From a bacterium (lineage in GTDB: Bacteria; Patescibacteriota; Saccharimonadia; Saccharimonadales; UBA4665): DNA of 64,000 nt. The translations under genes were made by a program, and so were the position numbers. The stretch is from positions 35,078 through 99,077 of the forward strand of contig JAJZCD010000001.1 in assembly GCA_021851735.1 (NCBI GenBank), read 5' to 3'. Shown here in pieces: positions 1 to 64,000 of the stretch. A model generated the notes under the pieces. The model was given only the letters and a program-made list of their open reading frames with translations. It was not told the origin of the DNA and made no database searches. The number at the start of each line of letters is the position of its first letter. Positions within the stretch are counted from its first letter, which is position 1.

Positions 1-203
1 CACACAGTAGCCCTCCGGCACTAACTGCGGTATACTGAGGGGGATTCCAGATTCCCCGTTGGCCAGACTGGTAGACCTGTGGTGTCTCCGTACGCGTATT
101 CTCCTGACGGTACGATCTATAGGAGCAGAAGCGTAAGGTGTGTAATGTATGTCTGCAGTCAGCCTGTACAATGAATAGTGGAATCTTTTGAGGATGTAGC
201 AAT

Positions 204-1709
204 ATGGATTTTCTGGACCCAAACTATGATCGCGGCGCCCGAATAAAGTTACTGTTAGGCTATTGCCTAGTCAGTCTAGCAATTGGCATAGCAACATTGG
301 TCTTGCTCTACTGGTCATATGGATACAATATTGATCAGCAGGGTCAAGTGGCGCAGAATGGTCTGCTATTTGTTGCGAGCCAACCGAGCGGCGCTTCAAT
401 TTATTTGAACGGCCAGCGTTATGCTAGTAATACTAATACGCGTGTGACAACTGAAGCAGGCAGCTATATGCTCAAGATCGCTGAAACGGGATACCGTTCC
501 TGGGAGCGTCCGATCGTGGTTGCTGGCGGTGACGTGCAGGACTTTACATATCCGTTCCTATTCCCTCGTACTCTCAAGACGACTGCTGTGTCGCAGTTTA
601 AGACCGACCCCTCCCTTGCTACACAGAGTCTTGACCAGCGCTGGTTACTCTTGGCCTATGCAAGTGATAGTGGGACATTTGCTGAATACGACATGAGCAA
701 CCCTGCCAAGCCGGTTGAAGCCACTATAAGTGTACCAGCCAGTGATTTTACCTCAGGGACGGGCGCCCAGCAGTGGAAGCCGATAGCCTGGGCTTCCGAT
801 AACCGGCATGTACTATTACTGCACGATTATACTTCAGGTTCTGGCGTCCAGCATGAATACATTTTATTTGACCGCCAAACGCCAAGTAAGTCGGTGAACC
901 TGACGACTGCACTCAAGCTGAGCCAAGCTGATACGATTAGTCTATACAATGGTGACCCTAGCCAGTTTTACGTATACAACGCGACCCATCAAACGCTGCA
1001 ACATATTAATGGCACTACCGACGTGAGTGAGCTGGAGCATGTGCTTGCATATAAGACATATGGGAGCGACGTGATTCTGTATGCCACTAACTATTCACCT
1101 ACGGGCAAAACAACGTTAAAGCAAGTCAGTATTGTGTTGCAGATGGGGCAGAAGACGTTTACATTACGTACATTGCCGTCGACTGGTAATGCTAACTATA
1201 TGTTGGATTTGGCACAATATAGTGGTGATTGGTATGTGGCAATTGCATCAACAACCAGCCCGACGATATATATATACAAGAACCCACAGCAAGAGACGAC
1301 CATTGGTTCAGATGGCTATCCTGCTCCATGGCGCAGAGTAGCTTTGAACAACCCGTCATATATGTCATTCTCAGCAAACGATCAGTTCTTATTGATGGAA
1401 AGCGGCCAAAATTTCTTGGTGTATGATTTTGAGAATGATTCGCATCGTCAATATCAAACCACGCAACCGCTAGATAAACCACAAACTCACGCAACGTGGA
1501 TGGACGGTTACAGGTTGGAATATGTTAGCCGTGGCAAGCTGTTTGTCTTTGATTATGATTACTATAATCAACAAACGCTCGTTGCTGCCAACCCTGCGTT
1601 CTTGCCATTTTATTCAAATAACTTCTCATATCTTTATACGCTGGAACAGGTTGGCACCACACATAACTCTGAGCCATTATTGGCTAGTACGCCGCTGGTC
1701 GTTAAGTAG
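204..1709 (+). CDS. PEGA-domain membrane-anchored surface protein
   Basis: 501-aa ORF. N-terminal TM helix (LLLGYCLVSLAIGIATLVLLYW), then a PEGA-like segment (VASQPSGASIYLNGQ...GSYMLKIAETGYRSWERPIVV) and a long beta-rich extracytoplasmic region. Confidence 0.6.
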   Translation: MDFLDPNYDRGARIKLLLGYCLVSLAIGIATLVLLYWSYGYNIDQQGQVAQNGLLFVASQPSGASIYLNGQRYASNTNTRVTTEAGSYMLKIAETGYRSWERPIVVAGGDVQDFTYPFLFPRTLKTTAVSQFKTDPSLATQSLDQRWLLLAYASDSGTFAEYDMSNPAKPVEATISVPASDFTSGTGAQQWKPIAWASDNRHVLLLHDYTSGSGVQHEYILFDRQTPSKSVNLTTALKLSQADTISLYNGDPSQFYVYNATHQTLQHINGTTDVSELEHVLAYKTYGSDVILYATNYSPTGKTTLKQVSIVLQMGQKTFTLRTLPSTGNANYMLDLAQYSGDWYVAIASTTSPTIYIYKNPQQETTIGSDGYPAPWRRVALNNPSYMSFSANDQFLLMESGQNFLVYDFENDSHRQYQTTQPLDKPQTHATWMDGYRLEYVSRGKLFVFDYDYYNQQTLVAANPAFLPFYSNNFSYLYTLEQVGTTHNSEPLLASTPLVVK

Positions 1710-1838
1710 TAGCCGATCTGTCGGTGTATCCGTGGTCTGACGGCTGCACGCTTCATATGTTGCCGGAGTTCTTTTTAGTATCTGTGTATTGGTGCTGTAG
1801 CCGTTGTATTGTGCGAAGCCGATTAATGGTAGGCTGAG

Positions 1839-3104
1839 CTATTTCCAAAATTCTAGCCACTTGACGAACTGATCCCACATTGTAGGACCATTACTTGCCA
1901 ATTGGGCTGGTTGACCAGTGTTAGTGGTGGCAGTTGCAGCGCTATTGGTAGATGGGCTTGGGCTAATTTGCTGTCCCCACAATACGAGTCGATTCGTACT
2001 AATGCCGGGTGGATCACAGGTGATCAGTGTTGCAGTTGCCTGCTTGCCTCTCGTTTCGTTGATGACACCTACATCGCTCGGCGGCACTATTTGCCGGGCG
2101 AATACACGGTAGGCATACACTTTACCACCGTACGTGATGTAGAACAGATCTCCAGTAGTTACATCGTGTAGTAATGTAAACGCAAATTTATACTTACCAT
2201 TGTTAAAGATGTTTCCTGATGAGTGGCCAAAGTAGGCTGCATTACCGTTTTGTCCGGGCATAGCGGTATTTGGGTAGTGCACAACCCCGTTCTTCAGACC
2301 GTTCTCGACAACTGTCTCGTTGTAACTACGTACACTGAAATTCAAAGGAATTTGAATATTAATCTTGGGGACTGTCACTGACGGAGGCGCGTTCGTTGGC
2401 GCAGTGTCCGTAGTGAGAATGATCGGCGTGCTGCTGACGTTACGGCTTGGCTGTATGAATGGTGCAATAATGTACTCATTGAAAAAAGTGAATAAAAACA
2501 CTATAAGTACGATTGCACCGCTCGCTAGCCCAAATCCTAGCGACTGCAAGTGATGTTTGGCGGTAAGTTTACCATTAGCGCTTACTGTATTGGCGATTTT
2601 TTGCTTGATGTGGCGCGTTGCCTGACTATCGAAGCGTGGTTTCTTAGAAGATGATTTTGGTTGTGGAGGCGCCTTGCTAGTGTGGTCAGCTATAACTATT
2701 CCCTGCTCGTCTGAGGGCGTGTTAAAGCCTGTCGATGCGGGTACAAGCGGGCTTTGAGCAGGTTGTTGTTTCTCAAAAAGTTTTTGGTATGGTGTGTGTT
2801 GATTGGCGGCATAGAATTCCTGCCAGACCTCATGCTTCTCGTCATCGGTTAATGTAGTGTAATAGTGGTGCCAGGCGGTCTGAATCTCTGCCAAGCTTTT
2901 CCCTGATTTACTGAGTGTCTGCATATACTGCTGGTGCTTACTCAATATCGGTTGGGTTTGTGTTTTGGCAAGCTCCTCAGTGGCGTCTGGTTCTTGGCCA
3001 TATACCCGCGAAACTTTGGTGCGTATAAGCTCTACGGCCGGATTGTCTGCCGAATCGCTTGCGGAATCATTGTCAGGTAAAAATAAAGAATTGTTGCTCA
3101 TCAT
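1839..3104 (-). CDS. sortase family transpeptidase with long N-terminal cytoplasmic extension
   Basis: 421-aa ORF. TLITCDP (TLxTC catalytic Cys motif), upstream YFGHSSG His motif, single TM (GFGLASGAIVLIVFLFTFF) after a ~190-aa hydrophilic N-terminus. Confidence 0.8.
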   Translation of the reverse strand: MMSNNSLFLPDNDSASDSADNPAVELIRTKVSRVYGQEPDATEELAKTQTQPILSKHQQYMQTLSKSGKSLAEIQTAWHHYYTTLTDDEKHEVWQEFYAANQHTPYQKLFEKQQPAQSPLVPASTGFNTPSDEQGIVIADHTSKAPPQPKSSSKKPRFDSQATRHIKQKIANTVSANGKLTAKHHLQSLGFGLASGAIVLIVFLFTFFNEYIIAPFIQPSRNVSSTPIILTTDTAPTNAPPSVTVPKINIQIPLNFSVRSYNETVVENGLKNGVVHYPNTAMPGQNGNAAYFGHSSGNIFNNGKYKFAFTLLHDVTTGDLFYITYGGKVYAYRVFARQIVPPSDVGVINETRGKQATATLITCDPPGISTNRLVLWGQQISPSPSTNSAATATTNTGQPAQLASNGPTMWDQFVKWLEFWK

Positions 3105-3299
3105 GGGTGCGCTTTGCGTGATAGAAATGTCGGTTACTTTATTATTATGACATTAGCACGAGCGCAAATATATTATCAGTACGAAAGAAGATATGAGCGA
3201 GTGCCTATTTCCTTTCGTGCTTCCAGTATAGTACAATACACCCCTGATAGCCTACGTGGACATTTACAATTTTCAGTTTTCGCCAGTATTGGCGTATGT

Positions 3300-3386
3300 G
3301 GGCGAGTGGCGGAATTGGCAGACGCGCTAGACTCAAAATCTTGTGAGAGTAATCTCGTGAGGGTTCAAGTCCCTCCTCGCCCACCA
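3300..3386 (+). tRNA. tRNA-Leu (anticodon CAA), CCA encoded
   Basis: Cloverleaf folded by hand. Acceptor GGGCGAG/CTCGCCC, anticodon loop CTCAAAA, long variable arm GAGA-gtaa-TCTC, T-arm AGGG-TTCAAGT-CCCT, discriminator A plus CCA. One U-U mismatch in the anticodon stem. Confidence 0.85.
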
Positions 3387-3403
3387 TGTTGCAGCAACTA
3401 TAG

Positions 3404-3428
3404 GCGTACCTCTGTGGGTACGCTTTTT
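3404..3428 (+). terminator. rho-independent terminator after tRNA-Leu
   Basis: Perfect 7-bp stem GCGTACC/GGTACGC with a 6-nt loop, followed by TTTTT. Confidence 0.6.
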
Positions 3429-3862
3429 CATTATCAGCTTAAACTTTGTTGCGTGAATAAAGAATGATAATTCTCTGACGTAAATCACAGGAGTGCTTTT
3501 TACGCGCATCTAGGATGTCAGTACAATCGAAGTGCTTAATTCTCCAATGGGGATAGCCTTTGTATCCAGCTTCAAACCTGTCAGAATGTCTGCTATTCAT
3601 TTTGGTAAGTCCAGCATATCCAATACTATTGGCCGGCTCAAGCCGTACGACATTGACCATTCATGCAGGGTATCTGCCAGATAGAGGTAAGATCTAGGTT
3701 TGTTTGTATTGATTTTGAGTGATGAAATTATGAGTCCAGCTATGGGCCGTACGAATCTTCATGACAATGATTGCGAGAAACACTGAAAATATGATGTAGC
3801 ATACTGACACGGAGAAAAATCTGAAGTCTAATAGTAATAGAGTTAAGAAGGAACGAGGTGCT

Positions 3863-6031
3863 TTGAGAAAGATAAGACTGCTCTTCACGGTTCTTGTGTC
3901 ACTTGGTAGCGCCTGCGCACCACTAGGTGCCAAGTATGTACACGCTGCCAGTACTAACCTTATAGCAAACCCCTCCGTTGAGACACTCGACAGCTCGGGA
4001 AACCCGGTGAACTGGACCCCCAATACCTGGGGTACGAGCGCGACTACGTTAGCGGTAACGCATGATGCACACAGTGGCAATAATGCGCTGAGTGTTGTGT
4101 CGACATCACGGAGTAGCGGTGATGCCAAGTGGATGCCTGATCCAGTTACAGTGACTAGTGGGCAGACCTATACGTATACCGATTACTCTAAGGCATCGGT
4201 CCCTACACAATTGGATGCAGCATATACTGATTCATCTGGCACTGTGAGCTACTATTACCTTTCGACAGTACAGCCAAGCACTAATTGGCAGAAGAATGCG
4301 GTTGATCTAACAGTGCCAGCTGGTGAAGTGAAAGTGGCGGTATTACATATCCTGCCAACGACAGGCACACTGATTACTGACGATTTTAGTTTGTCGGCCC
4401 AAGCGCCCCCACCGACTAGCGGAAACTTGATAGCTAACCCATCCATGGAAATTGCGAATGGGTCAGCTCCAGCCGACTGGCAGACTGATCAGTGGGGTAC
4501 CAATACTGCTAAGTTTTCATATGTCACTAACGATGGGTACACCGGTTCGGCGAGCGTAAAGGTACAAATTACGAGCTATAGCAGCGGGGATGCTAAATGG
4601 TATTTTAAGCCTGTTGCCGTGCAACCAGACACTACGTACACGTATAGTGATTATTACAAATCGACGATAGACAGCAGAGTAGTTGTGCGTTTTGATGATG
4701 GCAGTGGTAATTATACATATATTGAGCCGGCTGACCCGGCTCCTGCTAACAACTGGGCGCAGGCATCTGCGACCTTTACGACCCCAAGCAACGCAAAATA
4801 TGTAACGGTCTTGCACCTTATATCTGCCTTGGGTACGCTGCAGACCGATGATGCGTCTCTAGTGGCTGCGCAAGGAGGTCCTACGGCTGGCAATCTATTC
4901 AGTAACCCCTCACTGGAGACGCCGGACCCGACGAATGCTAACTTGCCACTCGGCTGGCAGCACGGTGATTGGGGTACCAATACTGCCGCTTTCGCATATT
5001 CAAACGATGCACATACTGGGAACCGCAGCGTGACCATACAAATGAGTAACCGATCGAGCGGCGCAGCGTATTGGCATACTACTAACCCTCTACCGGTTAT
5101 GGGTGGACAGCTGTATGATTTCACTGACTATTATAAGTCGAATGTGCCGACTGAAATCGATGCTGATGTTACCATGAAGAATGGCAGCACGCAGTCTCTC
5201 TATGTCGGTTCGCCATTTGCCAGTCCGAATAGTTGGACAAAGTTTGAAACTCAATTTACCGTGCCAGCGAATGCAGTTTCAATAATGATATATCATGACA
5301 TATTCTCAGTTGGATACTTGACGACAGATGATTATAATTTAAGCAGCTTCTCATACCAGGGATTCAAACGACCGCTTGTGAGCATTACTGACGACGATGG
5401 GTTCTCTAATTTCTACACGAATGGGTTGCCGGTATTACAAAAATATGGCTTACCGGCGACTGCCTATATTATTTCGAGCTACGTTGGTTCGCCAAATTTC
5501 ATGTCGGCCGCGCAAGTGCAGGGTCTCCACCAAGCGGGAGTAGAGATAGGGTCTCACTCAGTTGATCATGCAGATCTCTCCACATTGAGTGCTAGCCAAC
5601 AAGACGCTGAGCTTAAGAATTCGCAGGCAACGTTACAAGGCATACTCAATGGGACTCCCGTGACTGATTACGCTGCTCCATATGGGGCGTATAACCAGCA
5701 AATTGTTACTGATGCTCAGAAGTATTATCAGACATATCGTGGGGTTATGAGTGGTTATAACGCGAAGAACAACTTTGACCCCATGAACTTACAGGTACAG
5801 AATATTACGAGCAGTACAACGACAAGCGATATACAAAGTTGGTTACAAAAGGCCGCGGCAACCAATACGTGGCTAATCCTGGTATACCACGAAGTTTCAA
5901 ACAATCCGTCCGATAGTACATACAATACGCCGCCAAGCGCTTTCGATGCGCAGATGGCAGCCATTAAACAGAGCGGCATTACAGTTGATACAGTTTCTCA
6001 AGCAACTCAAGAGATTGCGCCCCAGCTATAA
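3863..6031 (+). CDS. secreted polysaccharide deacetylase (CE4/NodB domain) with three N-terminal carbohydrate-binding-like modules
   Basis: 722-aa ORF with TTG start after a GGAACGAGG RBS-like purine run and a signal peptide (LLFTVLVSLGSACAPLGAKYVHA). Three ~150-aa repeats each open with NL(I/F)(A/S)NPSxE and contain GDAKW/GAAYW. C-terminal NodB signature VSITDDDG...EIGSHSVDH. Confidence 0.8.
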   Translation: MRKIRLLFTVLVSLGSACAPLGAKYVHAASTNLIANPSVETLDSSGNPVNWTPNTWGTSATTLAVTHDAHSGNNALSVVSTSRSSGDAKWMPDPVTVTSGQTYTYTDYSKASVPTQLDAAYTDSSGTVSYYYLSTVQPSTNWQKNAVDLTVPAGEVKVAVLHILPTTGTLITDDFSLSAQAPPPTSGNLIANPSMEIANGSAPADWQTDQWGTNTAKFSYVTNDGYTGSASVKVQITSYSSGDAKWYFKPVAVQPDTTYTYSDYYKSTIDSRVVVRFDDGSGNYTYIEPADPAPANNWAQASATFTTPSNAKYVTVLHLISALGTLQTDDASLVAAQGGPTAGNLFSNPSLETPDPTNANLPLGWQHGDWGTNTAAFAYSNDAHTGNRSVTIQMSNRSSGAAYWHTTNPLPVMGGQLYDFTDYYKSNVPTEIDADVTMKNGSTQSLYVGSPFASPNSWTKFETQFTVPANAVSIMIYHDIFSVGYLTTDDYNLSSFSYQGFKRPLVSITDDDGFSNFYTNGLPVLQKYGLPATAYIISSYVGSPNFMSAAQVQGLHQAGVEIGSHSVDHADLSTLSASQQDAELKNSQATLQGILNGTPVTDYAAPYGAYNQQIVTDAQKYYQTYRGVMSGYNAKNNFDPMNLQVQNITSSTTTSDIQSWLQKAAATNTWLILVYHEVSNNPSDSTYNTPPSAFDAQMAAIKQSGITVDTVSQATQEIAPQL
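3950..5332 (+). repeat. three tandem ~150-codon intragenic modules (CBM-like) inside the deacetylase gene
   Basis: Protein-level triplication. Modules start at TNLIANPSVE, GNLIANPSME and GNLFSNPSLE. Each contains W..D.WGT..., SSGDAKW-type and TDD motifs. Confidence 0.6.
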
Positions 6032-6035
6032 AATC

Positions 6036-6830
6036 TTAAGCTGACGATACAGTGTACGCTGCAGTAGTAAGCGCTTCAAATGGCTTTGTGGGATTTTGTA
6101 ACCACCATATGCTGGCTGCTACGGACGTGGTGGCTCGCCATACAGATGTTTCTGATGTATCAGGCGTAGTGCTCACCTGCCCGTTTACAGCGACGACGTA
6201 ATGTCTCTGGTGATGTGTAATGATATTGAGTGAAAAGCGCTTGGTAAATTCGTGTAGTGTTTCGACTAGCTGTACGAGTTCCATCTCACTCGTAAACGCG
6301 TGCGGGAAATGTGCCGTATTGCCTAACCGGCGTAATTGCCCCATGGCTAGTACTAGAAGCGTGTTTGGCCTATGTAGTATAGCGAGTGGCTGCTGACAAA
6401 ATGGATCAGCTGCATCCTTAGTGAGTGTAATGTGACCTCGATATTCATCTAGAAATCTTTCGAGTAGCACCGTCGTTTCGCTGTTACGACCAATGTCCCC
6501 TGGTAGTAACGTGCCGTCTGCCCTAGAGGCTAGCCCAAGCATGAGTGCGAGTGTGTCACGCGCAAAACTTCCACTGGGAGTGCTTGGTGCGAATATTGCT
6601 TCAGGAAAGATGTCGCTCACAACGCGCTGCATACTGCTCGGAAGCAAGACGGTGGCAACGCCGATACCAGCCTCGAGCGCGTCGCCATATGCATTAGCAG
6701 GCGCTTTAAACTCGTAGCCATTACCCCCGATTATTAGTAACGTACCGGCCTGCAGCTTGTTCTCAGGACGGCTCCATTCCAGCTCCGGGAATAGCAATGT
6801 CGTTTGTCGTAGCCAATACGTTCGCTCCAT
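6036..6830 (-). CDS. YjeF C-terminal (NAD(P)HX dehydratase / carbohydrate kinase)-like protein
   Basis: 264 aa. LLIIGGNGYEFKAPANAYGDALEAGIGVATVLLP resembles the YjeF_C N-terminal glycine-rich segment. I did not recognise the C-terminal GxGD motif, so activity is uncertain. Confidence 0.45.
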   Translation of the reverse strand: MERTYWLRQTTLLFPELEWSRPENKLQAGTLLIIGGNGYEFKAPANAYGDALEAGIGVATVLLPSSMQRVVSDIFPEAIFAPSTPSGSFARDTLALMLGLASRADGTLLPGDIGRNSETTVLLERFLDEYRGHITLTKDAADPFCQQPLAILHRPNTLLVLAMGQLRRLGNTAHFPHAFTSEMELVQLVETLHEFTKRFSLNIITHHQRHYVVAVNGQVSTTPDTSETSVWRATTSVAASIWWLQNPTKPFEALTTAAYTVSSA

Positions 6831-6914
6831 AGCTGTATTGTAGCAGGATTGCTGTATGTGTATCGATTGTTGGTAGCTACGTCGTGGTCTGGTTGTTGAC
6901 GGTAGTACGAGTCT

Positions 6915-7643
6915 TCATATGGCTATATTTTGAGCAACTTCTAAGCTGCCAGCTGCAAGCTGGCTGGCACTCGGATTGCCGTGAGATTTTCCCTGGCAGA
7001 TTTGTATGATTGTCTGAGCTGCTACTTCCGGTGAGCCATCTATGTTATGTACCCAGAAATGATCGTGCTTTTGAGATAATGACCACGTAAGGCTTTCAAT
7101 TGCTTCGTCACGCCGAGCCTGGCGCTCAGGGTCATTGTGTGGAAACCGCATCGTAAAGCGTTCAAGCCATACGTCGGGGTCGCTAACAAGGGTTATAGTA
7201 AATGCGTTTCTGAAGCCTAGACGATGAAAGTTATCGATTAAGCTTGAGAATACGTCAGCTATATTAAACTCTGTTCGGTAGTCGTCTAGGGTTGTGTAGT
7301 ACAAGAGGTGGGAATACGGGTTGATCGCATATTGTACTACCTTATGCCGTTCAATAGCTTTGCACACGCGGTGTAAATCCCTGTCGGTACGGGGGATGTA
7401 GACGTAACGTCCGGGTTCGTCGTCATCACGCGGATCTCGGCTAGTACGGTTACCAGTGACATGGAACCGTTGGCCCAGATTGACAATCGCATCCATAACG
7501 GTATTCTTACCTTCGCCGGTTGCGCCAACAAGCATAACAATGGTTTTGGATGCTAGCCTGTCGGCAATTGCCAGCTTTGGCTCATAGTTGTCTTGTGTTT
7601 GGTGTAGTTGATTGAGTTTTTGGAGTGTTTTGCCTGAGAACAT
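6915..7643 (-). CDS. P-loop kinase, guanylate-kinase-like
   Basis: 242 aa. Walker A VGATGEGKNT, followed by TGNRTSRDPRDDDEPGRYVYI, which resembles the guanylate kinase TTRxPRxGE..G.dY.F segment. Confidence 0.45.
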   Translation of the reverse strand: MFSGKTLQKLNQLHQTQDNYEPKLAIADRLASKTIVMLVGATGEGKNTVMDAIVNLGQRFHVTGNRTSRDPRDDDEPGRYVYIPRTDRDLHRVCKAIERHKVVQYAINPYSHLLYYTTLDDYRTEFNIADVFSSLIDNFHRLGFRNAFTITLVSDPDVWLERFTMRFPHNDPERQARRDEAIESLTWSLSQKHDHFWVHNIDGSPEVAAQTIIQICQGKSHGNPSASQLAAGSLEVAQNIAI

Positions 7644-7649
7644 TAATTG

Positions 7650-8225
7650 TTAATCCTTGTATAGTGATTGTACCAGATCTACGTATGCTTGGGGATTGTA
7701 GTGAAAATCGTCGTGGTCGCCAGGTAGATGAACTATCTGTAGCTTAGGGTTGTCATGCTGTAGCATGTCAAGATTGGGCGTGAGCCAGTCGTCGTGTTCG
7801 TTGCGTACAAGTATCACTGTCTGATCGTTGATAGCTTTAGCCAAATCAAACGTACGTGCTGCGCGTATAATGCGCAGCGTGCGTTTCGTCTCTGCAACGG
7901 CGTAATATATGCCCCAGAGATTGCGAATGAGCCAGACGTGGAACGGATATCCGTCCCGGTAAAACAGTAAGTTGCTACGTGAGCGGGCACGGACACGTCC
8001 CCAGATGGTTTTACCGGGCCAATATGGCGGGTCTACCATAACTACCTTTTGGCCTGGGTGTAGTTTCGGTATGTACATGCAACCGGCGGAATGTGCCAGC
8101 ATAATATCAGCAGTATCAGCGTTCTGCACGACTGTGAACCCAGCACGGTGCAGGGCTCTTGTGAGCCGGGCGGTTGCGAAGTTTCCGCTCAGCACTCCGT
8201 GAAAAATTGTAACGTTCTTGCGCAT
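7650..8225 (-). CDS. putative alpha/beta hydrolase-fold protein
   Basis: 191 aa. Nucleophile-elbow-like LAHSAGC and late HLPGDHDD. Weak motif-only call. Confidence 0.3.
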   Translation of the reverse strand: MRKNVTIFHGVLSGNFATARLTRALHRAGFTVVQNADTADIMLAHSAGCMYIPKLHPGQKVVMVDPPYWPGKTIWGRVRARSRSNLLFYRDGYPFHVWLIRNLWGIYYAVAETKRTLRIIRAARTFDLAKAINDQTVILVRNEHDDWLTPNLDMLQHDNPKLQIVHLPGDHDDFHYNPQAYVDLVQSLYKD

Positions 8226-8231
8226 GATGTT

Positions 8232-9146
8232 TTATGTGAGCTGGCGTATGATCGTGCGTATAAGACTTTGACTCTCATGTTCAGCCTGATGGCCACTGAT
8301 TGTCCAAAGTAGCTCGCATTCTGGTAGACGTTGACTCAGTGTATAGGCAGTGATAGGCGGACAGACCATGTCATACCGGCCTTGTACGAGCCAAACTGGG
8401 TTTGTAAGTTGGTGTGCATTATTCAGTATGTAGTTATCAGGCATAAAACAGCGCTTCTGCATGTAGTGCATCTCAATACGGATTGGCGCAGGATCGTATT
8501 CGTCTATAGCTTCCGATGTGTGACGGTCGTCCAAACTTAGCACGTCACCCTCGAGCGTAGCATATGCGTAGCTGGACTCACGGGCGGCATCGGCACTGTC
8601 GCCCATGACGCGCTGGTAGTGGTACGTACCCGGGTCGGTACGGTGTGATTGGGGTGTAGCGGCTAGGTACCTGTCCCATGCGTCGGGGTAGAATGTACGG
8701 AACGCGCCCTTGTCGATCCAATCAATCTCGGCCTGTGACCCCGTAAAGAGACCACTCAGCACAAGTGCCTTAACGTGTTCGGGATGCTCAAGTGTGTATG
8801 CTAAGGCTAGGCAAGAACCCCATGAGGACCCGGTTACGATATATTGCTTGAGATTCAGGTGGTTGGTAATTTTTTGTATGTCCTCAATGAGCTTTTGAGT
8901 CGTGTTGTGCCTAAGCGATCCGTACGGGAGACTTTTACCGCAGCCGCGTTGGTCGAAAAATACCACTCGCTGTGTACGGGGATCGTATGGCAGCTTATGG
9001 CGATCACGTGACCGCCCGCCCGGGCCACCGTGCAGTGAGATTATGGGCGTTTTGACGGCTTTATTACCCCAGTCATGAATGTAGAGCGTGTGTCCGTCGC
9101 CAACGTCGAGGAATGTTTCGCGAATTGTGTAGGCATCAGGTGTCAT
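8232..9146 (-). CDS. pip: prolyl aminopeptidase (proline iminopeptidase)
   Basis: 304 aa. HGGPGG oxyanion motif, FDQRGCGKS, nucleophile elbow GSSWGS, C-terminal His region (ISGHQAEH). 4-nt overlap with the upstream xth. Confidence 0.85.
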   Translation of the reverse strand: MTPDAYTIRETFLDVGDGHTLYIHDWGNKAVKTPIISLHGGPGGRSRDRHKLPYDPRTQRVVFFDQRGCGKSLPYGSLRHNTTQKLIEDIQKITNHLNLKQYIVTGSSWGSCLALAYTLEHPEHVKALVLSGLFTGSQAEIDWIDKGAFRTFYPDAWDRYLAATPQSHRTDPGTYHYQRVMGDSADAARESSYAYATLEGDVLSLDDRHTSEAIDEYDPAPIRIEMHYMQKRCFMPDNYILNNAHQLTNPVWLVQGRYDMVCPPITAYTLSQRLPECELLWTISGHQAEHESQSLIRTIIRQLT

Positions 9147-9958
9147 AGATCTCTATCCTGTGTGTCTAGTGTGATGCTCACTGGGCAATGGTCAGAACCC
9201 ATAACTTGCGGGTGGATCGCAGCTGCTTTGATGGCACTCCTAAGACGTGCCGAAGCTAAGAAGTAATCGATGCGCCAGCCAACATTACGTTCCCGGGACC
9301 GTGCGAAATGGCTCCACCATGTGTAATATCCCTTCCCCTGCTTGAATAGACGGAATGTATCAATAAATCCGGCATCTACAAAACCTTGAAAGCCGTTCCG
9401 CTCTTCATCAGTAAAACCGTGTTTGCCGCGATTAGGGCCGGGATTCGCCAGATCGTCTTCGGTGTGTGCAACATTCAGATCGCCGCAGAATAATACCGGC
9501 TTGTCTGCTTCTAGAAGCTTGCAGTACGCTAGAAACGCCGGATCCCAATGCTCATAGCGTAATGCTAGCCTGCTGAGGTCTTCCTTGGAGTTTGGCGTGT
9601 AGACAGTTACGAGCCAGAACTGGTTAAACTCTGCAGCTAGTACTCTACCTTCTTTGTTTGGGTCACCGAATGTGTCACCAGTGACCTTGTATTGTGTAAT
9701 GATATCGGCCGGGAGCCCTTTGACAATACGCAACGGTGGTATTTTGCTTAATATAGCGGTACCACTGTACCCAGCCTTATCGGCCGCATACCAGAATACA
9801 TGGTAGTCATTCAAACTGAGTGCGGCCTGCTCTTCGGTTGCCTTAACTTCCTGTAGACATAATATATCGGGGTGTTCGGTGTTCAGGAACGGTTGCAAGG
9901 TATTCTTCTTTTGAGCGGCGCGTATGCCGTTTATATTCCATGAATAGACGGTAATCAT
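9143..9958 (-). CDS. xth: exodeoxyribonuclease III (AP endonuclease)
   Basis: 271 aa. WNINGIRA, LCLQEVK, GDLNVAH and SDHCPV motifs of the ExoIII/EEP family. Confidence 0.9.
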   Translation of the reverse strand: MITVYSWNINGIRAAQKKNTLQPFLNTEHPDILCLQEVKATEEQAALSLNDYHVFWYAADKAGYSGTAILSKIPPLRIVKGLPADIITQYKVTGDTFGDPNKEGRVLAAEFNQFWLVTVYTPNSKEDLSRLALRYEHWDPAFLAYCKLLEADKPVLFCGDLNVAHTEDDLANPGPNRGKHGFTDEERNGFQGFVDAGFIDTFRLFKQGKGYYTWWSHFARSRERNVGWRIDYFLASARLRSAIKAAAIHPQVMGSDHCPVSITLDTQDRDL

Positions 9959-10066
9959 TTTACTAGCGATACGTCATTTCGAGTTTATTGAGCAGTGTTT
10001 TCTTGTCATGCGTAACTCTAGTATAAGGCCCTAATGCCCCAAGGGGAAGTGTAATTAGCGGCGTTT

Positions 10067-10801
10067 ATGCCTGGGTATGCTATACTAGCAGCAATGGCAT
10101 ACAAACGGGTGCTTCTCAAGTTTTCCGGCGAGCAACTGGCCGGCAAATATGAATTTGGTGTCGACCCGGAAATTGCAGCTTACCTAGGGGAAGAGATTAA
10201 AAAAGTCACCGCAACTGGTTGCCAAGTTGTTCTGGTTGTTGGTGGCGGGAATATGGTACGTGGTGCCGAGATCGCCGGACATGGTATCCGTCGAGTAACG
10301 GCAGATCAGATGGGTATGTTGAGTGGGCTCATTAACTCAATGGCAATGACAGATATTTTTGAGGCGCATGGCTTACGGACTCGATGTTTGAGTATGGTAC
10401 CAATCCCCTTAATTGCTGAAAATTATTCGTACCGCTTGGCTGAAAAACATTTGCAGAACGGCCGAGTGGTAATTGTTGCAGCGGGTATCGCCCGACCGTA
10501 TTTTACCCACGATACAGCGGCGGTGAGTGTTGGGCTGGAATTGGACTGTGAAATTGTAATCAAAGCAACTAAGGTTGACGGTGTATACGATAAAGACCCA
10601 GCAAAGTTTACTGATGCTACGCTGTTGCACACTATGACACTCGCCGATGCTGTTTCGGATGGTGCAATTATGGTCATGGACAAAGCTGCGCTCGGCCTGG
10701 CATTGGAACAGCGAAAGACATTGGCAGTATTCAACCCTATGACGGCGGGCAATCTTGAAGCTCTAGTTGCTGGCAAAGTAATTGGTACGAAGATCGAGTA
10801 G
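10067..10801 (+). CDS. pyrH: UMP kinase
   Basis: KRVLLKFSGEQLAG, VVGGGNMVRG and KATKVDGVYDKDP motifs. The true start is probably the ATG at 10094 (MAYKRVLLK). Confidence 0.9.
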   Translation: MPGYAILAAMAYKRVLLKFSGEQLAGKYEFGVDPEIAAYLGEEIKKVTATGCQVVLVVGGGNMVRGAEIAGHGIRRVTADQMGMLSGLINSMAMTDIFEAHGLRTRCLSMVPIPLIAENYSYRLAEKHLQNGRVVIVAAGIARPYFTHDTAAVSVGLELDCEIVIKATKVDGVYDKDPAKFTDATLLHTMTLADAVSDGAIMVMDKAALGLALEQRKTLAVFNPMTAGNLEALVAGKVIGTKIE

Positions 10802-10825
10802 TGCTAGACGTACGCTTTCTTATAC

Positions 10826-13189
10826 CTATATTGCCAGGTCGTTAACATCAAGTTTCAGGTGGTCTCCTGGGCGTGCTCCACCGCGTAGTATCTTTTCGGC
10901 TACCGTATTTTCGACAGCCTTTTGAAGCATACGACGCATTGGCCGTGCGCCTAAGCGTGGGTCGTTACCGGCTGCTACAATCTTTGCTATTGCTGCATCC
11001 GTAAGCTCGGTTGATATATTCTGCGCCGCTAATGTGTGGTTGATGTCGTTTAGCATTAATCGCACAACTTGTGCGAGTTCACCAGGTGTAAGCGGGCGGA
11101 ATAATACGATCTCATCAAAGCGGTTAAGCAACTCTGGTTTGAATTGGCCGCTGTTGATTAGCTCGTCGGTAAGTACCTGCTCGAACTGTTCGAGCTGCTC
11201 ACCGGCATCAATATGCTTGCGGATACTGTCGGCACCAGCATTGCTAGTGGCAATTACCACACTATCCTTAAATGACACGACCCGACCGTTACTGTCAGTC
11301 AATTGGCCCTCGTCTAACAGCTGTAGCAGTAGGTTTAATATGTTCGGATGGGCTTTTTCGATTTCGTCAAGTAATACAACGCTGAATGGTTGCTCTCGCA
11401 CTCTCATGAGCAGGCTATTCGCCTCACTCGTGCCGTCGCTAAGGATACGCGCTACATCACTCTGCTGTTGGTATTCGCTCATGTCGAGGCGGATCATGGT
11501 TGTCTCGTTGCTAAAATAGGTTGCGGCGATAGCTTTGGCTAGTTCTGTTTTACCGACGCCTGTAGGTCCTAGGAACAGAAAACTACCGATGGGCCGTTTC
11601 GGGCTTGATACCCCTGCTCTGGCTCGACGCAGTGCGTTTGCTACTACCGAAACAGCTCTCTTCTGGTTGATCATTCGCTCATGAATCTGGTCTTCCAGAT
11701 GGAGTAATTGTTCTGCTTCAGCTGGAGCTGCAGTACCAACTTTTACACCTCTCGTTTGTTCTATGGCAGCTTCAACGGAAGCAGCGGTAACGAGTATATG
11801 CCTATCGGTGTGAGCTAGCGATTGCTCAAGAAGCCGCACGGCTTTCCCGGGGTATGCCATGTCAACCTCATACCGTCCGCTTAATCGATAGGCTGCTTTG
11901 ATTGCTTCATAACTTATGACAACCTTGTTACGAACCTCGATATTGTTAGCTACATCGGTTAGAATTTTGAGGATCTCAGCTTCGGGGAGTTCTTTGAGTA
12001 CTACGGGGGTGAGCTGTCCAGCAAAGTTCATGTTACTACCACGAAGTTGCTGGTAGTCATGCGGTGTCATAGCGAATATGAGCGGCAAGGCGCGTGACTG
12101 AACCGCGGGGAGCAAGATTTGGGTGGCATTGAAGCTGCCTGGCCCTGCCTGAAAGAATAGTTGAGCATCGTCTAGAAATAGCATGACATTACCGGCGTGG
12201 AGCGCTTCATTTAGTAGGCCTGTGAGAATATACTCAAGGTCACCTGGTCGCTGAGCTGCGGAGACAATAGCGCTTGCGTCGAGCGCAATGACTTGCCTGT
12301 GTTCGAGTGCACGATCGTGTGTTTCGGCTAGAACGTTCTGAGCTAGGGCGTAAGCATGGCTAGTCTTTCCGATGCCGTCCGGTCCGACCAAAGCAACTGC
12401 GCCAGCGCCTTGGCTAAAAGCAGTCTTCATTTCACGTACCCCCGGGCTGTCAACGAGGGAACCGAAGTGCATACCCTGCCGCTCAATGTTGGCTGATACG
12501 TTGTATCCGAATCGATTCAATTGGGGGGTAAAACCACTCGCCCAATCGCGGCCAATGCCACCAAAATTAGTCCGTTTGTGACGCATCATATCTAGTGTTC
12601 GTTGCAGCCAGCCACTGACATCATTAATGTCCATCTGGGTTAGCTTGAGGCGAGTTAGTAGTTGGTCAACTGTAGGCGAAGTGTGGAGTAGCGCAGTGAT
12701 AATATGCCCGATCTCTACGGTAGTGCTTTGGTAACTATCTGCTGTACGGAGTGCTTCTTGTAGGACTTCGTCAAGTAGTGCACTGTCGTTGCTCAGCAGG
12801 TCATAAATTTGATTGGCAGACAGCACTAGATGAGCAAGGATGAAACTAGCCTGCCAGTCGGTCTGTAGGATTTGCCAAAGGCGTTGCGGCGTATATTGTA
12901 CGCCTGGTTTGAGCGCTACTAGACAATCGTTGCTCAGTCGGTTGGTTAGACTGCCGCTATGCGCGGGCACGTTGGAAAGGTCATATTGCCACCATGCGGC
13001 CGCCATGAGTGCTAGTAGCCCGAACCCCAAAACGCTGTATCCATATGCGTAACTGCGTATAACTAATGTCGCACCAGCGATTAGGCATGTCCCGCTAATA
13101 ACTAGTAACCCATAGTATCCGGGCTTACCTATAGCTTTTCCGAGCCTGGCTTTCCGCGAACGGATGGCATGTAGGTTGAGTAGCTCCAT
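10826..13189 (-). CDS. membrane-anchored Clp/Hsp100-type double AAA+ ATPase
   Basis: 787 aa. Two N-terminal hydrophobic helices, then a Clp_N-like segment. D1 has Walker A GPDGIGKT and Walker B LFLDDA. D2 has Walker A GPTGVGKT, Walker B VLLDEIEKAH and sensor KPELLNRFDE. I saw no M-domain and no IGF/IGL ClpP loop. Confidence 0.8.
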   Translation of the reverse strand: MELLNLHAIRSRKARLGKAIGKPGYYGLLVISGTCLIAGATLVIRSYAYGYSVLGFGLLALMAAAWWQYDLSNVPAHSGSLTNRLSNDCLVALKPGVQYTPQRLWQILQTDWQASFILAHLVLSANQIYDLLSNDSALLDEVLQEALRTADSYQSTTVEIGHIITALLHTSPTVDQLLTRLKLTQMDINDVSGWLQRTLDMMRHKRTNFGGIGRDWASGFTPQLNRFGYNVSANIERQGMHFGSLVDSPGVREMKTAFSQGAGAVALVGPDGIGKTSHAYALAQNVLAETHDRALEHRQVIALDASAIVSAAQRPGDLEYILTGLLNEALHAGNVMLFLDDAQLFFQAGPGSFNATQILLPAVQSRALPLIFAMTPHDYQQLRGSNMNFAGQLTPVVLKELPEAEILKILTDVANNIEVRNKVVISYEAIKAAYRLSGRYEVDMAYPGKAVRLLEQSLAHTDRHILVTAASVEAAIEQTRGVKVGTAAPAEAEQLLHLEDQIHERMINQKRAVSVVANALRRARAGVSSPKRPIGSFLFLGPTGVGKTELAKAIAATYFSNETTMIRLDMSEYQQQSDVARILSDGTSEANSLLMRVREQPFSVVLLDEIEKAHPNILNLLLQLLDEGQLTDSNGRVVSFKDSVVIATSNAGADSIRKHIDAGEQLEQFEQVLTDELINSGQFKPELLNRFDEIVLFRPLTPGELAQVVRLMLNDINHTLAAQNISTELTDAAIAKIVAAGNDPRLGARPMRRMLQKAVENTVAEKILRGGARPGDHLKLDVNDLAI

Positions 13190-13693
13190 TTACAGTAGCC
13201 CTTTCACGATGAGCCCAGCGGCTAGCACGGGAATGAGTGGCCAAATAACTATTTCTGCAATGCTGGCTGCGCCTATCACCAAAAAAGCTATAGCGGCGGC
13301 TAGTAATACAAAAGAACGTACTGTAAATCCTATACACCGACTGACAAGATTGTCACCGAACGCTCGGAGACGAGCATCTAATCCGGCACCCGGGTATGTA
13401 ATGATCCGTCGCCATGGAGAAAAGAGCGTGCGGAGCAATATGGTGGTCGAAAACATGCTCGCTAAACTACCAAGTCGTCGCTGCGAGCTGCACAGTACGC
13501 CAATCCAGCCTGTACTGTACCACCAGCTAAAAATGCTAAATATAAGCATACTTATGCTTAGTGTAGCATCAAAAGGTCTAGCCGATAAGCGGCATCCTAT
13601 GTGTACGTGTACTGTCGAGAATCTGCTGGGGTATGGTGGACGTACGTCTTCTTGTATTGTTCCTGGGCTATAAACGGTAAGCAGCTCAACCAA
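13190..13693 (-). CDS. small integral membrane protein abutting the clp-like gene
   Basis: Its stop codon directly abuts the Clp-like ATG at 13189. Hydrophobic segments FSIFSWWYSTGWIGVL and VLLAAAIAFLVIGAASIAEIVIWPLIPVLAAGLIV. The true start may be the internal ATG at 13549, because the 5' end overlaps a hairpin. Confidence 0.45.
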   Translation of the reverse strand: MVELLTVYSPGTIQEDVRPPYPSRFSTVHVHIGCRLSARPFDATLSISMLIFSIFSWWYSTGWIGVLCSSQRRLGSLASMFSTTILLRTLFSPWRRIITYPGAGLDARLRAFGDNLVSRCIGFTVRSFVLLAAAIAFLVIGAASIAEIVIWPLIPVLAAGLIVKGLL

Positions 13694-13710
13694 AAACGGT
13701 TGAGCTGCTT
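13679..13710 (-). terminator. strong hairpin downstream of tRNA-Ser
   Basis: 13-bp perfect stem AAGCAGCTCAACC/GGTTGAGCTGCTT with a 6-nt loop. Only a weak T tract follows on the minus strand, so its role as terminator or processing site is uncertain. Confidence 0.4.
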
Positions 13711-13715
13711 ACTTA

Positions 13716-13805
13716 TGGCGGAGAGACAGGGATTCGAACCCTGGGTACGGTTGCCCGCACACACGCGTTCCAGGCGTGCTCCTTCAACCACTCGGACACC
13801 TCTCC
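13716..13805 (-). tRNA. tRNA-Ser (anticodon GGA), CCA encoded
   Basis: The reverse complement starts GGAGAGGTGTCCGAGTGGTTGAAGGAGCACGCCTGGAACGCGTG. Anticodon loop CTGGAAC, long variable arm, T-arm CAGGG-TTCGAAT-CCCTG, discriminator G plus CCA. Confidence 0.9.
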
Positions 13806-14068
13806 TTGTCGCGGCAAAGACAAAAGGACTCTTTTACCTAACCATGGGCTGCTGCGTGCAGCTATGATGTGCTTTCGTGCCGTACTAACAGTAGCATTAG
13901 TTATGGCTGGAGTATAGGCGAAGCTATTTGCCGATTCTCTAAAATTTCACACAGTGCCTAAAAGTTGCTTGGGTGTAAAATTAATGAGCTATGCTTAATT
14001 ATAGCGGAAAATGATGCGAAAAACACCTTGATCGTAAGCGTTTTACGGAGGTACACTAGTAATAATAT

Positions 14069-14950
14069 ATGGCTCTCATTGAACTAAAAGACGTCAGTAA
14101 ACTGTACGGTTTTGGTGACGCTACCAGCGTAGCCCTTGACGAAGTTTGCTTAACAATCGAACAGGGTGAGTGCGTGGCGATAATGGGGCCAAGTGGTAGT
14201 GGTAAGAGTACACTCATGAATGTCGTTGGACTTATTGATCGTCCTACACATGGTGACTACCACTTGAGCGGGAAAAAAGTCAGTCGGCTTGGTGGTAACC
14301 AGCGAGCACGGCAGCGCCGTGACAAGATTGGTTTTATTTTTCAGTCATTCAATTTGCTGCCCAATCTGACGGCTGTTGAAAATGTTGCACTCCCTCTTTT
14401 GTATAAAGGTATGCCACAAGGCAGACGTACGAAAAAGGCCTGGGATATGCTGGAGCGCGTTGGCCTGGGTGACCGAGGGTATTACTATCCTCGGCAGCTT
14501 TCCGGTGGCCAGAAGCAAAGTGTCGCAATTGCCCGGGCGCTGGTCAACGCACCGCAGCTTATCATTGCCGATGAACCAACGGGCAACCTTGACAGTAACA
14601 GTTCTCGTTTGGTTATGGAGCTGCTGAGTGAAATCCATAAGACTGGTAATACGGTCTTGTTCGTGACACACAATCCGGAACTCACTCGGTTCGCTACACG
14701 TGTAGTGTATATGCAAGATGGTGCCATTAAACATGACGAGAAGACCCGCTTGGGTGAGGTTGGCCGTTATGCCCGCGCCGTTATGTACGCAGTGCCCGAG
14801 ACTACTGAAGAAGATGACTTGGCGGGCGTTTCATTGCTCATGAGCATACTGGGTAAACATAATGATTCACCTGCTCCCCGAAAACGGACGTCTCACGCGA
14901 AGACCAAGGATCGAAAAACAACTTCTCGGCGCAAGAAGGTACCCGAATGA
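14069..14950 (+). CDS. ABC transporter ATP-binding protein (MacB/LolD type) with basic C-terminal tail
   Basis: Walker A GPSGSGKST, signature LSGGQKQ, Walker B LIIADEPT. ~70-aa Lys/Arg-rich C-terminal extension. Confidence 0.9.
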   Translation: MALIELKDVSKLYGFGDATSVALDEVCLTIEQGECVAIMGPSGSGKSTLMNVVGLIDRPTHGDYHLSGKKVSRLGGNQRARQRRDKIGFIFQSFNLLPNLTAVENVALPLLYKGMPQGRRTKKAWDMLERVGLGDRGYYYPRQLSGGQKQSVAIARALVNAPQLIIADEPTGNLDSNSSRLVMELLSEIHKTGNTVLFVTHNPELTRFATRVVYMQDGAIKHDEKTRLGEVGRYARAVMYAVPETTEEDDLAGVSLLMSILGKHNDSPAPRKRTSHAKTKDRKTTSRRKKVPE

Positions 14951-16161
14951 GCCTCCGAAGCGAAAATCTTCGTTTAGCCTATCGCAGTTTGCAAGCTGCT
15001 AAGGCTCGTAGTTTTTTGACGATGCTTGGCATTGTTATTGGTGTTATGGCGGTATCGTTAGTAGTTGGTATTGGGCAAGGCGTAAAGCAACAGATTGCTG
15101 ACGGTCTAAAGCAGTTCGGCAAAAACGTATTTGTAGTGCAACCCGGACGGCCGCAGTCAAATGGAGCGCTCTTTGCTGGACTAGCGGGTGCACGTAGCAG
15201 TGACCTGCTAACCGCGCAAGACCTCAAAACAGTGCAAAAAACTGCAGGCGTGACTGATGCAGTGCCACTTAGTACTGCAAGCGGTAGTATGACAGGTGAT
15301 TATACTGTACAAACGCCATTTATTATTGCCACTACTCCTAGCTTTCCTGATATTGTGCACCAGCCTATGCTGGCCGGCGGGTTCTTTGAGCCAAGTGATG
15401 GTAGTAAGGCGGTGGTGCTTGGTATGCAAGCAGCGCAAAAATTGTTTAATAACAGTACTGAAGTAGGTCAGGTTCTTGCATGGCGTGGGCATCGGTTCAT
15501 GGTTGCCGGTATATTTGATAATTTTAAGGCGCCGCCGCTCTCAATGGAGGCGGACTTTAATGATGCCGTATTTGTGCCATACACAGCCGCGCAGAAGTTG
15601 TCGGGCGGTACGCTCGGTATTTATAAGATACTAGCAAAATCCCATTCAAGTCGAGATATGACGCAAACGATTAGTGCAGTTAATGATTCACTGATGGCGG
15701 CACATGGTGGTTCTCAGGACACAACGGTCGCTCCAGTGTCAGTCGTTGGTGATACCTCAAGCCAGACCATTCATCTTTTAACTATGCTGGTGGCAGGGGC
15801 TGCTGTCATAGCCCTGATAGTTGGCGGCGTGGGCATTATGGATGTGATGCTCGTGAGTGTTACTGAGCGAATGTACGAGATCGGCTTGCGCAAAGCTATT
15901 GGTGCGACTAACCAGCAGATTATGCGTCAGTTTGTAGTTGAAGCGTTTGTGCTGAGCGCTTGGGGCGCCTTATTAGGGGTGGCATTATCATGTGCGGTTG
16001 TCGGATTACTACGCGCTTATACTAGTCTGCAGGCAGTACTGGTATGGCAAGTCCTAGTGCTTGCGGCACTGTTAGCTGTTGTTATCGGTGTGTTTTTTGG
16101 CAGTATGCCGGCCCTTAAGGCTGCACGTAAAGATCCTATTGAAGCACTTCGTCACGATTGA
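14947..16161 (+). CDS. ABC transporter permease, MacB/FtsX family
   Basis: 404 aa with a 4-nt overlap with the ATPase gene. N-terminal TM, large extracytoplasmic domain, C-terminal FtsX-type helices (ERMYEIGLRKAIGAT). Confidence 0.85.
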   Translation: MSLRSENLRLAYRSLQAAKARSFLTMLGIVIGVMAVSLVVGIGQGVKQQIADGLKQFGKNVFVVQPGRPQSNGALFAGLAGARSSDLLTAQDLKTVQKTAGVTDAVPLSTASGSMTGDYTVQTPFIIATTPSFPDIVHQPMLAGGFFEPSDGSKAVVLGMQAAQKLFNNSTEVGQVLAWRGHRFMVAGIFDNFKAPPLSMEADFNDAVFVPYTAAQKLSGGTLGIYKILAKSHSSRDMTQTISAVNDSLMAAHGGSQDTTVAPVSVVGDTSSQTIHLLTMLVAGAAVIALIVGGVGIMDVMLVSVTERMYEIGLRKAIGATNQQIMRQFVVEAFVLSAWGALLGVALSCAVVGLLRAYTSLQAVLVWQVLVLAALLAVVIGVFFGSMPALKAARKDPIEALRHD

Positions 16162-16198
16162 CCGTATAGCTGGCAATTCCTCATTGTTCCGCTACGCT

Positions 16199-17608
16199 TT
16201 AAAACAAGGATACGAGTGCAGCAATGCCGGCAGCAGTCATCACTGACGTTGTTATCCAACCGACTATGGTCGTAAGCGGCCGGTTACGCCAATGTCCCAT
16301 CACTCTTTTATTGCTACTGATCCGAACGATAAAAAAGAGCATGATCGGCGCTACTAACCCGTTTGCAACAGCTGAATAGATTAACGCTTTAATAGGGCTC
16401 AAGCCAATGAAATCAAGACTGATGCCAACTAGCATAGACAGCATCATAATGCCGTAAAATGAGTATGCTTGCCCCAAGTTGCGGTACAGACCCTCTTTCC
16501 AACCCATACTTTCAGCGATGGCGTACGAGCTGCTACCGGCTAGGACAGGTATGGCTAACATGCCCGTACCGATAATACCAATAGCGAACAAAAAGTATGT
16601 AGCATTGCCCGCAAATGGCCGGAGTGCTTCGGCGGCTTGCGCGGCTGTTGTTATGTGCGTAATGCCGTGCGCAAATAGTATACCGCCACAGGCTGCGATT
16701 ATAAAAAACATTACTATATTGCTCAAAAACATGCCACTCCAGATATCTATACGCATGCTGCGGATGTCTGCCGGGCTGGTCGCGCTACGGCGTTCCCGTA
16801 AAGTGGTTTTCCCTTGTAATATTCGCTCTTCAACTTCTTGGCTGGTTTGCCAGAAAAACAAATATGGAGAAATGGTTGTTCCCAGCACGGCGCATATTAG
16901 TAACACGGTAGTCTTGTCAAAGACAATATGTGGAAATATGGTGTAGCGTAGTGCTTCGCCCCAGTTTAAATGTGCCAGTATACTTGAGACGACGTAGCTT
17001 AACAGAACTAAAGCAAGCCATTTTAGGTACTTGGCATACCGTGCGTACGGTGCAAAGATTTGTAGCAATAAGCTGACAATGGCAAACCCAATAACCAGCA
17101 TTGAAAAATTTAGGTGTGGGTTAAGTAATTGCAGGCCCTTTGCCATTGCCCCTAGATCGGCACCGATGTTGAACGTATTAGCTGCAAACAGTAGTAATGT
17201 CGTAATACGAAGTATCCGTTTCGAGTAGTGTATACGTATATTACCGGCCAAGCCTCTCCCTGTGACCATACCAATACGCGCACACATTTCTTGTACTGTG
17301 CTCATCAGTGGGAAGGTCCAAAGTGCCATCCAAAGCATACCAAGGCCAAATTGAGCTCCAGTTTGGCTGTATGTGGCAATTCCCGATGGATCGTCATCGC
17401 TTGCCCCGGTCGTAAGCCCTGGTCCTAGTGCGTACCAGTAATTTTTGGCACGTTGTACTGGCATAGTACGCATAAGTTTGCTGCCAGCTTGGACTGTACG
17501 GTCGAGCACTACCGCTGGAGCTTCGGCACCTTTGGTGAACAGTTCATCAGTCGAATGTTTTTGGCGCAGGAACCCTGAGGCAGATTTTTCGGGTGTTTGT
17601 TGTGTCAT
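16199..17608 (-). CDS. mntH: NRAMP-family divalent metal (Mn2+/Fe2+) transporter
   Basis: 469 aa, polytopic. Nramp signature GPGLTTGASDDDPSGIATYSQTGAQFG. Confidence 0.85.
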   Translation of the reverse strand: MTQQTPEKSASGFLRQKHSTDELFTKGAEAPAVVLDRTVQAGSKLMRTMPVQRAKNYWYALGPGLTTGASDDDPSGIATYSQTGAQFGLGMLWMALWTFPLMSTVQEMCARIGMVTGRGLAGNIRIHYSKRILRITTLLLFAANTFNIGADLGAMAKGLQLLNPHLNFSMLVIGFAIVSLLLQIFAPYARYAKYLKWLALVLLSYVVSSILAHLNWGEALRYTIFPHIVFDKTTVLLICAVLGTTISPYLFFWQTSQEVEERILQGKTTLRERRSATSPADIRSMRIDIWSGMFLSNIVMFFIIAACGGILFAHGITHITTAAQAAEALRPFAGNATYFLFAIGIIGTGMLAIPVLAGSSSYAIAESMGWKEGLYRNLGQAYSFYGIMMLSMLVGISLDFIGLSPIKALIYSAVANGLVAPIMLFFIVRISSNKRVMGHWRNRPLTTIVGWITTSVMTAAGIAALVSLF

Positions 17609-17779
17609 GGTGTGTGATTGCTTTTATTGTAGCAAAACTACGAGAAATTTTTATGATTGTAGATCAAGCAGTGCTGATCTGTTGTTGAACTAGTTTTTCG
17701 TGTCTCTTCCCTGCCATTCATTTTGAAAGTCCCGAAAACGAGTAGATGTAGGGCATCTTTATTGGATGAGTTCCCGGCT

Positions 17780-18430
17780 TCATATGTGTTGACCGAAGTA
17801 ATACCAAAAGTGATTGAGGATGATCACAAGTATAACAAGGAACCAGGCTACTATAATATCAATGTGGTGACGCTTTACAAAACGTCCCCATGGTCTAAGT
17901 TGGGCCGGTAATCCAATGTTCCCCTCGTTAAAATTGTAGAGTGTTATATACCAAAACGCAGTAGTCATGACAGCGTCAACGCTGAGACAATAAGGGCATA
18001 GTGCCTGTATACGAAAAATGCTTTCTGCTAGCATCCAATATGCAAATGCGATGCCAAGCGTTAATCCGACTTGTATGCCACGCCAGAACCAGCGCTTGAA
18101 CTGAGCACCAGCTAACATTGCTGCGCCAATGGTAATAAGTATCGGAAAGCCAGCTAACCCTACAATGGGGTTAATAAAGCCAAAAACGTCGGCTTGTCCA
18201 CTTTTCATAACTGAGCCACAGCTAACAATAGGGTTGAGATCGCAAGCTGGCTGGAAATGCGGATTTTGCAGCGAGCTTATTGTATCAGTGGTAAGAATGA
18301 ACGATGCAAATAGGCCAATGGCGCCACATACAACCAGGATCCACGGCAAAGCACGCCTTAGTTTACTAAGGGGTGCTGGTGGCACGTTGTTCGAAGAGTG
18401 TTTTATTTTTTTCATCCTTATTCGCTGCAT
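17780..18430 (-). CDS. vitamin K epoxide reductase (VKOR) family protein
   Basis: 216 aa with 4-5 TM helices. Loop Cys pair CDLNPIVSC and active-site CPYC. Confidence 0.8.
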   Translation of the reverse strand: MQRIRMKKIKHSSNNVPPAPLSKLRRALPWILVVCGAIGLFASFILTTDTISSLQNPHFQPACDLNPIVSCGSVMKSGQADVFGFINPIVGLAGFPILITIGAAMLAGAQFKRWFWRGIQVGLTLGIAFAYWMLAESIFRIQALCPYCLSVDAVMTTAFWYITLYNFNEGNIGLPAQLRPWGRFVKRHHIDIIVAWFLVILVIILNHFWYYFGQHI

Positions 18431-19590
18431 GACCCAGTGCTTCGGGTAGTAGTAGAGTGCTCGGCTGTTGTCAGTTCGCCAGCCACCTGATGCCCGGTGA
18501 GCGCATACCCAACATCATTGTACGTGGTGCTGGTGGCAAAGACAATGCCGAGGACTTGGTCGTGGCTGCCTATTAGTGGACCGCCGGAGTTCCCGGGTAT
18601 GATGTGCGCACGTAGTGAGTATACGTCGCGGACAGTGTTACCCCGCCCGTAGATGTTACGCCCATAGGCTGAAAAATTGTTCATTACGGCAGCTGGCTGA
18701 GCATTAAATCCTCCCCCGCCCGGATATCCCAGTACGACTCCGGGGGTATTAGTCGGTTGCTCAGCACTGTCTATCTTGAGCGGCTTGCCTTTAAGCCCAT
18801 TGACTTGTAGCACGGCCAAGTCGACATTAGGGTCAAACCAGATAACACGGCTGTTATGCATGACACCATCCTTGATAACTTTGGGGTTGGCGACCCCGGC
18901 GACCACATGCGCATTGGTGGCAATGTCGTTTGGAGTTATCATGAACCCGCTGCCTTCAACTATGCCACCACACCCAGTCCCTTCAACTTTGACCACAGAA
19001 GCTCGCGTAGCCTGCACGACCGCGTTAAATGATCCAAGGGACGGAACTGTAGCGGTGCTACTGGGGCTTGGCTCAAGTCCACGAAAGACCTCTGGGAAGC
19101 CGTTAGGATTGATTAACTTGTTAAGTGAGCTTAGAAATGATGTGGCGGGGGGCAAATGCGCGTTAAGCGCGCTTAAAATTCGGGAGCTTTGTAATGACTG
19201 CTGGAAACTCGTATTTGGCCCCAGTACCAAGATAGAGGCTCCAAGCCAGGCGGCAAAAAGGACCGTAACAACGGACATGAGTGAGCCGAGTGTACCATCG
19301 AATGCGTCGAGTGGGTGGTTATGTGTAAGGCTCCCCTTCAGCCGGATGCCGATAATTTCGCCGATTGTCATAAATATGAAACCGCTCAGCAGTACAATAA
19401 CGAGGCTTGCAAGTAACTTGACGGTTGAGCTCCATGCAAAGTTGACTAGAAAGGTATCTGCCCATGATCCAATGAACAAACCTGCCACGAATCCTATCGT
19501 CGAACCGGCTTGCCGGACTAGGCCTATATGATAGCCTCGGGCCAACGAAAAAATGGCAGCCAGTATTATGATGATATCTACGACATTCAT
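18418..19590 (-). CDS. CvpA-domain membrane-anchored trypsin-like serine protease (MarP-like)
   Basis: 390 aa. N-terminal CvpA-like 4-TM region. C-terminal chymotrypsin fold with TNAHVV, DLAVL and GNSGGPL (His/Asp/Ser triad). 13-nt overlap with the VKOR gene. Confidence 0.8.
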   Translation of the reverse strand: MNVVDIIIILAAIFSLARGYHIGLVRQAGSTIGFVAGLFIGSWADTFLVNFAWSSTVKLLASLVIVLLSGFIFMTIGEIIGIRLKGSLTHNHPLDAFDGTLGSLMSVVTVLFAAWLGASILVLGPNTSFQQSLQSSRILSALNAHLPPATSFLSSLNKLINPNGFPEVFRGLEPSPSSTATVPSLGSFNAVVQATRASVVKVEGTGCGGIVEGSGFMITPNDIATNAHVVAGVANPKVIKDGVMHNSRVIWFDPNVDLAVLQVNGLKGKPLKIDSAEQPTNTPGVVLGYPGGGGFNAQPAAVMNNFSAYGRNIYGRGNTVRDVYSLRAHIIPGNSGGPLIGSHDQVLGIVFATSTTYNDVGYALTGHQVAGELTTAEHSTTTRSTGSCSE

Positions 19591-19725
19591 AACGTTTGTT
19601 TACTATACCCCACAAATGATTCTGCTATAGCTTGGTAGTACTCAGAAGAGCTACCTAAAAATAGCCAAACGATAGCTACTATAGTTTAGCATGTTGCGTG
19701 GCGCTACGCATTGGCATGGTCGTGT

Positions 19726-20334
19726 CTAGTGAGGATCGGTTGCTATAAATTCTTCGAATGAGCTGACTGTACTATCATGGAATGTAAAACGCCCAATGTA
19801 ATCATGCGGATAGGCTTCACTGATGTTGTGCTCGCCGAAATCTTGACCAATGTGACTGGCATGCAGGGCTGCCATGGTGCCGTAATGGGCAACGATGAGT
19901 ATGGTATCATCGGTGTGCTTACGGTTCAGGTCATCGATAGTATGGAAGACGCGCTGATACATATAGCTCAGTGATTCGCCGTTGGGCGGCACGTAGTGCG
20001 TATCACGATCGAGTTTGGGGTATCGTGCGTAAGCTTCGGTGCTAAACATGTTGCCTGCGTCACCGTAGTTAACTTCGCGTAAGCCTGCCAGTCTAATGAT
20101 TGGCGTGTCAATGCAAAGTCCGCGGACAACCTCGTATGCGGTAATAAATGCTCGACCGAGATCGCTCGAATATACTGCGCCAAATGATGTGCTATGCAAT
20201 TTAGCTATGACTGATTGTGTAGGATCAAGACCGTTCGATGTTAGTGGGCTATCTACCCATCCAGATAGCCGCTTTACCTTGTTATTTTCGGTTTCACCGT
20301 GGCGGACAATATAAAAATAGTTCATGAGGTCCAC
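19726..20334 (-). CDS. histidine phosphatase family protein (phosphoglycerate mutase-like)
   Basis: 202 aa. RHGETENN catalytic motif near the N-terminus and a later H in VAHYG. Confidence 0.8.
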   Translation of the reverse strand: MDLMNYFYIVRHGETENNKVKRLSGWVDSPLTSNGLDPTQSVIAKLHSTSFGAVYSSDLGRAFITAYEVVRGLCIDTPIIRLAGLREVNYGDAGNMFSTEAYARYPKLDRDTHYVPPNGESLSYMYQRVFHTIDDLNRKHTDDTILIVAHYGTMAALHASHIGQDFGEHNISEAYPHDYIGRFTFHDSTVSSFEEFIATDPH

Positions 20335-20355
20335 AGTGTACCAAAGGTTTTAACA

Positions 20356-20390
20356 AAATAAAAACACTACCAAACATGTTGGTAGTGTTT
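20356..20390 (-). terminator. rho-independent terminator of the RRM protein gene
   Basis: 12-bp perfect stem AAACACTACCAA/TTGGTAGTGTTT with a 5-nt loop, followed on the minus strand by a T-rich run (TTTTATTTT). It lies 18 nt after the stop codon. Confidence 0.65.
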
Positions 20391-20407
20391 AACCCGACAA
20401 TCGTGTG

Positions 20408-20692
20408 CTAACGACGGTCGAAGTCGCGGCGTGGTGGGCGTGACTCGAGCGGACGAGCTTCGCTGACTACGATGTTGCGACCTTGTACAGCGCTACCGTT
20501 TAGCTTGTCTATTGCTGCTTTTGCGGCAGTATCATCGTCAAATTCAACAAAGCCAAAACCTTTGCTGCGTCCGCTTTCGCGGTCCATGATTACTTTTGCT
20601 GATGTGATTGCGCCAAATTCCTGAAACAGGTCCTCGAGCGCTTGGTCATCGACTGCCCATGGCAATGAGCCGACGAAAAGTTTAGTGGCCAT
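20408..20692 (-). CDS. RRM-type glycine-poor RNA-binding protein
   Basis: 94 aa. RNP2 KLFVGSL and RNP1 KGFGFVEF. RBS AAAGGAAG lies upstream. Confidence 0.9.
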   Translation of the reverse strand: MATKLFVGSLPWAVDDQALEDLFQEFGAITSAKVIMDRESGRSKGFGFVEFDDDTAAKAAIDKLNGSAVQGRNIVVSEARPLESRPPRRDFDRR

Positions 20693-21134
20693 AATAGGCT
20701 AGCTTCCTTTTGCTTCTGGTTCTCTGAGGTAAGTCTCTTCTGGATGGAAGTCTTAGCTGCGCCTCTTAGGTAACCGTTACTTATACTAATCTAGATTCAC
20801 GAAGTTCATGGAGACCATGCATACTTCCGCAGCCTTCTAGTATATTTTATAATAACATGACTAGGCTACTTCGCAAACACTTTCTGCATACTATTACAGA
20901 AATCCTTAATAATCTGCGATACACTTGGACATGCGTGTTTGTATCGGTAGAAACGGTGCCGTAGCTTATGTGACAGCCACATAGTACCCTATCTGTTTAC
21001 ACGATTATCCAGCGTATGTCTATGAATTTTCTTGCAGCTAAACATAAGCATGGCGTCGTACGCTAATAGTGTACTGCACGTGATAGCCGATTGGTGCAGG
21101 ATAAGACATTGCTAAAAAAGGGAGCTTACGCGTT

Positions 21135-21281
21135 ATGAAAAGATTACACATCATAACAAAACCTACTACTGTAAACGACCTGGCTGATATTGATACTATT
21201 GACTTTGGGGGGGACTCAGAATTACGGGCAGAACGCCGTGAGGCCAGACGCATGCGTAAGTTCAAGCAACATCTTGTGTAA
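21135..21281 (+). CDS. small basic protein (48 aa), not in ORF track
   Basis: ATG preceded by GGGAG at -13 to -9. Translation is MKRLHIITKPTTVNDLADIDTIDFGGDSELRAERREARRMRKFKQHLV. A strong terminator hairpin follows 25 nt after the stop. Confidence 0.4.
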   Translation: MKRLHIITKPTTVNDLADIDTIDFGGDSELRAERREARRMRKFKQHLV

Positions 21282-21306
21282 AATGCGCATTAACATAAGT
21301 CAATAC

Positions 21307-21336
21307 AATCACCGCCAAATGGAGGCGGTGATTTTA
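21307..21336 (+). terminator. rho-independent terminator, probably bidirectional (small ORF / sat-cysC convergent pair)
   Basis: 10-bp stem AATCACCGCC/GGCGGTGATT with a 7-nt loop and TTTT(A) on the plus strand. It sits between convergent genes ending at 21281 (+) and 21362 (-). Confidence 0.6.
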
Positions 21337-21361
21337 GTTGAGTACTTGCTCTGCTGATATC

Positions 21362-23164
21362 TTAGGAGTGTTGTAGTGAGGGAGATCCGGAAGTATTGAT
21401 GTAGCCTTCGCGCTCCAGGTGTAAGAGTAGTTGTTGTGATAGCTCGTCGGCTGAGTGCCTGACAGTATCGAGTACGATGTCAGCGTCATTCGGGGATTCA
21501 TATGGGTCGGATATGCCAGTGAACGCTTTAATCTTCCCTGCTCTGGCTTTTGCATATAGACCCTTGCGGTCACGCTGTTCGCATACTTCGAGTGGTGTGT
21601 TGACATGTGCCAGGATAAATCCCCCGCCTTCATTTTCAACGAGTTGGCGTACCGCTGTACGAGTTGCACTATACGGTGCAATCGGCGCACATATTGCAAC
21701 GCCGCCATGCTTAGCGATTTCGCTAGCAACAAAACCGATGCGCTGAATATTGATGTCACGATGTTCCTTGCTAAAACCGAGCTCGCTCGATAGATGTTTG
21801 CGTACAATATCTCCGTCGAGCAGTGTAACGCTGCGGCCACCCAGCTCAAGGAGCTTGATAATCAGTACATTTGCAATGGTTGACTTGCCCGAACCGCTCA
21901 GACCGGTAAAGAATACGACGAACCCCTGCTTAAAGCGTGGAGGCGTGGTACGGTATAATTCAGCGGCAACTTCTGGGTAAGTGAACCATTCGGGAAGCGG
22001 CTTGCCGGTGCGGAGTCGCTGTCGCTGCTCGGTGCCGGAGATATTGGCAATCTCCAGACCCTCGGGAACTTCGTCAATTGGCATGTAGCTATCTCTGGAT
22101 GGGACGTAAACCATCATTTTGAATGGTACAACGGTGACACCGATTTCGGCAGCGTGCTTTTCGACAAGTTTCTGTGCGTCGTAGGGTCCGTAGAAATCAT
22201 CACCGCTGCTGTTCTTCCCGGGACCAGCATGGTCACGACCAACTATAAAGTGACTAGCACCATAGTTTTTACGGATTATAGCGTGCCAGACAGCCTCACG
22301 CGGCCCGCCCATACGCATAGCCAGCGGTAGCAGTGAGATCATAGAAGTATTACTTGGAAATTTCCCCGCTAATGCTTTGTATACACGTACGCGGGTAAAG
22401 TGGTCAATGTCGCCTGGTTTAGTCATGCCGACAACGGGCTGAATGAGTAAGTTAGCTTCGTTGTCACGTGCAGCTCGTAGTGTCATTTCCACATGTGCTC
22501 GATGCATGGGATTACGTGTCTGAAAGGCCACTACCTTTTCCCAGCCGCGCTTGGCGAATATATCCCGGAGTTCTGAGGGTGTATGGCGCATTTCAGCAAA
22601 GTCGTAGTGTGTAGGTAGCTGTAAACCTTCGAGTTTACCGCTGATGTAGTATGGCTGGGTCTGGTTGAGCAGGTACTGCACGCCGGGGTGCAATTCATCG
22701 GTAGTACCGAACGCAGCTTGCGCTTCCTCCTTGAAGTCTGGCTGGTAGATCTCATCCACAGTAAGTGCAGCTAGCAGCACTCCCTCTCTGTCACGCAGGG
22801 CTATAGGTTGCCCTTTTTTGATGCTTTTGGCGAACGTTTCATTTACGTCGAGGTTTATTGGCATTGGCCATAATGTACCATTACTAAGTCGCATGTCTTT
22901 CAGCACACTCTTATAGTCTGTTTCGCCCAAGAAGGTTGTCAGAGGCGAAAAACCACCGTTCATGAGTAGCTCCACGTCGCATAGTTGGCGCTGCGTGAGA
23001 TCGAGGCTTGGCCAGTCGCTGGACTGCTTTTTGAGTGCAGCCTTTCGTTTTTCATCGACGATGAGATTGATAAGTTTCCCGCCGTGAGGCGGGTTGATGT
23101 TATCTATCACTGGTAACCTCCATTCAAAAACACAGTATACCCCGTGGTACGGCCAGTATGTCAA
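21362..23164 (-). CDS. sat: bifunctional sulfate adenylyltransferase / adenylylsulfate kinase (PAPS synthase-like)
   Basis: 600 aa. ATP-sulfurylase motifs QTRNPMHRAH and HFIVGRDHAG. C-terminal APS kinase P-loop GLSGSGKSTIA. The true start is possibly downstream of the first ATG. Confidence 0.9.
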   Translation of the reverse strand: MTYWPYHGVYCVFEWRLPVIDNINPPHGGKLINLIVDEKRKAALKKQSSDWPSLDLTQRQLCDVELLMNGGFSPLTTFLGETDYKSVLKDMRLSNGTLWPMPINLDVNETFAKSIKKGQPIALRDREGVLLAALTVDEIYQPDFKEEAQAAFGTTDELHPGVQYLLNQTQPYYISGKLEGLQLPTHYDFAEMRHTPSELRDIFAKRGWEKVVAFQTRNPMHRAHVEMTLRAARDNEANLLIQPVVGMTKPGDIDHFTRVRVYKALAGKFPSNTSMISLLPLAMRMGGPREAVWHAIIRKNYGASHFIVGRDHAGPGKNSSGDDFYGPYDAQKLVEKHAAEIGVTVVPFKMMVYVPSRDSYMPIDEVPEGLEIANISGTEQRQRLRTGKPLPEWFTYPEVAAELYRTTPPRFKQGFVVFFTGLSGSGKSTIANVLIIKLLELGGRSVTLLDGDIVRKHLSSELGFSKEHRDINIQRIGFVASEIAKHGGVAICAPIAPYSATRTAVRQLVENEGGGFILAHVNTPLEVCEQRDRKGLYAKARAGKIKAFTGISDPYESPNDADIVLDTVRHSADELSQQLLLHLEREGYINTSGSPSLQHS

Positions 23165-23251
23165 CGTTGCTATACAGTTGGGTCCTAAATTGTGTGTATT
23201 GATTGCAATCGTATTTACAGCGTATCGTCGTGCCTGCGACTATAGTGACGG

Positions 23252-24550
23252 TTGCGATGTAACGTAGGGGAAGCCCGCATGACAAAAACGCGAGAGGATA
23301 GTAGTCCTCTTTCCAGTCTTAAAACTGAAAATGAGCGATTGCGAGCGGAAAACGAATACTTACGACGTCAGACTGCACACGGCGAGCGTCTATCAGGCTC
23401 GTCTCCCGTAGCATTACATGGACTGCGCCTGTTGAGCGCGGGGCTGTTTGCTGTGTTGGCTGTCATTTTACTGGTGGCTGGTAATGTGTTGTTTTGGTTT
23501 GGTGATACTATCGTGTCGAACGATCGTTTCAACAAGACGGTAGCACCGGTAGTTCAAAATACTGAAGTGCAACATGCGGTGGCGAGTTACGTCACTTCAG
23601 AGCTATATAAAAACGTAGATGTAACGCAATCCGCGCAAACCGCTCTACCTTCTCAGGCGGCGTTTTTGGCGCCAGCCATTGCGAGCCAGCTGCGCGGATA
23701 TACACAAACGGCTCTTGAAAAAATATTAGCGCGCCCACAGTTCCAAGAGCGTTGGAACCAGTTGTTAGGTGATGCGCATGCGCAGTTTATTGCTACGGTG
23801 CGGGAATCAGGTGGTGACGGCGTGCTTGATCTCAATGATTTGTATGTGCAGCTTAGCGATTCACTGAAGGGTACGTCGCTGAGCTTTTTAGCGGATAAAC
23901 GTCTCCCGCCTAAAGTCGGTGCCATACAAGTGGCCAGTGGCAACTGGATTAAGATGTTGCGCACGGTAATTGTGAACATAGATGTGTGGCGCGTGTTAGC
24001 AGTGATACTATTTATAGTATTCGTGGTATTTGCTGTTCTGCTAGCCCGTCGGCGTCGGCGCATGGTTGTACTGCTCAGCAGTTTTGCTGCTGTGGGTATG
24101 CTTGGTACGCTTATAGCATTGCGACTGATGCGTGACAGCATAGCCGGTAATGTAACACCTCAATATGCCACTGCGGTACGCGAGACAATTCAGATCCTGT
24201 TACACCCGTTGGTTATACAGACCGCTTTACTATTGGTGGTTGTAGTACTAGTTGTGCTAATCGCTTGGTTGACTGGTGGGAGCCGAAGTGCCCAGCAAGT
24301 GCAAGGCCGGGTACGCTTATTGATTGCCGGTAAACTACATACTGCCCTGTTTGGTGGTCACGAAAATGGTGTTACTCGTTGGTTTGGTGCATATAAGCGC
24401 GGACTGCAATGGACTGTACTGGCAGTGGTTACGTTGCTCGCGCTTTTCACTCGCTTAACACCGATTGTGCTGCTCTGGTATGTGATTGCTCTCATCGTAG
24501 TGGAGCTTGTCATAGAACTCGTTGCTGCATCATCCTCGTCTGGTAGATGA
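23252..24550 (+). CDS. polytopic membrane protein of unknown function
   Basis: 432 aa. N-terminal coiled-coil-like LKTENERLRAENEYLRRQ, a TM, a ~170-aa soluble region, then at least 4 C-terminal TM helices. Confidence 0.4.
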   Translation: MRCNVGEARMTKTREDSSPLSSLKTENERLRAENEYLRRQTAHGERLSGSSPVALHGLRLLSAGLFAVLAVILLVAGNVLFWFGDTIVSNDRFNKTVAPVVQNTEVQHAVASYVTSELYKNVDVTQSAQTALPSQAAFLAPAIASQLRGYTQTALEKILARPQFQERWNQLLGDAHAQFIATVRESGGDGVLDLNDLYVQLSDSLKGTSLSFLADKRLPPKVGAIQVASGNWIKMLRTVIVNIDVWRVLAVILFIVFVVFAVLLARRRRRMVVLLSSFAAVGMLGTLIALRLMRDSIAGNVTPQYATAVRETIQILLHPLVIQTALLLVVVVLVVLIAWLTGGSRSAQQVQGRVRLLIAGKLHTALFGGHENGVTRWFGAYKRGLQWTVLAVVTLLALFTRLTPIVLLWYVIALIVVELVIELVAASSSSGR

Positions 24551-24665
24551 TCTCTTTGCCACGTGGTGGTGTGGGTAACCCTATTATCGCTGGCAGGCAA
24601 ACTATGCCTCGATGCGACGCTCCTGTACGAGTACCTGCCGCAGATTATGCGCAGTATGTATGTTG

Positions 24666-25133
24666 CTAATCCTTAGAGACTTCGCGACCGTGGACGGTGA
24701 TGGCGTATAACACAAACCCGTCTATGATGAGCGCAATGATAGACCATAATGGATATGCTGACAAAAATGCAAGATTGCCAATAGCATTTACTACTACGAT
24801 AAAGCTCGCTGCTATTCGTGCCCAGGTACGCCCGCTGACCAGCGCTAAGCCAACCATGAAGACCAATATACCTAGGACGATATTTATCCAGCCCCACGCT
24901 GCGTAATTCCATACAATCAATCCATGTGTTGCGTGTGGCGCAACGTAAAATGCTTTACGAAATAATGCAACCAGGCCGGCTAATGCTTGCAGGCCGCCCA
25001 GTATCAGCATTATCATGCTCGCAAAATATATCCAGCCTACCCATCCTGTTGTTTCGCCTTGTGTTTGTGCCATAGCCTGCCCTCCGTTTATAGTTGGTGC
25101 CTTTCGGTACAGATCTATTGTTCGGTAGGGCAC
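24666..25133 (-). CDS. small 4-TM membrane protein
   Basis: 155 aa with four hydrophobic helices (WVGWIYFASMIMLILGGLQALAGLVALF and others). No catalytic motif recognised. Confidence 0.4.
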   Translation of the reverse strand: MPYRTIDLYRKAPTINGGQAMAQTQGETTGWVGWIYFASMIMLILGGLQALAGLVALFRKAFYVAPHATHGLIVWNYAAWGWINIVLGILVFMVGLALVSGRTWARIAASFIVVVNAIGNLAFLSAYPLWSIIALIIDGFVLYAITVHGREVSKD

Positions 25134-25164
25134 GGAACGTGTCAGTGGTTTGGATTACAGAAAG

Positions 25165-26223
25165 CTAGTTGGTGACTTTATGCAGGGCGACAACGTACAT
25201 ACTCTCACTCCAACCGAGCGGAGTGTTCTCGTTCGCCTTGCTAGAGTTACTAAAATACAGCTCAGGCACTTTGCCATCTTTAGTGACTGTATTGGTGGCT
25301 TTTTGCAAATACTTGTGAGCCATATCTGTATCTCCGAGTTGCTGGTGGATAATGGCGAGCCAACTAAGCCCGAAACACCACTCTGCTTCTTCGCTATAAC
25401 CGTCAGGGTTTTTGTTGTAGTATTGGTCAAATTTATACCTCAGGACACCCTTGTCCCGTTCCAAGTGGTATGTCAGATTGTCGACGATGGTCTGAGCCAT
25501 TTTATGGTCGATAATGTCATAGGGGTATATGAGTGATAGTAGTGCCAAGTCAGTAAACTTACTTTCGCTCTCACGTGGGAGTAGCGCATGTAGTGCTTTC
25601 TCACCGCGTGCAATCGCATCAGGGTCGACATCCATAGTGCCGACTTCTTGCCATTTTTTAAGACCAGCTAGAACAGCGCCGATGGAACTGGCGTGTACCT
25701 CTTCAGCTTCCTCCCACATGCCATTGTCGGCATCATGCCAATATTCGACATTACAAATGTAGTAAATGAGCGTCTGGACTGTTTTGCGGTCTTTGTTATT
25801 ACGCAGCATGCTGTGGCCAGTAAGCTCAAATTCAGCTAATTTGAATAATACTGCGCCAATAGCGTCATGCTGTTTGTTTCCCCAGCTTTCCCAAAATTCT
25901 TCAAGTGTTTGAGGATTGTAACGTGCATGGATATATTGCCAGCTCTCGAACGGTTTGTTGGTCGCAGCCCAGTTGATTTTTTCGATATGGGTGTCAAAAA
26001 TGTCAAGGAGCGTGTGATAAGCCTTAGCGACTACTGTCCACTCTCCTGTATATTCAAACGCAAGTGCTTCGTAGACATTGTCGCGGATCCATGCTTTATC
26101 GTATCCGGTGGTTACCGCCTGGTCACTCGCTAGGAATAATCCTCGTGGTGTGATAAGTTTTCGTAGGTTATTGAGATGGCGCGCAATGCGAGCCTGTTTA
26201 TCCATGGCTAGCTCACTTGACAT
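25165..26223 (-). CDS. glycoside hydrolase family 15 (glucoamylase-like) catalytic-domain protein
   Basis: 352 aa. AWIRDNVY and DNGMWEE (the GH15 WEE catalytic region) with an (alpha/alpha)6-like repeat pattern. No signal peptide. Confidence 0.65.
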   Translation of the reverse strand: MSSELAMDKQARIARHLNNLRKLITPRGLFLASDQAVTTGYDKAWIRDNVYEALAFEYTGEWTVVAKAYHTLLDIFDTHIEKINWAATNKPFESWQYIHARYNPQTLEEFWESWGNKQHDAIGAVLFKLAEFELTGHSMLRNNKDRKTVQTLIYYICNVEYWHDADNGMWEEAEEVHASSIGAVLAGLKKWQEVGTMDVDPDAIARGEKALHALLPRESESKFTDLALLSLIYPYDIIDHKMAQTIVDNLTYHLERDKGVLRYKFDQYYNKNPDGYSEEAEWCFGLSWLAIIHQQLGDTDMAHKYLQKATNTVTKDGKVPELYFSNSSKANENTPLGWSESMYVVALHKVTN

Positions 26224-26678
26224 TATTGGGCACCTCCATGATGGCTGTGACAGTACTCGTCATGGATTCCGCGTTGAAATTGATACCCAAGCAAGAAATC
26301 TACAATCGGTTCGGTACCGTAGCCATTGTGTAGCTCGGCCCGTGCTATAGCGGCTTCGGCTTCCAGACGGAAAAAATCGGCGGCAAGTGTCAGGTGCTCT
26401 TTAACGGTCTCATCTTTGGTTACTGCTGCCCGTTTCCCCAGGGCTTTTTCGGCAGCCTGAGCCTCGGCAATGGGTGCTGTGCATCGGGTACATACGTTGT
26501 ATTCGCCAAGATGTAAATTGTGGCCGCCATAGTCGAACAATTCGGCGCGGGGGAGTTTAGTTAGTGTTTCTTTAATGATGTCGAGCGCCTTGTCGGCGGC
26601 GTCAGAGACATCAGGGTCGTCAGAGTGTGTTTTTATCATAATATTTTGGTTTTTTACGTTCCGCGAATAGTATAGCAT
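26223..26678 (-). CDS. hypothetical protein with CxxC and C-terminal His-rich motif
   Basis: 151 aa. VCTRCTAP and EYCHSHHGG. TAATG overlap with the GH15 gene. The true start is probably MIKTHSDD. Confidence 0.3.
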   Translation of the reverse strand: MLYYSRNVKNQNIMIKTHSDDPDVSDAADKALDIIKETLTKLPRAELFDYGGHNLHLGEYNVCTRCTAPIAEAQAAEKALGKRAAVTKDETVKEHLTLAADFFRLEAEAAIARAELHNGYGTEPIVDFLLGYQFQRGIHDEYCHSHHGGAQ

Positions 26679-26721
26679 ATGTTCACATTTTGTGTCTTCT
26701 ACGGTACAAAAGTAGATTTAC

Positions 26722-26922
26722 TCATCGTTGTTCACCGGGGATAATTATGGTAGCAACGATATATGCGATAACGCCAGGCACCACGCCAGTTATTATCGTA
26801 ACGATTACCCAAGCTAGCCGAATAAAGGTGGGGTCGGTATCAAGATATTCTGCTAGGCCACCACATACCCCAGCTAGCATCCTGTCAGTAGAGGATCTGT
26901 GTAGATAACGATTAGTATTCAT
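26722..26922 (-). CDS. PspC-domain membrane protein
   Basis: 66 aa. RMLAGVCGGLAEYLDTDPTFIRLAWV is the PspC signature, followed by a TM helix. Confidence 0.8.
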   Translation of the reverse strand: MNTNRYLHRSSTDRMLAGVCGGLAEYLDTDPTFIRLAWVIVTIITGVVPGVIAYIVATIIIPGEQR

Positions 26923-27338
26923 GAGCGCTTCCCTGTTGATTCTGGCGATTGAGTATTAATGCTGTGTCTATCAGATGGACGCTCTCTATAGGTAGGGTTG
27001 TGTGTAATAACTTCGTTGGTGGCAACAATCCGGCAACTGAAATGGCCTACCGTTGGCAGATTCTCTGGTAACAGGTACCCATTCCAGGCATCATTATCTC
27101 CTCCGAGCTCTAGGTGCATCGTGTTAACCAGACCGGACTCGTTGATTACAGTGTAGAGTCTGTACGTGCCCATTTTTAGTATTGTGTGCGGTGTTTGTTG
27201 ATAGTGTGTGAGGATCAATAGCGACACTGTAGGCAGTGGGTCCATCCAAGCGTAGTTGGTATTGTCAAGATACAGCAACTTAGTGCCATGTTGAGCTTCA
27301 GCTAATTCGTATGGTCCGCTGTGGCGCAATGTAATCAT
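26919..27338 (-). CDS. hypothetical protein
   Basis: 139 aa. ATGA overlaps on both sides indicate operon membership. No recognised motif. Confidence 0.3.
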   Translation of the reverse strand: MITLRHSGPYELAEAQHGTKLLYLDNTNYAWMDPLPTVSLLILTHYQQTPHTILKMGTYRLYTVINESGLVNTMHLELGGDNDAWNGYLLPENLPTVGHFSCRIVATNEVITHNPTYRERPSDRHSINTQSPESTGKRS

Positions 27339-27865
27339 TGTGGCCGCCTATGATTAAAAATATTATGTTCAATAGCTTCCACAAAACTCATAGCGCAGCG
27401 TGGATTAAAGGTACGTATCGTTATGTCGGCTAGGCGGGTGTTTAGCGTCACGTAGTTCGTAAATCCGGTTTGACTGCGGGTAATGGCGCTGACGACGTCG
27501 TATGCGATTTCGGTGGCACGCGTGTAGCCCGGCTTGCGGTCTATGAATATGACGCGCCGGTTAGTAGCAACCAGCGCTCCGCGGCCAGATGGTAGCTCAC
27601 TCGATATGTGGTATTTCCCGTAGATGATGCCTTCTAAAGTTTCGTCTGCCCTAATAAAGGCGGGAAGGCTGTGCGTTTCTGGAAGCCACAGGTCGTACTG
27701 ATTGGCGCCTAGGCGCTTTAGTGAGCTAGTGATACTTGTCTTGTGCTTGTCCGAATAATCATGCTGCGGTTGAGGGGTCCCTATAGGATGTTGCGTGATC
27801 ATGCATATAGCCCTCCCAAGCCTATTCAAACACACCTTACAAACTATTACATCGATATACTTCAC
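27335..27865 (-). CDS. hypothetical protein, possible bacterial PH-like domain
   Basis: 176 aa. GRGALVATNRRVIFIDRKPGYTRATEIAYDVVSAI resembles bPH/YokE-type strands. The true start is probably MITQHPIG. Confidence 0.3.
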   Translation of the reverse strand: MKYIDVIVCKVCLNRLGRAICMITQHPIGTPQPQHDYSDKHKTSITSSLKRLGANQYDLWLPETHSLPAFIRADETLEGIIYGKYHISSELPSGRGALVATNRRVIFIDRKPGYTRATEIAYDVVSAITRSQTGFTNYVTLNTRLADITIRTFNPRCAMSFVEAIEHNIFNHRRPQ

Positions 27866-27902
27866 AGCTTTCTATGAGTATGGGCGCTTACTAAAGTGGA
27901 TG

Positions 27903-29771
27903 CTAGATGACTAGCTTTGGCGTGTCATGTTGTATAAGTAACTGCCGGGTCCGCTCAATATAGGCTTGTTCGTCAGTTACACCTTCATCACGGTACCAGT
28001 TATCTAGTGCACGCAGCACAGTGCCAATTACTGACCGGTTAGTAAGGTCGAACTCATGGGCAAACCTAGTTAGTAACCAGTTACCATCGATTCCTATGTC
28101 GCGTTTCAGCGACGGTTGCCGAATCTCTGGAGTGCTAGTCTGGTAATGATGCCATAGTCTTTCAATAGCACGAAATGCTGGCTTGCGGTGACGCGTTTCG
28201 CCAGATCGCCAGCTAGCAGCAGCATCGGCACGGTGTAGTTCTAGTAAATCTTGGAATGCTGGATGGCCAAGCATGTGCTGCTGGTGGCTGGGCCGCATGT
28301 TTGGTAGATCATCGATCGACAGATGATGGTATATCATCCAGACTATATTGCGCGTATCGCGCGTTGAAAAACGGAGACGTCGTAGTAGGGTCGTAGCAAG
28401 CTCGGCCCCAACGGCGTAATGACGATCAAATCGTATGCGATCGTGCTTTTGACGTGGTTCCCGTTTGGTGGGGGCTTTGCCAATATCGTGCAGTAGAGCT
28501 GCCCAAGCAAGCTGCGTACTGGGATGCGGGGGCAAATTATGTAGAGTAAGCAACTCATGCTGCCACACGTCCCCCTCGGCGTGGAGTTGTGGCGGTTGGC
28601 GTACGCCTTTACCTGCGGTCACTTCCGGTAGTACCCGCGCTAGTATGCCGTACGTGTCGAGCTCGCGAAAAGCCTTGTGGCGGCTTGGGTGTATGAGCAA
28701 TCTAGTTAGTTCATCACGGAGCCGATCAATAGCAATAGTCTCGATGACGCCGGTTGATACTGCGGTCTGTATAGCCTTTACGGTGTCGGGATGATAGTCA
28801 AAACCTAATTGATTTTTAAAGCGAACTGCACGCATCAGCCGCAAGGGGTCTTCATGAATCCTAATAATCGGGTTACCAATAAATCGTATAAGGCGATGCT
28901 CCAGGTCGTTTATCCCATTAACATAATCAATAACAAATCCTGTGGCTGGATCGTATGCGAGTGCGTTAATGGTAAAGTCACGCCGTAGTACGTCGTCTTC
29001 CAGCGACGCAAAGGTGATTTTTGTGGCTCGACGACCGTGATGAGCGTCAATATCTTTGCGGAATGTGGCAATTTCAAGCGTGCTGGGATTGCCCTTATGT
29101 ACAAATTGTACACGGGTGACGCCGTAAGCTTGCGAAGTATCATGATATTGGGCATGGGTAAACTCGCGAAGGCCCATGATGTGCTTTGGTGTGGCATCGG
29201 TGACAAGGTCGAAGTCTTTAGGTGGGGTGCCGAGCCATAGATCGCGTACCGCTCCGCCAATTATGTAAGCAGTAAACTTGTGACGGCGTAATATGGCAGC
29301 AGCGTGTATGGCGGATTCGTAGTCGTGAGGGGCTGTTTGTTCGAACCATAGCGGCCCGATACTCTGCATAAAAATTCGAGTCGTAGTCGGTCCGATACCG
29401 TTAAATGCTAGTAACTGTGCTTCGAGCTTATGCGTATTACAGGCGTATTGCAACAGTTGTGAGAGCGAACCGTATTTGGTTTTTAGCTGCGTAGCAATTT
29501 GTATCAACTTAGTAGCAGTTGAAAAATCGTAGCGCACGTAGTGAGCTTGATCGAGCAGGCGCACTAAGGTATCCCAGTCGATTTTGGCGAGTTTGTCGAT
29601 ACTGGTAATGTCAGCCGCAATGAGTGTATGGTATGCGCGGCGGGCGATCGTCTGTTGGATTGGCTTGCCAAATAATAGGCTTGCCAAAAACCACCGGAAT
29701 AGCTGTGCCTCAGTTTTGCTCCCGAGATCTATGGAAAGTGTTTGAGGGTCAATGATAGGGTTTGGTTTCAT
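27903..29771 (-). CDS. cca: CCA-adding tRNA nucleotidyltransferase with HD domain and extra N-terminal HhH-GPD-like domain
   Basis: 622 aa. Pol-beta head GGAVRDLWLG..PKDFDLVT, RRDFTINA, and HD motif LLHDIGK. The N-terminal ~150 aa contain a helix-hairpin-helix LLAFNGIGPTTTRIF. Confidence 0.8.
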   Translation of the reverse strand: MKPNPIIDPQTLSIDLGSKTEAQLFRWFLASLLFGKPIQQTIARRAYHTLIAADITSIDKLAKIDWDTLVRLLDQAHYVRYDFSTATKLIQIATQLKTKYGSLSQLLQYACNTHKLEAQLLAFNGIGPTTTRIFMQSIGPLWFEQTAPHDYESAIHAAAILRRHKFTAYIIGGAVRDLWLGTPPKDFDLVTDATPKHIMGLREFTHAQYHDTSQAYGVTRVQFVHKGNPSTLEIATFRKDIDAHHGRRATKITFASLEDDVLRRDFTINALAYDPATGFVIDYVNGINDLEHRLIRFIGNPIIRIHEDPLRLMRAVRFKNQLGFDYHPDTVKAIQTAVSTGVIETIAIDRLRDELTRLLIHPSRHKAFRELDTYGILARVLPEVTAGKGVRQPPQLHAEGDVWQHELLTLHNLPPHPSTQLAWAALLHDIGKAPTKREPRQKHDRIRFDRHYAVGAELATTLLRRLRFSTRDTRNIVWMIYHHLSIDDLPNMRPSHQQHMLGHPAFQDLLELHRADAAASWRSGETRHRKPAFRAIERLWHHYQTSTPEIRQPSLKRDIGIDGNWLLTRFAHEFDLTNRSVIGTVLRALDNWYRDEGVTDEQAYIERTRQLLIQHDTPKLVI

Positions 29772-29801
29772 GGTATATTCCTGAATTGTACGTGTACGGT
29801 G

Positions 29802-30068
29802 TTACTCTTGCTGTCTGGGTGCGGTCTCGCCAGGTGCATCATGGCCTTGTGCGATAAGCAGTTCAAGTGCTTCGGAACGGTTCATAAAATCAACTTTGTT
29901 TGTGAACACCTCGTTAGCAGGATAGAGCGTTAAGAAGTCTAGTACGGTCTGACTAGCCCCATGCATCTTTGCGGCTGCACTGAGTATGCTGCGCGTTGCA
30001 GGAAATGATGTATTTTTGGCTAGGTAAAGCAGATCGCGCACTGGGGGTAATTGTTTGTCGTGCTTCAT
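29802..30068 (-). CDS. small conserved protein (DUF2795-like)
   Basis: 88 aa. FPATRSILSAAAKMHGASQTVLDFL resembles DUF2795. 4-nt overlap with the upstream PRTase gene. Confidence 0.35.
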   Translation of the reverse strand: MKHDKQLPPVRDLLYLAKNTSFPATRSILSAAAKMHGASQTVLDFLTLYPANEVFTNKVDFMNRSEALELLIAQGHDAPGETAPRQQE

Positions 30069-30703
30069 AAGTATGCCTTCCTAAGTAACGTTTGTACGGT
30101 CGTGTTGGTTACCTGGTCGAATGCACGGTAATGCGCCGCAATAGCTCCGGCAAAAGAATCGACCGCTTCCAGGGTCACTATATCGTCGGCAAGTGCCGTT
30201 AACTTAACCATAGCTTCACGTGAGACAACTGGTAGGGCTACTATGATTTTTTTAGGGCGTTTGCTGCGTGTCGCCTTAATGGCTGCCACCATAGTGAGCC
30301 CAGTGGCCGCACCATCATCGACCAATATGGCAGTTTTTCCCGTAACTATAGGTGGGTGCAGCATTGAGCCATAGTACAGTTTGCGGCGTTTGGCTATGAA
30401 CTTGCGGGCATCAGCCTCAGCATGGTCGAGCCATTGTTTGTCGATATCCCGCACCTCAGCTTGTGCGTATACGGGCTGCTCGTTTTCTGCTACTGCGCCT
30501 ATAGCGTATTCTGGCGATGTTGGATGACAAATTTTGTATACTAAGACTATTCCGAGTGGTGCGTGTAGTTGCTGTGCGACTGTTGCGGCTAGTACGACGC
30601 CACCGCGTGGTAACCCCAGAATGACCGGATGTTCGATAGTGAATGATCGCAAAGCTTCAGCGAGGTGCAGCCCGGCATCAGTGCGAGTATCGTACATGGC
30701 CAA
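30065..30703 (-). CDS. phosphoribosyltransferase family protein
   Basis: 212 aa. PRPP-binding loop ILVDDGAATGLTM. Confidence 0.75.
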   Translation of the reverse strand: MAMYDTRTDAGLHLAEALRSFTIEHPVILGLPRGGVVLAATVAQQLHAPLGIVLVYKICHPTSPEYAIGAVAENEQPVYAQAEVRDIDKQWLDHAEADARKFIAKRRKLYYGSMLHPPIVTGKTAILVDDGAATGLTMVAAIKATRSKRPKKIIVALPVVSREAMVKLTALADDIVTLEAVDSFAGAIAAHYRAFDQVTNTTVQTLLRKAYL

Positions 30704-30874
30704 ACTCCTTTCTGCCTGGCGTTGTGCCGCAGAGCGTGCATATAACAGCCGTGGCGGAGGTAGTGCAACTACTTACCGGGGCACATGGTTCTCCGCTCGT
30801 CTAGTATTTACGCATGTATTGGCGAAGATATCAGTAGGACGTTTGATACTAGACGTCCTTTTCCATGGATAGCA

Positions 30875-31435
30875 TTAATCGTTCTTGCTGAAGGCTGACA
30901 CTGAGAATCCAGGGCACCAGGTAGCAGCTGTGATGGGGATAGTTATACTGCTCGTAGCATTGGGCGGCGTAACGAGGAGCGCGGACGCTCCTTGCTTACA
31001 TAGTATGCCCGGTTTACTCCCCACTGCCATAAAATGTACTGCGGCTTTGACAGTACCCGCTGCCGCGAGTGTTATGCGCGCTGCAGTCTTTGTGGTAGTT
31101 AGTTGCTTCGCTGGAGTGCCAACAGCATTGCCGTCGGCATCTACTAGTTGTAACTCTGGGGCTCCCTGTATAGTACATGCAGAATCTCCGGTGTTTTGAA
31201 GTATTAGGTTCATGTATGAGCTATTTATAGCTGTGGCACTTACAGTACCGGTCAGATTTGCAGGGGTACAAGCTGAAAATTCTGCTGCATGGTTATTATA
31301 GGCGTTACTCTTGTTGGAGATGGTTACTGTAGCTGGTTTACGCCAATAATGCCCGGCGAGTAGTGTGCTCATAGTCCCTACGACCAGAATAAGCATTGCC
31401 ACTCCTGCAATTACTGTGGCTCTCTCTTTCCACAT
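30875..31435 (-). CDS. secreted/anchored DUF4232-like protein
   Basis: 186 aa. N-terminal TM/signal, Cys-framed beta domain (FSACTPANLTG...NTGDSACTIQGAPELQLVDADGN). Confidence 0.45.
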   Translation of the reverse strand: MWKERATVIAGVAMLILVVGTMSTLLAGHYWRKPATVTISNKSNAYNNHAAEFSACTPANLTGTVSATAINSSYMNLILQNTGDSACTIQGAPELQLVDADGNAVGTPAKQLTTTKTAARITLAAAGTVKAAVHFMAVGSKPGILCKQGASALLVTPPNATSSITIPITAATWCPGFSVSAFSKND

Positions 31436-31472
31436 ATCTAACAGTATACTCGTATCTTGTGTTATACAGGTA

Positions 31473-32036
31473 CTAGATAGGGCGCTCCTTCACACCCATC
31501 AAATAGCCAACAGCGCTCGCGATAAGGTGTATGATCAGCCATAGTATGATCAGCCAGACATATTGCAGCAGACTGAGTTGTACGAACGCCATTGTGGCAA
31601 GTGCGCCACCAATTATGTAATCTGTCTGGTCGAACGGGAACCAGCCTTGGCCGGGCGCTATGTTTCGTTGGCGTTTAAAAAAGCTTTCTATAGCGTCTCC
31701 GCCTAAGGCGCCAATTGCAAATAATGGCCCCACGATGAGAGTCGGTAGCTGTAGGTAATTGACTTGGCTGGTCCAAGTCTCCAATCCACTGGAGTGTGCT
31801 ATAGCTAGTTGCTGCAGGCCAAGCGCCAGCGTACCGCACACAATACCGGTGATCAGACCGCGCCAGGTTTTATGTGCCCCGAATATACGGTTACCATGGT
31901 ATGTCTTTCCCATATCTATCGGTGCATCAAGGTGCTTAAGTTGCGGAATTTGGGCGGCGAATATTGGAGTGACATTGGCAATTCCAGCTGGCAAAAAGAA
32001 CCACAAGGCAAAGAATATATCATGTAGTAAGTGCAT
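31473..32036 (-). CDS. carS: CarS-like (CDP-archaeol synthase / DUF46 family) membrane cytidylyltransferase
   Basis: 187 aa, ~5 TM. LPAGIANVTP, PIDMGKTYHGNRIFGAHKTWRG, GDAIESFFKRQ and FDQTDY match, from memory, the archaeal CarS pattern (PIDFGK...GDGKTWRG, GD...SFIKR, DQ). Its start directly abuts the stop of the PHP gene. Confidence 0.7.
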   Translation of the reverse strand: MHLLHDIFFALWFFLPAGIANVTPIFAAQIPQLKHLDAPIDMGKTYHGNRIFGAHKTWRGLITGIVCGTLALGLQQLAIAHSSGLETWTSQVNYLQLPTLIVGPLFAIGALGGDAIESFFKRQRNIAPGQGWFPFDQTDYIIGGALATMAFVQLSLLQYVWLIILWLIIHLIASAVGYLMGVKERPI

Positions 32037-32672
32037 CTAGCGGTGGCCTCGCAGGCGGTTGAACTTGGGGTATATTCGGCCACGTACGCCCGTAGATCGC
32101 TTACTGTGCTGGGCATCCTGTAATAGGCCGGTGAGTGTTTTATACGTGGGTTTGTGGGCAACCGTGCTATACGTACGCCCCCAACCATGCCAGCCGTGGC
32201 TGTCACTGCTACTGGCGCCTGGCAGGTGGTGCGTTTGCGCCCACTGCTCTGCCAGTTTGCCGCGATTTTGTAGGCTGCGTCCGTTATAGGTTTCTACTAT
32301 GTTTACAGCTGTAGCGATATTATTGAGCGACGCCAGCGATATACCTTTGCGCACGGTTTCAAATGGATGTGGTATGTATACGATACCCCGTTGTATTTGT
32401 ATTCGCCTGACAGTTTCGGCCGCTGATAAGCCAGGTGGTATAGGCGTTTTCAAATACAGCCCGATGATCTCACCCTCCTGGGTGGTAATTTCTTCGCCTA
32501 TGATAATCTGATTGCCAAGAGCCGCTTGCGCAGCAACGGCGAAATCTATCCGATCATGGTCAGTAATGGCAATGTAGTCAAGTGTGCCAGATTGTAGCAT
32601 ATGTCGGTAATCTTCTAGACGCAGCGATCCGTCTGGCGATGCTTGCGAGTGGGTATGCAAATCTATGTTCAT
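32037..32672 (-). CDS. PHP-domain metal-dependent phosphoesterase
   Basis: 211 aa. N-terminal IDLHTHSQASPDGS, later ITDHD, PHP and SSDSH metal-ligand motifs. Confidence 0.75.
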   Translation of the reverse strand: MNIDLHTHSQASPDGSLRLEDYRHMLQSGTLDYIAITDHDRIDFAVAAQAALGNQIIIGEEITTQEGEIIGLYLKTPIPPGLSAAETVRRIQIQRGIVYIPHPFETVRKGISLASLNNIATAVNIVETYNGRSLQNRGKLAEQWAQTHHLPGASSSDSHGWHGWGRTYSTVAHKPTYKTLTGLLQDAQHSKRSTGVRGRIYPKFNRLRGHR

Positions 32673-33292
32673 GCCCGTAAGGCTCGGCTAATGTCGATTA
32701 ATCGCTGTAGGGCTGCGAAGCTGGCCAGTACGGCGATAACGGCAGTTGCAAGGGCAACTTGGCTAAACAATAATCCAGCTGCCAGTACCGCCATGCGGAT
32801 TTCGAATGGTGCTAGACCGCCGCGGAAAAGCTTATTCAGATCGGTATATTTTTTACGCTTATCCTGCGTCGCAAATATAGTCTCACCTTTGGCACGGACG
32901 TAGCTAACGCAAATTGACGCTCCACAAGCTATGACTGCAATCGCGGCGTTACGAGGATGTGATCCGCTCGCTAGCAGCAGCCCGACGCCAGTGTATAGCA
33001 CTACCTCTTTGAATCGGTCGGTGGTCGCATCAAGAAATCCTCCCTGGTCGCTCACCCGGTTCTGTAAACGTGCCAGTTCCCCGTCCAGTGTGTCAAATAA
33101 CCCGAAAAATATGAGTAACATAGCAGCCCAAACTGTGTGGTTGGTGGCAATAAGCGCGGCAATTGGTATGTGCATACCCATGCCAAACCACGTTACCATG
33201 TTGGGCGTTAACTTGCCTCCTGTAAAACGATTGAGTGGTACGGCCAGGGCTCGTATGCCCTGTCGTAAGGTTTGTCTGATGCGATTCACCAT
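32669..33292 (-). CDS. CDP-alcohol phosphatidyltransferase (phosphatidylinositol-phosphate synthase-like)
   Basis: 207 aa. Perfect D-x2-DG-x2-AR-x8-G-x3-D-x3-D motif (DTLDGELARLQNRVSDQGGFLDATTD), polytopic. Confidence 0.85.
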   Translation of the reverse strand: MVNRIRQTLRQGIRALAVPLNRFTGGKLTPNMVTWFGMGMHIPIAALIATNHTVWAAMLLIFFGLFDTLDGELARLQNRVSDQGGFLDATTDRFKEVVLYTGVGLLLASGSHPRNAAIAVIACGASICVSYVRAKGETIFATQDKRKKYTDLNKLFRGGLAPFEIRMAVLAAGLLFSQVALATAVIAVLASFAALQRLIDISRALRA

Positions 33293-33304
33293 ATCTTGTT
33301 GTTA

Positions 33305-34438
33305 TTATTGTAGCACTTTACCACGCCTAGCTGCTCTCTTACTTTGACCGTATCTAGCTATGAATTGCTCTACGAGCGCTCTTGCTTCGTGGTCTTCAAC
33401 CTGTTTTGGTGGGTGCTTCTGGAAGTAGGCCGCAGGTTCTACGATAGGCCCGGCGAGCCTGTGATCGAGTGCGAGCTTGCAACAGCGTATTGAATCAATC
33501 GCAACACCAGCGCTATTGGGCGAGTCTTCTACGCTGAGACGTAGTTCAAGATGCATTGGTACGTCACCGAAGTGCTTACTCTCAATCCGTAGGAAGCAAA
33601 TTTTATTATCCTTTTGCCATGGTACGTAATCGCTTGGTCCAACATGAATATTCTCGGGAGCGATAGACTGACCATGAGCTTCTATCTGTGAGCTGACCGC
33701 TTCAGTCTTAGAGATTTTTTTGTATTGTAGGCGGTCACGTTCCAGCATATTTAAAAAGTCAGTATTGCCGCCTGTATTTAGCTGGTATGTACGCTCCACT
33801 TTCATACCCCGGTCAAGGAATAGATTGACGAGCGTACGGTGCGTAATGGTAGCACCTACTTGTGCTTTAATGTCGTCGCCGATTACCGGTAGACCGGCTT
33901 GTGTAAACCTACGTGCCCATGTGGGGTCGCTGGCTATAAAAACAGGTATGCAGTTGACGAATCCGCAGCCAGCCTCTAAGGCGGCCTGGGCGTAAAATTC
34001 GGTAGCTATCTGAGAACCGACTGGTAAGTAATTTACTACAATGTCAGCGTTGCTTGCCCGTAAGACATCTACAACGCTTGCTACCTCTTGCTTAGCATTG
34101 ACCGGTATAAGTGGTGCAGTGTACGTGTTGATGCCATCTAAAACTGGTCCGCGGGAAACTTGTACCCCTATGGTTGGTACGCTGGCGAAGGTAGTGGTGT
34201 TATTTGGCTTGGCAAAGATTGCCTCAGCTACGTCTTTACCTACTTTATTGTCATTAACATCAAAAGCTGCCACGATCTCAATGTCACGAATATGGTAACC
34301 GCCAAAATTTACGTGCATGACCCCTGGTACAAACGCATCGTCTTGTGCGTCTCGGTAGTAATATATTCCTTGTACGAGTGATGAGGCACAGTTGCCTACC
34401 CCGACAATTGCCAGTTTTATATTCCGTTTAGCAGGCAT
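33305..34438 (-). CDS. ino1: myo-inositol-1-phosphate (inositol-3-phosphate) synthase
   Basis: 377 aa. Rossmann start [21 protein letters not shown]. Length and motifs are typical of archaeal/actinobacterial MIPS. Confidence 0.85.
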
Positions 34439-34529
34439 AATGTGTTCTCCTTACGGTTGTCCCTTTATAGTAGGCGTTGTTGATTTATAACTCCAATATA
34501 TTTATTCCATATATGTATAATCTATAATT

Positions 34530-35444
34530 ATGGAAGATCGGCTCAAAAAGTTTGTGCAATTGGTTGACGCGGGCAGCTTTACCAGGGCGGCACATACGTT
34601 ACATATATCGCAACCCGCGTTGTCGGTGGCGGTTGGTAAATTAGAGCGTGAGCTGGGAGCTGCACTGCTAGTACATGGTGTGCGTCCGATGACACTGACT
34701 CCGGCTGGTAAATTGGCCTATGCTAGCGGCAGAGAATTGTCAGTTCATACTAGTAATCTGAGCCGGCAGTTGGCTGAGCTGGCGACGCGCGAGACAACTG
34801 TATCGGTAGGTATGATTGACAGCGTGGCTGGGACTTTTTTAGGATCCTCCAAAGGGATCACTGCATTAGAACGTAATGCAGCTGTGTCATTGGTGGTAGA
34901 CAATTCTCGGAATTTGGTTAACGCTATTGAAAGAGGCGACCTGGATATAGCGTTCGTGACTTCCCAGAGCCAATATGCCGATATAGTAGAGGTTATTGCT
35001 AGTGAGGCAGAGCCGCTAGTAACTGTCTGCCATAAGCGGCAGCAAGTGGCAGTGAACCGAGCAGTGCAAACCGGCTGCCTACCCTCATTTATCAGCTATG
35101 ATGAAGCTTCTACTAGTCACAAGCTCATTGTGAGCGCGCTGTGGCGACGCGGTGTGACTGCCAAAACGGCTTTTTATTCAACGAGTCCTGAGGTTATGCT
35201 ACGTTTAGTGCTTCTCAAAAAAGGTGTTTCCGTACTGCCTTATTCGCAGGTACGGGATCGATTAATGGCTGGTGATGTGGCGCTTGTCGGCAAGCCTCCA
35301 CTGCTGGTTAGCAGGCGCATAAATGTAATAAAACGTCGTGATATGTTGGTGCCTACATCACTTATGCGTACTGCTCACCATGTTACGCATGTGCTACGTG
35401 ATGTTCACACTCACGTCGATGCGTACGTTGCGGCGTCGCAGTAA
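34530..35444 (+). CDS. LysR-family transcriptional regulator
   Basis: 304 aa. N-terminal HTH FVQLVDAGSFTRAAHTLHISQPALSVAVGKLE. Divergent from the ino1 operon. Confidence 0.85.
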   Translation: MEDRLKKFVQLVDAGSFTRAAHTLHISQPALSVAVGKLERELGAALLVHGVRPMTLTPAGKLAYASGRELSVHTSNLSRQLAELATRETTVSVGMIDSVAGTFLGSSKGITALERNAAVSLVVDNSRNLVNAIERGDLDIAFVTSQSQYADIVEVIASEAEPLVTVCHKRQQVAVNRAVQTGCLPSFISYDEASTSHKLIVSALWRRGVTAKTAFYSTSPEVMLRLVLLKKGVSVLPYSQVRDRLMAGDVALVGKPPLLVSRRINVIKRRDMLVPTSLMRTAHHVTHVLRDVHTHVDAYVAASQ

Positions 35445-35577
35445 CCATAATACGACTGTGACGAGCAAGTAAACCGCGTCGTCACCGCGGCTGCTGGTGG
35501 AAAAGTGATAGGTAGCTAAAACTCGTGTGTGAGTTTTTACTGCTCTATTTTTGAGGACTAGCTATAGTGCATGACGT

Positions 35578-36261
35578 ATGTGTGGAAGGTATACATTGTA
35601 TGATGCTAGTGTAATCCCGGAACGGTTTCAGACTCGTGCGCTGCCGGAATCATATCATTTGCACGATAGCTACAATGTATCGCCTGGGCAAATGTTGCCG
35701 GTAATTGTACAGACTGATTACGGCCGAACGATAGAGATTATGAAGTGGGGATTTGTGCCGGTGTGGGCTCACAATCAGGACACTGCCTATCGCATGATCA
35801 ACGCACGTGCCGAAAACATTTTTGATAAACCGGCTTGGCGGGGGCCTATTAAACATCATCGATGCCTGGTCCCGGCTAGCGGATTTTATGAATGGCTGGG
35901 TCGCCCCAAAGTGCACGCCAAGCGACCCTTTTATATTTTCCCAAAGGATGGCAAGCTGCTAGCATTTGCCGGTGTGTACGATACGTGGCATAACGACGCT
36001 GGCGATGAAGTCTGGTCGTACGCCATAGTCACAACTCAGGCGAGTGCAACGGTAGCGATAGTGCATGATCGTATGCCGGTCATATTGTCCCCTGCCCATT
36101 GGCGAATATGGCTTAATGGTACGGTTCAAGACCGGGGCACGCTAATGGCATTGCTACAGCCGTATAGCAATAGCAAGTTAGCATTGTATGAAGTTAGTAC
36201 AGATGTAAACGTCGTCAAAAATAATGATCGTCATTTAGTGTATCCGCTTCCCAGATCCTGA
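35578..36261 (+). CDS. yedK: SOS-response-associated peptidase (SRAP/YedK, abasic-site crosslinking protein)
   Basis: 227 aa. N-terminal MCGRY, NARAE, and PASGFYEW. Confidence 0.85.
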   Translation: MCGRYTLYDASVIPERFQTRALPESYHLHDSYNVSPGQMLPVIVQTDYGRTIEIMKWGFVPVWAHNQDTAYRMINARAENIFDKPAWRGPIKHHRCLVPASGFYEWLGRPKVHAKRPFYIFPKDGKLLAFAGVYDTWHNDAGDEVWSYAIVTTQASATVAIVHDRMPVILSPAHWRIWLNGTVQDRGTLMALLQPYSNSKLALYEVSTDVNVVKNNDRHLVYPLPRS

Positions 36262-36325
36262 AGAGTCCTATGCACGTTTATGGGGGGTATTCGTCGGTGT
36301 TAGCAGTGGATAAAAGTAACGTATT

Positions 36326-36865
36326 CTATTTAGAATCGTCTTTGATACTGAGCGGTTTGAGTAAACTATCGACGAAATGCTCGGCTTGCTGGTAAAAAGA
36401 TGGACGCCGTGCTTTTTCGGTTTTGATATGCTGGTGCAGTTTGTGCATGGCTGGGTGGGCATCCATGTTCTTGAGGAGCAGCTTGAACTCATCATCCAAA
36501 GCTGATAGCTCACCGTCGGTTAATGTCTCAAGTCCTATGAATGCGTCACGAGCTTTGTTGTTAGCTACTATCAACTCATTTAACTTGAGCTGCAGGGCCT
36601 TGCTGTCGCGAAACTGCGTGTTCTGGATGGAAAATACCATCACAAATATGATGACGTCAGTAACAACTGTAATGGCAAGTAACCAAGTGTTGGAAAAATG
36701 AAACTCTGGACCGAGTGCTAGCCATAGAAAAACTGCAAAGATTGATAGCAAGAAGGCAGTTGTGGAGCTCCCCCACTTGGAAACGGTCATTGATATATGT
36801 TGTAACCGGTGTCTTATTTTCATGACTGCTCTCTCAGTATAAAACAATCTGCCGTTGATTGTCAT
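36326..36865 (-). CDS. low-affinity iron permease family membrane protein
   Basis: 179 aa. WLALGPEFHFSNTWLLAITVVTDVIIFVMVFSIQNTQFRDSKALQLKLNELI matches the Fet4-like Iron_permease signature (IQNTQNRD...KLDELI). Confidence 0.65.
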   Translation of the reverse strand: MTINGRLFYTERAVMKIRHRLQHISMTVSKWGSSTTAFLLSIFAVFLWLALGPEFHFSNTWLLAITVVTDVIIFVMVFSIQNTQFRDSKALQLKLNELIVANNKARDAFIGLETLTDGELSALDDEFKLLLKNMDAHPAMHKLHQHIKTEKARRPSFYQQAEHFVDSLLKPLSIKDDSK

Positions 36866-37026
36866 GTCTCTCGGTTATTTCTAGACATCTTGTGCTATGA
36901 ATATACGGATGTGATGCCGTGGCGGAAGAATGCTCTTTCTACATGGATATGAAGGGCATGTGTAACGGGTTCACATTGTAAGATATCTCGGTGCTGCTAT
37001 AGGGGTGGCCCGCGTACACTGCCGAT

Positions 37027-38610
37027 ATGAAGAAATGGTCTGTCATTAGTATCTTAGTGATTGCACAGTTCATCATGATTCTGGACAGCACGGTGATGAA
37101 TGTGTCCCTATCGACGGTAGCAAAAGATCTTGGTACGACTATTTCGGGTATGCAGGCTGCTATCACGTTCTATGCGCTTACGATGGCATCATTGATGCTC
37201 ACTGGCGGTAAATTCGGTGATATTTTGGGAAGACGTGGTGCGTTTAAAATTGGTGTCGCAGTATATGGTGTGGGGTCATTTATTACTAGTGTCAGCCCAT
37301 CGCTCACGGTACTCTTGATTGGATGGTCATTGATTGAGGGGCTTGGGGCGGTATTGGTCATACCAGCTATAGCTGCTCTAGCGGCAGTAAATTATCAAGG
37401 GCACGACCGGATTATTGCGTTTGCAAGCATCGGTGCCGTATCAGGTATAGCAGCGGCACTAGGACCACTTATCGGCGGGTTCGTGACGACCTATTTCTCA
37501 TGGCGTTATGTATTTCTTTCAGAGACGGTTATTATGGCAATCTTGCTGCTGGTTGCGAATCGTATATCAGATGTAAAAATCGTGCACAAGTCTAAAATTG
37601 ACAGCTTAAGTGTAATACTTTCAGTTATTGGTATGGCTATTCTGGTTTTTGGCGTACTACAGAGTAAAGTGTGGGGTTGGGTGCAACCTATTGATACGCC
37701 AACTATTAATGGTCAATCGATTGATCCGTTGGGTATCTCGGTAGTTGCGTACATGATTGTAGCTGGTTTTTTCCTACTGTGGTGGTTCTATCGTCGTCAG
37801 TTAGCTCTAGAGCGTAACGGCGGCGCCACACTGCTCAAGGTTTCATTGTTGTCTAAACGACCATTGAGGAGTGGGCTGACGACGTTGTTGTCGCAATATC
37901 TTGTTATTGCTGCAATATTCTTTGTGGTACCGGTATATCTACAAATTATTTTGGGGTATGATGCACTTAAGACGGGGATTAAAATACTACCGCTTTCGGT
38001 AGCGTTAGTATGCACTTCGTTAGTTGGCGTGCGGGCTACGCGGAGATTACCACCACGGCGCATTGTGCGCAGCGGACAAGTTGCGTTGGTGCTCGGCGTC
38101 TTGCTGCTGATGGCTGCTATAAATCCGGAACTCAAAGGTTTTCTGTTTGGACTCGGTATGTTTGTCATGGGTGCGGGGTTAGGACTGCTAGCGTCACAAC
38201 TCGGCAATGTCAATATGTCAGCGGTTGGTGAGACGAATTCTGCCGAAGGTGGTGGATTACAGGGTACATCACAAAATCTGGGCTCTTCGCTTGGCACAGC
38301 TCTGATCGGTTCAATTTTTATATCTGCGCTGACATCAGGGTTTTTGGCGACGGTACAGACAAGTACGTTACCTGCTAGCATCAAAAGCTATATTGCTAGT
38401 AATGCACAGCCGGGCCTACAAGTAGTGTCTGCTACCCAGGTAAAGCAGTATGCCACTTCCAAAGGCTCTAGTGAATCCGAAGCGTCACAGATTAGTAGTA
38501 TATATACTGAAGCGCAAATCGATGGGCTACGTCGGTCACTATTTTATCTTGCGGTGATCGCCTTCTTTTCGTTGCTTGCTTCACGGTATGTTCCGAGCCA
38601 AAAAACTTAA
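37027..38610 (+). CDS. MFS transporter, DHA2 (14-TMS EmrB/QacA-like) family
   Basis: 527 aa, ~14 hydrophobic segments. Motif A-like GKFGDILGRRG. Confidence 0.85.
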   Translation: MKKWSVISILVIAQFIMILDSTVMNVSLSTVAKDLGTTISGMQAAITFYALTMASLMLTGGKFGDILGRRGAFKIGVAVYGVGSFITSVSPSLTVLLIGWSLIEGLGAVLVIPAIAALAAVNYQGHDRIIAFASIGAVSGIAAALGPLIGGFVTTYFSWRYVFLSETVIMAILLLVANRISDVKIVHKSKIDSLSVILSVIGMAILVFGVLQSKVWGWVQPIDTPTINGQSIDPLGISVVAYMIVAGFFLLWWFYRRQLALERNGGATLLKVSLLSKRPLRSGLTTLLSQYLVIAAIFFVVPVYLQIILGYDALKTGIKILPLSVALVCTSLVGVRATRRLPPRRIVRSGQVALVLGVLLLMAAINPELKGFLFGLGMFVMGAGLGLLASQLGNVNMSAVGETNSAEGGGLQGTSQNLGSSLGTALIGSIFISALTSGFLATVQTSTLPASIKSYIASNAQPGLQVVSATQVKQYATSKGSSESEASQISSIYTEAQIDGLRRSLFYLAVIAFFSLLASRYVPSQKT

Positions 38611-38872
38611 AAGGTGATCTATAATGGTGCATGGTAAGAGTGTATCGTTAGAGTTGAACGTTCGGTACTATTGGCAGTGAGTACGATCGATGGTCGTATT
38701 TGAGTTCGGCTGGTACTGTCAGCCGTGTGAGTCGACTGGGGTATCGTTTTTGCTTACCATTTATGCAACATAAGCATAGATACGGCGTAGTCTGTTAACG
38801 GAAGATTCTATAACCTGACTTTGCATGGTATAACTAAAGGTATACAAATCTGAACAATGGTATTACGTAACA

Positions 38873-40723
38873 ATGGCAGATAAAAAATATCAAAAGAGGC
38901 GGACTTCATGTTGGATGGTTGTGCTTCATAAAAGAAGGTTAACCCGGCCACGTGTAGTGCAAATGGGGCTTTTGGCTGCTGCGTTCCTGAGTGTCGGACT
39001 ACTTGGGTACAGAAGTATGCATCATTCATTCGCTGCTTCAAACTGCCCGATCTCAAATATATTGGTTGATGCATGTCATCCTTGGATAGGAGCAGCGGCA
39101 ATGGGCGACCCACACGCTGCGCCGAATGCCGAGGCACAGTTTTTGTATGCCGAAAAGCAGATTGGTCGGACTATGGATATCTTTCATGACTACCATTCTC
39201 CGGGAAATTTACCGTTAAACAGCACAGAAAAGTATTTTGCTGAGCGGCCCAATACATACGTATATGTTAACTGGAAACCAGCTAGTAATTGGGCAGACGC
39301 GGATGGTGGTAACGCCACTGTTAACGCTAGTATCGACAGAGCTGCGGCTAGCATAAAGTCAGTCGCACCGCACAAAATCTTTCTGACGGTTTGGCACGAG
39401 CCTGGTAATGATGTGTCGGGTGGTACATCTTGTCCGATCAAACCGGGGAGTGCTGGTACGCCTGCCCAGTATAGGGCAATGTGGCAAAACGTTGAAAATA
39501 GGTTTAAAGCTGATGGGGTTACGAACGTTGTTTGGGTAATGAATTATATGGGTTACTCTAAGTGGGATTGTCTGGTACCACAGTTGTGGCCCGGAAATGG
39601 CCTCATTGACTGGGTTACGTTTGACGTCTATAGCATGGGTGATAGCTCGACAGTTGCTAATACTATCGGTAGGTTTTATAACGTATTGCTCAACGATAAC
39701 AATAGCTCGTTCAATGTCGACGCTAAACCCTGGGGCTTGGCTGAATGGGGCGATTGTACGACGAGTGACCAGGCTCACGTCTACCAGTATTACCAGGAGA
39801 TGAAAACCGCACTTGATAACAACACGTATCCACGACTCAAAATGTATATGGTATATGACTCTAATGGGAATGGCGCCGGTATGGGCTGTCTTACCGATTA
39901 CAGCAAATCGGGCGTATATGATCCAACTGAGCAGGCATATTACAACAAATTTGCTGACGACCCACACTTTTTTGATCCATCGTCACCATCACCGCCAACT
40001 ATTCCCGGTAATTTACACGTTACGAATGTGTCGCCTAATAGTATAGCGATAGCCTGGAATGCATCGACTGACAGCGCTGGGGTGGCGGGTTACCGGGTAT
40101 ACCGCGACAATATACTGATAAGCACACAGACCAGCCAAACACGTGTTGATAGCAGCTTAAAGAGTAATACGTCGTATACGTATACAGTACGTGCGTATAG
40201 TACTACTGGCAGCGTATCAGGAGCTGCAACAGTGACGGCAAGGACAACACCTCTGCCTGTCCCGGGAGGAGGTGGACCGGGTGGATCTAGTGCGGGGTCA
40301 GGCGGTAGCGGTAGGCCATCGTCATTACAGTCACTGTCAAACGGCACAAGTGTTGGTGGTAGCTTAGCGGTTGGCGGCTCGCAAACGACAGTTATAGTTG
40401 ACGGGAAATTCGTATCGAAACATGGCCAGCTGAATACGACATATCTGACAAATGGCGAGCATATCGTTACGACGAAGACGAAAAATGCGAATGGCACGGT
40501 CACAACGGCAACCCGTATTATTGACGTGCAGAATAACCTAAACACCTGGCAGACGGTGCGTAACCTCGCACTCAGCGCGCTACGTACGTATCCGATTCTG
40601 TTGAACAAAGATATGTGGACCGGTATCGCTGTCGCTATGGCGGGAGTCGGGTTTGTCCTATATTTCTTTGTCTACCGTCGACCGTTTTACAGGACGCTAC
40701 AGAAAAAACTTGGAGGTTCATAG
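38873..40723 (+). CDS. surface-anchored clan GH-A glycoside hydrolase (GH26-like) with Fn3 domain, Gly-rich linker and C-terminal TM anchor
   Basis: 616 aa. Acid/base-like VWHEPGND, nucleophile-like WGLAEWG. Fn3 segment PGNLHVTNVSPNSIAIAWNAS...YRVYRDN, GGGPGGSSAGSGGSG linker, C-terminal TM plus RRPFYR. The start may be the ATG at 38915. Confidence 0.6.
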   Translation: MADKKYQKRRTSCWMVVLHKRRLTRPRVVQMGLLAAAFLSVGLLGYRSMHHSFAASNCPISNILVDACHPWIGAAAMGDPHAAPNAEAQFLYAEKQIGRTMDIFHDYHSPGNLPLNSTEKYFAERPNTYVYVNWKPASNWADADGGNATVNASIDRAAASIKSVAPHKIFLTVWHEPGNDVSGGTSCPIKPGSAGTPAQYRAMWQNVENRFKADGVTNVVWVMNYMGYSKWDCLVPQLWPGNGLIDWVTFDVYSMGDSSTVANTIGRFYNVLLNDNNSSFNVDAKPWGLAEWGDCTTSDQAHVYQYYQEMKTALDNNTYPRLKMYMVYDSNGNGAGMGCLTDYSKSGVYDPTEQAYYNKFADDPHFFDPSSPSPPTIPGNLHVTNVSPNSIAIAWNASTDSAGVAGYRVYRDNILISTQTSQTRVDSSLKSNTSYTYTVRAYSTTGSVSGAATVTARTTPLPVPGGGGPGGSSAGSGGSGRPSSLQSLSNGTSVGGSLAVGGSQTTVIVDGKFVSKHGQLNTTYLTNGEHIVTTKTKNANGTVTTATRIIDVQNNLNTWQTVRNLALSALRTYPILLNKDMWTGIAVAMAGVGFVLYFFVYRRPFYRTLQKKLGGS

Positions 40724-40824
40724 CTACTCACGGAAGTACCCTGGAGCGTCGACGTGCTGATGCTTTGGTACGCTGTAGCCATACCACCATTGACCTACAT
40801 CAGGCTTGCGTACAAAATGGAAAT

Positions 40825-42195
40825 ATGTCAAATGCGTATAGTGAAGGCCTGGCGGTTTATGCACAAAATTCGCGACAGGCTTTCGAGAATCACTTGAGGA
40901 CCTTGATCAGTATACCGACCATTAGCGCAGATCCGCATCACAAGGCGGATATTAGGCGTGGTGCTGAGGCCGCCGTACAATTGTTACAGGGTCTAGGTTG
41001 TGCAGTACGGTTGGTCGAAACGGCTGGTAACCCGATAGTGTTCGGCGAGCTTATCAATGATGCTAGTTACCCTACTGTTCTAGTATATAACCATCTTGAT
41101 GTGCAGCCGGCAGAAGTTGCTAATTGGAAAACGAACCCATTCGACTTAGTCGTTGATGGGGACCACTATATAGGTCGTGGCACTACCGACGATAAAGGTC
41201 CTGCATTAACGGCACTGATGGCTATGGGGTATACCCAACAGTGTGCGCTGCCACTGAACTATAAGTTCGTATGGGAACTTGAGGAAGAAATAGGTAGTCC
41301 GCATTTTGAGGATTTTGTAAAAGGTTCGCTGCAACAGCTGGTTGCAGATTCGGTTGTTGTTTCTGATACTATTTGGGTCTCTGCTGACAAACCAGCCATA
41401 CCTGTTGGCCTGCGAGGCTTGATGGCGCTTGAAATTAGTCTACGGACAAGCGAGGCGGATACACACTCTGGTCTAACTGGTGGCGCAGCAAGGAATCCTG
41501 TAGGCGAGCTCGCACAGATTGTGAGCGAGTGCTATGACGCGGTGAGCGGTCGAGTAAAAATTCCCCATTTTTATGATGATATGGTACCTGCTACAGACCA
41601 ACAATTGAATGATTTTGTTGCGTCAGGTTTCAGTGTTGAGAGGTTTAAACGTGATCATGCGTTATATTCTCTACGTAGTCAAAACGTGCGCGATGTGTTA
41701 AGGCGGATTATGGCGCAGCCGACCTTTGAAGTCCATAGTATTGGTGGTGGCTACGTTGGCCCTGGTCTTAAGGCGATCGTTCCGCCTCAAGCAACCGCTA
41801 AGGTCAGTATGCGTCTAGTAGCAAATCAGGATCCGCACAGGATTTTTGAACTTGTTAAACGATTTATTGTTGTACGGCATCCTGATGTGAGGGTACGGGC
41901 TAGTGCAGTATTACCACCCTACTTGGCTGAGTCCGATGGACTATACTTAAAAGCAATCAGTACTGCAATGGAATTCGCGTTCGATAGAAAACCGGCTCTC
42001 GTACGTGAAGGCGGCTCGATTGGTGCGGTCATAACACTTGCGAAATATCTGAAGGTACCTGTCGTGATGCCGGGTTTAAGTCTGCCCGAGCACGGATACC
42101 ACGCACCCAATGAACATTTTGATTGGCATCAGGCTTCAGGTGGCATCAAAATGTATGCAAAATATTTTCAGGAATTAGCGACATTAAAACCGTGA
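40825..42195 (+). CDS. M20-family dipeptidase / acetylornithine-deacetylase-like metallopeptidase
   Basis: VYNHLDVQP, GRGTTDDKGP, EEEIGS and HAPNEH motifs. I start it at ATG 40825 (MSNAYSEG) rather than the track start 40615, which overlaps the preceding gene. Confidence 0.8.
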   Translation: MSNAYSEGLAVYAQNSRQAFENHLRTLISIPTISADPHHKADIRRGAEAAVQLLQGLGCAVRLVETAGNPIVFGELINDASYPTVLVYNHLDVQPAEVANWKTNPFDLVVDGDHYIGRGTTDDKGPALTALMAMGYTQQCALPLNYKFVWELEEEIGSPHFEDFVKGSLQQLVADSVVVSDTIWVSADKPAIPVGLRGLMALEISLRTSEADTHSGLTGGAARNPVGELAQIVSECYDAVSGRVKIPHFYDDMVPATDQQLNDFVASGFSVERFKRDHALYSLRSQNVRDVLRRIMAQPTFEVHSIGGGYVGPGLKAIVPPQATAKVSMRLVANQDPHRIFELVKRFIVVRHPDVRVRASAVLPPYLAESDGLYLKAISTAMEFAFDRKPALVREGGSIGAVITLAKYLKVPVVMPGLSLPEHGYHAPNEHFDWHQASGGIKMYAKYFQELATLKP

Positions 42196-42262
42196 CTGCA
42201 GTGGTGGTGTGTTTTTTGCCAAGTCGAAGGGCGGCCCGCTTGGTTTAAGTGGAGGTGCTTGT

Positions 42263-43567
42263 CTATATGGCTTTTGTCTCATGGGATATGACTCGAGACT
42301 CCATGCTGCCGTGCGTGCTGTTGCTATTGCGGTACAGCTGGCTAATGCCGTAGCCGATACTGGCCGCTGCAATACTGGCAATACCACCAAGCACGAGTGG
42401 CAAGCGTCCTCCAAAGTTGTCGGCCAGCCAGCCAAGAAAAGGTCCGCCAATCGGTGTTGTCCCTATAAGTAGGACTGTCTGCAGTGCTAGTACTCTGCCA
42501 CGCATGCTAGGTTCGGCTGTAATTTGCGCTAGCGATGTCGTAGACGTGGTGTATAGAATGCTGGCGCCACCGATAAAGAACGCAACAGATGTGGCGGTAA
42601 TAACATTTGGTGATGCAGCAAGCGCGAGCATAGCGATGCCGAGCGCCATCGCTCCTGCTATGGCATGTCGTAATCGCACGAGTGTCTTATGGGCAATAAC
42701 TAATGCAGCTATGACGGAGCCGACACTCATAACTGAGTAGATCACGGTATATGTGGCGCTTGCTTTATGCAATCCATCGGTGACGAACAACGGCAAAGTA
42801 ACACTGAAGTTGTAGGATAAGACGCCGATGATTGTAAGCATGAGGAAGCTAATCCACAGCGTGGGTTGCGATAGTACATAACGCAACCCCGCGCGAACCG
42901 CGCCTTTGAGTTGTGTCTTTGAACGATGGCGATATAGCTCTTGCGGGCGCATTCGTATAAGCGAGTAGAGTACGGCTAGATAACTTATCGCATCTACACT
43001 GAAACACCAGCCATAGCCTATGGTTACTATCAGTATACCGGCCAGCAATGGGCCGAGTATACGCGACATATTCACGATGGTGCTGTACATAACAATCGCG
43101 TTGGCAACGTCTTCCTCGGGGACCATTTCACTGACGAACGACCGCCGGGTTGGATTGTCAAATGCTAAGAAGATACCGCCTGCGGCCGCCAAAATGTATA
43201 ACCCAATAAGTGACGTGTGCGGTAAAAATGCCAGGACTGCCAGGCCAATGGACTCTGCCATCTCTAAGCTTTGTGTCAGTAATAACAGGTGTTGCTTGTT
43301 GTGACGGTCTGCGATTACGCCGCCCCAGATAGATAAGATGAGTATCGGTCCATATTGGCAGGCGGTCAATATACCGACTGCTAGCCCGCTATGTGTTAGT
43401 TTTAACACCAACAAAGTCATTGCTATGTTAGTAAGCCAGTTACCTGTATTTGAGACAATTTGCCCCATAAAATACAGGCGGAAGTTTCTGTGTTTAAGTG
43501 ACGAGAATGTCGTACTGAATTTACGCCGAGCATAATTACCCAGCGTACCCATGCTGTCTGGTTCCAT
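42263..43567 (-). CDS. MFS transporter (EntS/MFS_3-like, 12 TMS)
   Basis: 434 aa. FRLYFMGQIVSNTGNWL and GGVIADRHNK are typical of the enterobactin-exporter-like MFS subgroup. Confidence 0.8.
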   Translation of the reverse strand: MEPDSMGTLGNYARRKFSTTFSSLKHRNFRLYFMGQIVSNTGNWLTNIAMTLLVLKLTHSGLAVGILTACQYGPILILSIWGGVIADRHNKQHLLLLTQSLEMAESIGLAVLAFLPHTSLIGLYILAAAGGIFLAFDNPTRRSFVSEMVPEEDVANAIVMYSTIVNMSRILGPLLAGILIVTIGYGWCFSVDAISYLAVLYSLIRMRPQELYRHRSKTQLKGAVRAGLRYVLSQPTLWISFLMLTIIGVLSYNFSVTLPLFVTDGLHKASATYTVIYSVMSVGSVIAALVIAHKTLVRLRHAIAGAMALGIAMLALAASPNVITATSVAFFIGGASILYTTSTTSLAQITAEPSMRGRVLALQTVLLIGTTPIGGPFLGWLADNFGGRLPLVLGGIASIAAASIGYGISQLYRNSNSTHGSMESRVISHETKAI

Positions 43568-43721
43568 CTTGTTCCTTATTAGATCTTGTTACAGCTGTCA
43601 ATTATACCGTATGCGTACTGTCGACATGCTCCCAAGCTTAACAAACGTACGGATGGGTACAAACATTGCTATAGTGTATCAGCTGTTTTTGATGGTCCTT
43701 TTGCCGTACGCGTCAAACTGA

Positions 43722-44225
43722 TTACAGCGATTGGCGGCGAATTTTTTGTAATGCAACGAGCATTAACTTTGCGATGTCTTCGTATTGGATCTTGTCAATA
43801 GCTTCCTGGGCGGGTATCCACGCTGCACGTTCGATCCAGTCTTCCGGTTGCAACATATCGCTGCCGCCATGTGCTCGCATCAAAAAGATTTGCATAACCA
43901 TAAGTACTAGACTCTGTTCACGGCGGTACCGGAAGCTTACCTTCCCTAGCCACAGCAGAATGCTTAGGTTGGCATCCAAGCCCGTCTCTTCATATATCTC
44001 TCGGGCGGCAGTCTCTTCGGCGGACTCATCTGGTTCGACGTGTCCTTTGGGTATAGTCCATCGACTCTTTGCGTCTTGTATAAGCAAGAATTCTATTTGC
44101 TGAGTCTTAGTATTACGGCGAAATACTATGCCACCCGATGTAGCTTCGCGAACTACTTCGTTAATGGCTGGCGTACGTTTATTGACAAATTTCCGGAATC
44201 CGTAGATTGGGCGTGGTCGCTGCAT
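43722..44225 (-). CDS. NUDIX hydrolase
   Basis: Nudix box GHVEPDESAEETAAREIYEETG. Start placed at ATG 44225 (MQRPRPIYG). Confidence 0.85.
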   Translation of the reverse strand: MQRPRPIYGFRKFVNKRTPAINEVVREATSGGIVFRRNTKTQQIEFLLIQDAKSRWTIPKGHVEPDESAEETAAREIYEETGLDANLSILLWLGKVSFRYRREQSLVLMVMQIFLMRAHGGSDMLQPEDWIERAAWIPAQEAIDKIQYEDIAKLMLVALQKIRRQSL

Positions 44226-44419
44226 AGCTGGTACTCCTAATAATGAGGTTTTTTGGTTGCATAAGGTAATCTGTGCGTTGACTCGCCGTTCGCTGCTAGG
44301 GCAGCGCACCCAGGGTGTCTATAGAGCGGGACATAGTGTCTGTAACACCTACTACAACACCTTATAGTATACGTTAAAGGGCTAGGCTTTACTATACACG
44401 TCTGCACGCCGTTACTGTT

Positions 44420-45023
44420 TTGGCTATTCTTTGCGCTGCTCGTGTGATGCAGCCTTGCATCGGTATGGCGGCTGTGTTCGCAGGTGCGGCACGAGCACCT
44501 ATCACGTCGGTGATTATACTGTTTGAGCTGACGGGCGACTATTCTATTATCTTGCCACTTATGGCTGCGGTCGTAATCAGTACGTTTATGGCGGACGCAC
44601 TTTCAAAAGAGTCTATATACACGCTCAAACTTAGTCGGCGAGGTATCGATTTGAACGCCGGCAGGAGCAATGAGCTGATGCGAAAAATACGTGTGCGTGA
44701 GGCTATGGATACGCGTATTGTTAACGTAGCGGCATCTACGACTATCACTGCAGCAATCCGGAAACTGCAATCGTCAGGCCCACGCGGTACTTGTCCATGA
44801 CACAAATGGTAAGCTTCTTGGCATGCTAACCGCGCAAGAGCTTGAAGAAGCAGTTATTACCCAGCCGCAAAACAAACGTATTGGCAGCGTCGTTACGGCA
44901 ATAACGGATGCAGTCCATGAAGATGACTCACTCCATGATGCGGTTGGGCAACTCGGGGTCTCAGGCAATACAACCTTACCAGTCTTTAAAACAGACGATA
45001 CTGATGCCTACATGCGGAACTGA
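44420..45023 (+). pseudogene. remnant of a ClC-type chloride channel gene (last TM helices plus frameshifted CBS domains)
   Basis: GMAAVFAGAARAPITSVIILFELTGDY is the conserved C-terminal ClC segment. No ATG start and no room for the ~350 N-terminal residues. The CBS region continues in another frame after ~44775 (..AHAVLVHDTNGKLLGMLTAQELEEA..). Confidence 0.7.
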
Positions 45024-45344
45024 AGTGATACGCCCAGGGTCGAGAACATAGCATTCGTAAGTGCCGAAGTAGTAGGCGTAGGATTATGGTATGGCTCTCT
45101 CTGGTCTAGAACATGTAACGTCATGTTCTTGTACCTCTGCCTGTATTTGCGGGTATCAGTTCTACTGATATATATATTGGAATGCACGAACGTAGCATGG
45201 ACTTGCTGTAGCTGAACTTTGGCATGGACGATGCAGCTCAACAGGGACAAATACTGAATCAGCGGCCAAACGCGGCGCTCAAGTAGCTGCAGTAACATCC
45301 CCTAAAAGCGAGCAAGTATATATTTGGTTTATCGCGGGGTATGG

Positions 45345-46220
45345 TTACAAGCTGTGGATCTGTTCGATGATTTTGGCGAACTGCTCATATGATGCTGGAT
45401 CGGCGTCCTTATTCGCGGCGTAGATAGCATGTTGGATTCCCAGGCTCTTTAGCTCATCAATTTTTTGCATAGTTCCGTTTATGTCGCGAGCTGCGGACGT
45501 GACATCTATACCGACTAAAGCAGTTTTCTCTATATCATCGTATGAGCGCCCCTGCTCTTCACAGTGCTTCTTGAGTACATCAATCTTGTGGGCTAATAGT
45601 GCACTATCGCGAGCAAATAGATTGCACGCATCGCCATATTTTGCCACAAACCTCAAGGTTTTCTCTTCTCCGCCACCGCCTATAAGAATGGGCGGGTGCG
45701 GTTTGCTAATTGGCTGAGGTGAAAGATATGGTTCTGGCAGTGAGTATATCTTGCCCTTAAACGGCGTGCTATCGCTTTGCCACATTTGTAGTGCTAGTTG
45801 CAGGGTGTCTTCTAGCCGGTCAAAGCGCTTTGAATTAAGTGGATCAAGTAAGCCAAGGGCTTTCGCTTCTTGGTCATTCCAACCGGCGCCGATACCGAAG
45901 TATGCTCGGCCTCCAGATAGGACGTCGAGTGTCGTGACGGCGTTTACAAGTACGGCCGGTTCCCGATAGATAACACCCGTTACCATTGTACCAAGCTTAA
46001 CGGTCTTGGTTACGCCTGCTAGGTAGCCAAGCGTGGTGTATGCTTCGAGCATTGGATCAGTGTATGGACCGATGTTTGGTAGTTGGAAGAAATGGTCCAT
46101 TACCCAAATGCTGTCAAAGCCAGCAGCTTCAGCCGATACGGCGATACGTTGCAGATGTTCACCGATGCTGCTTTCTCCTCCGGTATAGTCAAAACGATTT
46201 ATTTGTAGCCCTACTTTCAT
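45345..46220 (-). CDS. LLM-class (luciferase-like) flavin/F420-dependent oxidoreductase
   Basis: 291 aa. N-terminal MKVGLQINRF...AAGFDSIWVMDHFFQ is typical of the F420-dependent LLM subgroup. Confidence 0.75.
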   Translation of the reverse strand: MKVGLQINRFDYTGGESSIGEHLQRIAVSAEAAGFDSIWVMDHFFQLPNIGPYTDPMLEAYTTLGYLAGVTKTVKLGTMVTGVIYREPAVLVNAVTTLDVLSGGRAYFGIGAGWNDQEAKALGLLDPLNSKRFDRLEDTLQLALQMWQSDSTPFKGKIYSLPEPYLSPQPISKPHPPILIGGGGEEKTLRFVAKYGDACNLFARDSALLAHKIDVLKKHCEEQGRSYDDIEKTALVGIDVTSAARDINGTMQKIDELKSLGIQHAIYAANKDADPASYEQFAKIIEQIHSL

Positions 46221-46234
46221 ATGCGAATCTCCTT

Positions 46235-47206
46235 TTATAGTTTATGTAGTACTGGCACTACTTCTTTTCCTAGCATCTCGATAGTCGCTAGTTGATCAAT
46301 TGAGGTAGTCTGGATACCGACAATGTCGGCGCCCAGCTCGGCAATGAGCGGCGCGTACGTGGTTATGTAATCGGCAGCGTTTTGCACCCGACTGAATAGA
46401 TTGAGTATTTCGCCACGGGGGAGCTTATCTGCTTCTGTTTGCAGCTGTATCGGGTCAATAGCCTCGGCGCGGCTGGGTGCGCGCAGACCTCGCTGTGACT
46501 GCAGCGCCTGCCATGCTTCAGTATCATTCTGGGCGAGGATGGACCAGCGATTGGCAACAACTGTATAGTTGTTGTTCGCGACCGCCTTAGCGGGTAATAT
46601 AACATTCTGCTTTGCGTGCTCAATATTCTTGGCACTTACGATAATGCCGTCATAGTGCTTTCCTGCCGTAGTCGCACTTTGTGGGCCACCAGCTGCAAGC
46701 AAAATGGATACCGTGTGTTTGGGTGGGCTGTACAATTTTGCAGCACTAGTTTGGTAATAGTTACCATGAAAATTGAGTTTTTCGCCAGCTAGGAGACGTT
46801 GTATGATCTCATGCGCTTCGGCTAATCGAGCGGCCCTTTCTTTGTATGGGGGTAGTACAAAGCCTAGCGGTCCCTCGTTGATGTTCTCACCTGTCCCAAT
46901 ACCAAGTGTAAAACGTCCGTTGCTCAGACGATCAATAGTCGCCGCTGCTTGAGCAATGACTGCCGGGTGAAACCGGAAGAGTGGTGCTGTGACAGCGGTC
47001 ATAAGATTAATATGGGTCGTTTTGACAGCGATCGCGCCAAGTGTCGAGAATGCGAATCCACTTGCGCTATGGTCGTCAACCCACGGGTGGAAGTGCTCGG
47101 AGATCATTACTCCGTCGAAGCCGACAGCTTCTGCTGTAACGGCCTGATTTACGATTTCTTCTGGTTGGAATTGCTCGTCAGAGCAAAATAAATATATCTC
47201 CGCCAT
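46235..47206 (-). CDS. LLM-class oxidoreductase (F420-dependent G6PD-family-like)
   Basis: 323 aa. CSDEQFQPEEIV...AVGFDGVMISEHFHPW and GRFTLGIGTGE. Confidence 0.7.
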   Translation of the reverse strand: MAEIYLFCSDEQFQPEEIVNQAVTAEAVGFDGVMISEHFHPWVDDHSASGFAFSTLGAIAVKTTHINLMTAVTAPLFRFHPAVIAQAAATIDRLSNGRFTLGIGTGENINEGPLGFVLPPYKERAARLAEAHEIIQRLLAGEKLNFHGNYYQTSAAKLYSPPKHTVSILLAAGGPQSATTAGKHYDGIIVSAKNIEHAKQNVILPAKAVANNNYTVVANRWSILAQNDTEAWQALQSQRGLRAPSRAEAIDPIQLQTEADKLPRGEILNLFSRVQNAADYITTYAPLIAELGADIVGIQTTSIDQLATIEMLGKEVVPVLHKL

Positions 47207-47379
47207 ACTTCAGTCCCATTGTATAGCATTATATGACGTAAAATGTAACATTTTTCATAGTTATGTAGGGAAAAGCTTACGTTTCAAGTATTCATCGATT
47301 TGGCTCTGTGTCTTGTTGCTGGCGTAAGGGGTGGTTGTGTAATAGACCCAACGAATGGTAGATTGTACCCTGTGTCACT

Positions 47380-48210
47380 ATGATTAGAAAAAAACAACCA
47401 TTATTTGTACACCCTAACCGTCCTTTGGCGCAATTTACTGACGTACTGCACGAAGTGTGGCAACTGCCAGTTTTGGAAGACAAGCGCGGCCAGCATATAG
47501 AGGCCCACTACGAGTTTAACGGGCAGATATGTACACTGCGGTGTTACAGCCGTGTCATACGCGCTGGTGTCGACAGCGGCCCTGTGATGTTGTATTTCCC
47601 CTGGTACGGAGGTAAGAGCACACAATTGTACAAGCTGTTCAATGTTGCAAAGGGCTGGAGGTGTGTCGGTATTGATGTGTTCAGTACTAGAGAGGATTTT
47701 AGAGCTATACTCTCCTCGGCGCTTGGGTCTCAGTATGCTTACGCACTTGCTATGCGTATGACGGCCGAACAAATTCATGCTGTGCATAATGCCCACAAAC
47801 GCGTTGGTGCCATAGGCTTTTCGTTTGGAGCTAATGTGCTAAGTGCGTATGTGTCGCAAGGCTTGGAATTGCCGGATGCTGTTGTATCGATAGAAGGTGG
47901 CGATATATTAGAAACGGCGCTGCAGACAAAATACCGCAAGCACGATGTCGATCCGCAAACGCTGGCAGTCCTTAATCGAGAACCCGGCATTTTGCCGATT
48001 CAGAAGCCTATAACCGGTAAAGCAGCGTCACTGTCTGCGGCAGTAATAAACGATACAGATACTATTGTATTGGGACAATCTGCGCTATGGGGTAATGCTG
48101 CGCACAAGATGCATATCAGTGGGAGACACTTTAGGACGCCGTTTCTCAAACAAGCTAAGATTCGTTTATTTATACGAAACCACTGCGAAGAGCTACTAGT
48201 TGGGTACTAA
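47380..48210 (+). CDS. hypothetical protein, possible alpha/beta hydrolase
   Basis: 276 aa. GxSxG-like IGFSFGANV. Weak call. Confidence 0.3.
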   Translation: MIRKKQPLFVHPNRPLAQFTDVLHEVWQLPVLEDKRGQHIEAHYEFNGQICTLRCYSRVIRAGVDSGPVMLYFPWYGGKSTQLYKLFNVAKGWRCVGIDVFSTREDFRAILSSALGSQYAYALAMRMTAEQIHAVHNAHKRVGAIGFSFGANVLSAYVSQGLELPDAVVSIEGGDILETALQTKYRKHDVDPQTLAVLNREPGILPIQKPITGKAASLSAAVINDTDTIVLGQSALWGNAAHKMHISGRHFRTPFLKQAKIRLFIRNHCEELLVGY

Positions 48211-48233
48211 ATGACTGGCGTAGGCTGCAGTTA

Positions 48234-48866
48234 TTAGTTATCGCCACCACCACCTCCGTCGCCACCACCACCACCACTCGGTGCGGGTATGTAGACGGGA
48301 GTGATAATCTTCTGGATGATAATTTGCGTCCTTGTTTGTACTTGAACTTTAGGAACAACTGGTTTGGCAACGACTTGAAAGTCAGCATAAGGGAGCGCGG
48401 TGTAGTTCGTGGCTAACCCAACGATACGATATATACCTGGCTTATTAAAGAGTTGCGGCCATTTAGCGAAGCTTTGCGTATAGGAGCCACCCGCCGGTAT
48501 GGTCCGCTGCTTAGGCTCACCCGCACAGGCCGATGCGGCCGCCGTACTATGGATGCGCACCCATGAATTATTGGTCCACGAGTATACGTACAATGGTTCT
48601 TGTGGGCAGGTATTGACAAATGAGATTGGCGTGTCCAAATTGTTTTTGAGCGTGTAGCTAATCTTCTCTCCAACAGTATACTTTGTTTTTGAAGTGGTCA
48701 GCTGCAAAGTACCGCTTGCAAAACTGAGTGTGTTCACGCGCTTAGCCTGCCAATAGACAGAGAAGATAAAAGCTGAGATTAACAGCACGTACAACAGAAT
48801 CCATCCTGATAGGCGTTTGCGCTTGTTTCGCTCGCGAATGGTGGTGACGGTAGTCGTTGGACTCAT
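48234..48866 (-). CDS. membrane-anchored extracytoplasmic beta-domain protein with poly-Gly/Asp tail
   Basis: 210 aa. N-terminal basic stretch plus TM (WILLYVLLISAFIFSVYW), Ig-like beta region, C-terminal PSGGGGGDGGGGGDN. Starts 5 nt downstream of the ferric-reductase-like gene. Confidence 0.35.
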   Translation of the reverse strand: MSPTTTVTTIRERNKRKRLSGWILLYVLLISAFIFSVYWQAKRVNTLSFASGTLQLTTSKTKYTVGEKISYTLKNNLDTPISFVNTCPQEPLYVYSWTNNSWVRIHSTAAASACAGEPKQRTIPAGGSYTQSFAKWPQLFNKPGIYRIVGLATNYTALPYADFQVVAKPVVPKVQVQTRTQIIIQKIITPVYIPAPSGGGGGDGGGGGDN

Positions 48867-48871
48867 TACGC

Positions 48872-49618
48872 TTACACTCTCCTACGCAATCGATAGACAA
48901 TGGCGACAGCAATGCTTATGCCGAACGCAATCCATATGACCCGGAAGATACCGTGCGTCAGATCGGTACCGAGAAAAAGTGCATGGAAGAAGACGAAGAT
49001 TATTGTTAAGTAAGCGAGAAAATGAAACGCTTTCCAGGTGTGAGGTTTCTTGTCTATCCAGAGGATTGATGTCAATATGATGGCGAGTACACAGTAAAGT
49101 GACAAAATGCCGAGTGCTACGTATAGGGAACCGAGATGGTGGCCGGCTATGGATACTTCGCGGTAGTTTGACCGGAATGGGATAAGAATCTGGATGATCG
49201 TGAAGGGTACGTATTTATCGAATAGTAGCGCCACGACGTGAATTACAGATGAGATCGCGAAGACGTAAGCAACTGCTTTGTGTGTTGCCCATGCAGTTAA
49301 CGGCTCAAGAAATTTGAACGTTTTGCCGGTAATAAAGCCAATCCCTGAAAGCATCAGCAGCACTAGTGAAAATGCTGCCACAAATCCGGCTGCTCTGGTA
49401 ATGTACCAAGGCCATGATGCCTTTGCGCGCGTTTCAAGCTGTTTTGAAACTGAAGGTCCTTGTACAGGTTGGATAATAATGTTTGGTGAAGCACTGGTAG
49501 TAAACTGCGACGTAGCTGATGAGACATTTGCTGCTGCAAAAACCGGAGAAGTTTGCAGTAAGCTTGCTGCAAATGCTAATAGGATAATGAGCTGAGCGAT
49601 TGCGGGTACTTTACGCAT
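48872..49618 (-). CDS. ferric-reductase-type (FRD/MsrQ-like) di-heme transmembrane protein
   Basis: 248 aa. Signal peptide, then ~5 TM helices. Two intramembrane His pairs with i/i+14 and i/i+13 spacing (HKAVAYVFAISSVIH and HFLAYLTIIFVFFH), as in the bis-heme FRD superfamily. Confidence 0.5.
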   Translation of the reverse strand: MRKVPAIAQLIILLAFAASLLQTSPVFAAANVSSATSQFTTSASPNIIIQPVQGPSVSKQLETRAKASWPWYITRAAGFVAAFSLVLLMLSGIGFITGKTFKFLEPLTAWATHKAVAYVFAISSVIHVVALLFDKYVPFTIIQILIPFRSNYREVSIAGHHLGSLYVALGILSLYCVLAIILTSILWIDKKPHTWKAFHFLAYLTIIFVFFHALFLGTDLTHGIFRVIWIAFGISIAVAIVYRLRRRV

Positions 49619-50597
49619 AGTTATTTTCTATCATTATACCATTACCGAAACGAAGTAAACGGGGTACTTTTTTATCAGAGCGACATTGCATCACGGCGGC
49701 ACGTACGCCCTGCCGTTTGAGAAATGGCACACAGTGATCGCTGCCCAATATAACCGCGCAGCTTGCCAACACATCAGCGCGGAGCACTGAATCGTCACAT
49801 ATGGTGGCGAGCAATATGTCCGTTTCAGCGGGCTGGCGCGTGCGCGGGTCTATAAGGTGGTGCCACTGCCTTCCCTGTTTTGTGCCATGATGCACCGTAA
49901 TGCCTGATGTAGCTACGCCACAATGACGTGAGATTGTAAACGTACCAATGTTTTTTGTTTGGTCGACCGCACTTTGTATACCAACTGACCACGATTCTTT
50001 ATGTTCGTCATTGCCGCCAATCGCTATATCTCCACCGAATGAAAGCCAGTAACCGGTTATAATGTCTGGCAGGTCGCGACGTAGTTGGTCGGCTAAGTAG
50101 CCTTTACCGCAGCCGCCTAGGTCAAGTGCAGTACCGTAGGGTATACGTGCCCAATTGTCTTCGATTTCTAATCGGTCGATCGACGTGACCGATTTGCGCG
50201 AATGATCATCCACAGTGTCTTGTTCGCGTCCAGGCACTCGAGAATGAACGTATCCGGACGCTTGCAGTGCCGGCAGGACAAACGGATTATATAAACCATC
50301 GGTTTTGAGAGCCATAGCTTGGGCCGCAAGCAGTATGTCATGGAATGCTGGAGATATGACTTGTTTACTACCGGCATTCCGGTTGAACATAGATAGCTCG
50401 CTGCCGGGTAAAAATCGACTGAACTGACGCTCAAATAAAAATATCGCTCGCCAGAGCTTCTTGTACAGTGCATCTATCTTGGATGTACTTGCGTCACTCA
50501 CCAGTACTATGCCAGTTTTACTTCCTAGTGCGATACACTCTTGGTAGTACTGCATGTCTGAATCTAAATACAGCGGCCCGATGGGGTCGTTTGACAA
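49611..50597 (-). CDS. apbE: FAD:protein FMN transferase (ApbE family), no signal peptide
   Basis: 328 aa. LDLGGCGKGYLAD, FGGDIAIGG, GVATSG and HHLIDPRT motifs. The N-terminus is hydrophilic. The start may be the internal ATG at 50555. Confidence 0.8.
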   Translation of the reverse strand: MSNDPIGPLYLDSDMQYYQECIALGSKTGIVLVSDASTSKIDALYKKLWRAIFLFERQFSRFLPGSELSMFNRNAGSKQVISPAFHDILLAAQAMALKTDGLYNPFVLPALQASGYVHSRVPGREQDTVDDHSRKSVTSIDRLEIEDNWARIPYGTALDLGGCGKGYLADQLRRDLPDIITGYWLSFGGDIAIGGNDEHKESWSVGIQSAVDQTKNIGTFTISRHCGVATSGITVHHGTKQGRQWHHLIDPRTRQPAETDILLATICDDSVLRADVLASCAVILGSDHCVPFLKRQGVRAAVMQCRSDKKVPRLLRFGNGIMIENNYA

Positions 50598-51676
50598 GCT
50601 GGTGCCGGAGCTTTTATTGGTGCGGCGTATATTGGTGCAATGGTCTGCGGCTGTGGGTTGGCGGTACTTGGAGAGGTACCTTGCGATTGGTTGTTTGTCG
50701 ATATCTTTGGGGTAGTTGGTGCGGTAATGACGTCTGGTGACGGAGGGATCGTATTGACAAGCTGATCAAGTTGTTTCTGGCGTGCGTTTGTAATAATGTA
50801 CGGCGTTGTCTTGGTTGGCTTTTGAGTAGTCGTTGGCGGTAGGTTCCGTAAAAGGTCGCTAACCATTACGACGAATGTTCCGAGCGCAATACCGACGGCG
50901 CCGAGTGTGTAGGCGTTAGCTGGCCAACTGCGCAAGATGCTGGTTTGCTTAGGTGATGATTGCGTGAATGCCTCAGATAGTACGTTGGTCTTTGGCGCAC
51001 CTTGCTTGGTGAGCGTGCCTGACATTGCCTTCATGAATACGGGAGGTCCGCAGATGAAGAACCTACGGTCATCGTAATGTTTATTGGTGACCTGGTCGAG
51101 TAGCTCAGGAGTGACGCGCCCAGTCACAGCTTGCTCTTTTGGAAGCTGATCAGCTGGACCGTGGCCGATTACGAATATAACCTTGAGGTTCGGGTGAGTT
51201 TGCTGGATGGCACGTAGCTCGTCGCCAAACGGTATGTCATCTTGTGTCGCGCAACTATACAACAGGGTTACGTCGTTATCGGCATTGAGCGCACTGAGAT
51301 ACCGCATCATACTTATAAACGGCGTTATTCCGATACCGCCGGCTATGAAGACAGCAGTCTTATCGCGAGATGTGTCAAAGACGAAACCACCGAAGGGCCC
51401 ATTGACATCAACTAAGTCGCCTTGCTGGAGTTTACTTAAAGACGTTGTAAAGTGCCCCCTGACCCGCATACTGAACTGTAATGTATGTTGGTCGGTTGGC
51501 GAACTAACGATTGAAAAGCAACGAGCATGAGAAAGCTTATTACGCTTTTGGTAGCTAATTGCAGCGTATTGCCCAGGTTGGAATGCCAGTGGGCGTTCAG
51601 ATTCATCGCGTTGTAGTGTTAGCCGTAAGGTTGACGGTGTTACCTTTGTGCTTTCTTGAACAATATAGGTAGGCAT
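50564..51676 (-). CDS. FNR-like FAD/NAD(P)H oxidoreductase with C-terminal TM anchor and Pro/Thr-rich tail
   Basis: 370 aa. FQPGQYAAI, RCFSIVSSP (RxYS-type FAD motif), FIAGGIGITP, FICGPP. Then a TM (YTLGAVGIALGTFVVMV) and a ~90-aa P/T/Q-rich tail ending CQTTPSGRC. Confidence 0.8.
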   Translation of the reverse strand: MPTYIVQESTKVTPSTLRLTLQRDESERPLAFQPGQYAAISYQKRNKLSHARCFSIVSSPTDQHTLQFSMRVRGHFTTSLSKLQQGDLVDVNGPFGGFVFDTSRDKTAVFIAGGIGITPFISMMRYLSALNADNDVTLLYSCATQDDIPFGDELRAIQQTHPNLKVIFVIGHGPADQLPKEQAVTGRVTPELLDQVTNKHYDDRRFFICGPPVFMKAMSGTLTKQGAPKTNVLSEAFTQSSPKQTSILRSWPANAYTLGAVGIALGTFVVMVSDLLRNLPPTTTQKPTKTTPYIITNARQKQLDQLVNTIPPSPDVITAPTTPKISTNNQSQGTSPSTANPQPQTIAPIYAAPIKAPAPACQTTPSGRCI

Positions 51677-51832
51677 GCTTGTGGCTATTATAGCATCAGA
51701 ATATGTCTGATTTGATTGTTTTTTTGCATGATAGGCACTATTTGTAATGGATGCCTATAACTCCTTTCTATCCGGGGTTATTGCTTAACAAATTTCTAGC
51801 GCGTACACTAGATTACAAGGGAGCTATGATAC

Positions 51833-51997
51833 ATGGCAAAGCAGACTGTAGCTATAATTTTTGTACTTGTGATGGTTGCTACTATCGTTACGGTAGATCT
51901 AACACTCTTTAGACATCAGTTTCGAGAGCGATTGTTGTCAAACGTAGGTATCGTGTTAATTTTTATGGCTGTCTATCTACGGTTCCTGCAGCGATAG
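51833..51997 (+). CDS. small two-TM membrane protein (54 aa), not in ORF track
   Basis: AAGGGAG RBS 9 nt upstream of the ATG. Translation is MAKQTVAIIFVLVMVATIVTVDLTLFRHQFRERLLSNVGIVLIFMAVYLRFLQR, two hydrophobic helices flanking a basic loop. Confidence 0.35.
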   Translation: MAKQTVAIIFVLVMVATIVTVDLTLFRHQFRERLLSNVGIVLIFMAVYLRFLQR

Positions 51998-52333
51998 GCC
52001 ATGGTGTTCATGTAGGGGCACTGGATGGAGATCCGCAGCTACTGGCTTGTATACTTTCGGGATACGTACCCGGCGTAAATTTTTACTGGATTTTGCGGTA
52101 ACTTGTATTGTAATGAAAATGGCTTGCCCAGAAGCCCTACGTAATTTATTACGTGCATGCAGTACTTTCACCTCACTGATTATAGTATCTTAAACTGCGT
52201 ACATCTATAGAAGTGTGCAGCATTGGTATGTTGTAGCCATAGATAGTACTGTGTCTTCAATCCGGTCGTAAGGGTGCTTACGCCGCGCCGCGGTGGATGG
52301 TACAATTTAAGGTAAAGCGTTAGGGGATATTGT

Positions 52334-53338
52334 ATGGCAGAGCTAACCTACTATCAGGTTTTGGGATTGTCGGAAGGTGCTACTACCAGTGAGATAAAGG
52401 CACGTTACCGAAAGCTTGCAAAGCGATATCATCCTGATTGTCGTGGAAATACACAGCTCATGGCCCAGATTAATACTGCATACACCGCACTCGCTGATCC
52501 TAGACAGCGCTATAGGTACGATCAGGAGCTTAAGCGGACGTCGGTACGACACACAACACCATCACATGAGCCTAGGCCTACCCGTTCACAGCCGCCTTCC
52601 GGAGTTGTTGATAATAATCGTGATTCAACGCAATGGTTCTCTTGGTGGAAGCTATGGGCTGTCGGAAGCTCAATTATGCTTGCCGCTATCATTGTTCTGT
52701 CTCTCACGCCTCATGGCAGTATGCATTATTCGAAACACGTCAGCGCTGCTAAAGTTTCAAATAGTGCGACAAAAGCGGGTACGAAGGCGGTAGTCGGGGT
52801 GCAGCCTGTATCAACCGCATCTGGTCAGCAGACTGATCAAGCGAAGTCACAAATGGAAAAAGCAGAGTTATGGGTGTCACAATACGAAAAGCGTGTTGGA
52901 CAAGATATACATCAATTCCAGCATGACCACAAATGGGCTCAAAATCCTAAAGGCGTCAATGACCGTATTGTGACGAGTGCATTCTCTGCAACGATGACGC
53001 CCACAAGCGCTCCGCTTCCCCGCCCGTTTGCTCTTCCACATAGTTTCGGTGTACTGCAGGGTACGTATTATTACAAAGTTGCATTTGTAACGCTTAATGG
53101 TACGGAATCAAATCTTGGGCCAGCGTCTGTGGGCGTTACGTTGAACCACCAAGCGGCATTACTGTCTCATATACCGATAAGCCCTGATAGCTCAGTATCG
53201 GACCGAATAATCTATCGTACAAAAGCTAATGCAAAGGCGTCAGGTACATATTACTATCTGACATCAATACACAATAATTCCACAACTTCATACCTTGACG
53301 ATACTCCTGATAACAGTCTTGTATCGGTAGCTTATTGA
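52334..53338 (+). CDS. J-domain (DnaJ-like) membrane protein with extracytoplasmic C-terminal domain
   Basis: 334 aa. YYQVLGL...KARYRKLAKRYHPD (HPD motif), a central TM (WWKLWAVGSSIMLAAIIVLSL), and a ~200-aa C-terminal region of unknown fold. Confidence 0.8.
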   Translation: MAELTYYQVLGLSEGATTSEIKARYRKLAKRYHPDCRGNTQLMAQINTAYTALADPRQRYRYDQELKRTSVRHTTPSHEPRPTRSQPPSGVVDNNRDSTQWFSWWKLWAVGSSIMLAAIIVLSLTPHGSMHYSKHVSAAKVSNSATKAGTKAVVGVQPVSTASGQQTDQAKSQMEKAELWVSQYEKRVGQDIHQFQHDHKWAQNPKGVNDRIVTSAFSATMTPTSAPLPRPFALPHSFGVLQGTYYYKVAFVTLNGTESNLGPASVGVTLNHQAALLSHIPISPDSSVSDRIIYRTKANAKASGTYYYLTSIHNNSTTSYLDDTPDNSLVSVAY

Positions 53339-53521
53339 GTGTTCGGTTGAGTTATTGACGACTACCTTCTCCTTGATACGTTAGTGGATTTTTGGAGTAC
53401 GGCGATCTAGGCTTGGTTATATTGCGTAGGCCGCTGCAGTATTACCAGATTGGCAGCTATTACCTGCTGATGTGCGGTCGATATGGTGTAATTCAATCGC
53501 ATACACATTTATTGTTTGTAA

Positions 53522-55642
53522 TTATTTTTTACCGGCAGACCAGAGTTTTGATGGCCACCAGATTACCTTTCCTAAATCGTAGCTTATTGCTGGCACGAGT
53601 AAGGATCTTACTAGAATGGTGTCGAGTAATACTCCGAAAGATACGATGAAGGCGATCTGTGCCAAAAATAAAATCGGTATGACGGATAGTGCTGCAAATG
53701 TAGCTGCCAGCACAACTCCAGCTGACGTTATAACGTTACCGGTGATTGACAGTCCTTTTACAATCCCCTGTTTGGTACCAGATCGTAATGATTCTTCCCG
53801 TACTCTAGTCATGAGAAAAATATTGTAATCAATGCCCAAGGCGACCAAGAATATGAAGCCGAACAGTGGGACGGACGGATCAGCGCCCGGAAAATGCATG
53901 ATGTGGTTAAAGACGAACGCGGATGTCCCAAGTGTTGCCGCATACGAGAGTATGACACTGAGTATCAATATGACAGGCGCCAAGAGGGACCTTAGTAACA
54001 CTATGAGTATTACTAAGATTACTACAAGCACCAGTGGAATAATTCTATGCAGGTCGTTCTTGGCGGTTGTATTGCTGTCCAGTTGGATCGCACTTGTTCC
54101 TCCTATAAGCGCGTACAAGTTATCTTGCGCGAGGCTATCGCGTAGCCGTGTAATTGTTTGTTGGGCTGTTTTCGACTCAGGTTCGGTGGTGAGTGTAGCG
54201 TTTAGTAGCACCTGGTTATTTTTTATGGAGATCTCATTTGAGTTAATAGAGCCCAAGGGTCTTTGTCCTTGGTAGGTTAAAATTGTCGGGTTGACGACAT
54301 ACTTATTTTGAGCAACTACTTGCATAACTTTTTTGTAGTCTTTGGTGAGTGCTACGATAACTATCGGGCTGCCGCTACCGGCCGGAAAATGTTGTTTAAG
54401 CACAGCTTGGCCGGCGACGGCGTTAGAGTGACCGAGAATAGTCTGCGTGTTAGGAACTCCTGACGCGTTAAGCTGTGCCAGGCCAAACGCTAATATGATC
54501 AATGCTGCTGAGGTGACCCGCCAAATTGTAGCGGGCTTCTTAGCTACAAAACCGGCTATTTTACTCCACAATGTTGGCTTACTGCTTATCTGGGCCGCAT
54601 ACCGAGGCTCGAACGGCCAGAATGCTTTCCTTCCGAAGATAATTAGTATTGCCGGCAAAAAGCTCAGCGCTGCTAAAAATGAGAATGCTATGCCAAAAGC
54701 AGCGACTGGGCCAAGACTCTTATTGGAGTACAGGTCGGAAAATAACAGACAAAGTAGTGCGAGGATTACTGTCAAAGCGGAAGCGCCGATTGGCTCGATC
54801 ACTGCCCGTAGTGAACTGATCATTGCCGACCATTTTGATTCAATGTGGTGCAACGACTCTCGATAACGTGCGACTAAGAGCAAAGAGTAGTCTGTAGCCG
54901 CTCCGATAACCAAAATCGATAGTATACCTTGGCTCTCGCCGTTAAGCTTGATGATGCCGTGGAGGGCTAATTGATAAATTAGTAGTATTGCGCCGGTGAG
55001 CGCAAACATTGCAGTAAGCAATACAATGACGGGCAAAATGATAGAGCGGTATACTAACAGGAGAATAACAAAGACACTAATTAGTGCTACAACCAAGAGT
55101 ATGCCGTCAATACCGCTGAAAGCGTCTACGAGGTCTGCAGATAAGCCTGCTGGACCGGTGACATAGTATTTCATGCTTTCCGGCGCGTGTTTGGAGAGCA
55201 TATTTCTCAGCTCTTTGATGGTTGTTGGTGTGTTTGAAGAGCTTTCAACGGTCACGATATATTCAACGGCCCGTCCGTCTTTTGAAGTTATTGGCCCGAG
55301 TATGGCGTGTACTGACTTACTAACACCTGAGATATTTTTTATGGAGTTATCTAGCTGTTCCAATGCTCTGAGTTGCTGCTGGTTAATTCTCTTGGAACTG
55401 GTTACGACGATTATCGCGGGGATGGTATTAGTTTTGTAGAATTTCTGCTCTATCTTCGCGACTTTCGTTGAAGCGGCACTTGTTGGTAAAAAAGCTACCT
55501 GATTGTTGTCTATGACGTTATTTAATTTCGAAAAAGTTTTGCCTCCGAAACCCGAAATGCCCAGCCAAACTAGTATGGTGACTACCGGTAGTAGTATCCT
55601 AAGCCATTTTGGAAATTGAGGAATTATAGGCTTCATCAGCAT
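53522..55642 (-). CDS. mmpL: MMPL/RND-superfamily membrane transporter
   Basis: 706 aa. Two blocks of 6 TM helices, each preceded by a soluble loop. GAATDYSLLLVARYRE and ALGIDYNIFLMTRVREE are MMPL hallmarks. Confidence 0.85.
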   Translation of the reverse strand: MLMKPIIPQFPKWLRILLPVVTILVWLGISGFGGKTFSKLNNVIDNNQVAFLPTSAASTKVAKIEQKFYKTNTIPAIIVVTSSKRINQQQLRALEQLDNSIKNISGVSKSVHAILGPITSKDGRAVEYIVTVESSSNTPTTIKELRNMLSKHAPESMKYYVTGPAGLSADLVDAFSGIDGILLVVALISVFVILLLVYRSIILPVIVLLTAMFALTGAILLIYQLALHGIIKLNGESQGILSILVIGAATDYSLLLVARYRESLHHIESKWSAMISSLRAVIEPIGASALTVILALLCLLFSDLYSNKSLGPVAAFGIAFSFLAALSFLPAILIIFGRKAFWPFEPRYAAQISSKPTLWSKIAGFVAKKPATIWRVTSAALIILAFGLAQLNASGVPNTQTILGHSNAVAGQAVLKQHFPAGSGSPIVIVALTKDYKKVMQVVAQNKYVVNPTILTYQGQRPLGSINSNEISIKNNQVLLNATLTTEPESKTAQQTITRLRDSLAQDNLYALIGGTSAIQLDSNTTAKNDLHRIIPLVLVVILVILIVLLRSLLAPVILILSVILSYAATLGTSAFVFNHIMHFPGADPSVPLFGFIFLVALGIDYNIFLMTRVREESLRSGTKQGIVKGLSITGNVITSAGVVLAATFAALSVIPILFLAQIAFIVSFGVLLDTILVRSLLVPAISYDLGKVIWWPSKLWSAGKK

Positions 55643-55797
55643 AATAGTAGCCTAACTGTTAGGAATCTACAAAAGCAATTATTACTGGCTCTAAGCATTT
55701 CGCCGTATATACTTTCACTGGCTGGCAAGTGCTAGCAGATTAGACCCATCGTTTGGCGGTATGCTATCTATAGCGCAGAAATGGTATGCATGGAAAA

Positions 55798-56316
55798 CTA
55801 AAGTTTACGTGTATCATATGCCCAGTGTAACAAGGCTTGCCGTCGTCGAGGCTGGCACGTTATTTCACCTCGCGTACAAGCTTTTTGTAATTGCGTAATG
55901 TGCCGCCTCATAGCTAGCCAGCGTCGTATCTGACGGTTGTCTTCGTCGGGAATACGGCGGCCAAGAAAATAGCGGCAATACCATAGGAACCAGCCCTTGG
56001 GGTCTTCGAAGTAGATCCAGCCTTTGCGCTGCCACACCGCGAGTGGTTGGCTCGCGTTGACACCGAAATAATTCCACTCAGGATGCGCTCCGTCAGTAGA
56101 TAGCTTGACATTAGTAAACCAATCTTCAGGGAATTCACGAGGAGCTTCATGAAAATAGTCTCCACCGAAGATGCCGAGAGCAAGCAATTCCTTCGGGGTG
56201 AGTTGTGGTCGGAAGGCTGGGTCAAAGCCCTTCCCCTCCGGAGCGGTCAGGCTGTAGCTATATCCTTCTTGATATGTTTCGTTGACCGCAACGACGGTAC
56301 GGTATTGATGTTGCAT
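55798..56316 (-). CDS. hypothetical Trp/Arg-rich cytoplasmic protein
   Basis: 172 aa. Coherent composition (QRKGWIYFEDPKGWFLWYCRYFLGRR). Starts 3 nt after the upstream gene ends. Confidence 0.35.
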   Translation of the reverse strand: MQHQYRTVVAVNETYQEGYSYSLTAPEGKGFDPAFRPQLTPKELLALGIFGGDYFHEAPREFPEDWFTNVKLSTDGAHPEWNYFGVNASQPLAVWQRKGWIYFEDPKGWFLWYCRYFLGRRIPDEDNRQIRRWLAMRRHITQLQKACTRGEITCQPRRRQALLHWAYDTRKL

Positions 56317-56319
56317 TGC

Positions 56320-57084
56320 TTACCCTTTTTTTGGCAATGGAATAAGCAGCCTGGTCCGTTGCTTGTATTGCTGATATTCTGGCTTGTCACCCCAGCGCTC
56401 ATCGGCATTCTTCTCAAGTATAGGTATGCCACTAACTCGTAATAAAAGAATGGTAATAAAGATTGGGCTTATGATGCCGATGACTTTTCCGAGTAGGCCA
56501 AGATTTGGCAGCGCATATACGTATACACCAACCCACACTAGTATTTCGCCGAAGTAATTGGGATGACGGGCATAATGCCAGAGCCCGCTGTCTATCCAGG
56601 GATGCTGAGCATGTTTTTGGCTACGGAAGCGGTATTTTTGCTGATCCGCGATTGTCTCTATGACCAATCCGGCAAGCCATATGCTAATTCCGAGTATTGC
56701 GAATTGTTTCCATGTACTATTGCCTTGAAGTGCCAGTGCAATTGGCAGGGTTAGTATCCATGCTGTTATGGCTTGGCCAAGCCAGAACGTACCAAATTTT
56801 ACAAATTTTTCGCGTATACCATCAAAACGTCTATCCTTGCCAACGTGCAGGACGCGGCGCAGTAGGAAGGCGCCAATGCGTACACCCCAGACAATGACAA
56901 GGCCGGTGCCTATGAACGCATACGGAGTTTTGTGGGCGTGCACTAGAATTAGTAAGGCAACACCGATAAAGCTAATGGCGTATGAAATGTCTGTCAATTT
57001 GTCTGACTGCAACCAGTAGGCAATGAGGAACATGATTCCGTTTAAGGCTAACGCTGCAACCAAGGTTTCGATCAGGATATACAT
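56320..57084 (-). CDS. DUF1295 / steroid 5-alpha-reductase-like membrane protein
   Basis: YARHPNYFGEILVWVG signature, polytopic. Start placed at ATG 57084 (MYILIETL) to avoid overlapping the upstream gene. Confidence 0.7.
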   Translation of the reverse strand: MYILIETLVAALALNGIMFLIAYWLQSDKLTDISYAISFIGVALLILVHAHKTPYAFIGTGLVIVWGVRIGAFLLRRVLHVGKDRRFDGIREKFVKFGTFWLGQAITAWILTLPIALALQGNSTWKQFAILGISIWLAGLVIETIADQQKYRFRSQKHAQHPWIDSGLWHYARHPNYFGEILVWVGVYVYALPNLGLLGKVIGIISPIFITILLLRVSGIPILEKNADERWGDKPEYQQYKQRTRLLIPLPKKG

Positions 57085-57169
57085 AGTAAGTGTACTATAG
57101 CATGCTCTATTCTTTAGCGCAGGAAGCACATCGCTAGAACTGTATGGAGACCAGGTGACAGTTTGAGTA

Positions 57170-57793
57170 TTAGGGCTTTCCGATAATTGGCGCTTGCCTG
57201 ATAAACGACTTATGCTCGAGTATTTCAAGGGCTGCTTGCCCTACCTCTTGACGACTGACGTACCATTTGGTCGGTCCGTGTAGGCGTAGTTGGTACGGCT
57301 TGGGTGTCGTATTTTGTAGTTTCAAAACACGTAGCACGGTCCAGTCGAGGTCGCTTTCTTTGAGTACGTCGACGTGGTCTATGCCGTCACGTACGCGTCT
57401 TGGGTCGATAAGGCTGATACTGATATTTAGGATACGGTCGACTATGGTGATGCGGTCACCAGGGAATCGTACGCCGGTGCCGGTTAGGCTAATGATACGC
57501 TTAAGGCCCGCAGTATGCATAGCGGTTACTAGCGCCCGCATAGAATCAGTTTGTACGGTTGGCGTTGATCTTCGTGTATGGCCGACAAAGCTGACGACTG
57601 CGTCTTGACCGTTCAGCAGATTGGCAAGGTCTCCGACTGCTGTTGCATCACATTTTATGGTAGTCAAATGTTCATGAGGAGTGAGGGTGTCTGTGTGATA
57701 AAATCCAGCTCGTACCTCATGTCCTGAGTTTAGCGCTTCCTCTACGAAGGCTTTCCCTGACCTGCCGTTTGCGGCGATAACAGCTATGCGCAT
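57170..57793 (-). CDS. NAD(P)H-binding (NmrA/atypical SDR-like) protein
   Basis: Start placed at ATG 57793. MRIAVIAANGRSGKAFVEEAL is a Rossmann GxxGxxG-type N-terminus. I rejected the 90-aa upstream extension in the track. Confidence 0.7.
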   Translation of the reverse strand: MRIAVIAANGRSGKAFVEEALNSGHEVRAGFYHTDTLTPHEHLTTIKCDATAVGDLANLLNGQDAVVSFVGHTRRSTPTVQTDSMRALVTAMHTAGLKRIISLTGTGVRFPGDRITIVDRILNISISLIDPRRVRDGIDHVDVLKESDLDWTVLRVLKLQNTTPKPYQLRLHGPTKWYVSRQEVGQAALEILEHKSFIRQAPIIGKP

Positions 57794-58513
57794 ATGATCT
57801 CCATTGTTTATGCTTATACACCCCAGCATAAGCTGAACTACGTTGGTGTTGCAAGGTACACATGGCATAACGGGTATGTGCAGCAGAATTTCTGGGACGA
57901 TATATACGAAAATACGCCACTTACTGACATCCCATGGCAGTTGACACAAGCCGATTGGTTTGGTGAGCTGCTCGACGAAGGGGTGCTTACGGGTGAAACG
58001 GCACTTGATCTTGGCTGTGGTACAGGCATCAAGTCGATTCGACTTGCCTAATCCGGGTTCCACGAGGTTGTTGGTGTTGATATAGCGGCTGAGGCCATAG
58101 CGTATGCACAGACAAACGCCGCCGATACTGATGTGAAAAGCCAGCTTACCTTCACTGTCGCAGATATCACTGATTTATCATTTCTTGGTGACGCGCGGTT
58201 TGACCTGGTGCTAGACTGGGCGGCGTTGCATTGTATTCCTAAAGAAATGTGGAAAGAATATGCGGCACACATTGCGGCGCATACCCATAAGGATTCATTG
58301 TATTTGCTGCGGGCTTTTGCGAAAGAACCTGCCGAGACTCATGAATTTATTATTGATCATGCGACTCATACAACAACGAAAGTGTATCTTTTTGACGACG
58401 CTATCATCGACGAGCTTTTTGGTGATGCGTTTCGGGTAATACGAACACATCACTCTAAGCCACGTACGAAAGCACATCGCTCGTTCAACGAGTACCTGAT
58501 GGTTAGAATGTAG
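57794..58513 (+). pseudogene. class I SAM-dependent methyltransferase interrupted by an in-frame TAA
   Basis: ORFs 57794..58051 and 58133..58513 are in the same frame with a single TAA at 58049-58051. Motif I ALDLGCGTGIKSIRLA lies upstream of the stop. The expected continuation SGFHEVVGVDIAAEAI...FDLVLDWAALHCIP lies downstream. Confidence 0.6.
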
Positions 58514-58566
58514 CAACGTTGTTTGTCAGGTGTTTTTAGGGCATTACGTATATACTAGTATGTATA

Positions 58567-59127
58567 ATGCATCATCATCGTTTTACGTATTCGGAAGCAG
58601 AACGACGAAAACGCCAGAATCCAGAAGCGCTGCTACACGGTATGGGGCTTCAGCCCGGCATGTGTTTTGTCGACTTGGGATGTAACGATGGATTTTTTAC
58701 GCTTCCGGCTGCGCGGATAGTCGGTCCGAACGGCAAGGTTATTGCACTTGATATTGATGAAGCGGCACTCGGACGCCTTACGGAAAAGCTGCAGTCTGAG
58801 CATATACAAAATGTTGAGGTGGTCGCGAGTACAGCGGAAGCTTTCGATACATACAGTGATTGTGCGGACATCGTCTTTTTCGGCATGGTGCTCCATGATT
58901 TTCAGGACCCGGTTCAAGTGCTTCGAAACGCGAAGCGAATGTTACACAAGGACGGCTTTATGTATGATTACGACTGGAAAAAACAACCAAGCGAATTGGG
59001 CCCACCGCTTGCTATACGCCTAAGTCCAACACAAGTTGCCGCATTAGCTCAAAAAGCGGAGCTCCATGTTACTGCAGCGGAAACTGTCGATGATAATTTC
59101 TACGCGGTGACGATGCGTTTAGGATAA
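58567..59127 (+). CDS. class I SAM-dependent methyltransferase
   Basis: 186 aa. Motif I FVDLGCNDGFFT, acidic post-I ALDID, and VFFGMVLHD. Confidence 0.8.
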   Translation: MHHHRFTYSEAERRKRQNPEALLHGMGLQPGMCFVDLGCNDGFFTLPAARIVGPNGKVIALDIDEAALGRLTEKLQSEHIQNVEVVASTAEAFDTYSDCADIVFFGMVLHDFQDPVQVLRNAKRMLHKDGFMYDYDWKKQPSELGPPLAIRLSPTQVAALAQKAELHVTAAETVDDNFYAVTMRLG

Positions 59128-59574
59128 ACGAAATTCCTGACGAGCATTCTTGGGAAAATGTTCAGCGTCAAATAGCACGAATAGCTCTGGCTTGATACGA
59201 TAGAACCTGTGTGGGCGATCAGGGTGTGCTATGAACTGTTCGATTTGTTCGCTTGAGAATATGCGGTCTTTATAGACGCTTATGGTTTTTTGGACATCAC
59301 CTTCATCTGTCAGTAGAGAAGCGACGCCTTCAAACTGTAATCCTCTAGATTTATCTTGTGGTGTTTGCGGTAGGCACATTGACCCGGCGACGTATGGGTC
59401 TTCCATTACTTCTGCTGAATGGCGTGTTGTTGTGGCTGAGAAGTAGTAAATGCTCATGCTGTCATCCGTTGCAAACCATACGTTGCACACCCATGGTTTG
59501 CCATTTGATACGGTAGCTAGGTGCATCATTTTTGCATCCTGGAGATATGTTTGGATGAGCTGTTTTACTTCCAT
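59119..59574 (-). CDS. pyridoxamine 5'-phosphate oxidase-family (FMN-binding split barrel) protein
   Basis: 151 aa. MHLATVSNGKPWVCNVWFATDD is typical of the general-stress-protein-26/PNPOx-like N-terminus. Confidence 0.6.
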   Translation of the reverse strand: MEVKQLIQTYLQDAKMMHLATVSNGKPWVCNVWFATDDSMSIYYFSATTTRHSAEVMEDPYVAGSMCLPQTPQDKSRGLQFEGVASLLTDEGDVQKTISVYKDRIFSSEQIEQFIAHPDRPHRFYRIKPELFVLFDAEHFPKNARQEFRLS

Positions 59575-59847
59575 TGTGCTTTCCTCTCTAGCTTTGTAAG
59601 AGTGTAAACCCTGCTTCTACAGTAGCTTAATTGTACCGCATCGTCTGAAAAGCATAGTCATGTCGGATTGTCGTCTTTGATCTTATATTCATAGGATTAT
59701 TATACCCGTACCCCATAGAATGATTAGGCTGCAAGCTGCCGTATATCTAACGTACGAGGGGGCTTTAGTCGCTATTTCATTCTTGAGAGTAGGTCTTGAT
59801 AACTGTTGACACTCAGTTACTGACATTCAAGATGAAAGGTAAGCTAT

Positions 59848-60912
59848 TCAATCGTCACTAGGTCTGTCAGGCAACTGCCCTAAGGCAAGTCTGTATAACA
59901 CTACGAGCTCATTAACGTAAGCTGCAAGTGGCCTGTCCGGTACAACTATTTCATTGCCACGGTACGGGAATGTGTCGCCAGGCTCATCGCCGATGGCAAC
60001 AGGTGGTAGCATATCGATTCCCTTTGCGGCCGCCCATCTAATTGCCTGCTGTGTCGCTTTTGGTCTGTATTGGCCGTTAGTGGCTATAACTAGTTGTATT
60101 TCAGGGTCAGGAATGAGCGCCTGCACCACATCAAGGCCAGCTCCAAGGCCTCCGTTGGTCTGTATAAGTATGAGTTTTGGAAGGGTTGGGTCGTTATTAG
60201 CCATCTCGATTATTCTTGGTGCGACATCGTTTTCGCGCGTGGCTGTTCTTGTATAACCTTCCGCCAAAGCCGTGGCTAAGTTTGCATCAAACTCTGTGAA
60301 TGCTCCTTGCCCCCTACCGGGTAAAAAGTCAAGGTTGCCAGCCAGCTCCTGAATTGTCTCGTGTTCGGGATTTTTAACTACTGCTATGGTGCCATCTTTC
60401 CCGAGCTTCTCTTTAGTAGGTTCGATTATACGAGTGCTTCCAAATTGGTACAAAGTCTTTGACGATATGCCTCCCCCGTATACTTGGCGCATAGCTCTAC
60501 CGGCAACTCCACGACGCACTACTGAAGTCCTCATAGCCCCGCCCTCAACTACGAACACAGCGCTAGATGGGTCAATTCTGTAAGTATCCTCTTCTTGTCT
60601 TATTCCGTCCGCTACTCTTCGCAGGCCTAATCTCATAGCAATATCTAAGATAGCCCCCTCATTACCACTTATAGCCGCCTTCATTGCCTCAGTTGCTTGA
60701 GCTTTTTCAATTAATGTCCATCTGGGGTCAAGGGACTTTCCTCTCTCGGGTGGGGGCAGAATAATTTCGGCAACTTCTGATGGTGTTGCATCTGCGGGTA
60801 GGATGGCCTTCGTGGCCGCTATGTCGGCCAATAAGCCGCTCCTTAACTCATTCTCGATTATTGCTGCGGTGTGCGCAGCTTCGTAATCTGTTCCTGCGTA
60901 TCCTTCTCCCAT
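59848..60912 (-). CDS. uncharacterised 354-aa soluble protein
   Basis: Strong AGGAGG RBS 7 nt upstream of the ATG and coherent composition. Two Gly-rich segments (VFVVEGGAMRT and LIQTNGGLGAGLDVV). No family recognised. Confidence 0.5.
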   Translation of the reverse strand: MGEGYAGTDYEAAHTAAIIENELRSGLLADIAATKAILPADATPSEVAEIILPPPERGKSLDPRWTLIEKAQATEAMKAAISGNEGAILDIAMRLGLRRVADGIRQEEDTYRIDPSSAVFVVEGGAMRTSVVRRGVAGRAMRQVYGGGISSKTLYQFGSTRIIEPTKEKLGKDGTIAVVKNPEHETIQELAGNLDFLPGRGQGAFTEFDANLATALAEGYTRTATRENDVAPRIIEMANNDPTLPKLILIQTNGGLGAGLDVVQALIPDPEIQLVIATNGQYRPKATQQAIRWAAAKGIDMLPPVAIGDEPGDTFPYRGNEIVVPDRPLAAYVNELVVLYRLALGQLPDRPSDD

Positions 60913-60976
60913 GGCAAACCTCCTGTGTAAGTGGGTAAAAATTAATAATTAAGGTATGCCGGTACTATACGCGACT

Positions 60977-61013
60977 TATTTATATTGTCAATATGCAATT
61001 CACAATATAAATA
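60977..61013. promoter_or_regulatory. perfect 12-bp inverted repeat (candidate operator) in an AT-rich divergent promoter region
   Basis: TATTTATATTGT-N13-ACAATATAAATA, followed by TATAAA/TATAAG hexamer reiterations. It lies between divergent genes 59848..60912 (-) and 61089..61880 (+). Confidence 0.5.
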
Positions 61014-61088
61014 TAAATATAAGAGAACAAACAAAATCGTGAAATAACTATTCACAAAAAATAAGTTTATGGTATTATATAATTCGTA

Positions 61089-61880
61089 ATGGAAAATATC
61101 TTAATTGAAGCCGGTCTTTCTAAACTGCAGGCTCAGGTGTATTTGTATTTACTGGATAACGGGTCAACGTATCCGACCGCCCTTATGAATAAATTGAAAA
61201 TAACAAGGACGAATACCTATAAAGTTTTGGAATCCCTTGAGCGATTAGGGCTTGCACGAAGACAGATGCAACGTAATAAGGCTAGCTATTACCCTGAAGA
61301 CCCTGTAGCTCTTACTTCTCTGGTTGCAGAGAAACGCAACAGTGTCATTGCCCTCGAAAAGGGTATTACGAAAGCAATGAACGGTCTTGAGACTAGGTAC
61401 CATAAGCATAGATCGAGTGCACAAGTAGAAATACTGACAGGTAGACGATCCATCGAAAAATCGTATACTGCGCAGGCAGAGCTTAGACAGCCGATACACT
61501 TTCTCAAGAGCCGAGCAGATATTCCATTTATGGGCTATGAAACTATGGTGGCGATACGTAAGAACCAAGGAAAGCTTTCTGGTTCCAGATATGGTATAAC
61601 TACAGATTCTGCTGAGGCTCCAAAGGATCACGCTATTGATAGGCGCACCAATCTAGAACGAACATGGATTGATGAGAATAATTACACTGCTCCGGTGGAA
61701 TGGTCAGTAAGTGGAGATATGCTTGTCATCCAAGTATTTAACGAAGAAGGTAAAAGTATAGTTATTAGGAGCGATCTAGTCGCTGATGCATTCAGGCAAC
61801 TTTGGCGTATAGCTGATACCGCACTGCGAAGCTCCGAAAAGTATAAGAATTATCCACTCAAAGCTACTAGAAAGAAATGA
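61089..61880 (+). CDS. TrmB-family (winged-helix) transcriptional regulator
   Basis: 263 aa. N-terminal LSKLQAQVYLYLLDNGSTYPTALMNKLKITRTNTYKVLESLERLGLARR. TATAAT sits 5 nt upstream of the ATG with no SD (leaderless-like). Confidence 0.7.
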   Translation: MENILIEAGLSKLQAQVYLYLLDNGSTYPTALMNKLKITRTNTYKVLESLERLGLARRQMQRNKASYYPEDPVALTSLVAEKRNSVIALEKGITKAMNGLETRYHKHRSSAQVEILTGRRSIEKSYTAQAELRQPIHFLKSRADIPFMGYETMVAIRKNQGKLSGSRYGITTDSAEAPKDHAIDRRTNLERTWIDENNYTAPVEWSVSGDMLVIQVFNEEGKSIVIRSDLVADAFRQLWRIADTALRSSEKYKNYPLKATRKK

Positions 61881-61883
61881 TAG

Positions 61884-62560
61884 CTAGGATATTTCCTTCC
61901 GTAGCCCTGCACGTCCGATGCCCGGCCAGTATGCCGTCTCTTCGCTGTCATCTCTCTTGATGTATTTTTCTTGATGTGCGCCTAGGAACTCCATGGCTAC
62001 GCCGGCGAGCGCGTAGGTGTATAGGTAACGACGCTCGTTGTCAGTTAACGGGTTATGTCGGTTGTACTCGTTAGCAATTTGAGTTTAAACTCAAACCGTT
62101 TTTTTCGTGCAGCAAGTTGGCTGCCATGACTGCTAGTTCCTGAATTCGTGGGTACCAGTTTGCTACCGAGAAGTCGATGATATAGATCTTTCCGTCATCC
62201 CCCTTGATAGTGTTGCCCTCGACGAAGCGCATTAGTACCAGTGTAATAGCTCCAGTACGGTACAGAGTGCTGCCATTAGTGTACGGGATAATCTCAGGAT
62301 GATTCACGCCAGCCGCAACAACATGTTGCATGACGTCTGCATACCGTTCGATTTCTTCCGGCTTGCGTGATTTGGCAAACATCTTGGCCATGAAGCGGCC
62401 GTTAGGCGTGTCTATACTAACATTACAGTCTTCATCCAACCTCGATAACCGAGAAGCCGTCCATCTGGCCTAAAGCGTATGCTTCGCAGACTTCTTCAAT
62501 AACAGGTGTGAGGTCGCCTTCATAGTCTAGACGGCCACTCGGTGTATTATGCGTGCTCAT
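61884..62560 (-). pseudogene. degraded aminoglycoside/homoserine-kinase-type phosphotransferase (APH family) gene
   Basis: Three frame segments. MSTHNTPSGRLDYEGDLTPVIEEVCEAYALGQMDGFSVIEVG(stop), then (L)DEDCNVSIDTPNGRF...KIYIIDFSVANWYPRIQELAV...NSNC(stop), then ANEYNRHNPLTDNERRYLYTYALAGVAMEFLG... No HxD catalytic loop between the hinge (FVEG) and IDF. Total length is ~220 nt short of a normal APH gene. Confidence 0.6.
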
Positions 62561-63027
62561 TTTCTCTTCTCTGCATCAAGCCGTATATCTATAGCATTAC
62601 CATGTATGTCTCCATCGTCATTCGTCCAGATTTTTTCAGGGACGAATTTGTAGATGCGACGTGGGTACCCGCCAATGTACTTGGTGCCATCTGACGGATT
62701 GTATGGGTCGTTTTTAAAAACGAGTGCCGCTCGCATGATTTCCTGTGTGTCAGTTAACTCAAATGCTTGGCCTTGTATATATACGCCTGCCGAGGGCTCG
62801 TTACTGGGTGGTGTTGAATCGTATACGACAACAAATGCTTTGCCGTTTGCTCGAATATTCTTGGAATGTTGGTTCTCCTGCCAGGATGCCCAGTAAAAGG
62901 TATAGTCGTTGTCAAAGTGAAAGCCGGCGACTGGCGTGTTCCAGGGTTGGCCGTCCTTGCTAACGGTAGCTATAGTAATGTAGGAGATGGTGCCAAGAAC
63001 GGCTGTAGCGTCGGCATTTGGTTTCAT
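62557..63027 (-). CDS. pyridoxamine 5'-phosphate oxidase-family (FMN-binding split barrel) protein
   Basis: 156 aa. ISYITIATVSKDGQPWNTPVAGFHFD...FYWASWQENQHSKNIRANGKAFVVV. ATGA overlaps at both ends. Confidence 0.6.
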   Translation of the reverse strand: MKPNADATAVLGTISYITIATVSKDGQPWNTPVAGFHFDNDYTFYWASWQENQHSKNIRANGKAFVVVYDSTPPSNEPSAGVYIQGQAFELTDTQEIMRAALVFKNDPYNPSDGTKYIGGYPRRIYKFVPEKIWTNDDGDIHGNAIDIRLDAEKRK

Positions 63028-63596
63028 ACAAGTTCTTTCAGTAGTTCCGGAAACGCAACCGTGTGCATGCCTTCGTACGTGAAATGACCATACTCGTGGA
63101 ATTCACGGTAGTCTATATCTGAAATAGCATCCCGGATTATCTGAACACTCATATGTACGCTGTCCATGTCATCGTCTGAATTGAAGATGGTGAGCCCATT
63201 GGTGCGTTTCGTGAGATTTGGATCAATCTCGAATTCGAAAAAGTCGGTCGTGTCTGTGCGACCAGGGTCAAGCCATGGCGCTACAAGTACTACCTTGCCT
63301 GCATGTATGTCCGTATGTTCGCTGAGCCAGCGCACGATAAAACCACCTCCACAGCTGTGGCCAACAAGGATTGTATTTGGTGTTATATCGTAACGTTCAA
63401 ATTCTTTTTGCCATGTGGGATAGTCTGGCTTCCATGAGTTCGGTACTTCGGGGGTCTGTGCGGCGATATCTTTGATAAGTAGTTGCTTCTGTAACCATGG
63501 GAGCCAATGGGAGTTACTTGCTGACGGAAAGTCGGGATTGTAGTATTCTTCTTGGCCAGGATCAGGCTTTCCGTGGAGGATAATGGCGGTTTTCAT
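63024..63596 (-). CDS. YdeN/RBBP9-type serine hydrolase (alpha/beta fold)
   Basis: 190 aa. AIILHGKP start, nucleophile elbow LVGHSCGG, late D (NSDDD) and H (EYGHF). Confidence 0.7.
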   Translation of the reverse strand: MKTAIILHGKPDPGQEEYYNPDFPSASNSHWLPWLQKQLLIKDIAAQTPEVPNSWKPDYPTWQKEFERYDITPNTILVGHSCGGGFIVRWLSEHTDIHAGKVVLVAPWLDPGRTDTTDFFEFEIDPNLTKRTNGLTIFNSDDDMDSVHMSVQIIRDAISDIDYREFHEYGHFTYEGMHTVAFPELLKELV

Positions 63597-64000
63597 ACTA
63601 TCAGCTGCGCAAGCAGCGGGAATTCCTTATATGGTTGGTTCTTACTACTTGAGCCGAAATGTCCATCTTGTCGTATGATCTGCGTGCCGCCGAGCTGGTC
63701 AAACATGAGGCGGCCTTGTTTGTCATCGCAACCCCATGGATCGTTAGTTGAGTTAATGAAATAGATGTCTTTGACATGGGATTTAATTTTCTCCCACTTG
63801 TAACTGGGTTGCAGAATGGGATTATCATCGTTAGGCAAATCTTTAATAAGCCCGGCTACCAGAATAGCTTGTGGTATTACTACATCAATGTTCTCAAGGA
63901 TACTCAGTATTAGTGGTCCGCCAGCCGAATGGCCTACTAGTACGGTCTCTTCGTCAAAGTGATGATTCTTTAGTACTTTTGGTAAAAAAGTATCGATAGG
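63593..64000 (-). CDS. second YdeN/RBBP9-type serine hydrolase, 5'-truncated by the window edge
   Basis: The frame is open from the window edge, and the track shows only the last 81 aa from an internal TTG. It reads PIDTFLPKVLKNHHFDEETVLVGHSAGGPLILS...STNDPWGCD...DGHFG. ATGA overlap with the downstream paralog. Confidence 0.65.
   Translation of the reverse strand, partial: PIDTFLPKVLKNHHFDEETVLVGHSAGGPLILSILENIDVVIPQAILVAGLIKDLPNDDNPILQPSYKWEKIKSHVKDIYFINSTNDPWGCDDKQGRLMFDQLGGTQIIRQDGHFGSSSKNQPYKEFPLLAQLIV

Follow-up and report, generated by a model that had tools for sequence, protein, structure and literature searches.

Which lipid would a bacterium make with an operon that runs from an inositol phosphate synthase to a CarS-family cytidylyltransferase? 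The question is raised by a locus within a window of 64,000 nucleotides (the whole stretch of DNA that was analyzed) from a Saccharimonadia (TM7) MAG. The Saccharimonadia are an epibiont lineage with small genomes, CdsA and CarS are the textbook markers of the bacterial and the archaeal side of the lipid divide, and phosphatidylinositol (PI) is an essential anchor lipid of the actinobacterial hosts of the Saccharibacteria. On balance, the operon appears to encode the head-group half of PI synthesis, through a CarS-family CDP-diacylglycerol synthase, a transferase resembling the phosphatidylinositol phosphate (PIP) synthases (PIPS), and a PHP phosphatase. Ino1 would convert glucose-6-phosphate to L-myo-inositol-1-phosphate, and phosphatidic acid would be drawn from lipid scavenged from the host (in relatives, a DAGK_cat lipid kinase encoded next to the cluster could form it from diacylglycerol). 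The CarS-family enzyme would then combine CTP and phosphatidic acid into CDP-diacylglycerol, the transferase would join CDP-diacylglycerol and inositol-1-phosphate to PIP, and the PHP phosphoesterase would remove the phosphate from PIP to yield PI. A route of this kind, from lipid phosphate through CDP-lipid and PIP to PI, had been put forward in an earlier note on this DNA, and the protein families, the adjacency of the genes and the gene fusions described below support it at the level of predicted enzyme activities.

The four genes lie on the minus strand. The first gene, ino1 (33305..34438, 377 aa), encodes myo-inositol-1-phosphate (inositol-3-phosphate) synthase and is followed by a PIP/AIP-synthase-like CDP-alcohol phosphatidyltransferase (32669..33292, 207 aa), a compact PHP-family metal-dependent phosphoesterase that is a candidate PIP 3-phosphatase (32037..32672, 211 aa), and a CarS-family (PF01864) membrane CTP:lipid-phosphate cytidylyltransferase, the proposed CDP-diacylglycerol synthase (31473..32036, 187 aa). 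The junctions given in the earlier note (12 nt, −4 nt and 0 nt) agree with the list of open reading frames and with a direct reading of the sequence, in which ino1 ends in TAA 12 nt before the ATG of the transferase gene, the transferase and PHP genes share a 4-nt overlap (ATGA), and the PHP and CarS-like genes abut without a gap (TAGATG). A scan of the operon interior found promoter-like and terminator-like sites at no more than the frequency expected from shuffled sequences. Upstream of ino1, a divergent gene on the plus strand (34530..35444) encodes a LysR-type protein with HTH_1 and LysR_substrate domains, a candidate regulator of ino1 or of the operon. The 91-bp AT-rich intergenic region between the two genes (34439..34529) contains a GGAG ribosome-binding site 5′ of ino1, and because a promoter scan of the region called no consensus sigma-70 site it is only presumed, from a reading of the sequence, to be the promoter/operator. 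A LysR gene also adjoins ino1 in four other loci (L007, L009, L020, and L086/L087) and the lipid cluster in three (L031, L039, and L013), and the LysR protein probably regulates the operon as a unit. Elsewhere in the window is a gene for an ATP-sulfurylase/APS-kinase, an enzyme expected to produce pAp.

The ino1 product matches Inos-1-P_synth (PF01658, E 6e-35, 120 bits) and, over residues 3–360, Mycobacterium tuberculosis Ino1 (1GR0, E 2e-130), as expected from its first identification as a myo-inositol-1-phosphate synthase; TIGR03450 aligns along the whole product with 479 bits, below its equivalog cutoff of 638. The best 120 database relatives share 77–85% identity with it and the named ones are Saccharimonadales, an order across which ino1 is common and is found on the same contigs as CarS and PHP matches. 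The gene is adjacent to the transferase gene in L007, L009, L020, and L086, and the co-directional order ino1-transferase-PHP-CarS recurs in L007. The four-gene unit of the earlier note therefore stands for the window and for L007, but the conserved unit is transferase-PHP-CarS, with ino1, common across the class, adjacent in few genomes. No ino1 is among the annotation entries listed for the complete genome YM_S32 (L018), and the acceptor may come from another source in some relatives.

Gene neighborhoods were surveyed in 80 species-level genomes that carry the CarS-like gene. A CDP-alcohol transferase is encoded no more than two genes away from the CarS-like gene in 68 of the 80, and three arrangements were distinguished: PIPS-like>PHP>CarS (38 genomes), PIPS-like>CarS (8 genomes), and CarS beside a second type of CDP-OH transferase (type 2, 22 genomes), a pair that usually adjoins a DAGK_cat lipid kinase. 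The recurrence of the transferase-PHP-CarS order in 38 of 80 genomes indicates that the arrangement in the window is not due to chance. In 37 of these 38 loci all three genes share one strand, with PHP in the middle; in L080, the exception, the PIPS-like gene is oriented the other way. A kinase of the DAGK_cat/YegS family flanks the cluster in 20 loci, and a single 1.1-Mb contig carries the genes DAGK, PIPS, PHP, CarS, ino1, lysR, and CDP-OH2 together in this order, with DAGK, ino1, and CDP-OH2 pointing opposite to the others. In other Patescibacteria, the transferase and CarS are fused into a single protein (Rosetta-stone fusions of CDP-OH_P_transf and the CarS-like domain in the Nomurabacteria protein P0180 and in P0223). 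The coupling of the enzymatic steps that had been proposed from the window is thus borne out by conserved adjacency, by the fusions, and by the diacylglycerol-kinase-type neighbor in relatives. Rather than being an inositol-specific gene, CarS is a hub for CDP-lipids in general and supplies a second transferase as well; as the general CDP-lipid synthase of the lineage in place of CdsA, it would feed this second CDP-alcohol transferase elsewhere in the class.

The PHP enzyme is a candidate PIP phosphatase and the weakest step of the route. To our knowledge, the PgpA-like enzyme of Bacteroides is the only phosphatase to which the PIP or AIP step has been assigned, with no such assignment in the actinobacteria or the archaea. 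The PHP assignment made from the translation agrees with Pfam (PF02811, E 2.2e-8). The trinuclear metal site of His, Asp, and Glu residues is intact (H6, H8, D14, H39, E61, H102, D157, and H159), and these residues are, together with N130, invariant in the orthologs. An AF2 model (pLDDT 92.6) displays the distorted (beta/alpha)7 barrel, all of its top fold matches are PHP proteins, and the nearest structures are the PHP domain of RNase AM, TM0559, and BVU_3505 (TM 0.6–0.7, 17–25% identity). These nearest structures are nucleases and nucleotide phosphatases. Neither Pfam nor NCBIfam matched PgpA to the four operon proteins or the scanned flanking proteins, so that the PHP enzyme, if it is the PIP phosphatase, would be a non-homologous replacement.

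Wherever the PHP gene occurs (43 loci), CarS is the gene immediately downstream, and PHP is confined to the lineage with a PIPS-like gene (0/22 type-2 transferase loci). The link to the PIPS-like gene is not strict, because PHP is missing from the PIPS-like>CarS pair of eight species; furthermore, PHP adjoins CarS with no PIPS-like gene within 6–10 kb in four species (L026, L030, L040, and L051). Both sets of species favor a different reading, which we consider rather unlikely, in which the lipid pathway operates as proposed and the PHP enzyme hydrolyzes, for CarS, the pyrophosphate that CDP-lipid formation sets free, or performs TrpH/RNase AM-type housekeeping on pAp or nanoRNA and has no tie to the lipid genes beyond a common operon, PIP being dephosphorylated by another enzyme or being itself the end product. 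The closest relatives in sequence and fold, RNase AM and the pAp phosphatase Cv1693, point the same way, as does the pAp that the ATP-sulfurylase/APS-kinase of the window would generate. However, the likeness to nucleases and nucleotidases is remote at the identities given above, a pyrophosphatase coupled to CarS would be equally useful in the type-2 loci, all 22 of which lack PHP, and the gene is held on one strand between the PIPS-like gene and CarS in nearly every locus of that order, with a 4-nt overlap on one side and no gap on the other in the window. A PIP phosphatase is the preferred assignment for the PHP candidate.

The transferase belongs to CDP-OH_P_transf (PF01066, E 1.5e-15), and the motif DxxDGxxARx8Gx3Dx3D, which had been described as perfect, is so (D67-x2-D70-G71-x2-A74-R75-x8-G84-x3-D88-x3-D92), with all of its residues invariant in the orthologs. 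Among NCBIfam models, the highest score was obtained with AIP synthase (AIPS; NF040950, 99 bits, cutoff 180), followed by PIP synthase (NF045883, 82 bits, cutoff 170), the BT1523-type PIPS (70 bits, cutoff 350), DIPP synthase (DIPPS; 52 bits), and PgsA (23 bits), and none of these curated equivalog cutoffs was reached. The earlier note had asked for a comparison with DIPP synthases and PgsA, and both score below AIPS and PIPS. A profile of 33 orthologs likewise ranks the PIPS structures 6wm5 (E 5e-19) and 6h53 (E 8e-18) at the top, above AF2299 and DIPPS. The inositol-phosphate pocket of the M. tuberculosis enzyme (MtPIPS) is formed by S132, K135, R155, and R195 (Clarke 2015, PMC4634129), which correspond to S130, R133, R166, and R197 of the transferase; three of the four residues are identical, the fourth is a conservative replacement (R133, which is K in most orthologs), and R197 is invariant. 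The equivalence of R166 and R155 is based on manual inspection and the alignment to AF2299, as the HMMER profile alignment to RsPIPS left the loop unaligned. By sequence, the transferase is closest to the PIP/AIP synthases and would accept inositol-1-phosphate.

It is improbable that the transferase has another acceptor, be it as a PgsA-like enzyme (with PHP as PGP phosphatase), as a eukaryote-style enzyme using free inositol (with PHP as inositol-monophosphatase), or as a user of CDP-inositol. Such an enzyme would fit the missed equivalog cutoffs, the missing adjacent ino1 in most relatives, the annotation entries listed for YM_S32, which include two IMPase-family genes and no ino1, and the annotation of the YM_S32 ortholog by Starr et al. 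as an inositol-using CDIPT. Against it, the models for PgsA, PssA, and cardiolipin synthase score 23–31 bits compared with 82–99 bits for PIPS and AIPS, the pocket residues are retained, including the invariant equivalent of MtPIPS R195, the cluster contains no cytosolic nucleotidyltransferase for CDP-inositol, and ino1 heads the same operon in the window.

The CarS-like protein matches PF01864 over residues 7–185 of 187 (E 5.3e-26, 92.1 bits, cutoff 22), whereas the CdsA family (PF01148) scores only 24.4 bits over residues 55–126 (profile positions 169–230 of 264), and a full-length match to CdsA (~260–290 aa, nine TM helices) was not obtained with the 187-aa protein. The equivalog model for CDP-archaeol synthase (NF003114) reaches 126.9 bits where 148 are required, so that the protein is a member of the CarS family but not a certified equivalog. 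ApCarS (5GUF) is its sole significant PDB match by sequence (E 1e-12) and also the sole significant Foldseek match (E 3e-5, TM 0.64/0.75, 31% identity) of its AF2 model (pLDDT 89.7), while the match to TmCdsA is not significant (E 2.3); the model has the small five-helix fold of ApCarS without the CdsA dimerization domain. Fourteen residues are conserved and the same in ApCarS (P16, N21, D41, G53, K56, T57, G60, D114, S118, K121, R122, D136, Q137, and D139), and across 39 relatives there is little or no variation at D41, K56, T57, G60, D114, S118, K121, R122, D136, Q137, and D139. They include the polar motifs K-T-x-x-G and G-D-x3-S-F-x-K-R ... D-Q-x-D, whose residues we take to be catalytic from the structural work on ApCarS. 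The assignment of the 187-aa protein with five TM helices to CarS/DUF46 and not to CdsA, made in the earlier note from motifs that are indeed found in the translation, is upheld by the difference in scores (92 versus 24 bits) and by the sequence and fold matches to 5GUF. Its label "archaeal-type" holds for family membership, and nothing points to an archaeal lipid substrate. Neither the Pfam-annotated parts of the window nor the recurrent neighbors in about 80 loci include a GGGP/DGGGP synthase, a G1P dehydrogenase, or a prenyltransferase, leaving CarS outside an archaeal ether-lipid genomic context in the window and the surveyed loci, and the recurrent DAGK_cat kinase is evidence for a substrate derived from diacylglycerol.

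An archaeal-style inositol lipid, formed by CarS activation of archaetidic acid/DGGGP and transfer to archaetidylinositol phosphate, is highly improbable in this bacterium, since the best scores to archaeal models (NF003114 127; NF040950 99, above 82 for bacterial PIPS), ApCarS as the sole structural relative, and a crude NJ tree in which the CarS of a DPANN archaeon falls among those of the Patescibacteria are set against the lack of ether-lipid genes and the lipid kinase found instead, scores below both equivalog cutoffs, and an identity of only ~34% between the Patescibacteria proteins and ApCarS. Most likely, the CarS-family enzyme is the CDP-diacylglycerol synthase of the organism, replacing CdsA and acting on a diacyl substrate. 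The archaeal CarS enzymes that have been characterized show a strong preference for DGGGP over phosphatidic acid and fail to complement E. coli cdsA (review PMC9385802), and the switch to phosphatidic acid in this lineage is therefore an assumption.

The host probably cannot build phospholipids de novo. The suggestion that it rebuilds scavenged lipid gains support from its membership in a small-genome epibiont lineage and from YM_S32, where the annotation entries listed include no acyltransferase and no K00981/cytidylyltransferase other than the CarS-like gene.

Overall, the operon is a variation on the known PI pathway, its activities being predicted from sequence. In the mycobacterial/actinobacterial pathway, which consists of Ino1, CdsA, the PIP synthase PgsA1, and a PIP phosphatase, the chemistry is the same (inositol-1-phosphate and CDP-diacylglycerol to PIP to PI), Ino1 is close to its counterpart here, and the transferase keeps the D1–D4 motif and the MtPIPS pocket residues. 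The operon differs in a CDP-lipid synthase of the CarS family instead of CdsA, in a transferase distant from actinobacterial PIPS (~40 bits), and in the clustering of its genes with an embedded phosphatase candidate in a host that probably scavenges lipid. With the archaeal archaetidylinositol pathway (CarS, AIP synthase, and AIP phosphatase) it shares the families of both membrane enzymes, for which archaeal models score best, and the CarS fold and motif residues, but the host is bacterial, ether-lipid genes are not in view, the recurrent neighbor is of the diacylglycerol-kinase type, scores stay below cutoff, and the substrate is probably diacyl-phosphatidic acid, which characterized CarS disfavors. 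A bacterial inositol-lipid cluster is also known from Bacteroides thetaiotaomicron, where BT_1522-1526 combines MIPS, PIP synthase, and PIP phosphatase (Heaver et al. 2022, PMC9246714). Its phosphatase BT_1525 is PgpA-like rather than a PHP enzyme, the transferase here reaches just a fifth of the BT1523-type cutoff, and the Bacteroides cluster lacks a CDP-lipid synthase whereas the Saccharimonadia operon lacks the sphingolipid branch.

The pathway idea is already published for the orthologous locus of "T. rhizospherense" YM_S32, for which PI synthesis from scavenged lipid (PA to CDP-DAG to PI) was predicted (Starr et al. 2018, PMC6031116). In that study of the orthologous triad (genes _1165, _1166, and _1167), the 186-aa gene was given the general label of phosphatidate cytidylyltransferase (K00981, 31.7 bits), the PHP gene was left as COG0613, and the transferase was annotated as CDIPT, with free inositol assumed. 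The CarS-family identity and the PHP role are new relative to it, as are the PIP intermediate and the class-wide synteny, all of which are proposed here.

A broader reading, which we offer tentatively, is that the Saccharimonadia and other Patescibacteria lack CdsA and make all of their CDP-diacylglycerol with a CarS that has crossed the lipid divide to act on host phosphatidic acid, and that PHP represents a new class of PIP phosphatase. If so, a large bacterial radiation would be a natural case of the CarS family acting on bacterial lipids and would offer a direct handle on the determinants of lipid-tail specificity. The PHP gene provides a concrete candidate for the PIP/AIP phosphatase, and the analysis corrects a systematic database annotation, that of "CDP-archaeol synthase" in bacteria. 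For the Saccharibacteria themselves, the cluster suggests a way in which these epibionts could turn lipid scavenged from their hosts into PI.

The four genes at 31473-34438 were described in the earlier note as co-directional on the minus strand, and the ORF table returns the same coordinates. The ino1 gene (33305-34438, minus, 377 aa; Inos-1-P_synth, 6e-35) is followed by a phosphatidylinositol-phosphate synthase (PIPS)-like transferase (32669-33292, minus, 207 aa; CDP-OH_P_transf, 1.5e-15), a PHP phosphoesterase (32037-32672, minus, 211 aa; PHP, 2.2e-8) and a CarS-like gene (31473-32036, minus, 187 aa; PF01864, 5.3e-26, 92 bits), and the Pfam searches agree with all four family assignments made earlier. 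The three junctions can be read in the DNA as claimed: TAA, 12 nt and ATG, then an ATGA overlap, then a TAGATG abutment. A pattern scan of the four-gene block for promoters and terminators found none beyond shuffle expectation. A GGAG ribosome-binding site lies upstream of ino1 within the 91-bp AT-rich intergenic region that separates ino1 from a divergent LysR-type regulator gene (34530-35444, plus). Contig DAHWCB010000001.1 of MAG GCA_027356525.1 encodes the exact proteins. For each of the four, the nearest relatives that carry a name belong to Candidatus Saccharimonadia/Saccharimonadales (TM7/Saccharibacteria). A gene 37 nt downstream of the CarS-like gene (30875-31435, minus) encodes a DUF4232 protein with a hydrophobic segment at its N terminus; it was rejected as a member of the system and probably lies outside it because it is confined to near-identical contigs (L001-L003). 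Further along (27903-29771, minus) is a 622-aa CCA-adding/poly(A) polymerase-family protein (PolyA_pol, RNA-binding and HD domains) that carries an N-terminal extension of ~165 aa without a Pfam match.

At least 571 genomes, one per GTDB species, contain a relative. The best 80 of these, nearly all of them from Saccharimonadia, with some from WS6/Dojkabacteria and Parcubacteria, were classified by gene neighborhood using tblastn and HMMs built from the loci. The order PIPS-like, PHP, CarS was found in 38 out of 80 loci (including L080, where the PIPS-like gene is on the opposite strand), and a further eight have PIPS-like and CarS without PHP. Five loci contain PHP and CarS with no PIPS-like gene within 6 kb (one on a truncated contig); for one of them (L040), a wider look found no CDP-alcohol transferase within 10 kb. 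In 22 loci CarS adjoins a second, type-2 CDP-alcohol transferase, and seven loci, mostly on short contigs, fit none of these arrangements. Overall, a CDP-alcohol transferase is located no more than two genes from CarS in 68 out of 80 species, and a DAGK_cat/YegS-family lipid kinase flanks the cluster in 20 loci. The type-2 group, found in more distant Saccharimonadia (L044, L050, L059-L061, L072, L076, L077, L079 and others), usually has the order DAGK_cat (minus), CarS-like (plus), type-2 transferase (minus); the type-2 transferase is ~204 aa long and does not have the C-terminal QRL arginine of PIPS. Some genomes unite all of these genes, as on a 1.1-Mb contig (DAGK< PIPS> PHP> CarS> ino1< lysR> CDP-OH2<). 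A tblastn search of the window found neither DAGK_cat nor a second CDP-alcohol transferase. L080 (CAZSWA010000011.1), a contig labelled as a Gammaproteobacteria MAG, holds a Saccharimonadia-type PHP-CarS cluster (46-51% identity) and was probably mis-binned. The contig of L040 (L088, 2950-3999) encodes an LPG_synthase_TM protein (PF03706) 6 kb upstream of the PHP-CarS pair, and a gene of the same family adjoins the Bacteroides inositol-lipid clusters (Heaver et al., PMC9246714).

The PHP protein is the member of the operon whose role is most contested. Its orthologs share an invariant, complete His/Asp/Glu metal-ligand set, and the best 120 protein matches are all from Saccharimonadia (57-66% identity). 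The structures nearest to its model (pLDDT 92.6) are all PHP phosphoesterases (the RNase AM PHP domain, TM0559, BVU_3505 and Cv1693), at TM 0.6-0.7 and 17-25% identity; because this similarity is remote, homology fixes the chemistry (phosphoester hydrolysis) and leaves the substrate unfixed. The first bacterial phosphatidylinositol-phosphate (PIP) phosphatase to be identified is a PgpA-like protein (Heaver et al. 2022, PMC9246714), and no PgpA homolog is present among the four operon proteins. A pyrophosphatase or nucleotide phosphatase is a serious rival to the predicted PIP phosphatase, since four species keep PHP beside CarS without a PIPS-like gene nearby and eight species have PIPS-like and CarS without PHP. 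PHP enzymes of the TrpH/Cv1693 type can have pAp phosphatase activity, and PAPS/pAp metabolism is implied by a fused ATP-sulfurylase/APS-kinase encoded in the window (21362-23164, minus; PUA_2, ATP-sulfurylase and APS_kinase domains). Against this, PHP is confined to the lineage that has the PIPS-like gene, and all 22 type-2 loci lack it. The candidate role of PHP as the PIP phosphatase is read from where its gene lies and which lineages have it.

The translation of the transferase carries the DxxDGxxARx8Gx3Dx3D motif, which is perfect as reported. The NCBIfam models for archaetidylinositol-phosphate (AIP) synthase (99 bits) and PIP synthase (82 bits) score above those for DIPP synthase (52 bits) and PgsA (23 bits), every score being below its equivalog cutoff. 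In a search with a profile of 33 orthologs, PIPS structures from mycobacteria and Renibacterium come out on top (E 5e-19 to 7e-15), with AF2299 and DIPPS behind them. The alternative raised in the earlier note, a DIPP synthase or PgsA, is not favored. The inositol-phosphate site of MtPIPS consists of S132, K135, R155 and R195 (Clarke et al., PMC4634129); the counterparts here are S130, R133 (K in most orthologs), R166 and R197, of which R197 is invariant in the orthologs and the other three are nearly so.

The ino1 product aligns along its whole length with M. tuberculosis Ino1 (1GR0; E 2e-130, 438 bits). The match of the neighboring transferase to actinobacterial PIPS is far weaker, at only ~40 bits, and acquisition of ino1 from actinobacterial hosts is one possible explanation for the contrast. 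Although ino1 is abundant and highly conserved in Saccharimonadales (77-85% identity among the best matches listed), only three out of 80 loci place it within 6 kb of CarS, with the order of the window in L007 and convergent in L009 and L020; it likewise adjoins the cluster in L086. Of the top ino1 matches, at least nine appear to co-occur with CarS or PHP matches, one of them confirmed directly. Wherever ino1 adjoins the cluster (L007, L009, L020 and L086/L087) it is divergently paired with a LysR-type gene. Since ino1 is rarely beside CarS and LysR is always with it, the four-gene operon appears to combine a conserved PIPS-PHP-CarS core with an ino1-lysR module that is mobile relative to that core.

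The assignment of the last protein to the CarS/DUF46 family rather than to CdsA is borne out by the Pfam scores (PF01864, 92 bits versus PF01148, 24 bits), the CdsA match covering a stretch of only 70 residues, and all of the CarS motifs cited earlier occur in the translation. Aeropyrum pernix CarS (5GUF) matches with E 1e-12 and ~34% identity, and all conserved polar motif residues are identical; judged by this conservation, their roles are presumably those in ApCarS. 5GUF is also the sole significant fold match of the AF2 model (pLDDT 89.7), and the similarity of TmCdsA to the model is below significance. The score against the NCBIfam archaeal equivalog (127 bits) is under the cutoff of 148. 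Distant CarS representatives, compared by a crude neighbor-joining tree only, include Nomurabacteria, Dojkabacteria, an Acidobacteriota MAG and Nanobdellota (4 out of 20 proteins assigned). Among representatives at 50% identity, two join a CDP-OH_P_transf domain at the N terminus to a CarS-like domain at the C terminus (P0180, a Nomurabacteria MAG protein, USN53187.1, and P0223), and in a Nanobdellota archaeon (MGM5482944.1, representative P0264) DUF212, a divergent PAP2 phosphatase, is fused to CarS. Adjacency and fusions together argue strongly that the CarS-like protein makes the CDP-activated lipid used by the transferases, and the lipid kinase adjoining the cluster in relatives points to diacylglycerol-derived phosphatidic acid (PA) as that lipid. 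A CTP-dependent polyprenol kinase (dolichol-kinase-like) was rejected: the protein retains the whole set of CarS motifs and is fused to, or encoded beside, CDP-alcohol transferases, enzymes that require a CDP-activated donor. Characterized archaeal CarS prefers DGGGP and does not replace E. coli CdsA (PMC9385802), so activity on PA would imply an altered lipid specificity. The called genes annotated with Pfam, which span ~60 kb of the window and represent only part of the genome, include no CdsA, Pls, Fab or ether-lipid gene.

The complete genome of YM_S32, a soil member of the Saccharibacteria, had already led to predictions of lipid scavenging, of PI and PIMs and of a "putative phosphatidate cytidylyltransferase" (Starr et al. 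2018, PMC6031116); as the genes concerned are orthologous, the idea of a PI pathway is not new. In the supplementary table of that study, gene _1165 (K00981, 31.7 bits) has the coordinates of locus L018 and is the ortholog of the CarS-like gene; it is followed by a PHP gene (_1166, K07053) and by _1167 (K17884), manually annotated as "CDP-diacylglycerol-inositol 3-phosphatidyltransferase" (PMC6031116). In the available part of the table text, K00981 and "cytidylyltransferase" each occur once, and neither "acyltransferase" nor K01858 (ino1) appears (PMC6031116); this partly supports the view that YM_S32 has no CDP-lipid synthase besides the CarS-like protein and does not assemble phospholipids de novo. 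The literature searched contained no link between CDP-archaeol synthase and CPR/Patescibacteria, and did not describe the CarS-family identity of the enzyme, the class-wide synteny, the fusions, a PIP intermediate supplied by an ino1 gene of the same operon or PHP as a candidate phosphatase.

In the best-supported pathway, Ino1 would make inositol-1-phosphate, the CarS-family enzyme would convert PA and CTP to CDP-diacylglycerol, the PIPS-like transferase would form PIP, and PHP would remove the phosphate to give PI. The Ino1 and transferase steps are predicted from strong homology and conserved substrate-pocket residues; for the CarS step, family membership gives the predicted chemistry and gene context the likely lipid. 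As far as computation goes, the route from lipid phosphate through CDP-lipid and PIP to PI proposed in the earlier note is supported. Two steps of PI synthesis appear to depend on non-canonical enzymes: a CarS-family protein would take over from CdsA, and PHP would do the work of PgpA or of an unknown enzyme; the PIP phosphatase of Bacteroides, in contrast to the candidate here, is PgpA-like (PMC9246714). The window also encodes a 706-aa MMPL-family (PF03176) transporter of the actinobacterial lipid-exporter type (53522-55642, minus), which could bear on lipid exchange with actinobacterial hosts.

Follow-up and report, generated by a model that had tools for sequence, protein, structure and literature searches.

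A window of 64,000 nt from a member of Candidatus Saccharibacteria (CPR), the whole stretch of DNA analysed here, contains four adjacent genes for an FNR-like reductase, an ApbE-family FMN transferase, a ferric-reductase-domain (FRD) membrane protein and an anchored Ig-like protein. The locus raises the question of what an ApbE that lacks an export signal does within a putative transmembrane redox module. The reading favoured here, held at a probability of roughly 0.5, is that the four genes form a single operon encoding a quinone-independent, NOX-type transmembrane electron conduit with an ApbE-flavinylated tail.

A four-gene arrangement conserved across 65 genomes

The genes and a putative upstream element are as follows.

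51687..51695, minus strand: putative extended -10-like element TGCTATAAT, read directly from the sequence; ends 10 nt upstream of the gene 1 ATG
50564..51676, minus strand: gene 1, FNR-like FAD/NAD(P)H oxidoreductase with a single TM helix and a predicted extracytoplasmic tail, 370 aa (Pfam, NCBIfam, orthologues)
49611..50555, minus strand: gene 2, ApbE-family FAD:protein FMN transferase, signal-less, 314 aa (start at the ATG used by orthologues)
48872..49618, minus strand: gene 3, six-TM FRD protein with a NOX-type di-heme pattern, 248 aa (PF01794, four invariant His, AlphaFold2)
48234..48866, minus strand: gene 4, Ig/FnIII-like beta-sandwich protein anchored at its N-terminus, 210 aa (TM anchor, Ig-like domain, tail ending ...SGGGGGDGGGGGDN)

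A preliminary description had placed four co-directional, overlapping or near-abutting genes at these positions, and all four ORFs are found there, abutting on the minus strand in the order FNR, ApbE, FRD, Ig-like. The FNR stop codon and the ApbE ATG are separated by 8 nt, the ApbE and FRD genes overlap by 8 nt, and a 5-nt gap lies between the FRD gene and gene 4. A search for synteny found this order in essentially all of 65 species-level genomes (every locus long enough to show it), with variable flanks: each neighbouring gene family occurs in at most eight of the cassette loci. A recurrence on this scale amid differing neighbours lies far outside what chance would produce. The element TGCTATAAT has no matching -35 hexamer and was missed by a consensus promoter scan; it is possibly a leaderless or short-leader promoter of gene 1. 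The gene context gives no pointer to the physiological role or the electron acceptor.

A split reductase and FRD pair

HMM searches matched FAD_binding_6 (E=4e-10) and NAD_binding_1 (E=8e-17) in gene 1, both above cut-offs, PF02424 in gene 2 (E=3e-44) and PF01794 in gene 3 (28.1 bits, with a cut-off of 28). The gene 1 product resembles the reductase domains of flavohemoprotein, MmoC and BenC (NCBIfam), is conserved in 59 complete orthologues, and carries the motifs RCFSIVSSP, GGIGITP and CGPP that had led to its initial assignment as FNR-like. Its reductase domain is followed by a single hydrophobic helix.

50942..51676, minus strand: cytoplasmic FNR-like domain of gene 1, residues 1-245 (RCFS flavin motif, GxxT, GGIGITPF, CGPP, C-terminal tEaF aromatic)
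50846..50920, minus strand: TM helix of gene 1, residues 253-277 (hydropathy 2.03; conserved SWPxNxY motif just before; kept across orthologues)

The FRD protein has two intramembrane His pairs, His113/His127 (i+14) and His199/His212 (i+13), with His113/His199 at the inner and His127/His212 at the outer site. The spacing had already been described as FRD-type. None of the four residues varies among 17 homologues, and the locus alignment retains them in 62 of 63 rows, the odd row being a 1-residue mis-call. An inner-site His rather than Arg separates NOX from MsrQ/STEAP proteins (PMC12525009). The corresponding position here is His, which implies two hemes in the FRD protein, and the proteins of the cassette probably bind heme and flavin. 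The AlphaFold2 model has six long helices at moderate confidence (pLDDT 67), and its top PDB fold matches, all weak (E 0.08-1), are SpNOX, NOX2, STEAP1 and DUOX1; no sequence-level match was found among PDB chains. The pLDDT and the weak fold E-values were counted against the favoured reading. The earlier proposal of a split NOX/ferric-reductase-type conduit holds, in that the FNR-like and di-heme-type FRD proteins are encoded apart and co-inherited, and are fused into one 519-aa NOX-like protein in a distant Patescibacteria relative (locus L068).

These features would also suit a plain two-component NADPH oxidase that, like SpNOX, makes superoxide from O2 at its outer heme, with the tail and the Ig-like protein serving for assembly or anchoring only. 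The top fold matches to SpNOX and NOX2 and the NOX-type His pattern are consistent with such an enzyme, but it leaves the obligatory ApbE gene and the conserved C-terminal peptide of gene 1 unaccounted for, and is considered quite improbable. It is compatible with the favoured reading as regards the acceptor, since O2 may serve in both.

Gene 4 had been described as a membrane-anchored beta-domain protein with a Gly/Asp tail, and it has an N-terminal TM anchor whose flanks show a strong N-in charge bias, an AlphaFold2 model of an Ig-like beta-sandwich (pLDDT 85), and a Gly/Asp-rich, acidic C-terminus. Its fold matches are to generic Ig and GH3-FnIII domains only, the match to Big_14 is weak, and Cys87 and Cys114 are invariant. 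The gene 4 product was ruled out as a flavinylation target because it has no conserved Ser/Thr.

A signal-less ApbE and its candidate target

The ApbE protein aligns over its full length with the solved ApbEs 3PND, 5MGY and 4XGW, and retains the catalytic motifs; FSRF (with an aromatic residue at the E. coli Tyr60 position), ATSG, HHxIDP and AD are all conserved. An alternative TTG start would give a 328-aa protein (49611-50597). No hydrophobic segment is present anywhere in the ApbE of the window, and no N-terminal one was found in 57 orthologues, stop-to-stop frame included, or among the best 150 ApbE cluster representatives; borderline hydrophobicity among the orthologues came only from two over-extended ORFs (L024 and L061). 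The absence of a signal peptide or lipobox, as originally noted, thus extends to every orthologue examined, and the enzyme is predicted to be cytoplasmic.

The capacity of CPR bacteria to make cofactors is very limited, which counts in favour of ApbE acting here not as a protein flavinyl-transferase but as a FAD-binding, FAD-pyrophosphatase or flavin-trafficking factor that loads the FNR-like enzyme in a flavin-scavenging organism. Some ApbE/Ftp proteins do hydrolyse FAD, and one residue switches between the classes (PMC4767422). However, the residue at this position is aromatic (the Phe of FSRF, aligned with E. coli Tyr60), as in the FAD-binding transferase class and not the Asn/Ala hydrolase class. 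Such a role, which would also leave unexplained the strict co-occurrence of ApbE with a conserved, sometimes canonical, Ser tag, appears very improbable.

The tag lies at the end of the 93-aa tail that follows the TM helix of gene 1.

50741..50824, minus strand: juxtamembrane tail segment (…PTKxxPYLITNARQxQLDQLVNxIPP), conserved in all lineages
50567..50611, minus strand: C-terminal peptide APAPACQTTPSGRCI, candidate ApbE flavinylation tag, with Ser366 (50579-50581) between Cys361 and Cys369

The C-terminal helix and a tail of about 90 residues had been recognized at the outset. That tail had been characterized as Pro/Thr-rich, but it is not mere low complexity: its S/T/P linker is not conserved, unlike the juxtamembrane segment that precedes it. 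The juxtamembrane segment is a helix. In the window's own subgroup, conservation of the last ~12 residues is 0.8-1.0, compared with 0.2-0.5 for the linker. The peptide reads C-QTTPSG-R-C-I here, and a Ser-containing C-terminal tag is present in 57 of the 59 gene 1 orthologues (33 relaxed, 23 Cys-loop, 1 canonical). The tail is a separable module that ends in a strongly conserved Ser peptide. It is predicted to lie outside the cell, given that the FNR domain must be inside, that there is only one TM helix, and that the Cys pair suggests an oxidising compartment; the charge bias around the helix is only modest.

Related operons point to this peptide as the ApbE target. In L068, the fused NOX-like protein adjoins a signal-less ApbE of the same kind, and the tail is a stand-alone single-TM protein ending ...QPRTTVS, an ending shared with FNR-fused tails of other CPR genomes. 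Across 44 evaluable metagenome loci, 35 have a C-terminal Ser tag on a gene ending at most 60 nt upstream of a signal-less ApbE, compared with 114 of 1262 background ORFs (Fisher p=6e-27), and five of these 35 tags are canonical [ST]G[AS][ST]. One family of stand-alone tails ends in ...T-G-A-S-G-[GKH]-COOH, the canonical ApbE motif, in 79 of 91 homologues. Because the equivalent tail position in related operons carries canonical T-G-A-S-G, the C-terminal peptide of gene 1 is the best substrate candidate. The window's own T-T-P-S-G, inside a Cys loop, is not canonical [ST]-G-A-[ST], and Ser366 is equated with the flavinylated Ser by positional analogy. FMN_red proteins offer a precedent, as ApbE flavinylates motifs on their unstructured C-terminal extensions (PMC11334425), and seven-residue flavin tags perform best at protein termini (PMC12052999).

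A conventional target encoded elsewhere would make the locus an ordinary system of the published “MsrQ-like” type, in which PF01794 and apbE cluster with an FMN-binding protein and frequently also with an NAD-binding domain, PF00175 (Meheust et al. 2021, eLife, PMC8238504); the tail peptide would then have some other function, e.g. in cell-wall spanning, glycosylation or protein docking. The combination of FRD, NAD-binding domain and ApbE does match the published cluster composition, and the inspection covered the 64-kb window and, for each orthologue, the surrounding +/-6 kb. However, the operon contains no FMN-bind, DUF2271 or DUF3570 substrate gene, no FMN_bind-type gene occurs among all ORFs of the 64-kb window or recurs beside the cassette in the 65 genomes, and no other canonical flavinylation motif was found in the operon, among the remaining ORFs of the window, or as a recurrent feature beside the cassette in the 65 genomes. 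Moreover, the ApbE clade is uniformly signal-less and so could not reach a secreted FMN-bind domain, and related operons have canonical TGAS at the tail position. These data make a distant conventional target rather unlikely.

A target within the cytoplasm would place ApbE and its substrate in the same compartment. The site could be the first cytoplasmic loop of the FRD protein ([TS]97-G98-x-[TS]100, equivalent to the NOX B-loop) or the FNR-like domain, with the flavin between FAD and the inner heme and the tail unrelated to ApbE. The loop faces the same side as ApbE and is conserved (T/S in 61/62, G in 62/62 and T/S in 57/62); in 11 of 63 orthologues its sequence is canonical TGA[TS]. As with the NOX B-loop, this conservation presumably reflects a docking site for the dehydrogenase, and position 100 is Ala in five orthologues. 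Distant operons with the same ApbE clade and tail tag also lack the FRD motif (YTQF in L068, TSGAL in L069). The FRD fold of E. coli MsrQ and STEAP does hold flavin on its cytoplasmic side (PMC12525009), but the inner site of the window's FRD protein has His instead of the Arg of these flavin-binding proteins, and would therefore be occupied by heme. A cytoplasmic site is considered unlikely.

Under the favoured reading of a conduit with a flavinylated tail, NAD(P)H would be oxidised on the FAD of the cytoplasmic FNR-like domain, which the C-terminal TM helix of the same protein keeps at the membrane. From there, electrons would enter the separate six-TM FRD protein, reaching its inner heme b first and its outer one next. 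The final redox carrier outside would be FMN, phosphoester-linked by the operon's ApbE to Ser366 in C-QTTPSG-R-C-I at the tip of the ~90-residue tail. Since ApbE has no export signal, attachment would occur in the cytoplasm, where FAD is available, and the unfolded tail would then cross the membrane, C-terminus last. From the tethered flavin, which may dock on the anchored Ig-like protein and the outer loops of the FRD protein, electrons could pass to an external acceptor, e.g. Fe(III), O2 or another oxidant. The predicted locations of ApbE in the cytoplasm and of the tail outside weigh against tail flavinylation, and no experimental precedent for flavinylation followed by translocation was found in the flavinylation literature consulted. 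A short conserved C-terminal tail peptide would be a kind of ApbE substrate not found described in that literature.

Comparison with known systems

The preliminary description did not recognize the arrangement as a described system. This is true only in part: MsrQ-like clusters and the MsrQ + Fre pair are published, whereas the signal-less ApbE, the lack of a substrate gene, and the tail with its C-terminal Ser peptide are differences. MsrQ-like clusters (PMC8238504; Huang et al. 2024, mSystems, PMC11334425) likewise group a PF01794 di-heme membrane protein and a PF00175 module with apbE, with a proposed flow from cytosolic NAD(P)H through hemes to an ApbE-attached flavin outside. Unlike in these clusters, the FRD and FNR of the window are separate proteins, the ApbE has neither signal peptide nor lipobox, a short peptide at the C-terminus of a single-pass tail takes the place of an FMN_bind, DUF2271 or DUF3570 protein as candidate substrate, and the host belongs to the CPR. 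CPR bacteria were strikingly under-represented for extracytosolic flavinylation in the earlier survey, whose selection rule would leave clusters without a predicted ApbE signal peptide or a substrate gene outside the analysis (PMC8238504).

E. coli MsrQ and Fre, termed a two-component NOX-like system (Juillan-Binard et al. 2017, as cited in PMC8238504), are similar in that an FNR-fold NAD(P)H oxidoreductase, separate and cytoplasmic, passes electrons to an FRD-family membrane protein. E. coli MsrQ binds one heme and, non-covalently, FMN, and its inner-site residue is Arg77 (PMC12525009), whereas this position in the window's FRD protein is the NOX-type His. Fre is a soluble, unlinked protein, whereas the window's reductase is membrane-anchored and operon-encoded. 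The operon lacks an MsrP partner, and encodes an ApbE, without which MsrPQ works.

Cytosolic ApbEs are known from Klebsiella pneumoniae and as ApbE domains of trypanosomatid fumarate reductases (reviewed in PMC12052999). These are also signal-less and act inside the cell, but they flavinylate a soluble fumarate reductase of the cytoplasm, on its folded FMN_bind domain; the window's operon has no FMN_bind, and its candidate site is predicted to lie outside the membrane. FMN_red extensions and engineered flavin-tags (PMC11334425; PMC12052999) resemble the candidate tag in being short motifs on an unstructured terminal peptide with no dedicated flavin-binding fold around the motif. The FMN_red tag folds back onto a neighbouring flavin pocket, whereas the window's tag is separated from a TM helix by a linker of ~60-100 residues, and no flavin-binding domain can be recognised with it.

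Bacterial SpNOX (PDB 8qq7, 8qt6) and eukaryotic NOX2/DUOX, the best, albeit weak, structural matches, likewise combine an FNR-like dehydrogenase with a six-TM domain in which two helices carry His pairs, spaced i+14 and i+13. In these enzymes, the TM and dehydrogenase domains are fused, whereas they are split in the window, though fused in L068. Unlike SpNOX and NOX2/DUOX, the module in the window comes with three extra conserved partners: the ApbE, the tail and the Ig-like protein.

The four-gene cassette and its neighbourhood

The putative electron conduit is encoded by a cassette of four ORFs, whose positions, domains and junctions confirm those of the preliminary description:

48234-51676, minus strand: the cassette, four ORFs
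50564-51676, minus strand: gene 1, FNR-like protein, 370 aa, Pfam FAD_binding_6 and NAD_binding_1
conserved start at ATG 50555, minus strand: gene 2, ApbE, 314 aa (start from the source-contig call and orthologue starts)
48872-49618, minus strand: gene 3, FRD (ferric-reductase domain) protein, 248 aa, Ferric_reduct match
48234-48866, minus strand: gene 4, 210 aa, anchored at its N-terminus, with a beta domain and then a Gly/Asp end

Genes 1 and 2 are separated by an 8-nt gap, genes 2 and 3 overlap by 8 nt, and a 5-nt gap separates genes 3 and 4. The locus recurs in exact copy on ENA metagenome contigs, and named homologues of the FRD protein belong almost without exception to Candidatus Saccharibacteria/Saccharimonadales. 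A scan that took one genome per species yielded 65 loci, mostly from Saccharimonadia; Parcubacteria, Paceibacterota, Nomurabacteria and Berkelbacteria supplied a few. The order FNR, ApbE, FRD, Ig-like protein is held in every one of these loci that is long enough to judge, in agreement with the synteny on which the preliminary description had made its reading depend. When all ORFs of the loci were clustered, only the four cassette families were common to them; a fifth conserved gene (iron transporter, MsrP or FMN_bind) was sought around the cassette and not found, the next commonest neighbour family occurring in 8 of ~65 loci. Since only its four families are shared across loci, the cassette is a self-contained unit. 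The feature noticed in the window is real, and its conservation is strong.

An extended -10-like element, TGCTATAAT, lies at 51687-51695 of the window (minus strand) and ends 10 nt 5' of the gene 1 ATG, with no Shine-Dalgarno sequence between the two. The position of this element suggests that the operon transcript is leaderless or has a very short leader. Directly downstream of the operon are two neighbouring genes for luciferase-like (LLM, PF00296) oxidoreductases (45345-47206, minus strand), and a PNPOx-like FMN-binding protein is encoded near it (~59119-59574, from the annotation of compared locus L001); these surroundings are unusually rich in flavin proteins for a CPR genome and are not conserved beside the cassette elsewhere. 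An Nramp-family divalent-metal (Mn2+/Fe2+) transporter, encoded 31 kb from the operon (16199-17608, minus strand; PF01566, E=3e-79), could take up Fe2+ made by a surface ferric reductase; it is unlinked to the cassette in other genomes. The window of this Saccharibacteria genome also encodes a fused ATP-sulfurylase/APS-kinase for sulfate activation (21362-23164, minus strand; PUA_2, ATP-sulfurylase and APS_kinase, 600 aa).

The dehydrogenase, predicted heme, ApbE and Ig-like proteins

Gene 1 scores above the Pfam cut-offs for FAD_binding_6 (40.3 bits) and NAD_binding_1 (62.3 bits). It is similar to the flavohemoprotein, MmoC and BenC reductase domains, and its RCFS, GHFT, GGIGITPF and CGPP motifs are conserved in 59 orthologues. 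One strongly hydrophobic helix (residues 253-277) is followed by a 93-residue tail.

Gene 3 passes the Ferric_reduct profile marginally, with a PF01794 score of 28.1 bits against a gathering cut-off of 28, and PF01794 annotation is precomputed for many of its homologues. The intramembrane His pairs that had been noticed at i/i+14 and i/i+13 spacing are His113/His127 and His199/His212, on two transmembrane helices. All four residues are invariant in an alignment of 17 FRD homologues. The locus alignment keeps them in 62 of its 63 rows, and the exception is a mis-call. There are six hydrophobic helices by sequence and six long helices in the AlphaFold2 model, which is of moderate confidence (pLDDT 67); the best Foldseek matches of this pLDDT-67 model in the PDB, namely SpNOX, NOX2, STEAP1 and DUOX1, are weak (E 0.08-1, TM-scores ~0.33). 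A search of PDB sequences with the FRD profile gave no match even at E<=10. We take the N-terminal "signal peptide" of gene 3 to be, most simply, TM1 of a six-TM fold, in which case residues 98-112 would correspond to the NOX B-loop.

The residue at the inner cofactor site separates two classes of FRD protein: MsrQ and STEAP have an Arg there and bind flavin, while NOX/DUOX have a heme-ligating His followed by Arg/Lys (E. coli MsrQ study 2025, PMC12525009). The gene 3 motif W-A-[TS]-His113-[KR]114 fits the NOX/DUOX H-[RK] pattern, with His113-Lys114 in the window and H-[KR] in the orthologues. Because of this pair at the inner site, whose His was assigned from the sequence pattern and not by structural superposition, gene 3 is classed as a putative NOX di-heme protein and is predicted to bind heme b. 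An MsrQ/STEAP-like FMN site in gene 3 was rejected, since a NOX-type His occupies that position.

Gene 2 matches PF02424 (E=3e-44). The protein aligns over its full length with the solved ApbEs 3PND, 5MGY and 4XGW. It has an aromatic residue (FSRF) at the E. coli Tyr60 position, which marks the FAD-binding transferase class of ApbE (PMC4767422), and it also keeps ATSG, HHxIDP (with the catalytic His) and AD. The aromatic residue counts against a rival explanation in which the ApbE is a flavin-trafficking factor and not a transferase.

No hydrophobic segment was found anywhere in the gene 2 protein, which thus has neither the signal peptide nor the lipobox that characterised extracytosolic ApbEs typically carry. 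None of 57 complete ApbE orthologues, read in stop-to-stop frames, has a hydrophobic N-terminus, borderline cases being confined to the over-extended ORFs of loci L024 and L061. With the ApbE as query, 1.84 billion cluster representatives were searched exhaustively by HMMER, which returned 215 relatives at E<=1e-30, the named ones from Saccharibacteria and Patescibacteria; the best 150 of these 215 are ~300-330 aa long, align from their first residues and include none with a hydrophobic N-terminus. The signal-less state of the ApbE, first noticed in the window, is therefore real. Fusion of the gene 1 tail to the ApbE by read-through or frameshift, which would carry the ApbE outside, was rejected: the reading frames do not match in most genomes, and none of ~60 loci has a fused ORF. 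Cytosolic ApbEs are known, their substrates being the FMN_bind domains of soluble fumarate reductases (PMC12052999).

Gene 4 is confidently modelled by AlphaFold2 (pLDDT 85) as a TM helix with an Ig/FnIII-like sandwich, for which the fold matches are generic only. Its invariant residues include Cys87 and Cys114 and no Ser/Thr. Gene 4 was rejected as a substitute for FMN_bind on both counts, the lack of a conserved Ser/Thr and the generic Ig/FnIII matches. A Gly/Asp/Glu-rich acidic C-terminus almost always ends the secreted or anchored partner protein (…GGGGGDN, …HHDDGGGGDD, …EHEHDDD, …DEDEEDDD), whether the body is Ig-like (Saccharimonadia), a coiled coil or an FRD-fused module (L152). The positions concerned, in the window and in loci from relatives' genomes or metagenome contigs, are:

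window, 48237-48278
L068, 5484-6038
L082, 6123-6617
L085, 4012-4551
L111, 1754-2851
L140, 3347-4225
L150, 14-481
L152, 5830-7008

Cations or the basic tail tag are possible ligands of the acidic end. No Pfam family was found for the tail proteins or the acidic partner proteins.

Candidate flavinylation sites and a proposed route of the flavin

The canonical ApbE motif, D-x-x-[ST]-G-A-[ST], is in none of the four cassette proteins, nor is [ST]G[AS][ST], and none of them matches Pfam FMN_bind, DUF2271 or DUF3570. One rival explanation is that a conventional ApbE substrate is encoded elsewhere in the genome; across all ORFs of the 64-kb window there is no D..[ST]G[AS][ST], and two bare [ST]GA[ST] matches sit in unrelated proteins. 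Another is that the cytoplasmic ApbE acts on a loop of the FRD protein or on the FNR domain. A cytoplasmic loop of gene 3 does carry a conserved [TS]97-G98-x-[TS]100, which takes the canonical form TGA[TS] in 11 of 63 orthologues. However, acceptor position 100 is Ala in five orthologues, and the motif is missing from the FRD protein of distant operons despite their having the same ApbE clade; the loop was demoted as an ApbE site on these grounds.

The other candidate within the cassette is the gene 1 tail, where a conserved TNARQxQLDQLVNxIPP after the TM helix is followed by a variable S/T/P linker and a conserved terminal peptide. By pattern match, 39 of 59 orthologues have the end form C-x-T-[TS]-x-S-G-x(1-4)-C. 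Further forms are [RK]-T-T-[VA]-S-x-P-P-P and R-[ST]-x-[VAT]-S-COOH, and in one case, L052, the tail ends PRSGAS. When all forms are counted (canonical, relaxed or Cys-loop), a Ser-containing terminal tag is present in 57 of 59 orthologues. Conservation in the window subgroup is 0.8-1.0 over the last ~12 residues of the tail versus 0.2-0.5 in the linker. The tail of the window ends CQTTPSGRCI, without the canonical motif.

The association between ApbE and a terminal tag extends to metagenome loci, 80 of which were retrieved with the ApbE profile and then classified; an FRD gene follows ApbE in 40 of the 61 that could be evaluated. Tags were compared between the proteins encoded upstream of ApbE in 44 loci (signal-less ApbE, upstream ORF ending <=60 nt away) and 1262 background ORFs. 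A Ser tag ends 35 of the 44 upstream proteins (5 canonical, 27 relaxed, 3 Cys-loop) versus 114 of the 1262 background ORFs (Fisher p=6e-27), and the canonical tag alone ends 5 and 7, respectively (p=2e-5). Of the eight loci in which the ApbE N-terminus was initially scored as hydrophobic, most have no Ser-tagged upstream protein; for L111, one of the eight, the ApbE signal peptide was rejected as an artefact of ORF extension into the upstream gene. The stand-alone tail of L140, used as a query, found 91 homologues, down to 38% identity, and 79 of these L140-type tails end ...[RK]P[KR]TSA[ST]-T-G-A-S-G-[GKH]-COOH, an ending that places the canonical ApbE motif at the very C-terminus. L144, from the same alignable family, ends C-T-A-A-S-G-K-T-C. 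Because this Cys-loop end links the canonical ...A-S-G to the Cys-loop ...S-G form of the window, Ser366, near the end of the gene 1 tail, is nominated as the candidate flavinylated residue.

Rearranged relatives bear on how the tail is carried. In L068, from a distant member of the Patescibacteria, FRD and FNR are fused (519 aa) and adjoin a signal-less ApbE, and the tail forms a single-TM protein of its own (166 aa) that ends ...QPRTTVS. Given this stand-alone protein, the tail is a module in its own right, one that accompanies ApbE and FRD. With an HMM built from CPR sequences, the FNR-like gene was found in 0 of 45 high-GC loci (0.60-0.78 GC) versus 9 of 16 low-GC loci; by this sequence count, the dehydrogenase-tail fusion appears to be a feature of low-GC, CPR-like loci. 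CPR/Patescibacteria are not known to have respiratory chains or quinones, and the presence of the fusion in CPR-like loci presumably fits the lack of quinones.

Several of these loci have further peculiarities. Thrombospondin-type-3-like DxDxDG calcium-binding repeats occur in the extracytoplasmic N-terminal ~120 residues of the L068 fused FRD-FNR protein (6939-8570) and in the extracytoplasmic part of the neighbouring secreted acidic protein (5484-6038). In L069 (Patescibacteria, 4326-6848), FNR-tail, ApbE and FRD are directly followed by a P-type cation ATPase in place of the Ig-like protein. L152 (265-9300, on an 828-kb contig of GC 0.71) is a high-GC version of the system, in which a seventh TM helix is fused to FRD, together with a coiled coil and an acidic end; this gene is followed by a tail protein ending TSASTGASGG and then a signal-less ApbE that is frameshift-split in this assembly. 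L152 adjoins genes for a ZIP metal permease, a multicopper oxidase and DsbA/VKOR, a metal and extracytoplasmic-redox neighbourhood.

In the proposed mechanism, electrons would pass from NAD(P)H to FAD in the cytoplasmic part of gene 1, then to the inner and the outer heme of gene 3, and from there to FMN on Ser366 at the external end of the tail, which would reduce an external acceptor. A plain superoxide-forming NOX is a rival that bears on the acceptor only and is compatible with this path. With the FNR domain necessarily inside and only one TM helix in the protein, the tail is predicted to be outside. The charge bias is in modest agreement, and the Cys pair of the tail suggests an oxidising compartment. 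The ApbE, in contrast, is predicted to be inside, and the two predictions stand in conflict. The simplest reconciliation would be for the ApbE to flavinylate the tail inside the cell, where there is FAD, and for the unfolded tail to be translocated afterwards. This order of events fits the constant position of the tag at the extreme C-terminus, because of which it would cross the membrane last, as well as the absence of a folded flavin domain and the placement of apbE immediately downstream.

Flavinylation of the C-terminal extensions of FMN_red proteins by ApbE has been verified experimentally (PMC11334425), and seven-residue flavin tags are most effective at the ends of proteins (PMC12052999); together, these studies support flavinylation of unstructured terminal peptides. 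No experimental precedent for flavinylation followed by translocation was found in the literature. The whole explanation, including cytoplasmic flavinylation and then export, is given roughly even odds. A joint reading goes further and is tentative, being on balance doubtful: the cassette would belong to a widespread family of conduits, in CPR/Patescibacteria and high-GC loci, with a natural C-terminal "flavin tag", such that cytoplasmic ApbE modifies the end of a single-pass Pro-rich tail (in CPR part of the NAD(P)H dehydrogenase protein), the unfolded tail is threaded out, and the leashed FMN takes electrons from the outer FRD heme.

Implications and relation to known systems

A conserved conduit from NAD(P)H through heme to the outside would let CPR shed reducing equivalents, or would allow the reduction of iron or oxygen on the outside of the cell. 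Were modification in the cytoplasm to come before export, one would have to revise the view that flavinylation of extracytosolic carriers takes an exported ApbE and an outside supply of FAD; such a route, if true, would make both FAD export and a folded flavin-binding domain unnecessary, and would offer engineers a minimal flavin-tag of natural origin. Some orphan apbE genes would also be explained by single-pass tails that carry a peptide tag at the C-terminus; 4% of the genomes in one dataset keep apbE without a known substrate (Meheust et al. 2021, PMC8238504).

The closest published systems are the "MsrQ-like" flavinylation clusters, mostly from Actinobacteria, in which PF01794 and apbE occur with an FMN-binding protein and often with a PF00175 NAD-binding domain (Meheust et al. 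2021, PMC8238504). That study took in only clusters with a predicted signal peptide on the ApbE or substrate gene, and found extracytosolic flavinylation to be strikingly under-represented in CPR. As in these clusters, the PF01794 gene of the cassette lies no more than five genes from apbE, the two being adjacent with an 8-nt overlap. It differs in that MsrQ-like clusters have a signal peptide or lipidation on the ApbE, FMN_bind, DUF2271 or DUF3570, whereas the cassette ApbE is signal-less, the other three families are absent, and the cassette has no recognised substrate domain. In the MsrPQ system, the periplasmic molybdoenzyme MsrP is encoded with the FRD protein, whereas the cassette consists of four genes only, with no MsrP-type gene among the neighbouring genes by Pfam annotation. 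The MsrQ/Fre pair is termed a two-component NOX-like system in a title cited in PMC8238504.

Given the MsrQ-like clusters, the MsrQ/Fre pair and the known cytosolic ApbEs, the concept of a split NOX combined with flavinylation has already been published. The structural part of the preliminary description thus stands, and the novelty that it implied in not recognising the arrangement as a described system was overstated in view of the MsrQ-like clusters and MsrQ/Fre. The configuration itself is new as far as the searchable literature shows, on thin negative evidence: no description of the system in CPR is among the literature matches listed, a weak negative since ApbE was not combined with a CPR term. 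What is new relative to these systems is a uniformly signal-less ApbE clade in CPR, a cassette without any known substrate domain, and a conserved C-terminal tag on a single-pass tail, with canonical-motif counterparts in a larger set of operons that the literature consulted does not describe.

Follow-up and report, generated by a model that had tools for sequence, protein, structure and literature searches.

A candidate two-gene switch in Saccharimonadales pairing a TrmB-like regulator with an undescribed protein family

Within a 64,000-nucleotide stretch of a Saccharimonadales genome (the window), we find a divergent gene pair that we read, with somewhat more confidence than doubt, as a self-contained two-gene switch whose cargo is a Rossmann-like protein with a ligand-binding or catalytic role. 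The parts of this reading carry their own weights. Its regulatory part, in which a dedicated TrmB-like autorepressor would act through two promoter-embedded operators on one cargo gene, rests on comparison between loci and is in our judgment highly likely. For the cargo, residue placement and weak fold analogies give roughly even chances that the protein is Rossmann-like and binds a small molecule, probably as an enzyme whose ligand is charged.

The divergent gene pair and its conservation

The pair consists of the following elements:

59848 to 60912, minus strand: gene for a 354-aa orphan protein of what we call the A family (open reading frame, homologues, AlphaFold2 model)
60919 to 60924, minus strand: Shine-Dalgarno sequence AGGAGG of the 354-aa gene, 6 nt before its ATG (read in the sequence)
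61089 to 61880, plus strand: gene for a 263-aa TrmB-family regulator (open reading frame, Pfam PF01978)

Both open reading frames, the AGGAGG ribosome-binding site and the 176-bp AT-rich spacer that separates the divergent genes (60913-61088) lie where the original prediction had placed them. The GC content of the spacer is 0.275-0.30 vs 0.45-0.51 in its surroundings, and a search of Rfam for structured RNA in or around it returned no match at E≤0.1. The proposal that a TrmB-like winged-helix regulator faces the 354-aa gene was borne out by a match to the Pfam TrmB winged helix-turn-helix (wHTH) model PF01978 above its gathering score (E 1.1e-11, 44.9 bits with a cut-off of 25.6, residues 8-72), and a profile of regulator orthologues matched TrmBL2 structures in the PDB (5BOX, 5BPD, 5BQT; E 2.6e-8) over positions 11-103 only. 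The regulator combines this N-terminal wHTH with a coiled-coil and a C-terminal domain that is conserved among Saccharimonadales orthologues, for example in an invariant E204-W205 within the motif consensus PVEWSV. No Pfam or NCBIfam match extends beyond the HTH, no known ligand-binding domain matched the C-terminal domain, and the C-terminal sugar-binding effector domain of TrmB proper was not found in Pfam, NCBIfam or the PDB profile search.

The 354-aa protein had been described as uncharacterised, and this description stands: no family match was found in Pfam (E≤1), NCBIfam, PADLOC or PHROGs, and Pfam and NCBIfam gave no confident match to any housekeeping family. A search of 5.8 billion proteins returned 52 relatives, all of them unnamed or labelled "hypothetical", with the named sources being Candidatus Saccharimonadales or Saccharibacteria, and scanning 1.84 billion cluster representatives exhaustively with HMMER recovered 78 clusters, mostly full length. 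Because of these 52 homologues and 78 clusters, we take the open reading frame to be a real gene, and by these sequence searches the A family is small, undescribed and seen only in Saccharimonadales. It occurs in 7/401 sampled genomes of this order, and 23 other genomes from the window's taxonomic family all lack it. The 354-aa sequence shows neither a signal peptide nor a membrane segment, and we picture the protein as a cytoplasmic member of a Saccharimonadales-specific family.

The pairing itself is conserved. A TrmB orthologue lies directly upstream of the A-family gene, in divergent orientation and with differing flanks, in seven A-family lineages (the window, L001/L002/L010, L003/L004, L005, L008/L013, L009 and L011/L016). 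Two small ORFs intervene between the divergent genes in L020, and a single small ORF in L021, where the A homologue is very distant (E 4.6e-7; TSSHY for TNGQY). The regulator is absent in two A-family lineages (L012 and L006/L007/L014), one at a contig end. Moreover, the identities of regulator and cargo to the window's proteins drop together (55/54, 51/47, 41/39 and 32/38%), a parallel fall that, at the sequence level, fits inheritance of the two genes as a unit. The neighbourhood comparison thus supports the idea of a self-contained regulated module, with the divergent pairing kept while the flanks vary.

The surroundings of the pair had also been called accessory-looking, which holds in the window's genome, where the neighbourhood contains decaying genes, but not elsewhere, where the pair fills a conserved slot between rpoD and polA. 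In the window's genome this usual slot is without a regulator/cargo pair and instead holds an AbiEi/AbiEii module, a cation ATPase, a DUF4143 ATPase and a 352-aa orphan beside polA; we considered the latter as a displaced slot occupant, and it proved to be an unrelated membrane or surface protein. Given the lack of A-family genes in the other genomes of the window's own family and the decaying neighbours, the unit seems to have been relocated, or to have come from another Saccharimonadales lineage.

Candidate operators within the two promoters

Aligning 24 regulator/cargo intergenic regions revealed a 19-bp palindrome, TGTSAA-N7-TTCACA, of which 28 copies with ≤1 mismatch are present in these regions, compared with 0.1 expected from shuffles. 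In the window's spacer, two such boxes are interleaved with predicted promoters:

60964 to 60991, minus strand: predicted sigma-70-type promoter of the 354-aa gene (promoter scan, consensus match only)
60986 to 61004: Box P, TGTCAATATGCAATTCACA, a perfect match to TGTSAA-N7-TTSACA (pattern search)
61038 to 61056: Box T, CGTGAAATAACTATTCACA, with one mismatch (pattern search)
61051 to 61078, plus strand: predicted promoter of the regulator gene (promoter scan; same geometry in other loci)

The predicted promoter of the 354-aa gene matches 11/12 consensus positions (TTGACA at 60991-60986, a 16-nt spacer and TATAGT), and its -35 hexamer is one half of Box P, which is itself contained in a longer inverted repeat (60977-61013). 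On the other side, the predicted promoter of the regulator gene (TTCACA at 61051-61056, a 16-nt spacer and a TG-extended TATTAT ending at 61078) has the right half of Box T as its -35 hexamer. This layout recurs among the 24 intergenic regions: the equivalent of Box T ends 29-31 nt before the regulator ATG in 16 of them, and many of the loci carry a second copy, the counterpart of Box P, toward the cargo gene, with a spacing of N6 rather than N7 in two A-type loci (L001, L003). Between the regulator's -10 element and its ATG lie 10 nt that contain no Shine-Dalgarno sequence, and the regulator mRNA is accordingly predicted to be leaderless or nearly so.

We asked how far such sites extend through the 1.13-Mb genome. 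Box P is its only perfect TGTSAA-N7-TTSACA site, and 6 sites, Box T among them, have one mismatch, compared with 5 for a control pattern; as an additional negative control, an N8-spaced pattern gave 10 matches vs 10 in its control. A wider regulon was thus not detected in the window's genome, where sites beyond the two spacer boxes occur at control level only. Since Box P is the sole perfect site and one-mismatch sites do not exceed the control level, the regulon would probably comprise just the regulator and the 354-aa gene.

The same genome encodes three TrmB-family regulators of about 265 aa. The one on contig 43 faces away from a GNAT-APH fusion gene, behind which lies a HAD hydrolase, and the spacer there contains a variant palindrome, TGGCAA-N7-TTGACA; the one on contig 21 follows an ABC-F ATPase, and the third is the window's own 263-aa protein.

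Combining these observations, we propose a model in which the 263-aa protein would bind as a dimer to both 19-bp palindromes in the spacer. Given that each palindrome overlaps the -35 box of one promoter, binding would shut off both genes, such that the bound regulator would repress its own gene, predicted to be leaderless, as well as the divergent 354-aa gene, the sole cargo of the switch, until a small-molecule signal releases it from the spacer. Repression, ligand control and enzymatic activity are steps that we infer, and an activator, too, could work through a palindrome lying across a -35 box.

The 354-aa protein and the alternative slot occupants

AlphaFold2 produced a confident model of the 354-aa protein (pLDDT 92.7, pTM 0.91, from a 35-sequence alignment), with a helical N-terminal domain covering about residues 1-95 and a core of five beta-alpha units elaborated by three beta (hairpin or meander) insertions. 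A structural comparison of this kind had been proposed as a check on the protein, and it gave no significant match: Foldseek returned 0 matches in the PDB at E≤1e-3 (best E 0.17, TM≤0.25) and none that was significant in BFVD (best E 0.08), and the A-family profile matched no PDB sequence. The weak PDB matches were to assorted three-layer alpha/beta proteins. As modelled, the A family is without a solved relative detectable by Foldseek. The model supports the Rossmann-like core that had been suspected, with a Gly-rich loop following the first core strand.

Conservation within the family maps onto this core. Across 100 members the invariant or near-invariant residues are R64, G125, R133, G280, Y282, G308, D309, E310, G312, R327 and Y332, and a further set is kept in ≥85% (E123, Q156, G158, N279, Q281, R283 and K285). 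In the model, E123-G-G follows core strand 118-122, Q156-x-G lies at the end of strand 153-158, N279-G-Q-Y (part of the motif N279-G-Q-Y-R-x-K) at the end of strand 273-279, and G308-D-E at the end of strand 302-309. The C-terminal ends of the core strands are the place where Rossmann-like proteins bind their ligands, and it is the conserved polar residues at these ends that lead us to see in the 354-aa protein a candidate enzyme, or failing that a ligand-binding protein. Near-invariant polar residues at successive strand ends, with R133, R327 and Y332 contributed from elsewhere, would form a ligand-binding or catalytic crevice, and from the model we infer that the ligand may be small and charged, for instance a nucleotide or a phosphorylated compound. 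A hint as to the chemistry was sought in the family, the fold and the neighbours, and none of them gives one.

A more specific identity had been suggested, speculatively, by two Gly-rich segments that were loosely likened to the paired motifs of a LOG/SLOG-type nucleotide-processing Rossmann enzyme. The first of these, VFVVEGGAMRT, is indeed a conserved family motif (an E-G-G loop; 88% of members keep E123 and 95% keep G125). The window's copy reads M127/R128 in this motif, where N127 is present in 88% of members and K is the consensus at 128. The second, LIQTNGGLGAGLD (GGLGAGLD; residues 248-265), is not conserved, with no column reaching 85% except P245. A LOG/SLOG enzyme would share with the A family a Rossmann-like core and a Gly-rich loop, here EGGA(N/M)(K/R)TS, immediately following the first core strand; of 35 family members, one matches the SLOG family YAcAr at E 0.026, which among 35 proteins is the chance expectation, and the possibly related family c3, introduced below, weakly resembles nucleotide-binding Rossmannoids including CARF domains. 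However, the paired Gly motifs of LOG proteins are GGGxxG ... PGGxGTxxE, which have only GG in common with the A-family loop EGGANKTS, and the second A-family segment offers no equivalent of GGxGTxxE. The Pfam model PF03641 has no match in the protein or in the six-frame translated genome, although it finds 13/14 control genomes, and no LOG structure appears among the top 50 Foldseek PDB matches of the 354-aa model. The resemblance thus fails at the level of HMM, fold and second motif, and we regard a LOG/SLOG identity as highly improbable.

Two further candidates were set aside. The segment GGANKTS resembles a Walker A motif of P-loop NTPases, but its spacing is wrong and K128 is R in the window's copy; GTPases among the Foldseek matches of the model stay at E≥0.3 and TM≤0.22. 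A defence or phage origin was rejected after PADLOC matched neither protein of the pair and neither PHROGs nor the BFVD folds gave a match.

The regulator has a wider distribution, with orthologues in 98/401 genomes at E≤1e-5, of which about 60 are matched along their full length; by these counts full-length regulator orthologues are far commoner than the A family. We classified the divergent neighbours at the 30 best regulator loci. The A family was adjacent in 2 and separated by small ORFs in 2 more, while a family of about 317 aa (c1) was found at 9 loci, a family of about 290 aa (c3) at 8 (including L045), a family of about 380 aa (c21) at 2, and other orphans at the rest. None of these slot occupants has a Pfam family, except for a weak DUF218 match of one c3 member (E 0.021). 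The surroundings are recurrent, with dnaG, rpoD, an AAA_18 kinase, a polyprenyl synthetase, a squalene/phytoene synthase or a PF02578 (YfiH-like) gene on one side of the pair and polA on the other.

Profile-profile comparison relates these families to different degrees. Between c1 and the A family, hhalign demonstrates homology (probability 89.7%, P=1.9e-6) along 293 columns that span both domains. The relationship of c3 is only suggestive: P is 0.036 when c3 is aligned with A, and 0.0038 (146 columns) when it is aligned with the merged A+c1 profile. The c3 model (pLDDT 95.4) is a plain five-stranded Rossmann-like domain, and its best PDB matches are ATP-/cAMP-binding universal stress proteins, TcdA and CARF domains (E 1e-3 to 3e-2). 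Among the 401 genomes, 7 carry A, 22 carry c1 and 42 carry c3, and any two of these families never occur together. This mutual exclusivity is weak evidence for one slot with alternative occupants, as about 3 overlaps would be expected and related genomes are not independent.

The three families may belong together, and it is conceivable, though we think it doubtful, that they form one fast-evolving superfamily derived from a DUF218/YdcF-like (or USP/HUP-like) Rossmann domain, in which case the 354-aa protein would be a much-elaborated member of a known fold class. In addition to the merged-profile alignment and the exclusivity, A, c1 and c3 have similar lengths, fill the same slot opposite orthologous regulators and place their motifs in a common order along equivalent strands (GG loop, RR helix, G(S/N)xR, TE(F/A)D, (T/S)N and (G/S)D(E/S)). 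DUF218 (PF02698) proteins show, by eye, a similar order of short motifs on a beta-alpha-beta core, in which strand 1 is followed by a GG loop and strand 4 by (T/S)xxx(Y/H)xx(R/K). The best local matches in hhalign fall on the predicted motifs. Yet the weak profile similarity to DUF218 (P=5e-4 over 116 columns), like the single Pfam match, belongs to c3 and not to the 354-aa family, for which hhalign against DUF218 is not significant (P=0.25 for A, 0.42 for A+c1). PF02698 also has no match in the window's six-frame genome, although it finds most control genomes. In structural terms, YdcF (3CA8) is absent from the top 50 Foldseek matches of both the A and c3 models, the best matches of c3 are universal stress proteins and TcdA (E 1e-3 to 1e-2), and the A model, which has no significant PDB match at all, differs by its extra N-terminal helical domain and its three beta insertions. 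We rejected DUF218/YdcF as an assignment for the 354-aa family and keep it solely as the doubtful alternative given above.

In its broadest form, which we consider unlikely, this grouping would make A, c1 and c3 an ancient, fast-evolving, Saccharimonadales-specific superfamily of small-molecule-binding Rossmannoids with the A fold lacking a solved relative. Together with the TrmB-like autorepressor they would then constitute an ancestral switch of the rpoD-polA slot, responding to a metabolite of the epibiotic lifestyle, either host-derived or linked to the envelope or isoprenoids.

The same comparisons bear on whether the cargo is an enzyme at all. It might instead be a partner of the regulator, as a co-sensor or anti-repressor, or a component of conflict or host interaction whose divergence reflects an arms race. 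Such a role would agree with a cargo that diverges much faster than its regulator (A and c1 share about 19% identity, the regulators 30-45%), with the replacement of one family by another in the slot, with the patchy occurrence of the A family (7/401 genomes, 0/23 in its own family), with the position of the 354-aa gene among decaying accessory genes in the window's genome, and with paralogous TrmB-like regulators there that adjoin a GNAT-APH fusion and an ABC-F ATPase. Nevertheless, PADLOC and PHROGs are without a match, the invariant charged residues at strand ends resemble a binding or catalytic site, and in most genomes the pair resides in a conserved core-gene neighbourhood (rpoD-polA) and not in an island. 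Weighing these points, we find a non-enzymatic role quite improbable, and favor a small-molecule-binding protein, probably an enzyme, as the cargo.

Significance and comparison with known systems

Saccharibacteria have tiny genomes with few regulators and many genes of no known function. Against this background the locus represents a cleanly delimited predicted regulon, comprising one regulator, two operators and one cargo gene. Its precise predicted DNA motif and the confident model of a cargo without a solved relative make it a tractable entry point into how TrmB-like switches work in CPR bacteria, which ligand is involved, and what function the family, or perhaps superfamily, performs. The slot families are found at a conserved chromosomal position in about one sixth of the sampled Saccharimonadales genomes. 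The locus by itself answers no long-standing question. Our literature search found no paper linking Saccharibacteria and TrmB.

The closest known systems are TrmB and TrmBL2 of Thermococcales, with which the 263-aa regulator has in common the N-terminal wHTH and the coiled-coil that follows it; TrmBL2 also matches it in length (263-264 aa). A palindromic DNA target near the promoter is a further likeness, here in the form of a candidate operator recognised from sequence. Unlike these proteins, the regulator is bacterial, and no TrmB sugar-binding domain can be recognised in its C-terminal part. The Thermococcales TrmB operator is the TGM motif, whereas the candidate operator described here, TGTSAA-N7-TTCACA, overlaps a bacterial -35 box. 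Finally, while TrmB and TrmBL2 act on a sugar regulon or on chromatin, the Saccharimonadales regulator appears to control a single divergent gene.

The 354-aa gene and its downstream neighbour

At codons 126-128 of the 354-aa gene (window 60528-60536), the window copy reads GGAMRTS rather than the GGANKTS consensus of its family (A family), in which N127 is kept in 88% of members (n=100). Downstream, a 273-bp gap (window 59575-59847) separates the stop codon from a co-directional gene:

59119-59574, minus strand (that of the 354-aa gene): PNPOx-like gene

Since no terminator-like site is predicted in this gap on the strand of the 354-aa gene, transcriptional read-through into the PNPOx-like gene is possible. 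The PNPOx-like neighbour is not kept at other loci.

Genes accompanying the regulator in other genomes

Opposite the orthologous regulator, two genomes carry a further orphan family (c21) of about 380 aa, rich in Cys and His (L042:2440-3588 and L050:2451-3590). In both, c21 faces the regulator from behind the same Box T palindrome, the 19-bp candidate operator, as is present at other regulator loci, and we found no relation of c21 to the A family or to c1 or c3, two other families that face the regulator.

The signature 'DGSxW ... Y(S/T)GP(D/N)D' marks a small module that has no Pfam family and is seen in two arrangements: fused to the C-terminal ends of longer A-family proteins (P0022, P0024 and P0039), or as a stand-alone ORF between regulator and cargo (L020:379-831 and L049:2569-3339).

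Just past the regulator gene, many genomes (L029, L032, L035, L038, L039 and others) carry a polyprenyl synthetase gene, often together with a squalene/phytoene synthase or PF02578 (YfiH/LACC1-like) gene. The presence of these genes beside the regulator may reflect the ancestral gene order, or it may point to isoprenoid or envelope chemistry.

Other regions of the same genome

The polA-adjoining region, which elsewhere in Saccharimonadales houses the TrmB/cargo pair, lies here on contig 20, outside the window.

Genes of the polA-adjoining region (contig 20, within L085:122-8506)
AbiEi/AbiEii toxin-antitoxin pair
P-type cation ATPase
DUF4143 ATPase
352-aa membrane-anchored orphan, unrelated

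At a locus on contig 21 (L083:1939-4546, outside the window), a third TrmB-like paralogue is encoded with a 553-aa ABC-F type ATPase gene immediately upstream in the same direction. A locus on contig 43 (L082:1408-3768), likewise outside the window, carries another TrmB-like paralogue, divergently paired with a 511-aa GNAT-APH fusion gene, which is followed by a HAD hydrolase gene. The spacer between regulator and fusion gene contains a variant palindrome, TGGCAACAATTTATTGACA, and the locus looks like the cassette design seen in the window with a different half-site.
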